This document shows, piece by piece, positions 1 through 64,000 of a stretch of DNA of 64,000 nucleotides. The first letter of the stretch is position 1; the number at the start of each line of letters is the position of its first letter. The translations under genes were made by a program, and so were the position numbers. Below the pieces are notes generated by a model. It saw only the letters and a list, made by a program, of their open reading frames with translations. It was not told the origin of the DNA and did not search any database. This DNA is from Eledone cirrhosa. Lineage: Eukaryota. The stretch lies in contig OZ024741.1 in the NCBI GenBank assembly GCA_964016885.1, forward strand, positions 346,332,001 to 346,396,000, read 5' to 3'.

Positions 1-102
1 GTGATACAACAAGCATATATTTTTATATCTGATATAAAGCACTCGACTAATATTTGGAGTAGATATACGATATTAATAAATGGAAACTATATTTATAAAA
101 CC

Positions 103-178
103 ATATTTATTTCATTATATATATTTCGAGGATACCAAGTTACATTATGGTATGCCTTCATCAGACAAAATACAATAT
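103..178 (-). ncRNA. type I hammerhead ribozyme, family A
   Basis: Minus strand: atattgtattttgt CTGATGA aggcataccataatgtaacttggtatcctc GAA ATATATAT A atgaaataaatat. Confidence 0.8.
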
Positions 179-1367
179 ATAACAGTTTTATAAATAGACA
201 TTGACGTACCCTTTTTAAAAATTGACCGTTGTTTTTGGAGGCCATACTAAATATATTAAACATATTATTTTAACTTAAAATATTCTATAATATTTTGGGA
301 TATTTTAGTATTTTGATATTTGTAGAATTCGTTTGCTTTTTAAGTTATATTGATATAATTATATTTCCAAAATATAATCCTTTTGAATTTTATATACTCA
401 ATTGTACTATGTCATATGTTGATTATATCTATATACGGCTAATGTATCTATATGTGTATGTTGACATACATATACATGTGTTATATGCTTTTTTATGATT
501 ATATGTCTGTCTGTATATATTCATGAGTGACGCGTGTATACCAATTGAAGATGCACACACATATCTATTCATGTATAGCTAAGAATTATGGATGTGAATG
601 TACAGGCTTACACATGCAGTTTTTGATTGCAGATATGCATAACTTAACAGCCATAAATGCATGAAAGTTAATCCTATATATTTATATATATATACTAAAA
701 ACTTTTAATTTTTAATTAATAACACAGGGAATGTATGGCAAAAAATCACTTATGCTTTGTATTATGTGTGGGAGTAGATATAATGTGTATTTTCTGAGTG
801 AGTGTGTATATATATATATTTATGTACCTTTGCCTATGTGTATGTAATATGCGATAGATAATCTCTCTAGCAATATATATATTTTATAATGTTTAAATTC
901 CAATTTTTAATATATTGATCTCAATTTTAAACTAAATATCTAATCATAATTAAACAATGTGTAATTTCTCATATTATATATCTATATTCCATTCATGAAT
1001 ATTAATATTTCTAATTTTATTTATGCTTTTCATCCCAATTGTTAACTCAACTTAATATGACATAACTTAAGGCTTTCGTTCTCTCACCCCTCTCTCTATC
1101 TCTATATGTCTCTCTCTGGATTTTTTTCTCTGTCTGATGGTTTGATATCTCCCCGTTATTTTCCTCTTTTCTCTTTTCTTTTTCTTTTCTTCTTTTTCTT
1201 TATCTATCTCTCCCTTTCTTTTCTCCACGTTTCTCTCTCTCCATCTTTTTACTTACTCTTAACACTATGACTTACTAAAGTAAACAAATCACTATCCTGA
1301 TGGCCTCCAAAAAACAACGGTCGATTTTTAAAAGGGGTACGTCAATGTCTATTTATAAAACTGTTAT

Positions 1368-1443
1368 ATATTCTATTTTGTCTGATGAAGGCATACCATA
1401 ATGTAACTTGGTATCCTTGAAATATATATAATGAAATAAATAT
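1368..1443 (+). ncRNA. type I hammerhead ribozyme, family A
   Basis: atattctattttgt CTGATGA aggcatacca..tggtatcctt GAA ATATATAT A atgaaataaatat; stem I pairs; palindromic stem III; AUA site. Confidence 0.82.
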
Positions 1444-1482
1444 GGTTTTATAAATATAGTTTCCATTTATTAAAATCGTATA

Positions 1483-1536
1483 TTTATATATATGTATATA
1501 TGTATATATATATATATTTATATATATGAATATATG

Positions 1537-1605
<69 letters not shown>

Positions 1606-1624
1606 GTATATATATGTATATATG

Positions 1625-1655
<31 letters not shown>

Positions 1656-1696
1656 GTATATATATAAATATATATGTATATATATATATATGTATA

Positions 1697-1745
<49 letters not shown>

Positions 1746-1760
1746 GTGTATATATATGTA

Positions 1761-1823
<63 letters not shown>

Positions 1824-1826
1824 GTA

Positions 1827-1905
<79 letters not shown>

Positions 1906-1984
1906 GTATATATATATGTATATATATATATATATGTATATATATATTTATGTATATATATGTATATGTATATATATATTTATG

Positions 1985-2017
<33 letters not shown>

Positions 2018-2090
2018 GCATATGTATATATATATATATGTATATATGTATATATATATGTATATATATATATGTATATATATATGTAGA

Positions 2091-2177
<87 letters not shown>

Positions 2178-2237
2178 ATATATATGTATATATATATGTA
2201 TATATATATATGTATATATATATATGTGTATATATAT
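1483..2237. repeat. imperfect (TA)n/(TATG) microsatellite
   Basis: Direct read. One of many such tracts (e.g. 8417-8845, 12520-13093, 27885-28267, 38654-39024, 42030-42330). Confidence 0.98.
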
Positions 2238-2361
2238 GGAAAGTTATATTTAAATTGTTGTGTTACAACTAGTAAATATTTATAACTGATATAAAAGCAC
2301 TCGACAAATATTTGGAGTATATTTACAATATTAAATAAATGGAAACTATATTTATAAAACC

Positions 2362-2438
2362 ATATTTATTTCATTATATATATTTCAGGGATAACATATT
2401 AACAATATGCTATGCCTTCCTCAGACAAAATACAATAT
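2362..2438 (-). ncRNA. type I hammerhead ribozyme, family A
   Basis: Minus strand: attgtattttgt CTGAGGA aggcatagcatattgttaatatgttatccct GAA ATATATAT A atgaaataaatat. Confidence 0.8.
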
Positions 2439-3884
2439 AAACAGTCTTTTAGATAAATAGATTCGACATACCGTAACAACATCTACTTGCATTTGAGAAG
2501 GTTGATTTGGTTGTGACAATATTGTACACAGAGAGAAAGAAAGAGAGAGAGAAAGAGAGAAAAAGAGAGAAAAAAAGAAAGAAAGACAGAAAACGAAGAA
2601 AAAGAAAAAAAAGAAAAAGAAGAAATGCATGGAACAAAATAGAGAGATGGAAAGATAGATAAAGAGAAGAACTTCATGTAAAGAAACAGAAAGAGATATA
2701 TATATATATATAGAGAGAGGAAATAGAGATAGATACATACATAGAAAGCTAGGTAGTGGGACGAACTGTTGAATAACGTATCAATGATACATTTATTTAT
2801 TTATTTATTTATTTAGATCTAGTATTAATGTAAGGGAGATATATGGAGGGAAAACCAGCTGTTATATAGGGAGAGAAAAAAAATATAGAGAGAGAAAAAA
2901 AAAAAAAAAGAGAGAGAGAAAATTCAAAAATATCCAGACACAGGCGAGGCGTACAAACCTCTGTTTTAATGTAGAGGTACTAGTATTTACAAAACAAAAC
3001 CAGCCTCTGCATTGTAAATATCAGTATTCCTGAATGAGATATGTATCCACAACGTGTGAAAATTAATGATCTTATGTTTAGTTTTTTAAAAAATTCATAT
3101 GTTTATGTGATAATTACAAACATCTATGTGAATGTACATGATCAATTCTGCAAACCCTAAGTTCACGGAAAGTATTCTCAATGCGGTATAAAAATTTAAG
3201 TATACATATATGTGTATATAGAGTCAATATTACTATTTCTGTCTCTACTCTACAAGATTATCTATCAAGCAAAGATAGAGCAGATTTCAATATACTAATA
3301 AAAATAAAAATAAAAATATATCGGAAACAAAACTAAACTAAAAATAACAATAATACTAATAAGTAATAATAAAATAGAAAACTAAGAAATATTACGAAAG
3401 AATATTACATATTAAAAATATTACATATTAAAAAATTTTAAAAAATTTACATATTAAAAATATTAAAAAATAAAAATTAGGAAATACTACAGTAATAAAA
3501 ATATAGGAAATACTACAGTAATAAAAATAAAATAAACCACAAAGATCAACCCTTCAAAATTAATTGACAATATATTGCCAAGTTCATTATAAACATCAGA
3601 GTCGAAAAACAGATAAAGCCAAAAATTATCTATCAAATCGCATCTAGCAAAGATCATTTCAAAAAGTATAGGATGCCCAATTTGGTCTACATGTGTTCTT
3701 ATATTTAATATAGAAGTTTATCTAGTGTAACTTTTATTCGAAGTATTTGGAGCATCAACTTTTAGGATAGCTTAATTTTTCATGAAGAATGTTTAAATAA
3801 ATAAAATAAAAATAAAAAGAGTAAAAAGAGAATCAAAGATTTATCGGCTAGTTTCCCATATAATTATAAATCAAACTAAATATA

Positions 3885-5955
3885 CTACATTTTAAATTTA
3901 AATTTATATTTAAACGTTGAGTTTAATCTATGTTTGCAACAACTGAATAAATTTGTCCGTAGATTAAGGGAATTTTTAGATTTTAGTATAAAGAATATCT
4001 CCTCTGCGCAGAGGTCACATGTCTCAGAGGATGAATTAAAAGGAATCCCTCTTGAGACTATATTCCAAGCCGTCGAATATCTAACGTTATCTAGCATAAG
4101 TTGCCATAGTACGCCTGATAGTGCCGTTGAAGATGTTTTACTTGGATCTGTGAAAGAATTCTTGTGGTTATTATAGCGAAGTTTAAATTCCGTCGATGTG
4201 GAACCGACGTAGTTAAAAGAATTAGAGTCAGTATTCACATTACAATTGTATACTATATTTTTAACTAAGCAGTTGTTATTTAACGGACATTTAGATCTAT
4301 CTCTACAGTTACATTTGTTAACTTGTATATTATTTATGCTGTTATCACTAGGTTTTAAGTTCCTATTATTTATTCTATTGATATTTTGTGCTAAATTTTT
4401 GGTGGATGAGTAGGTTAATTTAATTGTGTCTATTGAAAATTGAGTGATATCTATGTGGTCTAGGGAAGCGATTATCAAGAGCTTTAAAAAATAGTTTAGC
4501 GATGTGGGTTTTAATGTTTAGTGAGAAAGGGGGGGCAAACCAAATTATGTTCCTAGTTCTATTTCTTTTTTGGCCTTTGGAATTATTGTAATGCTTTCTA
4601 TTATAGTTGTTAAGGATGTTGCCGTAATTAAAAAAGTTGTTACTTTGTTTAGTTTGTCTATCATTATCTATGTACACAATCTTATCAGCATATCCTGCTC
4701 TAGCTAATGCTTCATTGTAGTATTGGGCTTTTTCGTCGAAAATCTTTCTATTCGACGAGATCCTAGAGATACGTTTTTGGACAGAGTTTACTATAGTGTT
4801 TTTGACAGATCTGGGGTGGTTAGAGTTAAAGTTTACATAGTTTAAGTTTTCATTCAACTTGTGAAAAGGATAGTGAAGACATGTGTTGAGATTTAATGTT
4901 ATATCTAGGAAATTGACTATTCTATGGTTGTTTTCAATTTCTATTTTAAGATTAAAGTAATTAAAAAATTGTGTAATTTGTTTACATTTTCTATTTAGTT
5001 CAGAGTTATTATTATCAATAATTAAAAGCATGTCGTCTCTATATAAACCTGCGGTAGTACCGGGTATTTTCCTATGTAGCGAATTGATTAAAAATAAACC
5101 TACAAGGTCAGTTACCTGGGCTGAGTCGGATGATCCCATAGTAATGTCAAAATTGCTATCTCTATCTGCTCTGGTCCATAGTTGGTCATTAAATTCTATC
5201 AAAGTTTTCCTAGCCGATAATATAATATGCATTTCATTGCTAGTTAGGTCAGTATGTTTGAATGCGTAATTTAGTGCCTTATTTAGTAGATTAGGGGTAA
5301 TAGAAGAATAATAGTTAGCTATATCAAGTTGAATAAACTAATTATTATTGTTATATTTAATTCACTAAACATTAAACCACTCAACGACTTCTCCAGTTCC
5401 CTTCCACAAGCTCAGGTTAGATAAACAATCCAAGTTCTTAATTTGCCGTATCACCCTGTCAAGAATGTTTTTGCTTAATTTGCCCAGGTCCGATTTTGAT
5501 GGTGCGATCAATCTAACTGGCAGGTCATTTTCAAAATTCCGCTTGTGATCTTTCATATTGATCTTCGGTTTCCTGGGCACGAAAGGTTGTGTTCTGTTCT
5601 CAATTTCCAACTCGTGCATTATACAAGATGCTTCAACATTCATTTTCCCAAGCTCGGCCTTATCTGCTACCTTGTACTTTTTCCTCAGCTGTTTCAGTAT
5701 GAGGCCATTATACATGTCTTTCTGCACTCCATAGAGGTTGTTGGTCTTGTCAGATTTCACCAAGATCTTCTCAGTTTTCTCTAAGCTCTCAATGTTATCC
5801 TTAATGCCTTTCAGATATTCCTGGCCTTTGAAGTTTCTCTTGAATTTGACCCCTTGTATGATAGAAATTATATCGTTTTCAAAGTCAGATAAAAGTTTGT
5901 TAGGGGGTGGATTTCTTTTAGATTTGAAAACTTTGTTTAAGTCCGAGACATTTTC

Positions 5956-5957
<2 letters not shown>
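3885..5957 (-). pseudogene. PLE RT plus GIY-YIG endonuclease ORF broken into three frames
   Basis: ORFs 5365-5763 (open upstream to 5957), 4420-5232 and 3885-4478 are consecutive pieces of one polyprotein. Confidence 0.88.
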
Positions 5958-6023
<66 letters not shown>

Positions 6024-6196
6024 AGATATAGATAGGTAAATATACACGGGTGTGTATGATTGTGTATAGAAGATTATATTAATAAGAGGAATTCCAACTT
6101 TGTCTGATTTACTCGTTTTATTTACAATCCTTTAAAATATATATAATGGTATTATAATGAAATTGTATGATAGAATATTAAATCCTAAGTGTTAAT

Positions 6197-6235
6197 TGAA
6201 CAAGTACTTTCATGCTTTCGCAATCTTCAGGTTCA
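6197..6235 (-). ncRNA. minimal type I hammerhead ribozyme, family B
   Basis: Minus strand: tgaac CTGAAGA ttgcgaaagcat GAA AGTACT T gttca; stem I tgaac/gttca; palindromic stem III. Confidence 0.85.
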
Positions 6236-6613
6236 TGATATGTGGTGACAGTCGAGTTTGCAATTTTCAACTGTAATGAGATGGGTAAATTTCCTACCTT
6301 TTATACATTTTATACAGAGAAAAGTGGCTCCAGAATGCAAAGCCCTGTAAACTGTATTTCGACCAATCAGTGTGTAGTTTCACTGAATTACTACAGCTGA
6401 TTGGTTTAAGCGTCACGGCTGGTTGAGCATGCTAACGACCAATAGTCATATCCAACGTATCAATTGTTTTGCTTTTTTGAAATGATGAAAATAGCATTTT
6501 CTATTAATCATCACCATCAACATCACTTTTATTATTATTATTATTGTTGTTGTTGTTGTTGTTGTTAGTGGTCGTGGTCATAGTGGTAGTAGAAGTAATA
6601 CCCCTAGGCGTTA

Positions 6614-8416
6614 TTATTGTTCATTTAGCTTGGGTTTGAATTTATCAATAAAATTCTTTTCTTTGATTTTTCTCTTGATTTCACTTGGGCTGTGTAATTT
6701 GTAGAATGGGAATATTATAAATATTCCCTGACCACATGTTGCCAGGTGGCCGCTTAGGGGTATCTGACGGACATTTGGGTCTCTGATTTGTTGACGGTGT
6801 ACCCGTGCACGTTCCGATAGTGCATTTCCAGTTTGACCGACATATAGTTCTTCACAATTCGGGCATTTAATGCAGTAAATTAGATTTCTGCTTTTGCAGT
6901 TCATATTTGCATTTGTGAATATTTTTCCAGTTTTTGTTTTCATATATTGACCGGCGTGTATGGATTGACATGTGCCGCATCGATTATCATTGCATTTAGA
7001 TACAATGAATGATTGGTCTTTGTTGTTAAGGTCAAACTTTGCTTTTGTTAGCAATTGCTTCAAATTTTTTGGCTGTCTTTTACTAAGAGTCAAAGATCGA
7101 TCTGTGATTAAGCCTTTTAATTCATTACTTTGAGCAATGATCGGTAGGTTTGCTTTGGCAGTGTTGAAGATATTCTGGTGACATGGGTTGTGTGTCATTA
7201 TAAATGGTATGACCAGTTCTTGGTTTCTTCTTCTTTGGGTTGTTCTAAGTTGTTGTATAGGTATTTTTATAGCCCGCTGTATGCCATTTTCTATAAGTAG
7301 AGATGGGTATTTTTGTTTGAGCAAAAATTCTCTTAGTTCTGTTAGGCGTTTGTACCTGGTATTCGTATCTTCTACAATGGTACAAATTCTTCTGGCTAGG
7401 CAGTATGGGATGTTGCGTTTTGTATGAGGTGGATGGCACGACTTAAAATTCAGATATTGATGGGTGTCTGTGTGTTTATAATATATATCCGTGGTAATGG
7501 TGGTGTCGTTTTTGATTATCATTATATCTAGGAATGGTAATTTGGTCCTACTCATCTCTTTTGTGAATTGGAGAGATGGGTGTAGGTTATTCAGGAGGAT
7601 ATTGAACTCATCCAGAGTATCTAGAGATTCTGTCCAGATGATGAAACAGTCGTCAAGGTATCTCTTCCAAGATTTTTCAATGTACTTTCTAAAGTCAGTA
7701 CTATATTTTTCCTCTATTTCTTGGTAGAGTTGTTGTTCTAAGTATCCCATTACAGAGTTCGCGTAAACGGGAGCAAACTTCGTTCCCATCGCTGTGCCTC
7801 TAATTTGGATGTAATTCTTTCCATTGAAGAAGAAAGTGTTGTTTTCCAGAATAAGTTTAACTGCGTCTAATATAAATGGCGCTGTGAATCTAATGGGAAT
7901 CACTTCTCTATGTTTTTCCACCCAGTATTTAACCGCCTTTATTCCTAAATCATGTGTAATGTTGGTGTAAAGGCTTACCACATCAAAACTGAGTAGAAGT
8001 GAATTCGTTTCCGTGGTTTTGGGAAGATGGGACAGGAAGTCGATATCATCCCGGATGAAACTGGGTATGTGAATACATAGTGGTTTCAAAATAATGTCAA
8101 CAAAATTGCTTAGACGGTGAGTGGGGCATGTTGGACCAGCTATAATAGGTCTAAGTTTTAAGTCTTTTGGGTGTAATAATTTAATGTACTCACTGTTTTG
8201 TTCTCTTACTGCCAGTTGTATTTCTTTTGACTTGTGAACTTTCGGTAGGCCATACAGGTTGCTGGGTTTCGGCTCAAAATTGGTGATGTAGTCTCTTTCC
8301 TTATCAGTAAATGAGTTGTGGTATTTTGAAGCCAGGTTGTTGATCTTCTTCATGATGTTGTGGTCTATATTTGACGGTATTTCATGATAGAATGTTGTGT
8401 CTTTCAGTTGTTCCTC
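6614..8416 (-). CDS. PLE reverse transcriptase plus GIY-YIG endonuclease (N-terminally truncated, about 600 aa, open)
   Basis: [41 protein letters not shown]-x4-C-x2-C linker, [20 protein letters not shown]. The upstream part of the 790-aa ORF is microsatellite. Confidence 0.92.
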
Positions 8417-8652
8417 ATATATGTATATATATATGTATATAGATATATGTATATATATATGTATATATATATGCATATATATATATGTATATATATATGT
8501 ATATATATGTATATATATATGTATATATATATATGTACATATATATATATGTATATATATATGTATATATATATATATGTCTATATATATGTATATATAT
8601 GTATATATATGAATATATATGTATATATATGTATATATATGTATATATATGA

Positions 8653-8686
<34 letters not shown>

Positions 8687-8845
8687 GTATATATATATAT
8701 GTATATATATATGTATATATATATATATATGTATATATATATGTAGGTATATATGTATATATATATGTATATATATATATGTATATATATATGTATATAT
8801 ATATGTATATATATATATGTATATATATATATTTATATATGTATA

Positions 8846-9457
8846 TATAAGTATGTACACGTACATACATATATGAATACAGACGTACAGTAGTATGTAT
8901 ATATATACATACATGCACACATATATATGTACGTATGGATTCACCGAACATTTATTATAATGCTCGGTGTGTTTGTAAACAAACATCCCGTATTAAGCCC
9001 TAGTATCCAGCAAACGTTGCTCGTTTGTTCAACACTGAGAAAGGAACTCTGTACTAGTTTCAAGCTTATTAGCTATCGTCAGCAACGTATAACTTCCTGC
9101 CAGATTGTTGAACGTATATACTTACCTTATTCATATTAACGGCTGAGTAGCCCAATTTGCATATCGAGTGGGTTAATTGGCCGGGTTCACCGAAAACGAT
9201 AAACGGAAAAAATGAAACAATATTTCATTTCCCACTCTTAGTACGGCTGTTACTTAAATATAAGTATGTACACGTACATACATATATGTATACAGACGTG
9301 TACTTACTTATATTTAAGTAACAGCCGTACTAAGAGTGGGAAATGAAATTTTGATTCATTTTTTCCGTTTATCGTTTTTGGTGCACCCGGCCGATTAACG
9401 CAATCGATATGCAAATTGGGCTACTCAGCCGTTAATATGCATAAGGTAAGTATATAT
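8846..9457 (-). mobile_element. non-coding HHR-bearing palindromic/partly tandem element (retrozyme-like), copy 1
   Basis: About 413-nt period (8849/9262) then fold-back near 9297; homologous to 60627-61580. Confidence 0.75.
9046..9088 (-). ncRNA. minimal type I hammerhead ribozyme, family C
   Basis: Minus strand: acgttg CTGACGA tagctaataagctt GAA ACTAGT A cagagt. Confidence 0.8.
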
Positions 9458-9459
9458 GA

Positions 9460-10206
9460 TGTCTGCTAGGTTCGGTGTAGTAGACAAGGATATTTTTATA
9501 ATGTTCCTATAGAGAATTTTTCTATGCCTATGGTTCTAAGGCTTCGAAGAACATCCGAGGTATGTTGGAGGCCACACTTCGAGAGTAGGGGGGGGGGGGG
9601 GGACCATAGGACGTTACAGTGGCGATTACGTGTCCTTGTACGTTTGCTACGGGTGGTTCCATCTAGGTGACCACTCTTATGTGTGTTAATGCGCAGTCCG
9701 GTGCCCCTTTCACTTCATGCTCGTGTGCACTCTTCCATGTTTATGTACAGGAAGATGTTGGTTGGAAGGCTTTGGTAGTAGGCCGTCGCCTTTGTTGGTT
9801 TTGTAATAGGGGAATAGTTCGAGCAATCTACAGTGGTCACCGTCGCCGTGGTCGTGATATTTAGTGCGGTTATCTATTCTATTATATCCGACTTCAACGA
9901 GGTCGCCGCGTGATCGGTTATAGGTATGATTACTATAACGTTCGTTTTATGAGGGGGAGGTTCTAGAGCTAGCGTTACGGATGTAGGAAATTCCTCGGTT
10001 AAAGCCGGCGCTTATCAAGGCCCTATTGTATTAAACTGTCGCTTGAGATACTATAGACTATGGAGTTGAGAGTCTACTTAGGGTAGATGGAGGCATAATT
10101 AATATAAGAGAGGTACTCTTCAGGCTTATGGTATGCCTTGTATAAGCCCGTACTCAACTCCAGGGTCACGTCCAGGAAGTTGACAACCTTGTGGTTGAGG
10201 TCCATA
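9460..10206 (-). pseudogene. degenerate PLE fragment (Hydra-like RT thumb/linker)
   Basis: Minus-strand translation gives KVVNFLDVTLELSTGLYKAYHKP and RNVLW.PPPYSRSVASNIPRMFFEAL, homologous to the 4420-5232 protein; contains stops. Confidence 0.7.
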
Positions 10207-10207
10207 G

Positions 10208-10237
<30 letters not shown>

Positions 10238-10240
<3 letters not shown>

Positions 10241-10350
10241 TGGCTGAGTGGTTAGAGAATTGGATTCACAATCGTGAGGTCGTGAGTTCGATTCCCGAAC
10301 CGGGCGATCCGTTATGTCCTTGAGCAAGACACTTTATTTCACGTTGCTCC
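10238..10350 (+). mobile_element. tRNA-derived SINE fragment with CORE-like domain
   Basis: A box TGGCTGAGTGG, B box GTTCGATTC, followed by gtccttgagcaagacactt. Confidence 0.75.
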
Positions 10351-10466
10351 TTCTTCCTGGAGTCGTGACCGACAGATAGTATTAGCAATTGGAAAGACCA
10401 ATGTAAACATTGTTTCCTCGGTCCGATTTGACGATTGACGAAAGTTGATTGACTGTCGATATACGT

Positions 10467-10497
<31 letters not shown>

Positions 10498-10607
10498 GAA
10501 CGGAAGAAATGTGGTAAGGAACCAGAATTAGCCGTCGAAACGGCTTGAGCTCGGCCGTTGGGGTCCTACTCGTTCCTATATATATATATATGTATATATA
10601 TATATAA

Positions 10608-10820
<213 letters not shown>

Positions 10821-11554
10821 GAAATAGAAGGCAATAAAATGAAGAAAACAGAAAATAAATAATAAATAGAGAATAAATGAAAAATTAATGAAAAAGTAAT
10901 GAAAGACTACTGAAAAATGAATATGAAAAATGAAGATGAAAATTGAAAAATAAAAATGAAGATTCAAATAAAATTAGATAAAATGTGTGAGTGCTATAAC
11001 CAATCTCAAGGTCAGAAATATGTTGGATAGAGTGGAGGAGGAACAAGATGGTAAAACAATAAAACGAAATAGGATAATCAACTAAAATGTGTGTGTGTTA
11101 TAACCAATCTCAACTTAAATATAAAGATAAGGTGATAAAGTGAAGAAAACAGAAAACAAATAACAATGAATAATGAGAAATCAAAAATGAAAAATCAAAA
11201 ATCAAGTAAATTAAAATGTGTGTGTTATAAAAATGTTGGCCAAATTATAAAGGCTGTGTCAGAATCAATCTCTGGGCTATCATGCTGTCTGCTCAGCCTG
11301 GGTTGGTCCCTATGGATTGAGGGAAGTTCCCAACCTATGGTGTTGTTACTGCCCATATAGCTTGAGGGAGATCTGGCTGAGATGTGTCTACATGTTCTAG
11401 AGAAGTCCCTATAGCTTGAGGGGTGTTCACATCTTATTGTGTTGCTACTGTCCATATATCTTGAGGATGGTCCCGGCCCTGAGGTCTCTGCATGTCCCGA
11501 AGAAGTCGGTTCTGAGGCTTATCAGGCCGCTTCCCCCACTTAGTATCTCGAGGG

Positions 11555-11684
11555 TCTCGTTCAGACATGCTTACACCACCGGTCTTTAAAGCTCGTTGTT
11601 GTGGCTCCTATGTAGAGGTGTTCGGAGTTGGGGTTTTTAACCCTAAAACCGTATACTAGGTTCTTCTTAAGGCATTCATTACCA

Positions 11685-11685
<1 letters not shown>
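11555..11685 (-). pseudogene. PLE GIY-YIG fragment
   Basis: NGNECLKKNLVYGFRV..HLYIGATTTSFKDRW..H. Confidence 0.7.
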
Positions 11686-12120
<435 letters not shown>

Positions 12121-12598
12121 ATTCTCGCTGAATCTTTATTTCTCCAGTGTCTTACAATTAACTTGTTAATAATTTCTATTGACAGGTTAATTGTATAAGT
12201 TTATTTTAAAACCACTCGGTTGAGACCTTATTCGATTTGTGCTATTTATGCTATTTTTTGCATGATTTACACTTACTGAATTAATTTGCAAAAATCTGGG
12301 GTTATTCCACATGTGATTTTCACACGTGGTTTAACTTACCACCGTGTCATTCACTTATTTGGTGCAGAGCGAAATACCTGTTGATAACGTGATATTCCTT
12401 GTTCGATCATTATTTTATTTTACATTACTCCGGAGTAACCAAACCAACCTGCGTACTTGTCGAGTGCTTCAATCTGCATACTGAGGTGTTGGTATACAAC
12501 CAACATATACTCAAAATTTATATATATATGTATATATATATATATATAATATATATATATACATATGTATATATATATATGTATATATATATGTATAT

Positions 12599-12644
<46 letters not shown>

Positions 12645-12931
12645 GTATATATATATGTATATATATATGTATATATATGTATATATATATGTATACATAT
12701 ATGTATATATATATATGAATATATATATATATGTATATATATGTAAATATATATATGTATATATATATATGTATATATATATGTATATATATGTATGTAT
12801 ATATGTATATATATACATGTAAATATATATATATGTATATATATACATGTATAAATATATATGTATATATATACATGTATATATATATGTGTATATATAT
12901 GTGTATATATATATGTGTATATATATATATG

Positions 12932-12963
<32 letters not shown>

Positions 12964-14415
12964 TGTGTGTATATATATGTATATATATATGTATATATAT
13001 GCATATATATATATGTATATATATTTTTATATATATATGTATATAAATATATTCATATATATATATATATATATATGCATATATATATATATATTAATAT
13101 TTGATGAACATTTACATGTTTTAGTTGCAATTGACTAATAAAATCGCTAGAATGAATTATCTTAATTCAACAACATAAAGTTTGCCTGTACGATCTAAAA
13201 AATAATAAATCAATACTCACAGACTCATATGGGCAAAAAGCCTTGGTACCTAGACACGTTTAAAATTCAAAATACAAACTTTTTCCGCAGATCGGTCAGA
13301 ACTTCAAACTTCAAACATGTTTCACAAAGGATGGTATAATAGTGAAATAATTAATTAATTAGTAGTGAGTTAATCAAATTGTGATGTTGCTGTTCCACTC
13401 ATATTTTCTATTTAATTTTGGTTTTAATTCTTTTATGCTTACTGCCTCTGTAATTTGCCTAAACATTGCGTCTTTTCTGTGTGTGGATTCTATTTTTATT
13501 TCTATGTTCTCTAATCTACCCCTGTGTTCTATCTTAGCATGTTGGTAGAGCACAGATGATTCTTTATTATCTTGGAGGTCTCGCCAGTGTTCATTTATTC
13601 GTTCCCCTATACTACGAGCTGTCTCACCTATGTACACTATATTTTTGTTTCTACATTGTCCTTCTGTACATCTTATGCTATACACTACATTTCTAGTTTT
13701 ACAGTTAATATGTGGGCTTATTTTACAGGTTATACATTTCTTATCTATACATGAGGGTCTTTGGAACGGGTATGTTTTGCTAATAAGTGTTTTTACGGAG
13801 GTACCTGGTCTTTCTACTATCTTAATATTGAGATTATGTTTATTTAGGGCCCTTCTAAATTTGTAGGCTAGTTCGCCTCTAGGGGTTTGTTCATCAATGT
13901 TCATCAATACAACCCCTAGAGGCGAACTAGCCTACACATTTAGAAGGGCCCTAAATAAACATTATCTCAATATTAAGATAGTAGAAAGACCAGGTACCTC
14001 CGTAAAAAACTTATTAGCAAGACATACCCGTTCCAAAGACCCTCATGTATAGATAAGAAATGTATAACCTGTAAAATAAGCCCACATATTAACTGTAAAA
14101 CTAGAAATGTAGTGTATAGCATAAGATGTACAGAAGGACAATGTAGAAACAAAAATATAGTGTACATAGGTGAGACAGCTCGTAGTATAGGGGAACGAAT
14201 AAATGAACACTGGCGAGACCTCCAAGATAATAAAGAATCATCTGTGCTCTACCAACATGCTAAGATAGAACACGGGGGTAGATTAGAGAACATAGAAATA
14301 AAAATAGAATCCACACACAGAAAAGACGCAATGTTTAGGCAAATTACAGAGGCAGTAAGCATAAAAGAATTAAAACCAAAATTAAATAGAAAATATGAGT
14401 GGAACAGCAACATCA

Positions 14416-14630
14416 CAACTTACAATTAAGGACAAAATGAAAACACACACAGGACAAAATGAAAACACACACACACATAGAACAAACAACTTACAATTAA
14501 GGACAACATGAAAACACACACAGGACAAAATGAAAACACACACACACATAGAACAAACAACTTACAATTAAGGACAACATGAAAACACACACAGGACAAA
14601 ATGAAAACACACACACACATAGAACAAACA
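14416..14630 (+). repeat. about 71-bp tandem repeat, three units, in PLE 3'UTR
   Basis: Unit acaacttacaattaaggaca..catagaacaa; single copy in the 60 kb relative. Confidence 0.85.
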
Positions 14631-14803
14631 ACCAACCAACAATAAATAAATAAAATAAATAAACAAATAGATAAATGAACACAAACACACACAGACACCC
14701 GGATGTGACGCATGCGCAAACTGAGCACACAACACACACACAGAAACAAAATGGCGTAGGATAGAAGAAAGGAAAGGCACAGAAACAAAGGAAAGGAATC
14801 CCC

Positions 14804-14848
14804 AGTCACTGAAGAGGTCACAGAGTGTGTGACGAAAGGACTATGACT
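14804..14848 (+). ncRNA. minimal type I hammerhead ribozyme, family E
   Basis: agtca CTGAAGA ggtcacagagtgtgtgac GAA AGGACT A tgact. Confidence 0.78.
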
Positions 14849-15044
14849 ATATATAAACAACTATCTGGTTGTGGAACCAACCAACCAACCAGAAATTTAT
14901 AAGTTTGTAAATTTGTAAATTTATAAATTTATAAATATATAATAAATTGAAGTGAAAGCAACTGGTGCGTGTGTTTCTTATTGGCAACATGACCCTCCCA
15001 AAGTATAACAATATATATATATGTATATATATATATGTATATAT

Positions 15045-15412
15045 ATCTATCTATCTAAGGCGGGTAAAATTCCCGAGATCCATGGACGAGTTCTCTCCAA
15101 CGGTCTCTGTCCCTCATTATCGCTGCCATGTCCAGCATCTCCAACAGACCAGTGTCTGTCCTTAGGGCTTCAACATACGTTAACCTCGGTCTTCCTCTTC
15201 TAGTGTGTCCATGTAGGGGCTCCCAAAGGAGTACTGAGTGCAATGTCAACTCTGGATGTCGCTGAGCATGTCCAGCTAACCTCAGTCTCCTCTGTGTCAC
15301 TGTTGAGCTGACTTTTGGGATGCTCCCATACAGCTCTGAGTTTTTCATCCTCAGTGTATACTGATTAATGTTCAGAGCCATCCTCAGCATTCTCGTGCAG
15401 CACCCATCCACC
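15045..15412 (-). mobile_element. RTE-type LINE 3' fragment
   Basis: [39 protein letters not shown]; short (TAGA)n tail. Confidence 0.82.
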
Positions 15413-15417
15413 ATATG

Positions 15418-15451
<34 letters not shown>

Positions 15452-15873
15452 TGTATATATATGTATATATATATATATATATGTATATCTATATATATGT
15501 ATATATATATATATATGTATATATAATATATATGTATGTATATATATATATATATATGTATATATAATATATATGTATGTATATATAATATATATGTATG
15601 TATATATAATATATATGTATGTATATATAATATATATGTATGTATATATAATATATATGTATGTATATATAATATATATGTATGTATATATATAATATAT
15701 ATGTATGTATATATAATATATATGTATGTATATATATAATATATATGTATGTATATATAATATATATGTATGTATATATAATATATATGTATGTATATAT
15801 AATATATATGTATGTATATATATATAATAAATATGTATGTATATATATATAATATGTATGTATATATATAATA

Positions 15874-15904
<31 letters not shown>

Positions 15905-15905
<1 letters not shown>

Positions 15906-16037
15906 GTTTTAATATAGATGAGATTCTACAGGACTAGAACTGTTTCATTCATTAGAAATCATCAGGAATCAGATTCCTGATGATTTCTAATGAATGAAAC
16001 AGTTCTAGTCCTGTAGAATCTCATCTATATTAAAACT
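15905..16037. repeat. perfect palindrome of about 66-bp arms made of two back-to-back HHRs
   Basis: 15905-15970 is the exact reverse complement of 15972-16037. Confidence 0.92.
15971..16021 (+). ncRNA. type I hammerhead ribozyme, family F (mirror copy 15921-15970 on -)
   Basis: agattc CTGATGA tttctaatgaat GAA Acag ttctagtc ctgT A gaatct; GUA site. Confidence 0.88.
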
Positions 16038-16103
16038 GTTATACTCTGCTATGTATTGAGTACCTTACTTACTGTGGTTACCTCCGATTCAACCCGGAAT
16101 AAC

Positions 16104-16169
<66 letters not shown>

Positions 16170-16170
16170 G

Positions 16171-16253
<83 letters not shown>

Positions 16254-16458
16254 TTATAAGTTTGTATATATATAATATATATGTATATATATATATGTAT
16301 ATATATATATATGTATATATATGTATGTATATATAATATATATGTATGTATATATATATAATATATATGTATGTATATATAATATATATGTATATATATA
16401 TTAAATTAATAAAAATAATGAATAAAAACAAAGAAACAGTTCCTTATATTAAAAAATT

Positions 16459-16594
16459 CATCATTTTACGATCGTTTCTAGGATATATATGTGTGTGTTG
16501 GTATGTATATCATATAGATCTATGTAAAAGTTTTACAAACTATCAGAGGGAATATACATACCTACACATATATATGCTGTCTTCAGAAATAATG
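16459..16594 (-). ncRNA. type I hammerhead ribozyme with very long stem II, family G
   Basis: Minus strand: cattattt CTGAAGA [about 100-nt hairpin: atatatatgtgt/acacatatatat, ggtatgtatat/atatacatacc] GAA ACGATCGT A aaatgatg. Confidence 0.8.
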
Positions 16595-16618
16595 TATATA
16601 TATATATATATATATATG

Positions 16619-16710
<92 letters not shown>

Positions 16711-17696
16711 CCCGCAAATGTATAATATACCCGCAGGTCATTCAGCTCAGACAAGAATTCAAGCCTCGTGCGAAGAACTCAATTGGATATGAAAAAATAA
16801 ATATATGTGTGCACTGTTTACGGACACATAGAGATATTTTCTCAGGCAAAATTACAGACATGAGATACAGCAACAAGCAATCAATATTCATATAAAAAAT
16901 AAACAAAGAGAGCCATACCTTATATCGGGAAAGTTCATGTCTGGTGATCCAAGAGTATAATACATAATTACATAAACGGAAAAAGCTATTAGCGATACAT
17001 ATATATATATATATGTATTTTAACTATGGTAACTTTAGAAGTAAAAGGGGGAGCGGAAAAGTGAGAGAATGCTAGCCAGAGGGAGATATAAAGAAGTTAT
17101 AGAAAACAAAGAAACTGGTGGGTGGTATTTTGTAGCAATATCTAGGATTGTAATGTATCTAATCTGTGACAATATGACAATCACAGAAGATTAGACAACT
17201 GTTGATGTGAATACTCCGGAGTTTGTGGTATTCTGGTCTACATTTAATTTCCCTTTTGTTTATGAAGTATATTCTTAACCATCGGACAAGAAGAGTATTT
17301 GTATATGCACAGCCTGCTTTCCGTGATCTGTCTATATAGCTCTTATGTCACAAAGCGCTCACCATTTTAAGTTATAGAGTTCAAGTACCAAGTTTCGGTA
17401 ACGACACTGTGTCTGAATGATGTCACATTTTATTGATTCTCTGTTTGGAACTAACTTTAATTAAGCCGAAATGCAACTTTCTCCATCATTCTGACCGGAG
17501 TGTATGAGATAACAGCTGTCACTAAACTGGCAGTCTTGGTATTACGTAACTGGCTAAACAGGCATATGTCTTTTCTGCATAACAATATTGGTATTCATTC
17601 GGTTTCTGTTTAAATGTGATAATGAATTTTATATTAGGAGCACAGTGGTAGTAAATGTAACGAAAACGTCTAAGGACTTGCTTAATATATTAATGA

Positions 17697-19800
17697 CTAG
17701 CAGTTTAGCCCGGCCTTGCTCGGGTTTGTTCATTTGCTATGAAAAGTTACATACAGGTAAACGTGGCTTGAAAGCGAATAAGCTTATCAATTAACTGCAT
17801 AAAGCAGTTGAACCGTTTATTAAAAGTTACGAACCAATTAGCATTTTGGTCAATCAATGATGGGTTAATAATCTTCCAATAGCGAATTTAGTAGACCAAA
17901 GTTGCAAGATCGTGGTCCTGATGCCGCTGGGTGTCAGATCTGTCCGCCATGGGATACCCTACCAGGAAATAGTGTTCCAGAGGGCATAGCTCCAACACCT
18001 GCACCAACATCTATAGCACCTCTTTGTAGACGATATTGCGTGTCATCCCTTCAGGAGAGTAAGCAAAAAGTCCATTCCTGCTCCCTACGCGAGAACAGGC
18101 AACATAAAGTTGGCCATGGGAGAAGTATGGCTCCCCCAAATAGATGCCCGCCACCGACAATGTTTGCCCTTGTGACTTGGACATGGCAAAACATGGTCTC
18201 ACTGGGAATTGGGATCGCCGGAAATCGAACGGGATATCTGACGCCGAGGGGAAAAGGTTTATCCTTGGAATGAAAATATTCTCCCCACTTCCGCATCCCG
18301 TTACTATGTTGGCCTCAATCAAGTGGGGTGTCAGTGACTTGACGACCATGCAAGTACCGTTGCACTGCTTTGGTGGACGCAAGTTCCTTATTAGCATAAT
18401 GGGACAGCCAACCCTAAGCTTAATAATGTGAGGTGGGCGCCCTGGGGCTCAAGGGAATTTAATAACTCAACCGGATAATCAACGATATCGTCGGGGTCTG
18501 ACGTCCGGTCGATAGATTTGAAGATGTGCTCTTTACCGGGAATCTTCTCAATCAGCTGCTCGTTAATAAAATTAACCATGGTATTTTTCGGAGCAAGGAT
18601 GTCTTTTTCGCTGAGCCAATTGAGGGTTTTAAAGTTAGATGAGACATCAGAAAAAACTGCTTCCCAAATATCAGAAGGGCTGCTCACAATGTTGCACAGG
18701 GAGTCGATTGCTATGCCGCCCTTGTCATCAGCAGGGACCTTGTCCTCATCAAGTGCTAAAATGTTCTGAGCAAATGCTGCACCCTTGTGTGCCATTGTGC
18801 ACTCATCCCAAACAATGAGGCAACATCTTTTGAGAACCAGAGCTTTGTATAAACTCTTGCTGATATTGCATGTTGGTGTCTCAGTTTTTAATAAATCCAA
18901 AGGGAGTTTAAAGGTTGAATGTGCTGTCCTGCCTCCCGGCAGCAAAGTAGCAGCGATCCCGGACATTGCAACGGACAACGCAACTCTTTTTCCTGATGAA
19001 TCTTAGCGAGAATCAATTTCGTGGGGGGGTCCGTTTTTTATTTGGGGGGATCCGTTTTTTATTGGGGGGAGGGGGGGCGTTTTTTAATTTGGAATCCGTT
19101 TTTTATTTGGAGGGTGTCCGTTTTCATGGGGGTGGGGCGTTTTTTATTGTGTATGGAGGGGTCGATTTTTTTATTGGGGGGGTGTCCGTTTTTATTTGGG
19201 GCGTGGGGGGGGGGGGGGGGGGCGTTTTTATGAGGGGGTGATCCAAATGTATCGAACTGGTAAAGTTTGAAGAAACCAGCCAGAGTGTTCTCTTTTGGAT
19301 CGGCGTCAACTTGGTGACGGTTTGGTCCGTAAAGTAAACCCTTTGCCCATTTTCCAAATGTACCGCATGCTGTACGATGGCGGGGTACCGTTGGTGTAGG
19401 GGTAAACCAAATAGGCGCCAAAAAGCTTCATTGCTACTGATGGATGTACCGCCCCGCCAGGTATTCTGTGACCTCGTCCCTGTTATTTTCAGCTTGAAAT
19501 GCGAACATTGCGGCATCAGAGCCCTTATTTACATATTTGCATATGTATTTTATCGACTTGACGGAGTTGCAAAACTCAACGTTGATGTGGGCGTTGAACA
19601 TCTTCAAGAGAAGCGGGCAGTAATGTGAGCATGTGGCAGCCCTCGTTTTTGCCATTCGACAGTGAACATGTCACATTTTACAGCCCCAATTACTTGACCG
19701 TTTTTTATTAAAGCCATGAGTTTAGCCTGTTTCAGTCTGAACACTGGCAATGAGGTCATGTCTGTTCGAATAATTTTGCCCAGGAAAAAGTTCACTGGTT
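17697..19800 (-). mobile_element. Helitron, internally deleted and decayed
   Basis: Rep motifs VEWQKRGLPHAH, KYICKYVNKG; Pif1 helicase ATLLPGGRTAHS, IVWDE, QFPV..KSQGQT, FSHGQLYVACSRV; 3' hairpin cccgagcaaggccggg then CTAG|T at 17697. Confidence 0.9.
19020..19240. repeat. G-rich degenerate minisatellite (ggggtccgttttttatt) inside the Helitron
   Basis: Direct read; replaces the Rep-helicase junction. Confidence 0.75.
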
Positions 19801-20283
19801 ACATTCCGATTCATATGTTATATGAAGTGTTATTTTGCGGGTTGTTATTTGCAATAAGCCGGTTGAAATGCCCCAGATAAGCCGTATGTCAATACGGAAC
19901 GCTCATTACGGAACGCTCCACTGCAGTGTTGTCATATAGGGAGTGAAGAGCAACAGAGAGAATAAAGCAGTTAAATTATAGAGAGAGGGAATATACGGAA
20001 CGCTCCATTTGATCATAAACATTGTTTCTCTCTATGCAGTGTTGTCATATAGGAAGTGAAGAGCGACAGAGAGAGTAAAGCAGTTAAATTATAGAGAGGG
20101 GGAATGATCATGATCGATTTCTGCCCTTATTGTTGATGGATTTGAAATTTCTTTGCCTCAGGACCTTTTCCTGACCAGAAGCAATAATTGTCCCGACGTT
20201 GAATAAAATCTGTTGGAAATTGTGGACGTGCATATGTTACAAACCTTAACAAACACATCCTCAGATTTATATATTTAGATATA

Positions 20284-23200
20284 CTAGTAGAAGTGCCCGG
20301 CGTTGATTGGCGTTTAATTGCTTTAAAGTACTTTGAATGATTCCACTCAATTATGAATATTGAGGCATTGAAAGTAAATACGGGTAAGTTTGAAAATATA
20401 CAACAATAGCATCTACTCACTATCAGACCGGCAAGACTGCAGTGGTACTGAATAGAGGAGTCACAACACTTCTATGTAGACCAGATCTTTTGTTCTGCCT
20501 TTGGGCGCAAGTATGAATAAGTCCTGCTTGCATCCCACTCTTGAGCATGTGACGTATAATTGGCCGTGTGAGAAGCACGGCTGGGCCAAATGCAGGCGTG
20601 CCGTTGATAGCGTTTGGCCTTGGGACTTGTTGATTGACATCGCGAAGCAAAGTTTAACGGGGAATTGAAGTCGGCGCAGAGTACAGGGGCATTCCGCACC
20701 TGATGGAGTTAATGGTATTCTGGGTATGAAAACGTTTTCTCCAGCGCCGCAGCCCATGAGAATTGTGGCTTCAATTACATGCGGCAGGAGGTTTCTTACC
20801 ACTAACCGTGTTCCGTAGCAGAGACGCGGCGGTTCCAGGTTCCTCAACAGCATGACTGGTGTCCCAACTTTGATGCGCAGTTCATGAGGTGGCAGTCCAG
20901 AGAGGTCCAAGGAATTGAGGAATTCTGTTGGAAAATAGTCAACCTCATCTTTGTCCACCACTTTGTCCACATATTTGTAGGTACGGAGGTTTCCAGGGAT
21001 GTGTTGCAGAGAGTCCTCATTGCTTTTTGCAACTGAGGCATTTTTGGGAGCCAATATGGCTCTATCGCACAGCTAACTCGTGTTTTTATAGTTGGTCGCC
21101 ATATCGAGACAGACAGAGGCTGTGAGGTCGTCAACAGTGTCGGCAACGGGGGCTACTTGCGAGACTGCCATATCTCCAACTGCATCTGAAGGTGCAGTGC
21201 CGTCACCAACTGTTAAGAGGTCCTTTGAGAAGTCGGCTGCTGAGTGGTCGCCGAGCAATTGGGCTCTCATGTTTGTTGTGAGGGTCAGGATTGTCACTTC
21301 CTGCCACAGGGGAGATGACTTAATGCAAGTCCCCACACTGTCGGCCCTGGTGGCTTTTGGAACAACTGGAAGAGTTTGTCGAAAATCGCCAGACAGGAGT
21401 AGAGGTACTTCTCCCATCGGCCGGTTGCATTCCCTGATGTCTCGTAGGGTCCTGTCTAAGCCTCAAGGGACCCTTTATAGGCCATTGTGCATTCGTCCCA
21501 CCCACACAACTAGGTGGCATCTTTTCAAGACTTCAGCTTTGTGAGAGTCCTTGGTGATGTTGCAGATTATTGTGTCGTCTGAAGTCGTGTTGAATGGCAG
21601 TTTAAATGCGGAATGAGCTGTTCTACCTCCGGGCAGCAGAGTTGCAGCAATGCCAGAAGAAGCAACAGCCAGGGCGATTCCTTTCTGCTGTCGCAATTTG
21701 GGGAGGGGAAGTTTATTGACAAATATTTTACCAGTTCCTCCTGCGGCGTCCAAAAAGAAGATACCTCCTCTGCGTTGACGAATGGAAGTGCAAACTGTGT
21801 CATACACCTGCTGTTGGTTCTGCAACAATTTTGGCTCGTTTTCGTTGATGAACAGTTCGAGGTTGTGGACGTCGGCGGCAGTTTCCTGAATTATGCCCGT
21901 CGGAAGTTTGTCCGAGCCCGTTCGCTGAACTTTTGGCAGTCCATAGAATGGAAGGTCATTTCCGCCGGCAGTTAGGATTTTGTCCTCGATGTCAATGAGA
22001 ACATTGTTGAAGAATTCGTCGCTGAGTCGTACGTCGGAATGAGGGAGTAGGAGTTGTTCTTGGTGTATGTAGTCATCGGAAAAGTCCTCTTTGTATTTCT
22101 CCCATAATGATGCAGGGTCGCTTAACTCGCATGTATGCAGTAGCACCGCAAAGAGTTGCCGAAGAGTTCGCGCTGAGCGTATTGTAGCTGCATCCGCCAA
22201 TGTCGCATCCCACTGAGAGCCATCTTCCAGTAGACTCCGTCTAAGGCAGGCTGCGCGGAATGAAGTACAAAGCTCTCCATTGATTGTTTTCAGATCGTCG
22301 AAAGATGTCGGTCCTACCACGTCATGCAGTAGAAGGCGGAGATAAAAGCATTCCTGTTGGTTAGGATGAATGGTGTACACTCTCCCAAGGGTAGGGGACA
22401 TTTTAATGTCTGGATGTCCCTCGACGGTTGTCCTTTCACCTTTCTTAACCAAATTCTGTTGTCTATGTTCCATGTGTAGTATGATGGCACCTGAAAGTAG
22501 AAGATGGTCTTGGCGAAGGGATCGTTTCGGCATAACTTAAAAAATTCCGTAAGTGTGGTGTCCTTGGGTTCCTCTGCTATATCAGCAGCGGTGCACTGCC
22601 AACTGTTTGATTGGGGGTAGTTATGGTGTATTGCAAAGTGGAAGAATCGCCAGAACGCTTCATTGCTGCGGATGTATCGGCCGACCTGGTATCGAGTTAC
22701 TTCGTCTCGGTTGTTCTCCATTGTAAGACCAAAGGACGCAGCAGCGGACCCCTTATTTATATACTTGCAGACGTACTTTATCGATTTGACGGAGTGGCAG
22801 TATTCAACGTTAATGTGGGCGTTAAACAATTTAAGCAGAAGTGGGCAGTAGGGTACAATGCACCGGTTGTCGACGTTGTGATGTGGTGTTTTCGCAACAA
22901 TTCCTCCATCCGCTGGCTCCCTGCCGCGGTATGATGGATACGTTTCTCGGAGGAATGGCCTAGGATACCTCTTGGTGCACCTTCTTTCTTTAATGCATGG
23001 AGAATTCATGTTGAGAGCGTTTCCGCATGGCCCATGAACCATGTGAGCAGTGACGATGTTGTGGAGTTCTCTGTCCAATTTTGGGTCGGGTATTTCTGCT
23101 GAAATTATGCTGTCAATGATGCTTGCGTTGATTTTCGTTATCAGCCAAATGGGTAGGTGAGCGTGTGGCAGGCTTCTATTTTGCCACTCAACGGTGTATA

Positions 23201-24873
23201 CGTAGCACCTAACAGGTCCAAAGGCCTTACCTGATTTTAGGAGTTCAATAAGTTTTGTCAACTTCAAATGAAAGAGACTCGTGCCGTAAGATCGTGTCTG
23301 TCTGACGCCCTTTGTCCGGGGAATAATTCCGCGGTAATTTCATTCCACTTATGGTTGCATGTTGAAGTGATGAAGAGATCCGGTCTGCCGTAGAGACGCA
23401 CGTTCGTCATAGCATCCTGTGTGCGTTCACTCATGTATCGGGGACTCCCAATGAAGGTCGACGGAAGGATACAATGTTTTCCTAGGTTCTCGGGATCGAC
23501 GTCATTCCTTACTCCATCCCGTAAGTGAATGTAGCTGTCCGAACGAAGGCGTGCTTGATTGTTCCTTATGTAGCACAACCTTTCAGATTCCATCTTTGCG
23601 CACGCGTCTACAGCAAGCTGGTTGAAGAGTACTCTTGCACGGTGGAGTTGGTTAAAGCAGCATTCGCGGACCATGAATCGGTAGGTGTAGAATTGCATAG
23701 AGGAAACAGTTTTATTGCTATTGCACAAAGGAATTCCAAAGTGGTATCCATCGTCACCGAATGGGAAAAGTAGGGGATATTGGAATGCGTCGTAGGACCT
23801 ATACGTCTCGCTGATCTGTTGCAGACTATTGTCCCTACACTGAAGTATGATGTCCCGCTTGTACTGTTCTCCGTGAAGAAGCACAGCTATTTCATTGCAC
23901 GTGGGAGTGTTAAAACGTCTGGCGTGGGTGCCTGGTGGTTTCCTGTCAGCGTCGATTATAACAGCAAAATTTGGCAACGGAGCAGCCTCTAATGCGCTTT
24001 TAAAACTGCGAATGTAGTTGTTGTTTTCGTGCAGCATTCTCTTCTGGAGTTGCAACAGAATTTTCATGTCTGTGCCAGGCGAAATTGAAGCGTGTCGTTC
24101 CGCTTGGTCTAAATAGTCAGTGATAAAGTATAGCTGTAGGAACTTGGGCTGTCCGTCTGTCGTAGGCAGTAGCGAACCGATTCTGTGGTAAATTTGTCCT
24201 CGAACTTTAAAGGTAGGCATGAAGCCGTCCTCGCGTATGATGTTAGCTCCGAAAGAGGTCATTTGAGAGGCAGCGTTGTATCTCCTGGAACATCGAAGGA
24301 AGTGTTCCGACTCCGCTGTGGCACCGGTCAGTAGAGACTTCAAAGGTTGTGGTGATTCCTGTAGAGAAGGCAGTTTCACTTTGCCGCCAGAGCAGCACAT
24401 CCCTGAAGTCCCCCCAGGCCATTTTTTTGCCCGACAATATTGGCAAATGGCATACATAGATCCAATCTGAACTTCTGGCATCAGTGCATAGTTTACTGTT
24501 GGGTCATAGGGGAAAGCCTTATGAGACCACTGTGTGCAACTGATCCTCTGTGTACCTCGTTTAACACTCCTGCGGAGTGCGTTGGCGTTTAGCCTTTGTA
24601 ATTGAATTTGCTCAGTCTCTGATGCGCGAACGGAAGCTGTTGAAGCGGCGTCCGTACGTCGACGTCTGGAACGCTGCCCTTCGTCCTCGGCAGCACGTGA
24701 CGCAGCGGTGGAGGCCGCATTTTTGCTTCGTCGTCGAGAATGTTGTTCATCAATTTGCGCTGCACGTGCAAATGCAGTTACAAATGCATTTTCGGAAAGG
24801 CGGATGGTCCTTTTTATTCTGTCTCGGTTGCCCGGGTAATTGCATTTCGAGCTGCATTTTGTGACAATATACC

Positions 24874-24907
<34 letters not shown>

Positions 24908-24908
24908 A
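20284..24908 (-). mobile_element. near full-length Helitron (RepHel), frameshifted
   Basis: Zn finger CQYC..CCSGG; GRPDLFIT; VEWQNRSLPHAH; KYVCKYINKG; DAAGGTGK; GDFRQTLPV; SINKSQGQT; 3' end ..aacgccgggcacttcta CTAG|T at 20284; candidate 5' A|TC at 24908. Confidence 0.92.
20461..24481 (-). pseudogene. Helitron Rep/Pif1-helicase ORF in five pieces
   Basis: ORFs 23264-24481, 22314-23267, 21475-22533, 21073-21417 and 20461-21054 are colinear. Confidence 0.9.
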
Positions 24909-26240
24909 TGAATGATAACTCTTCATAAAACATTAGAGAAATTATAATAAGATTGACGAAGGACGCAAGGCCCCAAAGAAGCAATACTCTGATAAAAAAT
25001 CAAAACATTTTTGTCAAATGAAAGGAGCAGAGAAATTAACTTCTTAGAGTTGTAAATCTCACACCTCTTCTATTAGGCAAAGTTGACATATGTATTTAGT
25101 CAATGTTGGATGTCTTTATACAATATAGTCTGTACCAAAACATATTTTACATTTATTCAACCATTTGTCTCTGAATCCAATTATACCTTGGCAATGCAGT
25201 TCCAAAACAGAAAACTTTTGTCATAAAATTATGGCCACTCCGACCAATGATGTGAGCGGTAGATAGTATCAGCAATGGAAAGCTTGTTTCCTTGGTCCGA
25301 TCTGATGCGTTCCACTCCCATTTTTTAGACGAATAATGTCTGGAATCTTGTTCATCAAACTCTATCCCTCAATATGCCAAACTACATCCTTCATTCACAA
25401 ACTGTAATATTATGCTTCTACTAATATTAGAAACTAGTCTGCGCAAAATGCTAGGTGCTTTGTTAGAAAAGTTAAATACAGAAACCAATTTTTCATCTTG
25501 CTCATTGTTATGACTAAAGTTATTTTTATCTACTGATAAGGTGGATAGATTTCCTTGTAATGCGTAATAATATTTCGGTAAAATGATTTATTAAATAATT
25601 AAATATTTTCCTAAATCTATCCATCATACATTCTTTCATGCGTCATACTATCAATACGTTTTCGTCCTTCCAACTTTTTCAGTATAATCCCAGGAATGTT
25701 CTTTGTAAAACAGTTTGTTCTATGAGTGCACACAATTAGGAATCATCATAGGAATTATGTAGTTATGTTTTTTATTGTCTAACAGTTTAATAGTTGACTA
25801 TTTGTTCTTTTTCTCTGTGTTTCTGATTTTACTCCGTTTATTCCATCTTGTTCTGGCATAAAGGAAAGCTAGAGTAGACAGTCATTGAGAAAATTATAGA
25901 ATTTACGTTCAAAGAGGTTTGACAAAACAAGCAATGCCTAATAATTAGGAAAATGACCATCCCCAAATATAACATGTTTCAACACACGATTTCATAATGA
26001 GAATCTTGCAACTCAAATACATAACCCCCGCCCCCACATATATATAGGATAACAAGATATCGTTTAAGGTAATCCAGCTAGAGCTTGTGAGTACTCTGTA
26101 ACGAGGATTTGGTTGGGTATCGACTGTAATCAAGGTCGAATGACGTAACGTCTAACGATCAGTGACTTTTAGACACACCGGATTAATGAATTAATTGTTA
26201 AACCCTATTGTAAAGCCGACCATGTTATTCTTCCTTCTTT

Positions 26241-26311
<71 letters not shown>

Positions 26312-26919
26312 ATACATAGGTCCTATATATATGAGTGCATATGGCAAATTTAGTGCAAGCAAAAAGTTAACAAAGAATGAATGTTTCATATTGAATTATA
26401 TTCCCTGTATTTCGTAAATGTCAGCTTCTGTCTAACACAACAGGGAAATATATCTACTCAAAATTCACTTAAACCTACTCATTGCACAATAGGGAATTTC
26501 AGGAAAACGACACTTACCCATATAAGTATCATAAAGAAAATAATATATTCGAGGCCCATCATTAACGATCCGAAAATTTAATTATTTTATTCCCAATTCT
26601 CGTTTTGTTTGATGGTATTGTCTTGAGAAATCCACCAATATATTAAGTGACTCTCGAATCGAGTATTTACTCTGAATCAATTTCAATAGATATATAAGTA
26701 ACATAATCATAGTTCCCATTATCTATAGTATATTTCATTATTTATTCTCGACACAGAGGGAATGTGATGTGGGAGAATATATCTTAAAAGCACTATCTTA
26801 GATTCCGCTACCCCTAATCTACAAACTAACATCATTTGTCTTCTTTATATACTATTAGTTCGGTCTCCCACCACTCTCTTTATACTTACACATGCACACA
26901 CAGACACACACATAGACAG

Positions 26920-26963
<44 letters not shown>

Positions 26964-27040
26964 ATATAATGTTATATATATATATTTAGTTGTAGTTAAT
27001 AGAATTATGGCTACATAGTAGAAAGTTCATTAAATACATT

Positions 27041-27226
27041 ATAATTGTTTCTACTTTCGGCACAAGGCCAGCAATTACCCAGTACATTACTGGTACTTTA
27101 TTTTATCGACCTCGTAAGGATGAAAGGCAAAGTTAACCTTGGCGGGATTTGAACTCAGATCGTAAAGGGACTTAACTATGCTGGAAAGCATGTCCAACCC
27201 TCTACCAATTCTGCCAATCCACCGCC
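27041..27226 (-). mobile_element. tRNA-derived SINE (octopod-like family)
   Basis: B box gagttcaaatccc, conserved body ctttgcctttcatcc..gtcgataaaataaagtacc; about 9 copies in window. Confidence 0.85.
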
Positions 27227-27681
27227 CTCATTATAATGATACAAGATCAGCATGAAAAAGATATCACTCTTACTCACATTTCCTTTCATTAAGTGATCAA
27301 TTAACTGGAATTTATAAATATTAAGTCATTATAAATGATCCCATATGGATGAAGTGAAATTTGAAATAGGCATTATTATAGCTGACATTGAAGCGGGAAT
27401 TCAACGTTATAATTCGCATCACTGTTATGAACTTGCATCATTGTTATGAAATCTTACGGAAGAACAACTTTGGCTGTTACATTCTGCGGTTTCAAAGGCC
27501 AATATTTTTATCTCCAAATATTGTTTGTAAAAAAAAAAAAAATTGCCTAATATGTTTAAAATACTAATGTCTTTCTCACCGACTGGAGACAAAGGAAAAC
27601 GAATCAGTTTTCAGGACCCCGGATGATTTAGCCATAGGGTACTATATACATTTCAACAGAACCATTTTATAAATAGATAAT

Positions 27682-27870
27682 AATTGTTTCTACTTTTGGC
27701 ACAAGGCCAGCAATTACCCAGTGCATTAGTAGTACTTTATTTTATCGACCTCGTAAGGATGAAAGGCAAATTTAACCTCGGCGGGATTTGAACTCAGACC
27801 ATAAAGGGCTGTAACTCTTTGCTGCAAAGCATGGCGTCCGACTCTCTACCGATACTGCCAAACGACCGCC
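27682..27870 (-). mobile_element. tRNA-derived SINE with 14-bp TSD
   Basis: TSD tataaatagataat at 27668-27681 and 27871-27884. Confidence 0.9.
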
Positions 27871-27893
27871 TATAAATAGATAATATATATATT

Positions 27894-28092
<199 letters not shown>

Positions 28093-28101
28093 GTATATAT
28101 T

Positions 28102-28264
<163 letters not shown>

Positions 28265-28317
28265 ATATTGGATTTTTGTTTTTTAAAATCCAAATTCAAT
28301 AAACAGACCAGGATTTT

Positions 28318-28377
28318 TTTCATTCTGAGGACTGAAAGCAAAATCTTTTGCTTTTAAGAAACCACTGGTAAATGGAA
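28318..28377 (+). ncRNA. type I hammerhead ribozyme, family H (mirror 38544-38603 on -)
   Basis: tttcatt CTGAGGA ctgaaagcaaaatcttttgcttttaa GAA ACCACTGGT A aatggaa. Confidence 0.82.
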
Positions 28378-28508
28378 TAATTGCCTTATGTTGTTAATTA
28401 CATAACTATTAAGCTCTGTTACCTACATAGAGCACTCTTTTTTCCTGGAGTTTTCCGACGGAATTACTTCATTCATACATATATAAGTATATATATATAT
28501 AAAAACAT

Positions 28509-28589
<81 letters not shown>

Positions 28590-28749
28590 GAAACACACAG
28601 ATACATGCGGACACACACATATATACATGAATGCATCCGCACCCAACTGTGAGTTAAGGGTGCCAACTTCACCGATGTTGCTCAATGAATGACTGGGACA
28701 GACCAATTCAGTTTGAACTAGACTGAACCAGTATCAGAGTTAAAAATAC

Positions 28750-29209
28750 ATTATGAAGAGAGAAGAAACATTTAGATATAATTAGTAATAAAATGTATCA
28801 TACCTAAACTGTTCCTAAATTCCTCGACTACGTAGTTTCGTGGCATAAACAAAAACAATATATCAAAGATATAGAGTCCCTGCGAGGTCTGCCGACTTAT
28901 CAAGAGGATACCTCATTTTACTAGTCTCAAGAACGCGTCTACACGACGTGAGAAAGAATCCCAAACGTTATATCGCGTGACTATCTCCCCCTCCGCCTTT
29001 TGGGATTCTTTCTCACGTCGTGTAGACGCGTTCTTGAGACTAGTAAAATGAGGTATCCTCTTGATAAGTCGGCAGACCTCGCAGGGACTCTATATCTTTG
29101 ATATATTGTTTTTGTTTATGCCACGAAACTACGTAGTCGAGGAATTTAGGAACAGTTTAGGTATGATACATTTTATTACTAATTATATCTAAATGTTTCT
29201 TCTCTCTTC

Positions 29210-29214
<5 letters not shown>
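28750..29214. repeat. long inverted repeat (216-bp arms, 33-bp spacer) with an HHR in each arm
   Basis: 28750-28965 is the reverse complement of 28999-29214. Confidence 0.93.
29056..29143 (+). ncRNA. type I hammerhead ribozyme, U3-A8 core variant, family I (mirror 28821-28908 on -)
   Basis: tcctc TTGATAA gtcggca..tgccac GAA ACTACGTAGT C gagga; stems I-III pair; GUC site. Confidence 0.78.
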
Positions 29215-29248
<34 letters not shown>

Positions 29249-29250
<2 letters not shown>

Positions 29251-31775
29251 GATATTAAATAAATGGAAACTATATTTATAAAACCATATTTATTTCATTA
29301 TATATATTTCAGGGATATCATATTAAAAATATGTTATGCCTTCTTCAGACAAAATACAATATATTACAATGAAGCGTTAGCTAGAGCAGGATATAGTGAT
29401 AAAATTATGTACATAGATAATAATAGACAAACTAACCAAAATAACAACAATTTTAATTACGGCAACAACTTTAACAACTATAATAGAAAGCATTACAATA
29501 ATTCCAAAAGCCAAAAAAGAAATAGAACTAGGAATATAATATGGTTTGCCCCCCCCCCCCCCCCCTTTCTCACTAAACATTAAAACCCACATCGCTAAAC
29601 TATTTTTTAATGCTCTTGATAATCGCTTCCCTAGAACACATAGGTATCACTCAATTTTCAATAGACATACTATAAAATTAACTTACTCATCCACCAAAAA
29701 TTTAGCACAAAATATTAATAGAATAAATAATAGGAATTTAAAACCTAGCCAAAATACCGATAATAGCATAAATAATATCCAAGTTAACAAATGTAACTGT
29801 AGAGATAGATCTAAATGCCCGTTAAATAACAATTGCTTAGTTAAAAATATAATATACAACTGTAATGTAAAAACGGACTTAAATTCTTTTAACTATGTTG
29901 GTTCCACCTCGACAGAATTTAAACTTCGCTATAATAACCACAAGAATTCTTTCACAGATCCAAGCAAAAAATCCTCAACATCACTATCAGGCCTACTCTG
30001 GCAACTTAGGCATGATAACGTTGGATATTCAACGGCTTGGAATATAGTCTCAAGAGGGATTCCTTTTAATTCATCCTCTGAGACATGTGACCTCTGCGCG
30101 GAGGAGATATTCTTTATACTAAAATATAAAAATTCCCTTAATTTACGGACAAATTTATTCAGTTGCTGCAGACATAGATTGAACTCAACTTTTAAATATA
30201 AATATAAATTTAAAATGTAGTATATTTAATTTGGTTTATAATTATTTATGAAACTCGCCGATAAATCTTTCGATTCCTTTTTATTTTAAACATTCTTCAT
30301 GAATAATTAAACTACCCTAAAAGCTGATGCTCCAAATATATCGAATAAATTTTACACTAGATAAATTTCTATATTAAATATAAGACCATCTGTAGATCAA
30401 ATGGGTATCCTAAACTTTTGGAATGTTTTCTGCTAGACAGGATTTGGTAAATAATTTTTGGTTTTGTTTGCTTTTGATTCTGATGCTTATAACGAACTTG
30501 GCAATATATTGTCAATTAACTTCGAAGGGTTGATCTCTGTGGTTGATTTGCGGGGCATACTATGTTTTATTTTTATTTTAATATTTTTAATATTTTTAAT
30601 ATTTTTATTTTTAATATTTTTTTGATTTTTTGTTTTTTATTTACTTTTTGTTTCTGATATTTTTATTGATATATTGATATCTGTTCTCTATTTATGCTTG
30701 AACGATAATCATGTAGAGTAAAGACATGTATAGTATTGTTAAAATTAATGTAGACTCTATATATATTTGTGTGTATGTACACATATATGTATACTTAAAT
30801 TTTTATAGCACAATGGGAATGTTTTCGTGTGAAATAGGAATTTGCAGAGCTGATCACGTGAATTCACATGGATGTGTATAGTATAAAATCTGGGATAACC
30901 TTCTATTTTATCTCAACTCTAATTATAAACCTAGGAATTTTAGACTAGACATATGATCATTATTTTTAACACATTATTGATACGTGTCTCATTCATGAAT
31001 ACTGATATTTACATTATAATGCCTGGTTTATACGAATTGATATTTTTTTACATTGATGAAACATAGTGTTTTAAATCTGCCTCGTTTTTGTCTGGATATT
31101 TTTCTTTTCTCTCTATGTAACGGCTGTTTTCTCTCTTAACCACATATATCTCTCTCTACATTAATACTACAGCTAAATAAATAAATAAATAAATAAATAT
31201 ATCATTGATACATCATTCAACTGGTGCCCAACTACCTAGTTTCTTTCTCTCTATCTCTATCTATATCTATTTCTCTATATTTTCTCTCTCTCTCTCTCTC
31301 TCCTCTCTTCTCTCTCTCTCTCTCTCTATCTATCTCCCTCTGTGTTTTTTCCTCTCTCTATATATCTCTCTCTGTTTCTTTACATGAATTTCTTCTCTCT
31401 ATCTATCTCTCTATATCTATCTCTTTCTATTTAGTTGCATGCATTTCTTCTTTTTCTTCGTTTTTCTTTCTTTCTTTTTATAACTGTCCCTAATATTTTT
31501 TCACTACCAAATCAACTTTTCAAATAGAAGTCGAAGTTGAAAGGTATGTCGAATCTATCTATTTATAAGACTGTTTATATTGTATTTTGTCTGAAGAAGG
31601 CATAACATATTTTTAATATGATATCCCTGAAATATATATAATGAAATAAATATGGTTTTATAAATATAGTTCCTATTTATTTAATATCGTAAATATACTC
31701 CAAATACTTCTTGAGTGCTTTTATATCAGTTATAAATATTTACTCGTTGTTAACCCAACAATTTAAATACAACTT

Positions 31776-31780
<5 letters not shown>
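29249..31780 (+). mobile_element. 5'-truncated Hydra-like PLE with inverted pLTR
   Basis: GIY-YIG ORF 29546-30220 close to 3885-4478; family-A HHRs at 29286-29362 (-) and 31577-31653 (+). Confidence 0.9.
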
Positions 31781-31844
<64 letters not shown>

Positions 31845-31926
31845 GTATGGTTGCACGAAAAATACTACCGTAGGCCGTATGTTTAGTATATGAATTCGTC
31901 GCCGGAGACGAATTCATATACTAAAC

Positions 31927-32014
31927 ATATCTGACGACCTCTCGATTACAGAAACCGGTTCGATCTATAATAGGTCTTGTCTTGAGCTGATCGATAGTGA
32001 AACATATGTAATAT
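31927..32014 (+). ncRNA. type I hammerhead ribozyme, family J (mirror 35526-35613 on -)
   Basis: atat CTGACGA cctctcgat..atcgatagt GAA ACATATGT A atat; stem II imperfect; preceded by a 23-bp hairpin at 31878-31929. Confidence 0.65.
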
Positions 32015-32073
32015 ATTATTAAATATGTTATGCTGCAAAACTGAATCCTTGTTCCTTATCCTTATAATATAGA

Positions 32074-32169
<96 letters not shown>

Positions 32170-32919
32170 AAGAGTGAAGAATAACATGGTCGACTGTGCA
32201 AAAAAGGTTTTATTTACAGTATTAACATTTGTTCATTGATCAGGTGAGTCTCAAGGCCGCTAATCACTCGAAGTTGCGTCACTCGACGTTAAATACAGTG
32301 TGTGTCTCTGATCAATCATCGGAATTCCGATGATTTGATCAGAGATACACAAGAATAACCTGCATGGGAATTCTCGCAAACTCGCAACCTGACTAAGGAA
32401 ACCTCTTTTTGAGGCAACGCCGTACGTTAAAACTATCCATAGTACAGAGTACTCACAACCTCTAACTGGAATACCTAAAACGATAACTTGTTATCCCATA
32501 TATATATATATATAAAATAAGATATGATAGAAGAAAACAGATACTAAAAATTGAGGCTTATAATTTAAGATTGCAGTGTAATTTAATGAAAAGTGCAAAG
32601 AAATGAAAACGATTACGATATTCTGTAAATTCTGGGAGGAAAGGGAAACACCACTCTACGTTAGATATTAAGGAAGCATTTAAATTAGAATGTTCGATAT
32701 GATTTATAGAATTTTCTAAAATAAATACAAATCGCTATGTTTACAACGTGCCTTAGTTTATCATTTTAAAACTTTATCTAATACACTGTAGTTGCTTAGA
32801 ATATATGGAAAAAGTGTATGTTAGACTATAGGTGGAAATTATTCCATAAAAAGGAGACACAGAAATGGAATACTAGACACGATAAGATCTCACCGACATT
32901 TATTTTATTTGTATTTTAA

Positions 32920-33065
32920 TGGTTAAGGATGAATGGACAGATTCGTTAGAACGTTGGATAGTGTGCTTTGCGGTATTCATTTCGGATCCCTGCACTCTAA
33001 GTTCAAATCTTGCCGAGGTCAACTTTGACTTTCATTATTTCGAGGTCGATAGAAAACGTACCAGC
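32920..33065 (+). mobile_element. degenerate SINE
   Basis: gttcaaatcttgccgaggtcaactttgactttcat..gaggtcgata..gtaccag. Confidence 0.65.
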
Positions 33066-34419
33066 CTATCACTATCGCTCCCCTCTTTTCTCTTACTCTC
33101 TATCTTCTGGGAGACATCTGTTGTATTCGTCTGCAGAGTGCATAGGCTCCACCAGGTTTAAAGTACCCTAAGAAAAGCCATATGTCAATACGACGCTCCT
33201 ACGACACCCCCAGCAGTTGCGGATCAAAGCCGTATCGTATTAATGGTTACTTTAATTAAAGTTCTAAATCTCAAGAAATAGATATTTTGTTATGTTGTCA
33301 TTCGAGATTATCTGCTAATTATTTTAGTTACAATTATTATTGTATTATAATAACAATATTGTTTTTGTTACTATTGTAATTAATACTAATGTTCCCCATA
33401 ACAAACCAAGCGGACCGTCAAAGCATCGATATCACTGTCTTGTTGATTTTGGATACGGGCCTCTGAGCTCCGCATTTTCGGCCCAGCCACGGTCTATCAT
33501 GCTTCCGTCCTTTGTCGGAGTGCTCGACACCGACTGCCAATCTATTGCTGGAGTTGTTTCAGCCAACCTCCCCTCCCACAAACTTAGCACTATGTTAGGT
33601 TTACGTACTCCATCTTATATTGTCTATTACCATTATATTATCATTATATTACCATTATATTGTCCAGCGTTGCCAATACGTATCCCAAGTATCGAGTACT
33701 CTTTTGAATAATGCTCCAAATATTTTAAAACTGGTTTAATCCTGATATATATATATATATATAAGCTGCTTTAAAATTCCCTTTCTGGGATATTTTGGCA
33801 GTGGCTGTTTGGTTATCGTGTTAAGCTCTACTCGGAATTTTTGCTAGAGTGCTTAACATTATTTGTGACTAATCCCGGTCTTTTAAAAAAAAAAACTGCG
33901 ATAATATTGCTATTTTGCTGAACTCCTTACATTTTGTTCATTTTTTTCGGAATGTTTTTGACTGCTGTTTCTTGTAAACAGACATTCGTCTCATTCTGAC
34001 GTCACCAGCCATGTTTCTCCATGTGTGTTTATTTTCATAATTCCGCACAAGGTGAACTATCCTGCTTTTAAATTCCCTTTCTGGCATATTTTGGCAGAGA
34101 CTGTTTGGTTATCGTGTTGAGCTCTACTGAGGAACGACTCCAACCGTGACTAATCCCACTGAAAAGTTTCGTCAAACATCCTTTTTAAGACTATATAGAG
34201 CATTTGTAGTTTCTCCAAATTGAAGGATGAGTATTTAAACTTTATTTGTATGAGTATTTAAATTATTTTCCCATATCTTACGTTAATTATTTTTTATTTT
34301 GACGTTATAGTCACATTTACGAAATACTGTTGGCTTCTTGCTCACATTAATTTCTCTATTTTCATTTATATATATATGTATATATATATAAATGAAAAAA
34401 AAAATATATTATATAAAAT

Positions 34420-34458
<39 letters not shown>

Positions 34459-34528
34459 AATATATATATATATAAATTTATATATATATTTATATTTATA
34501 TATTTATATATATTTATATTTATATATT

Positions 34529-34559
<31 letters not shown>

Positions 34560-34581
34560 TTATATATATATATTTTATATA

Positions 34582-34613
<32 letters not shown>

Positions 34614-34634
34614 AATATAGATATATAAATATAT

Positions 34635-34694
<60 letters not shown>

Positions 34695-34873
34695 TAATAT
34701 CTAGTGTATAATATATATATATATATATTTTGAGTTTATGTTGGTTGTATACCAACACCTCAGTATGCAGGCTGGAGCACTCGACGAAGTGCGCAAGTTG
34801 GTTTGGTTACTCCGGAGTAGTGTAAAATAAAGTTAAATAAAAGTCAAATGATTAAAATTTAGCTTCGTTTATT

Positions 34874-34928
34874 ACTGCTATATATATTTCAGTGACAGCC
34901 ATCTTTGGCTGTGACCTCTTCAGGCAGT
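34874..34928 (-). ncRNA. type I hammerhead ribozyme, family D
   Basis: Minus strand: actgc CTGAAGA ggtcacagccaaagatggctgtcact GAA ATATATAT A gcagt. Confidence 0.82.
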
Positions 34929-35288
34929 TTGAATTAGTATGGTATAGACAAGTACATATGTTGTTTAGGTGTATGATATTGTCAATACTCTGATATGCCC
35001 AGTTCCTTGCTGGGTTGTTAATTCACTGGGGAACTGGAGTCATATGAATTCAAACAAACGAATTTTCGTGTCACAGGTCCCCTTCTCCTCTCATTGGTCA
35101 GTTATTAGTGTTGTCATTGTTGGAGTTAGCTTAAAAATTGATAAAATAGTAGAAGGGACAAGGTGTTGAAGGAACAAAATATCAAAAAATGTGTCAAACT
35201 TCCCATTGTTCAGTTCTGAGAGCATTCCTCAGTCAGAACTTCTGACTGAGGAATGCTCTCACCTGATCAATGAACAATTGTTAATACT

Positions 35289-38653
<3,365 letters not shown>

Positions 38654-38656
38654 TAT

Positions 38657-38813
<157 letters not shown>

Positions 38814-38854
38814 AATATATACATATATATAAATATATATATATATATATAGAG

Positions 38855-38991
<137 letters not shown>

Positions 38992-39185
38992 AATATATAT
39001 ATATACACATATATATATATATATAAAATAAAAAATTTCGCTGTCCATGGCTGAATACATTAAATGTAATCTGAGTTTTTCGAATATTAATAATAACATT
39101 CGATTCGTTTCAATTATGCCTCATTTTTAAGGCCATATCTATAGAATGAGGTCCTCATTCTTGCTCTTGTGTTGGTATGTAAACA

Positions 39186-39234
39186 GAACTGCAGACACTA
39201 ATGTTTCTGGGCACACCCTTCATCAGTACAGCTC
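39186..39234 (-). ncRNA. type I hammerhead ribozyme, family K
   Basis: Minus strand: gagctgta CTGATGA agggtgtgccca GAA Aca ttag tgT C tgcagttc; GUC site. Confidence 0.82.
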
Positions 39235-39308
39235 ACAGTTCCCATGTAGAGCGGAAAGGTAGAGAATTGAAGAAAGAAAGCCTAAAGCATGAGGATTAAT
39301 AAGAAGGT

Positions 39309-39368
<60 letters not shown>

Positions 39369-39442
39369 ATATAGATAGAGAGAAGGCGAGAGAGAAGTGA
39401 AGAGGAGTAAAGACAAATGAGAATATATATATATTTAATATT

Positions 39443-39548
<106 letters not shown>

Positions 39549-40053
39549 ATAATAATAAATATGAAGACTAAAATCCAAAGAGCGCTCGATAAGGATAAAT
39601 ATATATCAAATGTATTGAGATCCCGTTAAGGGTGAAAGCAGCGATCCTTTGCTTTAACTTTAATATCGTAATAAACAACACATAATTACTCCATTACCTA
39701 AGTTTTCATGAAATTAGACGATTCTATCAGAGACGCTCAATTCGCTAATCAGATGAAATATTTATATATGGTTGTGACAAGACTAATATTTTCGTCTTTT
39801 CAAATTAACTCATGCCTCCTCGTCAAAACACAAGTTTCATAACTTTTTCTACTTAGAATTACCTCACTTTTGACATATAAAATTTAAGTTGCTTGTCTAA
39901 TTAAAAGGTAGTTATGAGATTACTTTCTCTTAGAACACTCAACCTTTCAGGAACTTAACTAGATGTCCTCCATTGCTATTTTATCAGGCTGAATGTGTTG
40001 TGATACACAACCCAACGAAATTTAATTACCTGTATATGTCACTGATGTAACTG

Positions 40054-40108
<55 letters not shown>

Positions 40109-40125
40109 ACACACAGACCCCCCCC

Positions 40126-40177
<52 letters not shown>

Positions 40178-40183
<6 letters not shown>

Positions 40184-41408
40184 AAGAATGAAGAGTAACT
40201 AATATGGTCGGCTGTACATCAAGGGGCTTTATTTCAGGTATTGACAATTGTTTCATCGATAAGGTAAGTCTAGAGGTCGCTAATCGCTCGAAGTTGCGTC
40301 ACAGTTGAAGAAAAGGTGGTACATCCACAGACACTCCATGAAGAACCGTAGACTGGAAAACTCTACGACACTCGACAATAAAATCTGGCAGCTTAAAAAC
40401 ACAAACCAGGAATGTAGGATTAACTAGTCAAAATTATCGGTAGCAGGGCCTACTGCAATGGATGTCCTATTTAAGGTACGATAAGATGCTGCTTAACAGA
40501 AAATAGAGAGATCAATTTTATGTAGGCATAAAATAGCTACCAAGTTCACAAATTTCAAACCAACGTGATTCGAACCAGCAATCCCAGAATTAGAACTGAA
40601 TCACCTGGATTTTAACGTATGGAATAGACACCATCACACCGCTATTAGCTGTCAAACGGCCAACTCGTCACTAGATCATAAATCTCTTAACATCTCTTTC
40701 ACCCTCTCTCCCTGAAACAGCATCAACCCCATTAAGACAAGACAATCAGCAAAACATTTACCACACACATTTTTCAAAACTCCCTTCATCATCCACCCTT
40801 AGCCCTTAAATCTCATACTAGTATCTCCCAATTAATCTCTAATTTATTGCTTTTACCTTTTATCTGTCACTACATCAGACTTTCTACACGTATCTAAGTA
40901 TGTTTCGAATATGACTTTTCATGTTAACACTAAACCCACCACAGAATCCTTATACGAACACTTACTTACCACCACCACTATCATAGTATGAACTTACATG
41001 GTCTCACTTATCCTTATTTCTTTATTTCTTTATATTTTTCCATTTTCTTACTTTTTTACTGTATCTTTTTTCTTAACTTTTGCTTTTTACTTTTTACATC
41101 TGTAACTTCTCTACCTATTTATCATATATATTTTATTATTGATGTTATTGTTTTGATTATATGCTATTTCTCTATATATAACTTGCCTTGGGCGAATTGT
41201 TTTTGTATTCTGATGAGTTGGTCAGGGGTAAATAATGTAATGAAGATCGAGTGACGCAACTTCGAGCGATTAGCGGCCTCTAGACTCACCTGATCAATGA
41301 AACAATTGTCAATGAAATAAAGCCCTTGATGTACAGCCAACCATGTTACTCTTCATTCATTCACTATTATTACTCAAACTGGATTACCTATAACGATAAC
41401 TTGTTACC

Positions 41409-41412
<4 letters not shown>
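40178..41412 (+). mobile_element. decayed PLE 3' end with inverted partial pLTR
   Basis: 40305-40540 translates KKRWYIHRHSMKN..STTLDNKIWQLK..LCRHK; 40178-40303 mirrors 41250-41367; related pieces at 26040-26245, 32164-32500 and 35289-35382. Confidence 0.7.
41205..41315 (+). ncRNA. type I hammerhead ribozyme with expanded stem II, family L
   Basis: gtatt CTGATGA gttggtcagg..cctgatcaat GAA ACAATTGT C aat (aatac in the inverted copy). Confidence 0.75.
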
Positions 41413-41479
<67 letters not shown>

Positions 41480-41951
41480 CATACATACTTGATAGCTGTC
41501 CCTCGTCATCGAGTATGGCCATTGTACGATATACCATTATTAATAATTATTAATTAATTCTATCGTTCAATGCCTGTGCGTGAAGATATTTTTTAAAGTG
41601 AGGAAAGACTGTGCACCGAGCCAATACCACTCTCTGAGCGACAGTAGCTATAACCCGAAAGGAAGCAAAGAGCAACACCATCGGTAACTACTGAGCCGCA
41701 GGTTTTATATCGGAGTTATCCCAGTTTCCTGAGTTGCTTCCCCTAGAAGAATACCCTGACAAAGGCTAAGGGTCCTTCACTCTCAGTGGTTTAAGCACGC
41801 GATTGGGTGTCCAGCCCGACTATTTCTATGTCCCCCTGCATATACATACACATGCACCCATGTATATATACATATACATACATATGTACATGTGTATATA
41901 CATATTTACACTCTTTTGGGTGGCCGTTGACTCTTATGAGTTCTTCCGCCC

Positions 41952-41982
<31 letters not shown>

Positions 41983-42030
41983 CATACATACATGCATACA
42001 TACATACATACACACATATATACATACATG

Positions 42031-42141
<111 letters not shown>

Positions 42142-42254
42142 GTATTTATATATATATATGTATATATATATATGTATATATATATATATGTATATATATA
42201 TGTATATTTATATATATGTATATATATATATGTATATATATATGTATATATATG

Positions 42255-42332
<78 letters not shown>

Positions 42333-43434
42333 TATATCTGTGTGTGTATGTGTGTGTGTTTATAGATTTTTATGAATATATCCAGGAATGCAGAACAGTG
42401 CGGTTTCTAGTTTATCTCATATCTCTGGCGAAATGCGCAATGTTTATTAAAGTATACATTAGTGTCTTTCCGCATACACTTCCTTCCCTCTATTTTAACG
42501 GAATTGATTCCTGAATATATGAAGCTAGAAATGAGTGTTGTTTTGAATATATTTCTGGAAAAAAAACGGGGCAAATTGATACCTTAAAATGATGTACTTT
42601 TTCATTGTATATGCGTGTGAAACACAAAAACAAGACAAAGAAAATTCCATTAAAGCGTGATGTCCTGGTAATTGTTTATATATATATAAACTTAATATTG
42701 TGTCAAAAGTAAATACGTTAGGGTATAAAATTGATTAATGAGGCTATCTCAATGTAGCTTGTTATCGACTGAGATGCGTATTGGATAACATGATATAAAG
42801 AACATATAATCGATTATGAGTCAATAGATAACACCTGCATTGATATGTATGTCTGGATAGTGAATGTTAGCGTTCCATACAGTTGTTTCTGTCGTAATTT
42901 ATCTAAATATTGGGTTTCTATTTGGACACCAAGCACAAAAGGTCAGGAATTTGTTAAGTGAGTTGCAGCAAAAGAACATTATTTAAGCACTTTAGCTGCA
43001 TATGTTTAAGCGTCGGCAAGATAATCTGAATTGCGGCTTCTGTTTGTATGAAATATTTGAATCTCTTTGCCCTTCACATTACATTTCTGCAATACAGTTA
43101 GTCACACGATAATTATGGGTGGCATCATATTTGTTTATCTTCTATTGCACCCATACGTTGACATCTATGAAGTGAATAAAGCTGCATCTTTGGACAAAAA
43201 TGAATGGCAAGATGTTTTGTAGCATTTGTGGTATTCGGTAGAATTGTATATCTGTGTTAGTACAGAAGAAATATTGTCAAATTATTTATAGAGGTAACAG
43301 CGCTAAGAAATTAGACGGTGTAAATTGTTGATCATTGGAACTTTTCAAATTAGCCAACTGGATTCATCTCCATGAAGAATAGGCTGTCTAGCTATATGAA
43401 TGTGATCCGTTTTGATAAACGCAAACATTATTTG

Positions 43435-43694
43435 ATAGTAGTATCGGTAGAGAGTCGGACACCATACTTAATAGCAAAGAGTTACGGCCTTTTATGATCT
43501 GAGGCTGTGGATTGGCAGTATCAGTAGAGAGTTGGACACAATGCTTAGAAGCAAAGAGTTACGGCCCTATATGATCTTAGTTCAAATCCCGCCGAGGTTA
43601 ACTTTACCTTTCATCCTTACGGGGTCGATAAAATAAAGTACCAGGAATGTACTGGGATAATTGCTGGCCTCTTGCCAAAAGTAGAAACAATTAT
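43435..43694 (+). mobile_element. SINE with duplicated 5' head
   Basis: Partial head 43435-43502 followed by a full copy. Confidence 0.85.
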
Positions 43695-44396
43695 TTTATA
43701 GTAGTTCTCCGTGACCTTAGCCTTTCATCTTTCCAGCCTCGAAAAAATAAATAACTGCAAATTATAGATGTTGAAGTAATCAACTAGTCCTTTCCATTAA
43801 CTTTTAGCCCTCAAAATCAAATGTAATTATATTCACAGAATGTAATCGATGGTATGCCATATGAAATATCTCTTTTTATATTTTTGTATATTTCTCTATA
43901 TTTTGAGTTCAACTCCTTCGCAGCTAAAATGAGATACAGAAGCAAAACATCAATAAATGTATGGCCTTATGAAAAAGAAATGGACTACTATATGTTGAGG
44001 AATTTGCTAAAATCCGTATCACAAAAGCGAAAAGTGATGCACAGGCTTTCGGATTCGCTTATAAGATGAATAAAGAGCAAAATATGAAGTACACAGGATT
44101 TTCAAATTGTTCCTTTGTAAAATCATATATCAAAATACTACGTACCCTCGAATAAATCTAGCGATTGAAAAGAGGGAGAGTTTATGTGGTCATTCGAACG
44201 TGTGAAAAAGCAATTATACAGAGACACAACATAAAGCAAACAGAAAAGGCAGCTTGGGAACAACGAAAACATAAAACAAAAAAACAATGAATAGGTTAGT
44301 AAATAGGATTTTCATAGGTGGGTTACGTTAGAGAGTACTTGACAAACATTTATTAACAAATTCCCTACATTTAAATGTATTTATGAGAGCACAGGC

Positions 44397-44449
<53 letters not shown>

Positions 44450-44495
44450 GCAAAAAATGATTCACAGGCTTTCGTCGGATTCGCTTATAAGATGA

Positions 44496-45310
44496 ATTTT
44501 TCAATCACATATATTTTTATTTGTTTGACCCGAATTACTTGGTCGTTTTTATGACTGTGCGGATGATTGTTTAACCATCGTCTCAGTGTGTTTGGCCTTT
44601 AACGTATGCTGTAGCTCTAGTTCATCTGAATCATTGAGCGCTTGCCACACATCTCGGAAGTTGTTTTTCCTTAATTCCTAAGCCGAAATACGATTCTCGC
44701 TAATTTATATTTGTATTAATCTCCCGAGTCTAGCCTTTGACCAGTTAATTTTCTTGATTTTTTTAGTTGATTCTATTGACTGATGAATAGCTTATGTTAA
44801 CTTATAACCATTCTGTTGAGAGCTTAATTCGTTTTGTGATGTTTTGCATTCTTGCAAAAATATACACATACTGAATTCATCCGCCTAAAATAAGGGTTGC
44901 CTCCCTTGCCGAGCCCCACGTGGGGTCGGTAACGGTCATTCCTTAAATTAGCACTCGAACTAAAACCTGTTGAAAAAGTGGCTTCCTTGTTCAATCATCT
45001 TACCACAAGCCTAACATTATTTGTGTAAACGGACAGTACTTGATTTAGGAGTCGCAGAAACGCAAATGTTGGATTTTACCAACCATCCAGGGGTCCGGGT
45101 AAATTTTTTCAATCACATATATTTTTATTTGTTTGACCCGAATTACTTGGTAGTTTTTATGGCTGTGCGGATGATTGTTTAACCATCGTCTCAGTGTGTT
45201 TGGCCTTTAACGTATGTTGTAGCTCTGGTTCATCTGAATCATTGAGCGCTTGCCACACATCTCGGAAGTTCTTTTTCGTTAATTCCTAAGCCAAAATACG
45301 ATTCTCGCTA

Positions 45311-45316
<6 letters not shown>
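44496..45316. repeat. about 215-bp direct duplication (44496-44710 / 45103-45316), possible non-LTR remnant
   Basis: Near-identical blocks seen directly; minus-strand peptide only weakly reminiscent of R4/Dong. Confidence 0.6.
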
Positions 45317-45376
<60 letters not shown>

Positions 45377-45759
45377 TAAATATATATGTAAAAGGTAAAT
45401 AGAAATAACAACACAATCGGTACAGTGTACAAAATGAATATATTAGGTTACTCCTTCATAAAAAAAAAATAAGAAAGTAGAGAGATTGAAGGGACGGGCG
45501 GGGTGGAATTGGAAAAAAGTTTTTAGAGAAAAATAACAGGTCCATTCGTGTTTCTATCTCTTGTACATAAATACACACAAACACACAGACACACACACAC
45601 AGACGCACACACACACACATACACTCACACACACACACGCACACATACACACATATATATATATATGTTTTGCTAGGTTTTTTATATGAAATAGTGTGTC
45701 GAAACAAATATTGTTATACTTGGGGAGTGTTATATTGTTGTAATAATATTGCCAGAAAT

Positions 45760-45943
45760 AATTGTTTCTACTTTTGGCTCAAGGCCAGCAATTATCCAGT
45801 ACATTACTGGTACTTTATTTTATCGACCTCGTAAGGATGAAAGGCAAAGTTAACCTCAGCGGGATTTGAACTCAGACCGTAAAGACACGTAACTATACTG
45901 GAAAGCATGGCGTCCAACTTTCTACCGATACTGCCAATTCACC
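45760..45943 (-). mobile_element. SINE inserted into pLTR
   Basis: TSD ccagaaataat on both sides. Confidence 0.88.
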
Positions 45944-46012
45944 CAGAAATAATAACAGAACACACTCACTGTTTGGTTGGTTTTCCCTTCTGTATCTTTT
46001 AGGAGGAACATA

Positions 46013-46066
46013 ATAGTACCACTGATGATGTTGCAGATGTGCAATGAAAGAACTTTGTTAGACTAT
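46013..46066 (+). ncRNA. hammerhead-like motif, family M (copy at 62828-62881 has GAAA>GATA)
   Basis: CTGATGA tgttgcagatgtgcaat GAA AGAACT T tg; stem I weak. Confidence 0.55.
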
Positions 46067-46257
46067 ATATATGTGTTTATACCTATATTATATCTGTACT
46101 TTTGACCGTTGATCAGTCAATGGTAAACATTGAGGACCGAATGAATTAACTGTAGAGATATAAAAGATACAGAAGCGAAAACCAACCAAACAGTGTGTGT
46201 GTTGTTATTATTTCTGGCAATATTATTACAACAATATGACCTTCCCCAAGTATTACA

Positions 46258-46293
<36 letters not shown>

Positions 46294-46300
46294 GTAAATA

Positions 46301-46357
<57 letters not shown>

Positions 46358-46361
<4 letters not shown>

Positions 46362-47282
46362 GTGGTTACACAACAGTTAGTACACCATACCGAGAACAAT
46401 TGTTTCATCTTCGCGGATCTTCAGCTCGGGATGATGTGTATGGTTATAGGAACAGGAAGGACAACCGTACGAACGCGCATGCGCAGAAACTCGGTCACTT
46501 CACACAGGCAATACTAGACTGCGTGTGCGAGGGGGGGGGGGGTGTAAGGGAGATAACTGCGAAAGTCCGGAAAGTTATTTGGTTGAAAATAAAATAAAAA
46601 ATAAAAAATAAAATTACAAAGAATCAGTCCGGAGAATTGTAGTTATGCAATAGATGTTTGGTGACGTGTGGACGACGTGTGAAAAATTCACTTCTCGTGT
46701 TTAGGCAATCACTATTGCGTAATCTCTTTAGGATAGTTATTCGTTCGTCAATACATAAGCCACACGTCGAATTTCCCCTTGCGTATGGCTTGGACTTAGT
46801 GATGGCTTTCTATTGAATGGACTACCCTATACTTTGGTCCTTGAGGGACCACACATGGCTCGCGAGTTTCGTGGATGAACGTCTGTCCGGGTATCTGAAG
46901 ATAGACTGGTGGTTCAGGAAACGCTCCTTGAATCGGCCCTACGCAATGTCCACATAGCATTTGACCTCCTGTGGTTCGTTTGGTCGGTTTGGTGACCACA
47001 GCTTCATAGATTACAGCTGGTGTGTTGCATTGCTGTTGAAGGGGGCAAGCTTCAGGTATACGGCAAGAGCACCCTGGTGGGGTGTTGCTCCTAGGGCTGC
47101 TGGTGATGTGGGCCTTCATGTTCTTAGCGCAGGAGTTTCCTAGTTTAACTTTGTGTCGGTTAAAGATGGAGCGGTATTTATGACCTATGGGGAAGTGTCT
47201 ATCTAAGAGGGCTAGACATGTTTTTCCTACATTGGTTTTAACGTTGAGTGAGAAGGGAGGAGAGAACCAGATAGTTTGTCTA
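46358..47282 (-). mobile_element. Hydra-like PLE 3' fragment
   Basis: [43 protein letters not shown]; related copy 63160-64000. Confidence 0.82.
46390..46429 (-). ncRNA. minimal type I hammerhead ribozyme, family N
   Basis: Minus strand: ccgag CTGAAGA tccgcgaagat GAA ACAATTGT T ctcgg; stem II weak. Confidence 0.68.
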
Positions 47283-47311
47283 GTAAAAATATATATTTAT
47301 ATATATATATG

Positions 47312-47375
<64 letters not shown>

Positions 47376-47457
47376 AATATATATATATATATACGTAAAT
47401 ATATATATATATATACGTAAATATATATATATATATGTAAATATATATATATATATG

Positions 47458-47505
<48 letters not shown>

Positions 47506-47517
47506 AATATATATTTA

Positions 47518-47581
<64 letters not shown>

Positions 47582-47602
47582 TGTAAATATATATACATAT
47601 AT

Positions 47603-47999
47603 ATACGATAGTAAACAAATGGAAACTATATTTATAAAACCATATTTATTTCATTATACATATTTCAGGGATACCATATTAAAATTATGGCATGCCTTCA
47701 TCAGATATAATACAATATATAAACTGTTTTATAAATAATTTTGACGTACCATAAATATAAGCCACCATTAAGGTAGGAAGCTGGCTTGGTAGTGAGGTGT
47801 TTATAATTATTTACTTATAGTGTTAAGCACAGTTAGAAAGAAAGACGGAGTTATAAATATAGTTTATAAAGACGGTTTTATAAATATAGTTTCCATTTGT
47901 TTACTATCGTATATCTACTCCAAAAACTTGTCGAGTGCTTTATATCGGTTATAAAATATTTACTTGTTCTAACCCAACAATTTTAAATAAAACTTTTGC

Positions 48000-48001
<2 letters not shown>
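47603..48001. mobile_element. family-A pLTR-only inverted structure
   Basis: HHR at 47642-47718 (-); 47875-48001 is the pLTR tail on +. Confidence 0.75.
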
Positions 48002-48060
<59 letters not shown>

Positions 48061-48075
48061 TACGCATATTCTATT

Positions 48076-49874
48076 CTTTGAGGCTCATTCATGGTGCCCT
48101 CAACCCTTACGCCCGAGGTCTCTTTTTTTCGGCCGGCCTCACCGCTCTCAGGAAGAAAGAGGTTGGCATACGCCCCATTGCTGTGGGCAATGTCTTCCGG
48201 AGGCTGGCTGCCAAGGTGATCTGCAAGTCCGTCACACACGAACTGGGTGAGGAGTTTAGTCCGGTGCAACTGGGTGTCGGCGTGTCCGGTGGCTGTGAGG
48301 GAGCCTCTTATGCAATCAGGCAGTTCTTCAGCAGCTGCCCATCAGTACCGGCATCCAGGGACTCCAGGCACCTCATAGTCAAGCTTGACATGAGGAATGC
48401 CTTTAACTCTTTACCCCGGGATCATCTTCTCGAGGCCTGCCTCAGCCGAGCCCCCTCTGCCAACCCACTGGCCTACCTGTCATATGTAGACCCGAGCATG
48501 CTCCTAGCTACTGATACGGTCATACCCTCGGCTACTGGGGTCCAACAGGGTGACTCTTTGGGACCCCTCCTGTTCGCCCTTGGTATTGACCACATCGCCC
48601 TGAGTATTTCGGCCCCTCTCAACGTTTGGTATCTGGATGATGCTACGTTGGGCGGGCCCGTACGGACGGTCTGCCAAGACCTTCAATCGGTGATTCCTGC
48701 CCTGGCGGGAATCGGCCTCCAGGGCAACTCGGCCAAGTCGGAGGTGGTGAACGTCAGCCTCGATGCTGCAAGATTTTCACCCTCCGTCTGGGACGTGCGG
48801 TCCATTCTCCGCTAGGTTCAGGTGACCCCCCAAAGGGGATGTCCTCATGCTCGGGTCACCGATCCACTCGCCGGCCATCCGCTCCACCATCAGGTCCAGG
48901 ATTCAACAGCATCAGACTCTCACGAGCCGACTGAGCTTGATTGACGGCCACCCAGCTCTCTTTCTGCTGAGGAACTGCTTCGCCATGCCGAAGCTCCTCT
49001 ATACACTCCGCAGCGCTCCATGCTACACCCAGACATCTCTCCTCGCTGATCTCGATACTTGTTTCTGAGCAGCAGCCCAGGGGATATGCAACGTCATAGG
49101 GTGGCAACGACATAGGGTGGCAACAAGCCACTTTACCGGTCAGGTATGGCGGCCTAGGCCTCCGATCCCCGATCTCACTAGCTTTGCCGGCGTATCTTTC
49201 GTCGGTAACCTCGTGCCACGTCCTCGTCAGCAGGGTTCTTCAAAACACAACAGAACCCTCTGTGTTCAGAGAACGTGAGGCCGCCTGTGAGACGTGGGAC
49301 CGGGTGGGACTTAGCCCAGTAGACGTATCTCCTCATTCTTCCCCTGTTGATTTCAAGTCCCCCCAACGCACTTGGGATGCCATCCAGTGAAGCCTAGCCT
49401 CAGACAGGCTCACGCGCCAGCTCGACCAGCACCGCCTTGCTTGTTTTCGTGCGGCCTCCAAACCCCACAGTGGTGCCTGTCTCCATGCTCTACCCGCCTT
49501 CTCCACTGGCACGCAGCTAGACAACTATAGCCTGCGAATCGGCGTTTCCCTGAGGTTCGGCCTCCGGATCTGCCAGCCACACCCATGTCGCTGCGGTTCC
49601 CCCGTGGACTCTTTGGGCCTCCACCCGCTTTCCTGTCGCCACAGTGCCGGCTGCATTCCACCCATACTGCCCTCAACGAGGTCATTAAGCATGGCTTGGA
49701 CGCTGCAGGCTTCCCGTCCCAGCTCGAGCCGGTGGGGCTGGATCGAGGGGACGGCAAAAGGCCAGATGGCATGACCATCTTCCCGTTCCGCGGTGGCAAA
49801 CCCCTCGTCTGGGATGCCACATGCACCGACACTTTCTGCAGCCGCAACCTGGTGCAGTCTGCGACTGACCCAGG
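48076..49874 (+). mobile_element. CRE-like non-LTR retrotransposon (RT plus restriction-like endonuclease), decayed
   Basis: GIRPIAVG..RRLAAK, QLGVG, KLDMRNAFNS, GVQQGD.LGPLLF, WYLDD, GGLGL; C-terminal LNEVI..EP..GKRPDGMT..WDAT. Confidence 0.85.
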
Positions 49875-50404
49875 TTAAATACCATTCTTTCATCGTTACA
49901 ACTTATATCCACATTAATGACGTATTATCTTTGTTGTCAGTGATAGAGAGAGGCTGAGCCAGCAACTGATTACCATCTAATTATCTGCAACTTGAGACAA
50001 CTTAATGTCCCCCAAAACCACGAAACTGGCAGTTCTAGGCGACCTACAAGATAAAGTGTGAGAGTTGGTTGATAAGAAGGTCAGAACCATGTTTGCAGAT
50101 ATTAAAGCATCCAAATGTAGGAATCCCTGAGAAAACAGAGGATGTTGAATCAGAGTGAAGACTGCTCAGCTCAGTAGTTTCTGCTTCAGTTTTTAAATGT
50201 TAGGGGCAAAGGAAGTTTGGTGTTGCACCGCATGGCAGGGGGACTTCTTGTTTCAATCAAGAGATCAAAGATGCCCTTCGAACAAAGGGAGGAGGCCTAC
50301 AAAGCTTGGCTTGAAACTAAGTCTTTTTTTTGTACTTGCGGCACAAGCAGGCACGAGTAATTGCAGCAGAGACAATAAAGACACCCACCCCAAATCAAGA
50401 CATA

Positions 50405-50438
<34 letters not shown>

Positions 50439-50731
50439 GGTGGCCCAAAAGTTACACAGGGGTTTTAGTTTCGATTAACATCGTGATTTGTACATATTGA
50501 TGTATGAAATTTTGATACAATTTGACGGACATAACGGAAATTATTTTGCACTTGTAAATTCTTATCACACCTCTACATTACTTATGAAAAATTACATCCT
50601 TCAAATGGCGGCCATGCGATCGCTAGTCGCCGTTGTTTATTCACAATTGAAAATAACATGTAAAACTAGTGTGGAAGCTTCAATTAAAATTTTTATATTT
50701 CTATTAATGCATCTTCAACAACCAATAATTT

Positions 50732-50825
<94 letters not shown>

Positions 50826-51342
50826 CATATATATATGATAGATAATTGGTGGTTATATACGTATATATATGATAAATAATTAACACATATATTAAAATTT
50901 TAATTGAAGCTTCCACACTAATTTTACATTTTATTTTCAATTGTGAATAAACTAGTATGAACCTTTTTACAAGATTGGAAAGACATGAATCATTTTTGTA
51001 CGAATAAAATTCGAACAACGTTCAAATGTTCAATAAATTTCATGCTAGAGCAGCAAATGTTCAAATGTTTAATAAGTTTCTAAGCAATTCTGCATGACGG
51101 AAACATAAGTTCTGTGAATGATAATAACAATAAAACGGTATACTAAGAGAAACATGACAAAACTTTTAAAATAAAAGAATTTACATGTGTCTTGTGATGC
51201 ACAGACGAAAGTTTTGTCTCTGAATCTTCAAATAATATATGTATACAAAACATTTAATCGATAACAATCAATAAAAAGCGTGTATCTGTTGTATAGAAAC
51301 CACCACTCTGATTTACACACACCGCAAATAATCATACCTGGG

Positions 51343-51393
<51 letters not shown>

Positions 51394-51398
51394 ATTTT

Positions 51399-51442
<44 letters not shown>

Positions 51443-51450
51443 ATTTTGTT

Positions 51451-51484
<34 letters not shown>

Positions 51485-54189
51485 TATATATATATAATAA
51501 TTTTGTTTATATATATATATATATATATATATAAACAAAATTATTTAAAATGTTTCATTTGTTCATTACTGTCGGTCTCTGTATCAGTATATACATACAA
51601 ACACAGATATATTTTTATTTTGTCTATATTCAACGTGAAACGCTTTGACTTACAATGATATTGTTTGAAATCAATATTTTTTTGACACTGACATGTAACT
51701 ACAGGAAACCTCGAACTTGCTTTGCTATAATTCGAAGTATGGACGAGCGGCAAACAGCAGGTGTTAGTTCGTGTCCTCAGTTCTCTCTGTTAATGCTAAC
51801 ATGTGATATGATTACGTAGGGTGTTTCTTTCCTGGATCAAGGCTCAGTGAATGAACTATAAATAAAAGCAAATAGTTTAAATTCATGAGAAATGGTATAT
51901 ATAGGTAATATTCCATTTGAATGATTTTAGAATAATGGGAATTAGTTGAAGAAAGGTTATTATACCATTTACTACATTAGATGTGCAGTAATCATTGTAA
52001 TGATAATGAAATGGGGCAGCACAATATAAGTTATGTATAACTATATGAATGATATAAAATAAGCGCTAGTGTTTGTTGTAGCACTTTAAATCAACAGCCA
52101 TGATCGATCTGTTGTATAAGGAAAAGCGATCCAACCAAGACATTCGTATCTCGATTTCCAGATATGCTCTATATTTAAGCTGTTGTATAAGGGTCGGGTG
52201 GAATTTAAAGGAAAAATCCGCTGCTATTTTCAGCAGGTCGAATAAAATCATAGAGGTGTACACATTTCTCCTGTTGGGTGTAATAAGTAAAACATAGAAC
52301 AAAAGCTGATTGGAAATTCATTTGCTTCATGCTGTCTAGAATTAAGTAACTTTTCTAAAATTCACAACCTCATAAGAACATAAGTACTATAATCTCTTAA
52401 TAAGATTATACCTTCCCCACTTAGTATTTCGTATCAACATGGTGAAACGAGAGACAAAAATTAAAATCCGTTGGTCAGTTGTTCATAATTTAGGAAGACG
52501 CGATCTAAGTGTTGATTCCATTTTCAAGACTTTTGAGATGGTTCTGACAGAATGTAGACAAAAGAGGTCAAAGCATCACCCTGAAACCAACGAAAAATAA
52601 TGAATTATACGAAGTGGAATATTGCAAAAATAGAATTATATCGATTAGTAAGAAAAGAAAATTGAAAACAAAAAAGAAGGCAATAAACATATAATATTGA
52701 AATGGGTAGGAGAGTGGAAAACAGGAAAGAGAAGACCGAATATGACAGACATGGGGAAAATTTATTCCTACAATATATCTATTTTTGACAAGTTATTTTA
52801 TAATAGAGTCGTCAGTGATCAATTTTACAAGATATAATGCAGTCAATTAAAGGATTAATGGTTCACATCACAGCAAAAACGGAGCCATCTACCCAGGACC
52901 ATCTCATCTTTATTTTAGCTGTCCTTATCAATTTAATTGTTATGCGGCAACATGCGAAGATATAACTTGCAGTTTTAAGACGAGTCTCACACTGTATAAT
53001 TGCTAAATGTGCACAGAATCGTTTTTATTTGCAACTCAAGCTACATGGAAAATAATGCATTGTTATAGAAATTTTGAAAGCGATTCAGGTATTGATATTT
53101 TAAGGCGAATCATACTGGTGTCATTAACGATTGTTTCTATATTCTAATTCGTAACATGTTAAAACAATTTAGGAAAGTAAAACAACAACTACACCAACAA
53201 CAACAACAGCAACAACAACAACAACAACGATATTAACAATAGCAACTACAAAGATCAAAATAAGTTCCAAATCTCAGAGCAGAACCACGAGTTACTGATA
53301 TTTGATACCATAAATACCTGACGTGGTTTGTTACTGTCTTCATCTATTCAAGCGCTCCAAATAATATATGATTTATCACATTTTTGATAATCCAATCACT
53401 GAATGTGTTTGGTATGATCGTCGAAGAGGTCGATTAATTTTCGTCTGTCTGACGCTTTTCCTTAGCACTTCATTTCACACAACCGTTAATTCGCAAATTT
53501 AATTTATGGTCTGTAGTATTATTTTCAAATTATTATTATTAGTTTGTATTTGATGCTGATGATGTCGAATTTGCCACGGAATAAAATCTCTTGAAGCAGT
53601 TCCTCCTTCATTTCATGAATATATTTCTTTGCTTTAACGGAAGTTAGATTTATTGTGTTTTCCGTATTGGTAATATTAATCAATCGAAGAGGCGATGAGA
53701 TTAATTAATATATAGCTTTACCCATATGAGGGGGAGATATTTAGGTAATTGTTATTTATTTCTGCTTTCAATATCAAGTATAACTTTCAGCTTGGTGTCC
53801 AAGGTGATGATAGAATCCGATTTGGCATACCGTGCCAGCGAACATCCTATCTAGCCCAAGAGAACAGAAAATGTGAATATTATGAACAATTACTAAACTG
53901 GCAGCGGCAATTCTGCTATTAACACTAATGTTAACTCATCTATTAACAAAAATAAATATACTAGGAACAAAAAGGCATTTAGATATAACATTTAGATAAA
54001 AACGGAAAGGGAGAAGAGAGATGAGCAAATGTGACAAATGGTGGGGAGTGCTACGAACAACAATCAAATTGCTAATATAAAAAAACTCGGCGACTTGACT
54101 TTTTAGAAACAGCAGCCAAATCTGAATTAAAATCCGTTTTAAAATTAGAATAATATAAACACTTAGAATAATATAATGATTTATAGTAT

Positions 54190-54593
54190 AGGCACAAGGC
54201 CAGTAATTTGGTGGGAGGGGAAAGTAGATTAAATCGATCCCAGTACGTTACTGGTGCGTTATTTTCTCGACCACGTAATGATCAAAGGCAAAGTTAACCT
54301 CAGCGGGATTACAACCGTAAATGACCATAACTCTATGCTGCAAAGCATGGTGTCCAACTCTCTAGCGACACTGACAATTCACCGCCCTCACTTTGGATAA
54401 TATAATTGTTTCTATTTTTTGGCACAAGGCCAGCAATTACACAGTACATTACTGGCACTTTATTTTATCGACGCTGTAAGGATGAAAGGCAAAGTTAACC
54501 TCGGCAGGATTTGAACTCAGATCATAAAGGGACGTAACTCTATGCTTCAAAGCATGGTGTACGACTCTCTACCGATACTGCCAATCCACCGCC
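54190..54593 (-). mobile_element. two tandem SINE copies
   Basis: 54190-54387 and 54402-54593, separated and flanked by a ttggataatataat-like target repeat. Confidence 0.85.
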
Positions 54594-55161
54594 CTTGGAT
54601 AGTATAATGCAAGATATATTGTCGAAATAGAGGTTATGTTGTCCAAGGACACATGCTTAATTATGACTGACCAAAATCTAAATAACAAGAGACTATTTGC
54701 AAAAGGTGGCAGTGGTTAGATGAAATGACTTCATAGTGGCAATAAAATGTTGCACAAATTAAAATGCCGATTACAAGGATGGAACGAGAAAGATTATACA
54801 TCGTCCTTCGACTTATTACAAATAACTGTAAAATCCTATCAAATTAAGCCTTATTGTCTTTAAAAGAAAGGGACACATTGATGAATACAGTCCGAGAAAT
54901 ATAAAAAGACAGAATAGGTGGTGATATCTGAAATGCCATGTCTGATCAAATTAAAAATAACAACGAATTTTAGAAATATATTGTATGATAGGATTTTGAT
55001 ATCAACACCGAACAAAATAGAAAGAGCCCGGCAATATGATGACGGTCGAGGAAATGGAAAATAACGAGATAATGAAATTGCCCTCAAAAACTCGAAATGC
55101 CAAAATTCAAATCATACTACATACGTCCCTTGTACTTTTTGCATAAATCATTCAAAATTAT

Positions 55162-55870
55162 CTTCTTCTTCTTCTTCTTCTTCTTCTTCTTCTTCTTCTT
55201 CTTCTTCTTCTTCTTCTTCTTCTTCTTCTTCTTCTTCTTCGCCCACTCATATCCCGTTCATAAAAGTAATCAACAGAAGAGGTGACAGTACGCAGCCTTG
55301 GCGGATTCCGACTCCCGAATTGAAATGTTTCGATTTAGCACCATTTATCGTAACACAAGCATTCGTATAGACACATCGGGACAGTAAGAAGCTGACCATC
55401 TATAACATACTCCCGCATAAACTTCCACAGCAGGTACCGAGGAACGCAGTCATATGCCTTTTCGAGGTCTACAAAACAAGAATATATGTCTTGGCAATAC
55501 TCCCACATTGTGAATATCTGGTCGGCTGTGGTGCGTCCGGGGCGAGACCCGCACTGTTCATCAGTTAGCTTTGACTCGACAATTTCCCTGTATCTCTTTG
55601 CCTGACACTTAACATAGACGTTACGGAGGTGTCTTAACAAAGAAATCCCTCTATAACTGGAACAATTTCTCTCGTCTCACATTTTGGAAATTACTATTAT
55701 CTCTCTCCCGATTGCCATTGCTTAGGTGCCTTTCCAGAGACAGGCTACCCGGCACATACGAGTCAGCCAGCTTTAAGGCTTTTAACGTGTCGGATGTAAT
55801 TTCTACTTCCCCAACGACGTTGTCACATTCAAGCTCTTTAACTGTTCTTGTGACCTCAGACTCTAATAGA
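55162..55870 (-). mobile_element. RTE-type LINE RT fragment adjoining (GAA)n
   Basis: EQCGSRPGRTTADQIF, CFVDLEKAYD.VPR, GIRQGCVLSPLL; (CTT)n at 55162-55240. Confidence 0.8.
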
Positions 55871-55960
55871 GTTTCTTTTAAAATATTAGAATTAATATTT
55901 TGTAATGTGTTATGAGTAGCGATTGCAGCGTATAATGTATATAATTCGTGCATATTATTA

Positions 55961-56342
55961 GGTGAATTGGCAGTATCGGTATAGGGTTGGACGCCATGCT
56001 TTCTAGCATAGTTACGTCCCTTTACAGTCTGAGTTCAAATCCCGCCGAGGTTAACTTTGCCTTTCATCCTTACGGGGTCGATAAAATAAAGTACCAGTAA
56101 TGTACTGGGTAATTGCTGGCCTTGTGCCTGAAGTAGAAACAATTATTAGGCGATGGATTGGCAATATCAGTGGAGGGTCGGACACCATGCTTTGCAGCAT
56201 AGAGTTACGGCCCTTTGCGGTCTGAGTTCAAATCCCGCCGAGGTTAACTTTGCCTTTCATCCTTACGGGGGTCGATAAAATAAAGCACCCGTAATGCACT
56301 GGGATAATTGCTGGCCTTGTGCCAAAAGCAGAAACAATTATT
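55961..56342 (+). mobile_element. two tandem SINE copies
   Basis: 55961-56146 and 56149-56342. Confidence 0.88.
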
Positions 56343-57671
56343 GCAGTAAATACAAAATTTCAGAGAACTACTTGCATTATAAACCATAACCATTATATAT
56401 AATTTCGATATTGTAGCGAAATATATTGATATAATATATGTTAATCATAGTGGCAACATATGTAATACATCAGACAACACCTTTTGTAACTAATTGGTAG
56501 AAGTGGTAGATTTCATGGCTTTTAAAGACCCACCACTACCGATTAACTTGATGCCTAGGGGGTTCTACATGGATTAAGGCAAATCTACTTTTGGAAATAT
56601 ATAAATTAGGGAGGACTGTTAAATCCAGCTACACTAGGGTTTGGGTAGGAAGTCTTGGTGTAGCTCTTTGTGCAGGATATAAGGCGTTGGGCAGAAAAGG
56701 AGTTATAAGAGCGAGAAAAATGGGTGAGGGATATTGCTATTTAATATCAGTTTCATAATGAATTGAGAATGAAGTGAGAATGATACATGTTTATATTTTA
56801 ATCTCCAATAGTTAGGAATTATAATTAAATTGCTCTGTATAAACTAGTGGTGGATTGGTAAACAATAACGTCTTTAATACCAGGACTGAAAAAATATAGC
56901 TAAATAAATGGAATCAAATATTTTGGAGATTTAACTCTTAAGTTAGATAAAAATGATTCATCAACCGTGAAATTGGTTGCAAAAGTGCTGATAAAATTGC
57001 ATTAACCTTATAATATTTTAATAGGTTCATAAAAGTATACAAGTATACATACAGGCCGAAATACATGCACACACATACACACACGCACGCACGCGCGCAC
57101 ACACACACACATATATATATATATACATAGAGAGAGAGATAATATATATATACGCGTGTGTGCGTATGTGTATGTATGTTATTTGCACACACTCACAAAC
57201 ACACAAACACACACACATAAATATACATATACGTGGGTGTGTGTGTATGCATGCATATATTTAGGCGTGTATACTTCTATGAAGATATTAAAATATTATA
57301 TGGTAACACAAGTTCATCAGCACATATTGGAAACAAATTGCTGAATGAATAACACGCGTGTTTTTTCTTAAATTTTTTCCTCTTGTCCCTCTCTATTTTT
57401 CTATATCATCACTTATTTCTCATTCTATTTTCTAATGAAGGGCTAGTGTCCGAAACGTTGGGACACATTTCCTATTATTTCAAGTGCTAAACTAATATAT
57501 TTATTCATTGTAATGTGTTGTTTGCATTGGTATTTCTGTTTACCTTATATATATATATATATAAACAATGAGTTATTTAATTTGTTGGTTATTCAACAAA
57601 TTTAAATTATTCAAACAGAACTCAAAACGATACGTTCTTGTTTTGAATATGTCACTATCTGTAAAGGAACT

Positions 57672-57775
57672 TTTATATTATATCTGATGAGAGCGTACCA
57701 AAAATGTTGGTACCCTTGAAATATATAAAATAAAATAAATATGGTTTTATAAAGATAGTTTTCATTTATTAATAT
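57672..57775 (+). ncRNA. degenerate family-A HHR/pLTR
   Basis: CTGATGA gagcgtaccaa..ttggtaccctt GAAAtatata followed by the pLTR tail. Confidence 0.55.
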
Positions 57776-57799
57776 TAATATTCATTTATTAATATTAAC

Positions 57800-60511
57800 C
57801 TGCCGTCGCAGGTCGATGAACAAACAGAAGCACAATTTAATATAGCTAGATCTAAACTTAGAAATATTATCGAACAGTATACCAAGAAACAACATAGAAT
57901 GGAGGCCCAGCAACTGGGAGAAAAATCTGCAAATGGCTTGCGTAAGCTCATGCAGCGCTCGCGTAATGGAGAGATTGCATGCTTTCCAACAGACAAGTCT
58001 GGCACAATGTCTGGCACAATGTCAAACTACATCCAGCCAATGCAACTCCACATCACTAACACAAGAGAAGTAACACCACAAGAGCATGAGGATAGGGAGA
58101 AAACCCTCAACGTTCATATGATGATGTGGACAAACATAATGCAGCCAAATAAACGGACTGCCAACAACTTCCAAGACTGGAACAATGACGTTCCAGCACT
58201 GTATGGGCTTCGAAAAGACCATAAGACGAACAGTGACCCAGTCACAGGACCACCAACACGGCCAGTCTGTGGAGCTAACATTTCTAGTAACTACAGACTT
58301 TCCTACTTCCTCTCCCTGATCGTACGTCCCATCATTGAAATGTCCACGGATATATTTGACAGCACAGATGACCTCATCAGCAGAATCAGCGAAAATAACC
58401 GATCAAGGGACCTAACAGACTGTATAATAGGTAGTATGGATGTTGTGTCCCTATACCCATCCATTGGATTTTGCTGTGGAGAAATCCGTGGAAATGATCA
58501 GTGAGAGCAATGTTGAATTCCATGGGATTGATACCAGTGAGCTGGTACTCCTACTTAAACTCACATATAATAATGATTATCTAGATACATATGACCTTAG
58601 CAATCTCTGCCCCACAAGGCCAGCAAGAGGCAGATCACATACCATTACCTCAATGGCCAAGAAAACCCACACAGAAAGATGGAACGAGTGAACCAGAGCC
58701 ATACGGGGCCCCGACAACCATGATGAACTGAAGAAAATTATTGCACATGCGGTGAAGGCCAGTATAAAACTAACCCTTAAGGAACATATGTTCAAATTTA
58801 ATGGAAAAACATATGCCCAAGAGGAGGGAGCAGCCATTGGTGTTAGCATTGCAGGTGACATAGCTAATCTATTCATGGTATGGTGGGACAATAAACTTAA
58901 AGAACAATTAGAAGACAGCAACCTCTTAACCCTGATAATGTACTCTCGCTACGTTGATGATATAAACATCGTAGTAAAAACACCCCCACTAGAGAACAGT
59001 CAGGAATTAAAGAAAAACACCATGGGAAGCATCCAGCAAATAGCTAACTCTATGCACCAGAGTATTAGGGTTACTATAGACTACCCAAGCAAACACCCCA
59101 ACCATCGATTACCTGTACTAGACACAGACCTCTGGTTAGAAACGATTAATAACAAAAGACAAATCCTCCATTCCCATTATGCCAAACCCATGACTTCCAA
59201 ATATCTGATCCACCGAAACTCAGCTGTTTCGGATCACACCAAAATCAACATACTGATTGCGGATTTAGTACGGGTGATGAGAAACGTGTCCCGCATGTGC
59301 AACCCCAAAGAACTAGAGAGACACATACAACACTTCACCCACCGTATGCAGATCTCTGGTTACAATCCGAGATATAAAATCAGAGTATATAGAGGAGCCA
59401 GAACCAAATAGGAAAAATGGTAAATAATGATACAAATGGGACCTGCCCCTTGTATAAGAGCAAATTTTGGAATAGAATAGAAAGAACTAGGAATAAGGTT
59501 AATAGAATAAACTCATGGTATGACAGCAATAAATACCACAGTGTAATGTTCATCAATACAACCCCTAGAGGTGAATTAGCTTACAAATTTAGAAGGGCCC
59601 TAGATAAACTTAAACTCAAAATTAAGATAGTAGAAAGACCAGATACCTCCATAAAAACACTTATTAGTAATACATACTCTTTTCAAAGACCTCTCTGTAT
59701 AGATAAGAAATGTATAATCTGTAAACTAAGCCCCCATATTAACTATAAAACTAGAAATATAGTATATAGCTTTAGATGTAGTGAAGGACAATGTAAATAT
59801 AAGAATATAGTGTACATAGGGGAGACAGCTCGTAGTATAGGAGAACGATTAAATGAACACTGGCGAGAGCTTCATGATAGAAAAGATTCATCAGTACTCC
59901 ACCAACATGCTAAAATAGAACATAAGGGAAAATTAGAGAACATAGAAATAAAAATAAAATCTACGCACAGAAAAGACGCAATGTTTAGACAAATCACAGA
60001 GGCAATAAACATAAATGAACTCCAACCAAAATTAAATAGAAACATGAAGGCAATTGCTATTGCCTTCATGTTTTCTATTTAATTTCAACTTACAACTCAC
60101 CACTTACAATTAAGGACAAAATGAAAACACACACCCATAGAACAAACAACCAACCAGCAACATGTAAATAAACAAATAAATAAACAAATAAAAATACACA
60201 CAGACACCCGGATGTAACACATGCGCAAACTAAGCACACAACACACACAAAAACAAGATGGCGTAGGACAGAACAAAGGAGAGGCACAAAACAAAGAGAA
60301 GACTTCCCAGTCACTGAAGAGGTCACAGAATGTGTGACGAAAGAACTTTGACAATATATGAACAACCGTCCGGTTGTGGAACCAACCAACCAACCAACCA
60401 GAAAGTTATACATTTTTAAATTTATAATTTAATTTATAATAAATTCGAGTGAAAGCACTGGTGCGTGTGTTTCTTATTGGCAACATGACACTCCCAAAGT
60501 ATAATAATATA
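57800..60511 (+). mobile_element. Penelope-like element (Nematis-like), near full RT plus GIY-YIG, disabled
   Basis: TDKSG, LYGLRKDHK, TRPVCGA, MDVVSLYPSI, GAAIG, RYVDD, LPVLD, NIVY..VYIGETARS..R..EH; frameshift and stops; HHR-bearing 3' end. Confidence 0.92.
60309..60352 (+). ncRNA. minimal type I hammerhead ribozyme, family E
   Basis: agtca CTGAAGA ggtcacagaatgtgtgac GAA AGAACT T tgac. Confidence 0.75.
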
Positions 60512-60564
60512 GGTTTCAACACACATTTTCAGATAAAGAATCTTGCTAAACAAATTCAGAAACG

Positions 60565-60626
<62 letters not shown>

Positions 60627-60630
<4 letters not shown>

Positions 60631-61576
60631 GAAAAAAATGAAACGATATTTCATTTCCCACTCTTAGTACGGCTGTTACTTAAATATAAGTATGTACACG
60701 TACATACATATATGTATACCGACGTACAGTAGTATGTATATATATATATACATATATGCACACATATATATATGCACGTATGGATTCACCGAACATTTAT
60801 TATAATGCTCGGTGTGTTTGTAAACAAACATCCCGTATTAAGCCGTAGTGTCTAGCAACCACCGTTGCTCGTTTGTTCAACACTGACAAAGGAACGCTGT
60901 ACTAGTTTCAAGCTTGTTAGCTATCGTCAGCAACGTATACCTTTCTGCCAGATTGTTGAACGTATATACTTACCTTATGCATATTAACGGCTGAGTAGCC
61001 CAATTTGCATATCGAGTGGGTTAATCGGCCGGGTGCACCAAAAACGATAAACGGAAAAAATGAAACAAAATTTAATTTCCCACTCTTAGTACGGCTGTTA
61101 CTTAAATATAAGTAAGTACACGTCGGTATACATATATGTATGTACGTGTACATACTTATATTTAAGTAACAGCTGTACTAAGAGTGGGAAATGAAATATC
61201 GTTTCATTTTTTCCGTTTATCGTTTTCGGTGCACCCGGCCGATTAACCCACTCGATATGCAAATTGGGCTATTCAGCCGTTAATATGCATAAGGTAAGTA
61301 TATACGTTCAACAATCTGGCAGGAAGGTATACGTTGCTGACGATAGCTAACAAGCTTGAAACTAGTACAGCGTTCCTTTGTCAGTGTTGAACAAACGAGC
61401 AACGGTGGTTGCTAGACACTACGGTTTAATACGGGATGTTTGTTTACAAACACACCGAGCATTATAATAAATGTTCGGTGAATCCATACGTGCATATATA
61501 TATGTGTGCATGTATGTATATATATATATACATACTACTGTACGTCGGTATACATATATGTATGTACGTGTACATA

Positions 61577-61580
<4 letters not shown>
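60627..61580. mobile_element. non-coding palindromic retrozyme-like element, copy 2
   Basis: Arms fold back around 61120-61145; about 422-nt period in the left arm (60655/61077); HHR on each strand; (TA)n on both sides. Confidence 0.8.
61331..61373 (+). ncRNA. minimal type I hammerhead ribozyme, family C (mirror 60894-60936 on -)
   Basis: acgttg CTGACGA tagctaacaagctt GAA ACTAGT A cagcgt; GUA site. Confidence 0.88.
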
Positions 61581-61629
<49 letters not shown>

Positions 61630-61711
61630 ATGTATAGTGAATAAAATGTATAATGCATATAAGTATACATAATGAATACATGTGACGAATATATATATAT
61701 AGCAGTTCTCT

Positions 61712-63062
61712 GACTACAACCAAAGAGACATAATCAGAGTATACAAAGGAGCCAAGGAGAAGTATAAAACCCCCATAGAAATGGACACGAAAGGAATTTG
61801 CCCATTATACAGGAGCAAATCAGTGAATAGCTTAGATAGGACTAAACATAAGATAGGGAAAGCCACTTCATGGTACGACAACCAGAGATACCAGAGTGTC
61901 ATATTCGGGGATGCTACCGCTGGGGGGAAATTAGCTAACCAATGTAGAAAGGCCCTAAGAAAGACCCACTTAAAGATTAAAGTGGTAGAAAACCCAGGAA
62001 CTACCATAAAATCTGTGATTAGCAAAACATAGACATTTAAGAAAACCCACTTTAATAAAAAGACATGTGTTATATGTAAAATGAACCCCCGGATAAACTG
62101 TAAAACTAGAAATGTAGTCTATAGCATAAGATGTACAGAGGTTACTTGCAGAAACATGACAACATACATAGGTGAGACAGCTCGAAGCATAAGAGAAAGA
62201 ATAGACCAGCACTGGTGGAATTAAAAGGACAAAAAATTGTTTCAGTACTGTGATGTTGCTATTGCATTCATGTTTTCTATTTAATTTTGGTTGGAGTTCA
62301 TTTATGTTTATTGCCTCTGTGATTTGTCTAAACATTGCGTCTTTTCTGTGTAGATTTTATTTTTCTGTGTGTAGATTTTATTGTTTCAGTACTATACGAA
62401 CACGTCCGACAAAGACATCACGGTAATATACACAAAATAGAAATTAAAATAATATCTAAAATAGAAATTACTCAACAGGTAGGTAAATAACTGAAGCAAG
62501 TGAAATAGAGCTTAGAAGACCAAAGTTAAACAGAAAAAATCGAATGGAATAACAACAATAACCTTACACAAACAAACAATACTGACTTAAGGGAAATATA
62601 CATAAATAAATAAATATACACTTAAGTGCAATAATAACAAACACATATAAACACACACTAGTGAACAAAGATAGAATACAAAAACCAAAACACATACACT
62701 CAAACGCGAACATTATACACACGCGCAAACGCATGCGCAGAGATGAAGACAAGGAATAATAAATAAATAAAATAAAAATCGTGTAGTCATTACAATACAA
62801 TACAATACAATAGGAGGGAACATAATAATAGTACCACTGATGATGTTGCAGATGTGCAACGATAGAACGTTGATAGACTATATGCATATATATATATTTA
62901 TATCTGTATTTTTAACCGTTGGTCAATCAATGATAAACTTTGACTGCCAAATAAATTAACCATGGAGATATAAAAGATACAGAAGCGAAAACAGTGAGTG
63001 TGTTCTATTATTATTTCTGTCAATATTATTACAACAATATGAATCTCCCCAAGTATAACAAT
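61712..63062 (+). mobile_element. second Nematis-like PLE subfamily, 3' fragment
   Basis: CPLYRSK..SWY..KIKVVENPGTTIKSVISKT..NVVYSIRC..YIGETARS; family-M pLTR. Confidence 0.82.
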
Positions 63063-63091
63063 ATATATATATATATATATGAATATATATA

Positions 63092-64000
63092 TAGTGGTAG
63101 AACACTGGAAGTTAATATCCGCAGAGGTATAGAGCACTCAGTCCATGGGACGAGTAAGGTAGAAGTGGTTACACAACAGTTAGTACACCATACCGAGAAC
63201 AATTGTTTCAAATCAGCTCGTAATGGATATGGTTATACGGAACAGGAAGGACAACCGTACGAACGCGCATGCGCAGAAACGGTCAATTCACTCAGGCAAT
63301 ACTAAATTGCGTGCGAGAGGTGTAAGGGAGATAACTGCGAAAGTCCGAAAGTTTCTAGTTGATAAGAAAATTAGCATGTTGTAATTCAATCCGGAGCTTT
63401 GCAGTGTTTTCAGACGTGTGGACAACGTGTGAAGAATTCATTTCTTGAATTTAGACAATCGCTATTGCATAATCTATTTAGAATATTTATTTTTTCATCA
63501 ATACATAGTCCACACGATGGATTGCCCTTTGCCTATGGCTTGGACTAAGTGATGGCTTTCCATTGAATGGAGTAGTCTATACTTGAGTCCTTGAAGGACC
63601 ATACGTGGCTCGCGAGTTTCGTGGATGAACGTCTGTCCGGGTACCTAAAGGTCGACTGGTGATTCAGGAAACGTTCCTTAAATCGGCCCACCGCCATAGC
63701 CACATAGCATTTGACCTCCTATAGTTCATTTGGTCGGTTGGAAGTGACGACAGCTTCATAAACTAGAGCGGGTGTGTTGCATTGCAGTTGAAGGGGACAA
63801 CCTTCGGGCTTACGGCAAGAACACCCCGGTGGGGTGTTGCTCTTACGCCTGTTGGTGATGTGGTCCTTCATGTTATTAGCGCAGGAGTATCCTAGTTTTA
63901 CTTTGTGACTGTTAAAGATGGAGCGGTATTTATGACCTATGGGAAAGTGTCTATCTAAGAGGGATAGACATGTTTTGCCTACATTGGTTTTATCGTCGAG
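63092..64000 (-). mobile_element. Hydra-like PLE 3' fragment (continues past window end)
   Basis: Homologous to 46358-47282; HHR stem II deleted near 63210. Confidence 0.8.

Follow-up and report, generated by a model that had tools for sequence, protein, structure and literature searches.

Two places in the window, the whole 64-kb stretch of DNA analysed here, carry the same head-to-head fold-back, which raises the question of whether such a junction is handed on from copy to copy or made again at each insertion. An earlier reading, made from the letters alone (the sequence-only reading), had proposed that the whole palindrome is copied as a fixed unit.

Two loci with one fold-back junction

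Locus A (8846–9456) is the reverse complement of 60963–61582 at locus B, with an identity of about 95%, much as the sequence-only reading had it (about 60960–61580). In the self-BLAST and repeat scan of the window, run with TA tracts masked, 60963–61504 aligns to 9456–8918 with 95.4% identity across 542 nt, and the alignment continues past this block, via the tail, up to the TA tract. A 24-nt junction pattern matches exactly two places in the 64 kb, 9287–9310 on the minus strand and 61109–61132 on the plus strand, and has no match in 100 shuffled sequences with up to three mismatches allowed. The common fold-back seen earlier is thus confirmed, and so is the difference in flanks: none of the three flank comparisons between A and B gives a BLAST match. 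A segmental duplication was rejected, as unique flanks are shared in none of the three comparisons. No match to the repeated unit was found in the 64 kb beyond loci A and B (blastn with word size 7; nhmmer). A scan of GTDB genomes for exact patterns returned zero loci for the junction and zero for the ribozyme core, as expected for an animal repeat.

The earlier statement that both copies end at the same point holds for the sense arm, where the base before (TA)n is identical (8849 and 61579), and fails for the inverted arm, which is 157 nt long in A (to 9456) and about 490 nt long in B (to 60628).

A 422-nt unit and its arms

Both loci are assembled from one ORF-less unit of 422 nt with a GC content of 0.38, described here in the ribozyme-sense direction (Table 1). 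The longest ATG ORF of the unit encodes 51 aa, and blastx against 126 PLE (Penelope-like element) proteins yields no match at E ≤ 1. The predicted folding of the unit stands out from that of shuffled sequences, with z = −7.8 when linear (0 of 100 shuffles) and z = −7.0 when circular.

The sense arm is made up of a 38-nt tail, the unit, a second tail and (TA)n, with the 38-nt terminal redundancy spaced at 422 nt. The inverted arm begins at an ACGT within the tail; in B it spans one complete unit and a tail, then extends 60 nt into the next unit before reaching (TA)n. This run-on of 60 nt carries sense-arm-type alleles and is present at one end only. The fold-back junction is the 4-nt self-complementary ACGT itself, which closes an imperfect 28-nt hairpin of the tail; ACGT occurs five times per unit. 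Three of the four outer ends adjoin (TA)n, the fourth (the end of the A inverted arm) has a short TATATA, and all four lie on TA microhomology. A MITE or foldback DNA transposon was rejected because the outer ends do not match, the offset amounting to 60 nt in B and to about 280 nt in A.

Table 1. Positions of the two palindromic copies, their parts and the immediate neighbours of locus A
Feature	Positions	Strand	Details	Basis
A left neighbour	6614..8413	-	5'-truncated PLE ORF (RT and C-terminal GIY-YIG)	
Degenerate (TA)n tract	8414..8848	.	adjoins 3' end of A sense arm; likely target	
Locus A	8846..9456	-	asymmetric palindromic copy: full sense arm and 157-nt inverted arm	
A sense arm	8849..9299	-	tail, 422-nt unit body, tail	
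A terminal tail	8849..8886	-	38 nt, repeating the first 38 nt of the unit; T variant at 8881	
A hammerhead motif	9046..9088	-	predicted cut near 9052; core starts 9082	core motif
A junction-side tail	9262..9299	-	T variant at 9294; 28-nt imperfect hairpin closed by ACGT...ACGT	
A fold-back junction	9296..9299	.	4-nt self-complementary microhomology ACGT	
A inverted arm	9300..9456	+	arm-specific T at 9304, 9350, 9379; ends at internal TATATA	
A right flank	9458..10196	-	decayed PLE RT-thumb/linker fragment	tblastn
Locus B	60628..61579	+	complete palindromic copy, (TA)n both sides	
B inverted-arm run-on	60628..60687	-	60 nt into next head-to-tail unit	
B middle tail	60688..60725	-	G variant at 60720	
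B inverted arm	60688..61123	-	whole unit; arm-specific T at 61115, 61069, 61040	
B inverted-arm hammerhead motif	60894..60936	-	predicted cut after 60900	structure scan
B fold-back junction	61120..61123	.	ACGT	
B sense arm	61120..61579	+	G variant at 61125 and 61547	
B sense-arm parts	61120-61157; 61120-61541; 61542-61579	+	tail; 422-nt unit; terminal tail	
B sense-arm hammerhead motif	61331..61373	+	predicted cut after 61367	motif and structure scan

A predicted hammerhead in the unit

The unit carries a hammerhead motif that the sequence-only reading had overlooked, one per arm at both loci. It is a minimal type I hammerhead motif: the core is conserved, stem I has 6 bp, stem II has 4 bp and one unpaired base, and stem III is short and palindromic. 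These features match the minimal type I hammerhead as presented in the available text of PMC4209133. A structure-aware scan finds 15 hammerhead loci in the window, compared to 0–1 in each of 30 shuffles, and recovers both B motifs. In A the core is intact, stem I is broken by a substitution and the fold is weaker; the same scan misses this motif because of the weakened stem I. An Rfam search of the whole window at E ≤ 1 has no hammerhead among the 150 matches listed of 172, and all 150 fall below the gathering score. All but one of these 150 are miRNA-hairpin models (the other is a snoRNA), which were rejected as reflecting the hairpin. Rfam on the 121-nt focus gives four matches, none of them a hammerhead. 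The identification is thus a prediction based on our own scan and on the comparison with the available part of PMC4209133.

Candidate splice sites also occur in the unit: a 5' donor at 61292 that resembles the consensus, and an acceptor, rich in pyrimidines, whose end is at 61384 (plus strand). The other arms have them at the same place. The candidate intron of ~90 nt (61292–61384) would enclose the hammerhead; introns adjoining hammerheads in PLE pLTRs are mentioned in the accessible text of PMC4209133.

Alleles near the junction follow the arm

The tree of left versus right arms that the sequence-only reading had suggested was built on the 156 nt common to all four arms (sense and inverted, A and B). 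Within 80 nt of the junction there are three informative sites that group by arm and none that group by locus. The sense arms carry A, A and C (9267, 9221 and 9192 in A; 61152, 61198 and 61227 in B), and the inverted arms carry T, T and T (Table 1). The arm-specific variation reported earlier is real and extends to three sites instead of one. One of the three is a CpG transition, the other two being A-to-T transversions. The four-arm tree is arm-wise with a UFBoot value of 94; the locus-wise tree is rejected by the AU test (p = 0.022) and not by the SH test (p = 0.08). Private changes in the 156 nt number 3, 3, 3 and 1 across the four arms. When independent sharing is simulated, two common changes have P = 0.0012 and three appear in 0 of 60,000 runs. 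The common source proposed for the junction is thereby supported for the junction-proximal inverted segment.

If every insertion had primed itself afresh by folding back onto its own sense arm at the hairpin of the tail, the alleles common to A and B would be coincidental. The junction is indeed the exact ACGT closure of this imperfect hairpin, and self-priming at such palindromes was proposed in PMC3846280; applied to an insert's own arm, the idea as worded in the available text predicts identical arms at insertion, i.e. arms that group by locus. The arm-wise sites, three to none, reject such a fresh fold-back, as do the AU test and the simulations, and the B inverted arm has 60 nt that are missing from the B sense arm. 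This explanation is already largely refuted and is very improbable. The earlier premise that PLE inversions arise anew at each insertion is itself softer than stated: in the part of PMC3846280 that is available, junction palindromes are consistent and one copy possibly gives rise to an identically organised one.

Ranked by DNA energy, with multi-branched folds of up to 70 nt admitted, the junction is 83rd of 169 candidate fold-back sites (−3.4 kcal/mol), and a role as a thermodynamic hotspot is unsupported. As the junction is no favoured fold-back site, inheritance explains its reuse better than a hotspot does. Assembly or read-chimera artefacts, i.e. fold-back chimeric reads or collapsed repeats, are barely credible. 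AT-microsatellite palindromes are hard to assemble and the window does contain a 99.8% inverted duplication, but the loci differ by ~5%, the arms of B differ from each other, and the differences between arms are common to both loci.

Distal arms and the tail variant follow the locus

Distal to the end of the A arm, the 265 ungapped columns hold 14 private changes in A and one in each B arm, which suggests that the near-identical distal arms of B have been rebuilt or homogenised. A model in which neutral decay is equal and conversion absent is rejected (18 versus 4 private changes, p = 0.004). The B arms differ at 10 of 432 nt, and these differences cluster on the junction side (7 in 156 nt versus 3 in 276 nt, Fisher p = 0.04; change-point permutation p = 0.027). 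A post-hoc split (6 in 80 versus 4 in 355, p = 0.004) overstated the clustering, the corrected tests giving p = 0.027–0.04, and a split at the ribozyme cut is non-significant (p = 0.11).

A G/T variant in the tail, 2 nt from the junction, tracks the locus and not the arm, both tails of A having T and the three of B all having G. The t/g difference that had been noticed at the junction is therefore real, without being a lone substitution. Linear inheritance of the junction tail would need either a parallel change (p about 0.01–0.045) or conversion. The tail variant and the unequal distal changes together contradict the proposal that the whole palindrome is one fixed unit.

Surroundings and other inverted elements in the window

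PLE fragments embedded in TA tracts are spread over the window. The PLE ORF to the left of A has molluscan proteins as its closest named relatives among the 120 matches listed of 1638, and its element has a hammerhead of its own at 6230, unrelated to that of the unit. The unit was considered as the pLTR of this PLE (6614–8413) and rejected, as the 3' region has this different hammerhead and no similarity. An ORF at 6614–8992 runs across the TA tract into the A arm and was treated as chance. No partner pLTR for the unit was found in the 64-kb window.

The decayed PLE to the right of A has its best tblastn match at 10196–10044 (47% over 51 aa, E = 2e-10), with weaker pieces down to 9534. It stops at the edge of A, before any endonuclease domain. 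That this fragment is also cut at the A edge suggests that one deletion shortened both, and it weakens the alternative that the short arm of A is a natural RNA 5' end.

Another PLE family in the window (1–245, 1300–1476, 2243–5949, 29254–31771, 47608–47994) has a C-terminal endonuclease and a hammerhead, and includes inverted pieces at 1–245/1300–1476, 29254–29363 and 47608–47754. Its inner inversion ends differ at all three independent loci, which lends support to a common origin of the A/B junction. On the reference copy, its inverted insertions end at 2328–2331 versus 2243–2247, the arm at 1–245 being cut by the window start; the long and short ends are thus ~85 nt apart, which exceeds the usual tail of 30–40 nt. 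The pairing of a long end with a short end, common to B and this family, supports a retroelement reading.

The only repeated junction in this family is in an inverted duplication of 29.2–32.1 kb and 35.4–38.6 kb. The duplicated segments (29213–32063/35477–38649) are 99–100% identical and include both the PLE and its flanks, and may represent a recent duplication or an assembly artefact. The one clear duplication at the DNA level in the window carries its flanks at 99–100% identity and is unlike A/B in kind. A further explanation is a one-off ectopic copy of a palindromic insertion, made at the DNA level by break repair primed in TA tracts, with a single later conversion that homogenised the distal arms of B and a deletion that shortened A. 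The identical junction and the arm alleles would then come free; junction-side private changes are similar in most arms, all four ends lie on TA microhomology, DNA-level duplications are present in the window, and the known loci are only two. Such a copy is nevertheless distinctly unlikely: A and B have no unique flank in common, their decay is too unequal without conversion, conversion would have to spare the junction side, and the concerted tail variant would still be unexplained.

Several other fold-backs lie in the window. A 1048-nt palindrome at 13376–14421 (97.9%, 23-nt spacer) covers a PLE endonuclease region and has relatives at 59545–60150 and 61702–62364, arranged differently. A small fold-back with a 1-nt spacer and TA tracts on each side is found at 15905–16098, its center just upstream of a hammerhead motif on both strands (15965 and 15977). 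At 28598–29214, between TA tracts, there is a palindrome (28750–29214) with 216-nt arms and a 33-nt spacer, single in the window and present on one side only of the inverted duplication; a separate hammerhead motif is located at 28325 and its duplicate at 38596. The window also holds a GC-richer block with ORFs (18000–24900), presumably Helitron Rep/helicase fragments, as named from their motifs, and GC-rich fragments resembling the RT of non-LTR retrotransposons (47991–49900), not PLE-like by eye. A SINE-like repeat of ~190 nt, which may resemble a cephalopod SINE, is present in many copies (27040–27230, 27680–27870, 43440–43700, 45760–45950, 54240–54600 and 55950–56340).

A junction core that may be inherited

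The best explanation, held tentatively, is that a shared source hands on the junction core, that this core is retro-inserted into (TA)n by a Penelope-like protein in trans, and that the long arms are rebuilt or homogenised. A and B are palindromic copies of one ORF-less hammerhead-motif unit on which a Penelope-like RT/endonuclease would act. The source RNA likely includes the junction together with at least the ~80 bases of the inverted arm that lie next to it, and the transcript would extend from a short inverted leader across the junction and through the sense arm. With nicked (TA)n DNA as its starting point, reverse transcription may proceed from the tail end back across the junction; the self-complementary cDNA could then snap back and re-copy its own sense arm, by which the distal inverted arm would be remade. 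We infer here an RNA intermediate, a promoter, a partner protein and the snap-back; later conversion from arm to arm, in place of the snap-back, would give the same pattern. An inherited junction core combined with a remade distal arm would make the long arms locus-specific. A appears to be the older copy and has probably lost most of its inverted arm by deletion.

The strongest rival, itself rather unlikely, has the join remade at each insertion at a hard-wired ACGT, between two cDNAs from differently marked templates. The source would be a tandem RNA in which the start of the first unit differs from later ones, and both target strands would prime cDNA. One cDNA would extend to the RNA 5' end and give the inverted arm, with its fixed alleles and its end at ACGT; the other would circle a single-tail monomer or circle and give the sense arm with identical tails, after which the two would anneal at ACGT. 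This scheme accounts for the concerted tail variant, the near-identical distal arms, the head-to-tail run-on with sense-type alleles and the ACGT microhomology. Parts of it have parallels: in the available text of PMC11167929 the Poseidon protein cuts both strands, extends them and has two internal start sites, and animal retrozymes form circular monomers according to the accessible part of PMC7229834. However, both events must choose the same ACGT out of five per unit, at a site that is no strong fold-back (rank 83 of 169), and the same two templates must go to the same arms twice. Furthermore, hammerheads of the unit's family are nowhere paired head to tail at a locus in the window, and Poseidon, in that same text of PMC11167929, needed no HHR cleavage, with unprocessed RNA as its main substrate.

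Inheritance of the junction core also has several observations counting against it. The tail variant is locus-wise, the present sense arm of B could not have served as template for the 60-nt run-on, and only two loci are known, with no source copy or partner PLE in the window. The SH test, the CpG transition among the three sites, the Rfam search and the split at the ribozyme cut count in the same direction. A long hairpin RNA is, moreover, expected to be a poor template for RT. A further claim, somewhat unlikely, is that of a palindromic, retrozyme-like family that perpetuates itself: the junction and inverted leader would be heritable in the transposing RNA, and cDNA snap-back would rebuild the long arms each round.

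On one side of the junction the alleles are common to the loci, and 2 nt away on the other side there is a concerted variant specific to the locus. In a family of many copies, such markers would directly tell inherited segments from rebuilt ones. Were the junction heritable, the arm alleles would record the template strand, sense or antisense, for inverted pLTRs, and genome sequence would be enough to answer the question of how these arise. Should there be no more than two loci, they are an ordinary duplicated fragment.

Comparison with known systems

Judged from its sequence, the A/B element is built like a non-autonomous Penelope-like (retrozyme-like) element. An autonomous EN+ PLE has a single ORF with a PLE RT and GIY-YIG, whereas ORFs here are at most 51 aa and have no blastx match. 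The marks of a non-autonomous PLE are found instead: a partial, pLTR-like tandem (the 38-nt redundancy and the 60-nt run-on of B), a head-to-head inverted 5' copy with a junction palindrome, an extension at one end in B, 60 nt long, a type I hammerhead motif of the minimal kind as predicted by the sequence/structure scan, and an AT-microsatellite target.

The closest likeness is to EN+ PLEs with an inverted 5' pLTR, as portrayed in the available parts of PMC3846280 (Adineta vaga Pen2, Pen2a and Pen3a) and PMC8557442 (scheme). In common with these, the A/B element has a partial head-to-tail tandem, a head-to-head inverted copy that is 5'-shorter and overlaps the direct copy, a junction palindrome, a hammerhead in the repeat, an AT-rich target and a one-end extension; one long and one short end are described for PLE tails in PMC8557442. 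Unlike them it is without an ORF, its extension is 60 nt where 30–40 nt is typical, and it has the additional 38-nt terminal redundancy. PLEs are thus already described as having inverted 5' copies with palindromes at the junction, tails on one side, hammerheads and a (TA)n target. Arm-specific alleles common to two loci are unreported in the available text of these two papers, and no report of such alleles inherited across loci at a PLE inversion junction was found in literature that was mostly freely accessible, the accessible text of PMC13282606 offering nothing that bears on them. How tandem and inverted PLE ends form, and which strand is copied, is stated to be unresolved in the parts of PMC3846280, PMC8557442 and PMC11167929 available.

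ORF-less hammerhead units are likewise already described, as retrozymes. The animal non-LTR retrozymes (PMC7229834; bioRxiv 10.64898/2026.07.22.740005, both in the text available) resemble the unit in their short, non-coding, folding monomer with one type I hammerhead per unit and a head-to-tail run-on, and they are proposed to be non-autonomous PLE derivatives. A short structured monomer with a GC content below 45%, as in retrozymes, is found here too. By contrast, an active retrozyme has at least two consecutive head-to-tail units with complete hammerheads (bioRxiv 10.64898/2026.07.22.740005), and the A/B element has only 1.1–1.2 units head to tail with no two consecutive ribozymes, i.e. at most solo monomers. 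Its 422-nt monomer is longer than the 220–390 nt given in these two sources, and a term search of their available text did not find a head-to-head arrangement.

Poseidon of Anolis (PMC11167929, available part) has an AT-rich target of which both strands are nicked and extended, the biochemistry invoked here for A/B, and two internal RT start sites that define its tail. Unlike the A/B element it is autonomous, and the text is silent on the inheritance of inverted junctions.

The 5' inversions that L1 makes by twin priming resemble the A/B element in being head-to-head with microhomology at the junction. In L1 the inversion points differ between insertions, whereas in A and B the point and the alleles near it are common to both.

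What the first reader, a model, noticed from the sequence alone, without database searches (positions are those of the whole stretch)
60627..61580. Palindromic, circularly permuted ~420-nt non-coding ribozyme element with an HHR on each strand
Seen: no ORF. Each arm is slightly more than one ~420-nt unit (terminal redundancy), the arms are joined head-to-head with 3' ends running into (TA)n, and an intact HHR lies on both strands (60894-60936 -, 61331-61373 +). Known: non-LTR retrozymes are tandem HHR monomers of a few hundred nt that yield circular RNAs. Inference: the redundancy fits reverse transcription around a circular RNA, and the fold-back form would give a long hairpin RNA from either strand.
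Basis: partly seen in the sequence, partly recalled or inferred. Interest (0 to 1): 0.85.

Follow-up and report, generated by a model that had tools for sequence, protein, structure and literature searches.

The report
Two-armed retrozyme with Penelope integration signature
This hairpin-shaped repeat is one of hundreds of copies of a 422-base non-coding unit with a hammerhead-ribozyme motif; such copies almost always have one short-ended and one long-ended arm, which likely records a Penelope-type enzyme copying the RNA from both cut strands of the target at once.

Summary
The palindrome, the 422-nt unit, the (TA)n flanks and both hammerhead motifs are real. The unit is a young non-coding tandem family (1,875 exact ribozyme cores), never found fused to a Penelope-like (PLE) ORF in 80 loci: a likely non-LTR retrozyme. 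Unit-plus-redundancy is not a family trait: arms run 39-6,798 nt. The 3' ends are not freely permuted but sit at two fixed points about 60 nt apart, the PLE 'tail'. Head-to-head copies carry one end of each type in 39 of 41 loci, as do a sister retrozyme (13/13) and an autonomous PLE (19/19, by eye). Nine of 39 arm pairs cannot arise by simple fold-back; about 10 are expected for independent cDNAs. Best reading: a PLE enzyme primes both nicked strands, one start site each. One locus with a genome-unique haplotype in every unit favours a monomer, perhaps circular, template. No RNA data were available. This copy has one ribozyme per arm and a mosaic centre, so it is likely a dead end. Scan notes report head-to-head PLE ends in other genomes.

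The parts
60625..61141 (-). Long-ended (tailed) arm: unit positions u183-u422 then u1-u275 (u1 = first base after the GUA site)
61120..61586 (+). Short-ended arm: u175-u422 then u1 to about u212-216 (the last bases match the TA target, so the end cannot be placed exactly)
60625..60683 (-). About 60-nt PLE-type 'tail' (u217-u275) between the two fixed 3' end points; predicted AT-rich stem-loop
61120..61141 (.). Head-to-head junction in an imperfect palindrome of the unit; found only here and at window 9281-9315 in the whole genome
61331..61373 (+). Type I hammerhead motif: helix I 6 bp, helix II 4 bp over a U-U mismatch, helix III 2 bp with palindromic loop; predicted cut after 61367
60894..60936 (-). 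Identical hammerhead motif in the left arm; predicted cut after 60900
60567..60627 (.). (TA)n target microsatellite, left; also the 3' landing site of the neighbouring PLE
61579..61636 (.). (TA)n target microsatellite, right
8838..9456 (.). Second, older copy in the window, in opposite orientation, with the same junction and inner-arm alleles; its second arm stops at u359

Best explanation
The palindrome is one insertion of a 422-nt non-coding tandem unit with a hammerhead motif (a likely non-LTR retrozyme), probably integrated by a borrowed Penelope-like RT/endonuclease that likely primed reverse transcription from both nicked strands, once at each of two fixed RNA sites about 60 nt apart, and joined the two 5'-truncated cDNAs head to head. 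Shown: the unit family, two fixed 3' ends, one of each per head-to-head copy, (TA)n targets, 12-13-bp target duplications around the whole two-armed insert, arm pairs that are not nested, and no ORF. Inferred: a staggered double nick, a PLE dimer holding one RNA or sibling RNAs, strand displacement, joining by short or palindromic microhomology, and a template that spans the ribozyme site (uncut multimer or religated circle; I put the circle at about 50%). This copy has only one sense ribozyme per arm, so it could not release a unit-length monomer by double cleavage and is probably a dead-end product.
For: Family: 1,875 exact ribozyme cores against 0 in the control; tandem arrays at 422-nt spacing. 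Ends: two fixed classes, u212-219 and u273-275. One of each in 39 of 41 scored head-to-head loci, p = 4e-10 against 0.5, and 20 of 20 in the position-sampled set. One exception (L056) has arms from different subfamilies at 4 markers. Sister family of 466 nt (homologous over its length): 13 of 13 by eye. Autonomous young PLE: 19 of 19 outer ends by eye; a stricter script gave 16 of 17. Target duplications of 12, 12 and 13 bp around the whole insert at three loci outside TA runs. Non-nested pairs: 9 of 39, against 10.2 (range 6-15) expected for independent arm lengths and 0 for pure fold-back; arm lengths uncorrelated, rho 0.14; also 3 of 11 in the sister family and 7 of 19 in the PLE (by eye). 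Arms share template: marker u317 is concordant in 16 of 16 young loci, p 5e-5, and L078 carries a haplotype found nowhere else in all 9-10 segments of both arms. Literature: a PLE protein nicks and extends both strands, starts at two internal sites that bound the tail, and is predicted to be a dimer (PMC11167929).
Against: No mobilising partner was identified: the unit shows no similarity to the pLTRs of the two PLE families examined. Symmetric junctions are enriched (10 of 41, p 6e-4), as fold-back would predict, and the focal junction is one of them. Two of 41 loci break the rule (L056 long/long, L060 short/short). The focal copy is a mosaic: its arms differ at marker u327, its inner left arm carries older alleles, and its junction is shared with 8838-9456, so it was altered or templated in a more complex way. 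Old long arrays (L081_82, L079, L114) have many shared variants among units, so they also grew as satellites after insertion. In vitro, no difference in start site between top and bottom strands was seen, and pairing within single products was not reported (PMC11167929).
Confidence: 0.7

Rival explanations
1. Fold-back self-priming: one cDNA (or an antisense RNA) snaps back at a palindrome and copies itself to make the inverted arm, as proposed for rotifer Penelope elements.
For: Symmetric junctions in 10 of 41 loci against about 7% expected; arms usually share alleles; the focal junction lies in a palindrome. The model is stated in PMC3846280 (passages).
Against: 9 of 39 arm pairs cannot be copied from each other, matching the number expected for independent cDNAs. 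7 of 19 PLE pairs have a tailless arm longer than the tailed arm. It does not explain why the second arm stops at exactly the other fixed site. Two same-sense cDNAs would also anneal preferentially at palindromes (inference).
Confidence: 0.15
2. The unit is a solo pLTR of an autonomous PLE that was not sampled; short copies are 5'-truncated PLE insertions and the arrays grew only by unequal crossing-over.
For: PLE-type tail, TA targets and inverted arms; retrozymes match pLTRs in Xenopus, with local amplification proposed (bioRxiv 10.64898/2026.07.22.740005). Old arrays show satellite-like shared variants. The partner search was not exhaustive.
Against: 0 of 80 loci have the unit fused to a PLE ORF. 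53 of 78 arms exceed one unit and read from unit into unit, never into coding sequence. A three-family profile found 590 hits in all fetched loci and the window, all assignable to the three non-coding families. Young multi-unit arms are homogeneous on both sides of the junction.
Confidence: 0.1
3. One reading: a self-contained two-sided ribozyme element whose palindrome is functional, giving circles or long hairpin RNA from either strand.
For: A read-through transcript would form a 93%-paired hairpin; at least 23 of 39 position-sampled loci are head-to-head, so the genome holds many potential dsRNA sources.
Against: Junction position and arm length vary freely between loci. The palindrome is not itself a repeated unit: this junction occurs twice in 3 Gb, both within 52 kb. 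The ribozyme is fully paired in the hairpin, and each arm has one sense ribozyme only.
Confidence: 0.05

Closest known systems
Non-LTR retrozymes of animals (Cervera and de la Pena 2020, PMC7229834; passages and Discussion read)
   Same: Non-coding AT-rich tandem unit of 150-450 nt with a type I hammerhead in each unit, target duplications longer than 4 bp, dispersed and arrayed copies. The U-U mismatch under helix II with a 2-bp helix III is like axolotl HHR_Amex2.
   Different: Two fixed 3' ends, a tail, head-to-head arms and TA targeting are not in the passages I saw ('inverted' occurs 0 times in the main text; supplements not read). Circular RNA and cleavage are shown there and untested here.
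Animal retrozymes as non-autonomous PLE derivatives (bioRxiv 10.64898/2026.07.22.740005; parts 1-3 of 5 read, through the Discussion)
   Same: PLE link, co-occurrence with PLEs, monomer-to-multimer range.
   Different: That link rests on pLTR homology and co-occurrence, mostly in vertebrates, with local amplification proposed. Here there is no pLTR homology to the PLEs checked, but the insertion ends carry the PLE integration signature.
Insertion units of EN+ Penelope-like elements: pLTR, inverted 5'-truncated copy, one-sided tail (PMC3846280 and PMC8557442, passages; PMC11167929, main text parts 1-2 of 4)
   Same: [quoted passage not shown]
   Different: No ORF; the tail is about 60 nt (73 in the sister family) rather than 30-40; the arms are made of tandem units; strict one-of-each pairing and non-nested arms are counted here.
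L1 twin priming
   Same: Both target strands prime cDNA, which yields an inversion.
   Different: L1 arms cover different parts of one RNA and the second site is variable. Here both sites are fixed, 60 nt apart, and the arms overlap almost completely.

Membership tests
Non-LTR retrozyme | Tandem units of about 150-450 nt, each with a type I hammerhead | tested here: met
   422-nt period, arrays of 2 to over 30 units, ribozyme core in the units. The focal copy itself has no two same-sense ribozymes.
Non-LTR retrozyme | No coding capacity | tested here: met
   Longest stop-free stretch 53 codons in six frames of the circularised unit
Non-LTR retrozyme | Low GC; target duplications longer than 4 bp when present | tested here: met
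   GC 0.34 in the 2-kb bin; 12-13-bp duplications at L037, L051, L058
Non-LTR retrozyme | No LTR, primer-binding site or polypurine tract | tested here: inconclusive
   No LTR-internal-LTR layout in 80 loci; primer-binding site and polypurine tract were not searched
Non-LTR retrozyme | Hammerhead fold kept by selection | tested here: met
   Core C-U-G-A-N-G-A and G-A-A-A invariant in 14 diverged copies, 7 pairs with double changes; no Rfam hit
Non-LTR retrozyme | Self-cleavage of the RNA | not testable with these tools
   Indirect only: 9 of 131 arm 5' ends at u1-u10, p 0.004; the 21-nt bins show comparable peaks elsewhere
Non-LTR retrozyme | Expressed as linear and circular monomer RNA | not testable with these tools
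   No RNA holder listed
Autonomous EN+ Penelope-like element | ORF with RT and GIY-YIG endonuclease | tested here: not met
   No ORF in the unit; nearest PLE coding hits are 198 nt or more away and separated by TA runs
PLE-type insertion product | Two fixed 3' ends bounding a tail | tested here: met
   homologous end points in the sister family
PLE-type insertion product | Adjoining inverted 5'-truncated copy; microsatellite target | tested here: met
   23 of 39 position-sampled loci head-to-head; TA flanks
Solo pLTR of a resident PLE | Sequence identity to the pLTR of an ORF-bearing PLE | tested here: not met
   No similarity to the two families examined; other PLE families of the genome were not surveyed, so this is not exhaustive

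The most novel reading that the evidence does not exclude
A Penelope-like RT dimer loads on one retrozyme RNA circle, primes both nicked target strands at two obligatory, non-equivalent start sites and rolls round the circle in both active sites. This would explain at once the PLE tail, the head-to-head inversion and homogeneous retrozyme arrays, and L078 would be a direct genomic footprint of rolling-circle reverse transcription.
Probability: 0.4. Interest if true: 0.75.

Novelty: new member of a known kind. Interest (0 to 1): 0.52.

Why it matters
Two questions are open in the papers read: which enzyme mobilises animal retrozymes, and how PLEs form their tandem/inverted insertions and one-sided tail (PMC7229834 Discussion; PMC8557442 passages). 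These loci bear on both. A non-coding ribozyme repeat carries the full PLE integration signature without pLTR homology to the PLEs checked. Three families obey a near-strict one-short/one-long rule (71 of 73 loci) with arm pairs that fold-back cannot make. The prediction, paired use of the two start sites within single products, can be tested in the existing in vitro PLE system. The palindrome and its two ribozymes are a by-product and not a new kind of element.

Tried and rejected
Rfam scan of the window: 0 hits at gathering level. MFE folding of the lone ribozyme: not better than shuffles. RNA runs: no RNA holder listed; six holders of unstated kind from four coded organisms. Laying four of them showed contigs covering the unit and ends at both fixed sites in some runs, but no branch into a partner element. 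Autonomous partner: an apparent fusion in L039 (older unit copy next to a young PLE) was rejected as a nested insertion into the unit's own TA-rich part (inference). The young PLE's pLTR is unrelated. A profile of three unit families found no ORF-linked relative in the fetched loci. Pfam found only a weak RT hit in the left-hand PLE (E 5e-5) and nothing in the young PLE; its identity rests on motifs read by eye and on relatives, a few of which carry GIY-YIG or RT domains. The bacterial promoter scan was uninformative. In one search I mis-indexed helices II and III; those rows were discarded and redone. The star-phylogeny test supports 'born at once' only for young arrays; old arrays fail it. 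Literature searches for a two-strand priming model of PLE inversions found only PMC3846280 and PMC11167929 as relevant. The library lacks most subscription papers, including the 2005-2006 PLE reviews that these papers cite, and no supplements were read, so the model may be in print.

Full report
Observation. The stretch is a real inverted repeat: arms 60681-61123 and 61144-61586, 443 nt, 98% complementary. The unit is 422 nt; I number it from u1, the first base after the predicted GUA cut at 61367. The left arm (minus strand, 60625-61141) runs u183-u422-u275. The right arm (plus strand, 61120-61586) runs u175-u422 to about u215. The arms overlap by 22 self-complementary bases, and both end in (TA)n. 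Hammerhead cores lie on both strands as stated. The unit has no stop-free stretch over 53 codons.

The ribozyme. It is a canonical type I motif: helix I 6 bp with a further helix beyond an internal loop, helix II 4 bp over a U-U mismatch, and helix III 2 bp with a palindromic loop. That kind is described as needing a tandem partner to cut well (PMC4209133, passages), and it resembles axolotl HHR_Amex2 (PMC7229834, passages). Rfam misses it and the lone motif folds no better than shuffles. In 14 hand-picked copies from this and two related families the catalytic core is invariant, and 7 of 17 pairs change on both sides (0 of 500 shuffles). That control ignores relatedness, and the helix II changes come from one sister-family sequence. 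Activity is not shown. A weak indirect trace is that 9 of 131 arm 5' ends fall in u1-u10 (p 0.004; 5 of 65 in the position-sampled set, p 0.02).

The family. G000 holds 1,875 exact matches to the 34-nt core and 0 to the reversed control. The first 100 matches fall into 41 clusters, which extrapolates to several hundred loci (inference). I fetched 39 loci around the best hits and 39 of the 41 clusters; with the two window copies that makes 80 loci. Copies range from partial units to arrays of more than 30 units. None of the 80 is fused to a PLE ORF. Two related non-coding families exist; one has a 466-nt unit and at least 40 copies identical over the query. Contigs from runs of four coded organisms cover the unit; no RNA run was listed. 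The nearest named homologue of a resident PLE protein is from Octopus vulgaris at 69%, so the host is probably an octopus (inference).

The ends. 3' ends are not permuted at random and are not at the ribozyme site (one exception, L064). They fall at u212-219 (short) or u273-275 (long), about 60 nt apart, and nearly always run into (TA)n. This is the PLE tail, which marks two internal RT start sites in vitro (PMC11167929). One search gave 51 head-to-head rows. I dropped 2 duplicated rows of L074, the complex L061, and 7 rows with one end lost to a gap, truncation or later change. Of the 41 left, 39 have one short and one long end (p 4e-10 against 0.5), and 20 of 20 do in the position-sampled set. 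The exceptions are L060 (short/short) and L056 (long/long), whose arms come from different subfamilies. Two more loci scored as single hide a very short inverted arm of the complementary type (L086, L096, by eye). The 466-nt family gives 13 of 13, two of them with a gap of about 135-140 nt between the arms (by eye), at homologous positions. A young autonomous PLE (150 near-identical endonuclease hits, frames up to about 1,200 aa; RT, CxxC-linker and GIY-YIG motifs by eye) has tails of about 57 or 43 nt and gives 19 of 19 by eye. A stricter script scored 16 of 17; its one miss paired an outer end with an internal pLTR, and it failed to read three loci. At three loci outside TA runs a 12-, 12- or 13-bp duplication flanks the whole two-armed insert, so both arms arrive in one event.

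How the inversion forms. If one cDNA folded back on itself, one arm would have to be contained in the other. That fails in 9 of 39 loci (one marginal), against 10.2 expected if arm lengths were independent, and the lengths are uncorrelated. It also fails in 3 of 11 sister-family loci and 7 of 19 PLE loci (by eye). Both arms are therefore likely copied from RNA. They usually come from the same template lineage: marker u317 agrees in 16 of 16 young loci (p 5e-5) and u327 in 14 of 16. Junction overlaps are mostly 0-5 nt. Ten of 41 junctions are symmetric (p 6e-4), many at palindromes of the unit. This favours fold-back for that subset, but it is also what two same-sense cDNAs annealing to each other would give (inference). 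The published enzyme nicks and extends both strands, has two start sites and is predicted to be a dimer (PMC11167929). The simplest joint reading is one start site per subunit and strand, which that paper does not report. The one-sided tail is known qualitatively and was ascribed to endonuclease resolution (PMC8557442), and the inversion to self-priming (PMC3846280).

Circle or multimer. 53 of 78 arms exceed one unit and 20 exceed two, so the template spans the ribozyme site: an uncut multimer or a religated circle. For the circle: young arrays are homogeneous (0-5 singleton changes over 4-21 units in seven of them). L078 carries two otherwise rare alleles in every segment of both arms. 8 of the 13 genome-wide exact matches to one allele's context are in L078, and the other 5 lack the second allele. 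Against: a homogeneous source array missing from the assembly, or later expansion, would look the same. L103 and L036 have mixed haplotypes within an arm. Old arrays share many variants among units, as satellites do. I put the circle at about even odds.

This locus. It fits the rule (long left, short right) but is not a clean case. The inner left arm carries older alleles than its own outer repeat, the arms differ at u327, and the junction with those alleles is shared only with the copy at 8838-9456, 52 kb away. A local duplication, gene conversion or template switch is implied; I could not resolve which. With one sense ribozyme per arm it cannot release a monomer by double cleavage, and in a read-through RNA the ribozyme would be paired in a 93%-paired hairpin. 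The PLE remnants on either side (57779-60566 and 61702-62236) belong to families with other pLTRs and merely share TA targets.

Verdict. A new member of the non-LTR retrozymes, with expression and cleavage untested. The palindrome and the ribozyme on each strand are integration by-products. The value lies in the counted end-pairing rule and the non-nested arms across three families. Earlier scan notes describe head-to-head PLE ends and a 5' bias at the ribozyme site in other genomes; I saw them after my own counts, did not test them, and they are not used as support.

Noticed in passing
window 8838-9456 and 61104-61138: The two window copies share one head-to-head junction and inner-arm alleles found nowhere else in the genome, though their other subfamily markers differ; local duplication, conversion or template switch.
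   Followed up: partly
L098 6156-9134: Three related ribozyme-repeat families nested in one TA cluster (422-nt, an about 80%-identical family and a 466-nt family); the latter two are head-to-head with one short and one long end, and the 466-nt family has a fully compensated helix II.
   Followed up: partly
G000, e.g. L148-L167: Very young, abundant autonomous PLE (RT, CxxC linker, GIY-YIG, asparagine-rich insert) with two long-end variants (+43 and +57 nt); its own hammerhead-like motif looks degenerate in L039.
   Followed up: partly
window 57779-60566: Broken PLE of another family with its own hammerhead-like motif at 60314; further pieces at about 13377-15015.
   Followed up: partly
window 164, 1382, 2424, 29348, 31591, 35961, 38202, 47704, 57684; 11821, 34923: At least two further repeat families with hammerhead-like cores whose helix III region is a TA run; several lie next to PLE-like coding fragments (3456-5337, 29361-30621, 36929-38189).
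   Followed up: no
window 29213-32257 and 35289-38337: 3-kb inverted duplication at 99% identity.
   Followed up: no
window 18394-24922 (minus strand): Frames resembling a Helitron Rep-helicase (recognised from memory, not searched).
   Followed up: no
L064 5624; L032 4127; L084 5621-5641: One copy's 3' end, and several 5' ends, lie exactly at the predicted ribozyme cut; L032 has eight full units starting at u1.
   Followed up: partly
window 27040-27890, 43503-43699, 45757-45951, 54237-54620, 55954-56342: Several copies of a roughly 190-nt SINE-like repeat.
   Followed up: no
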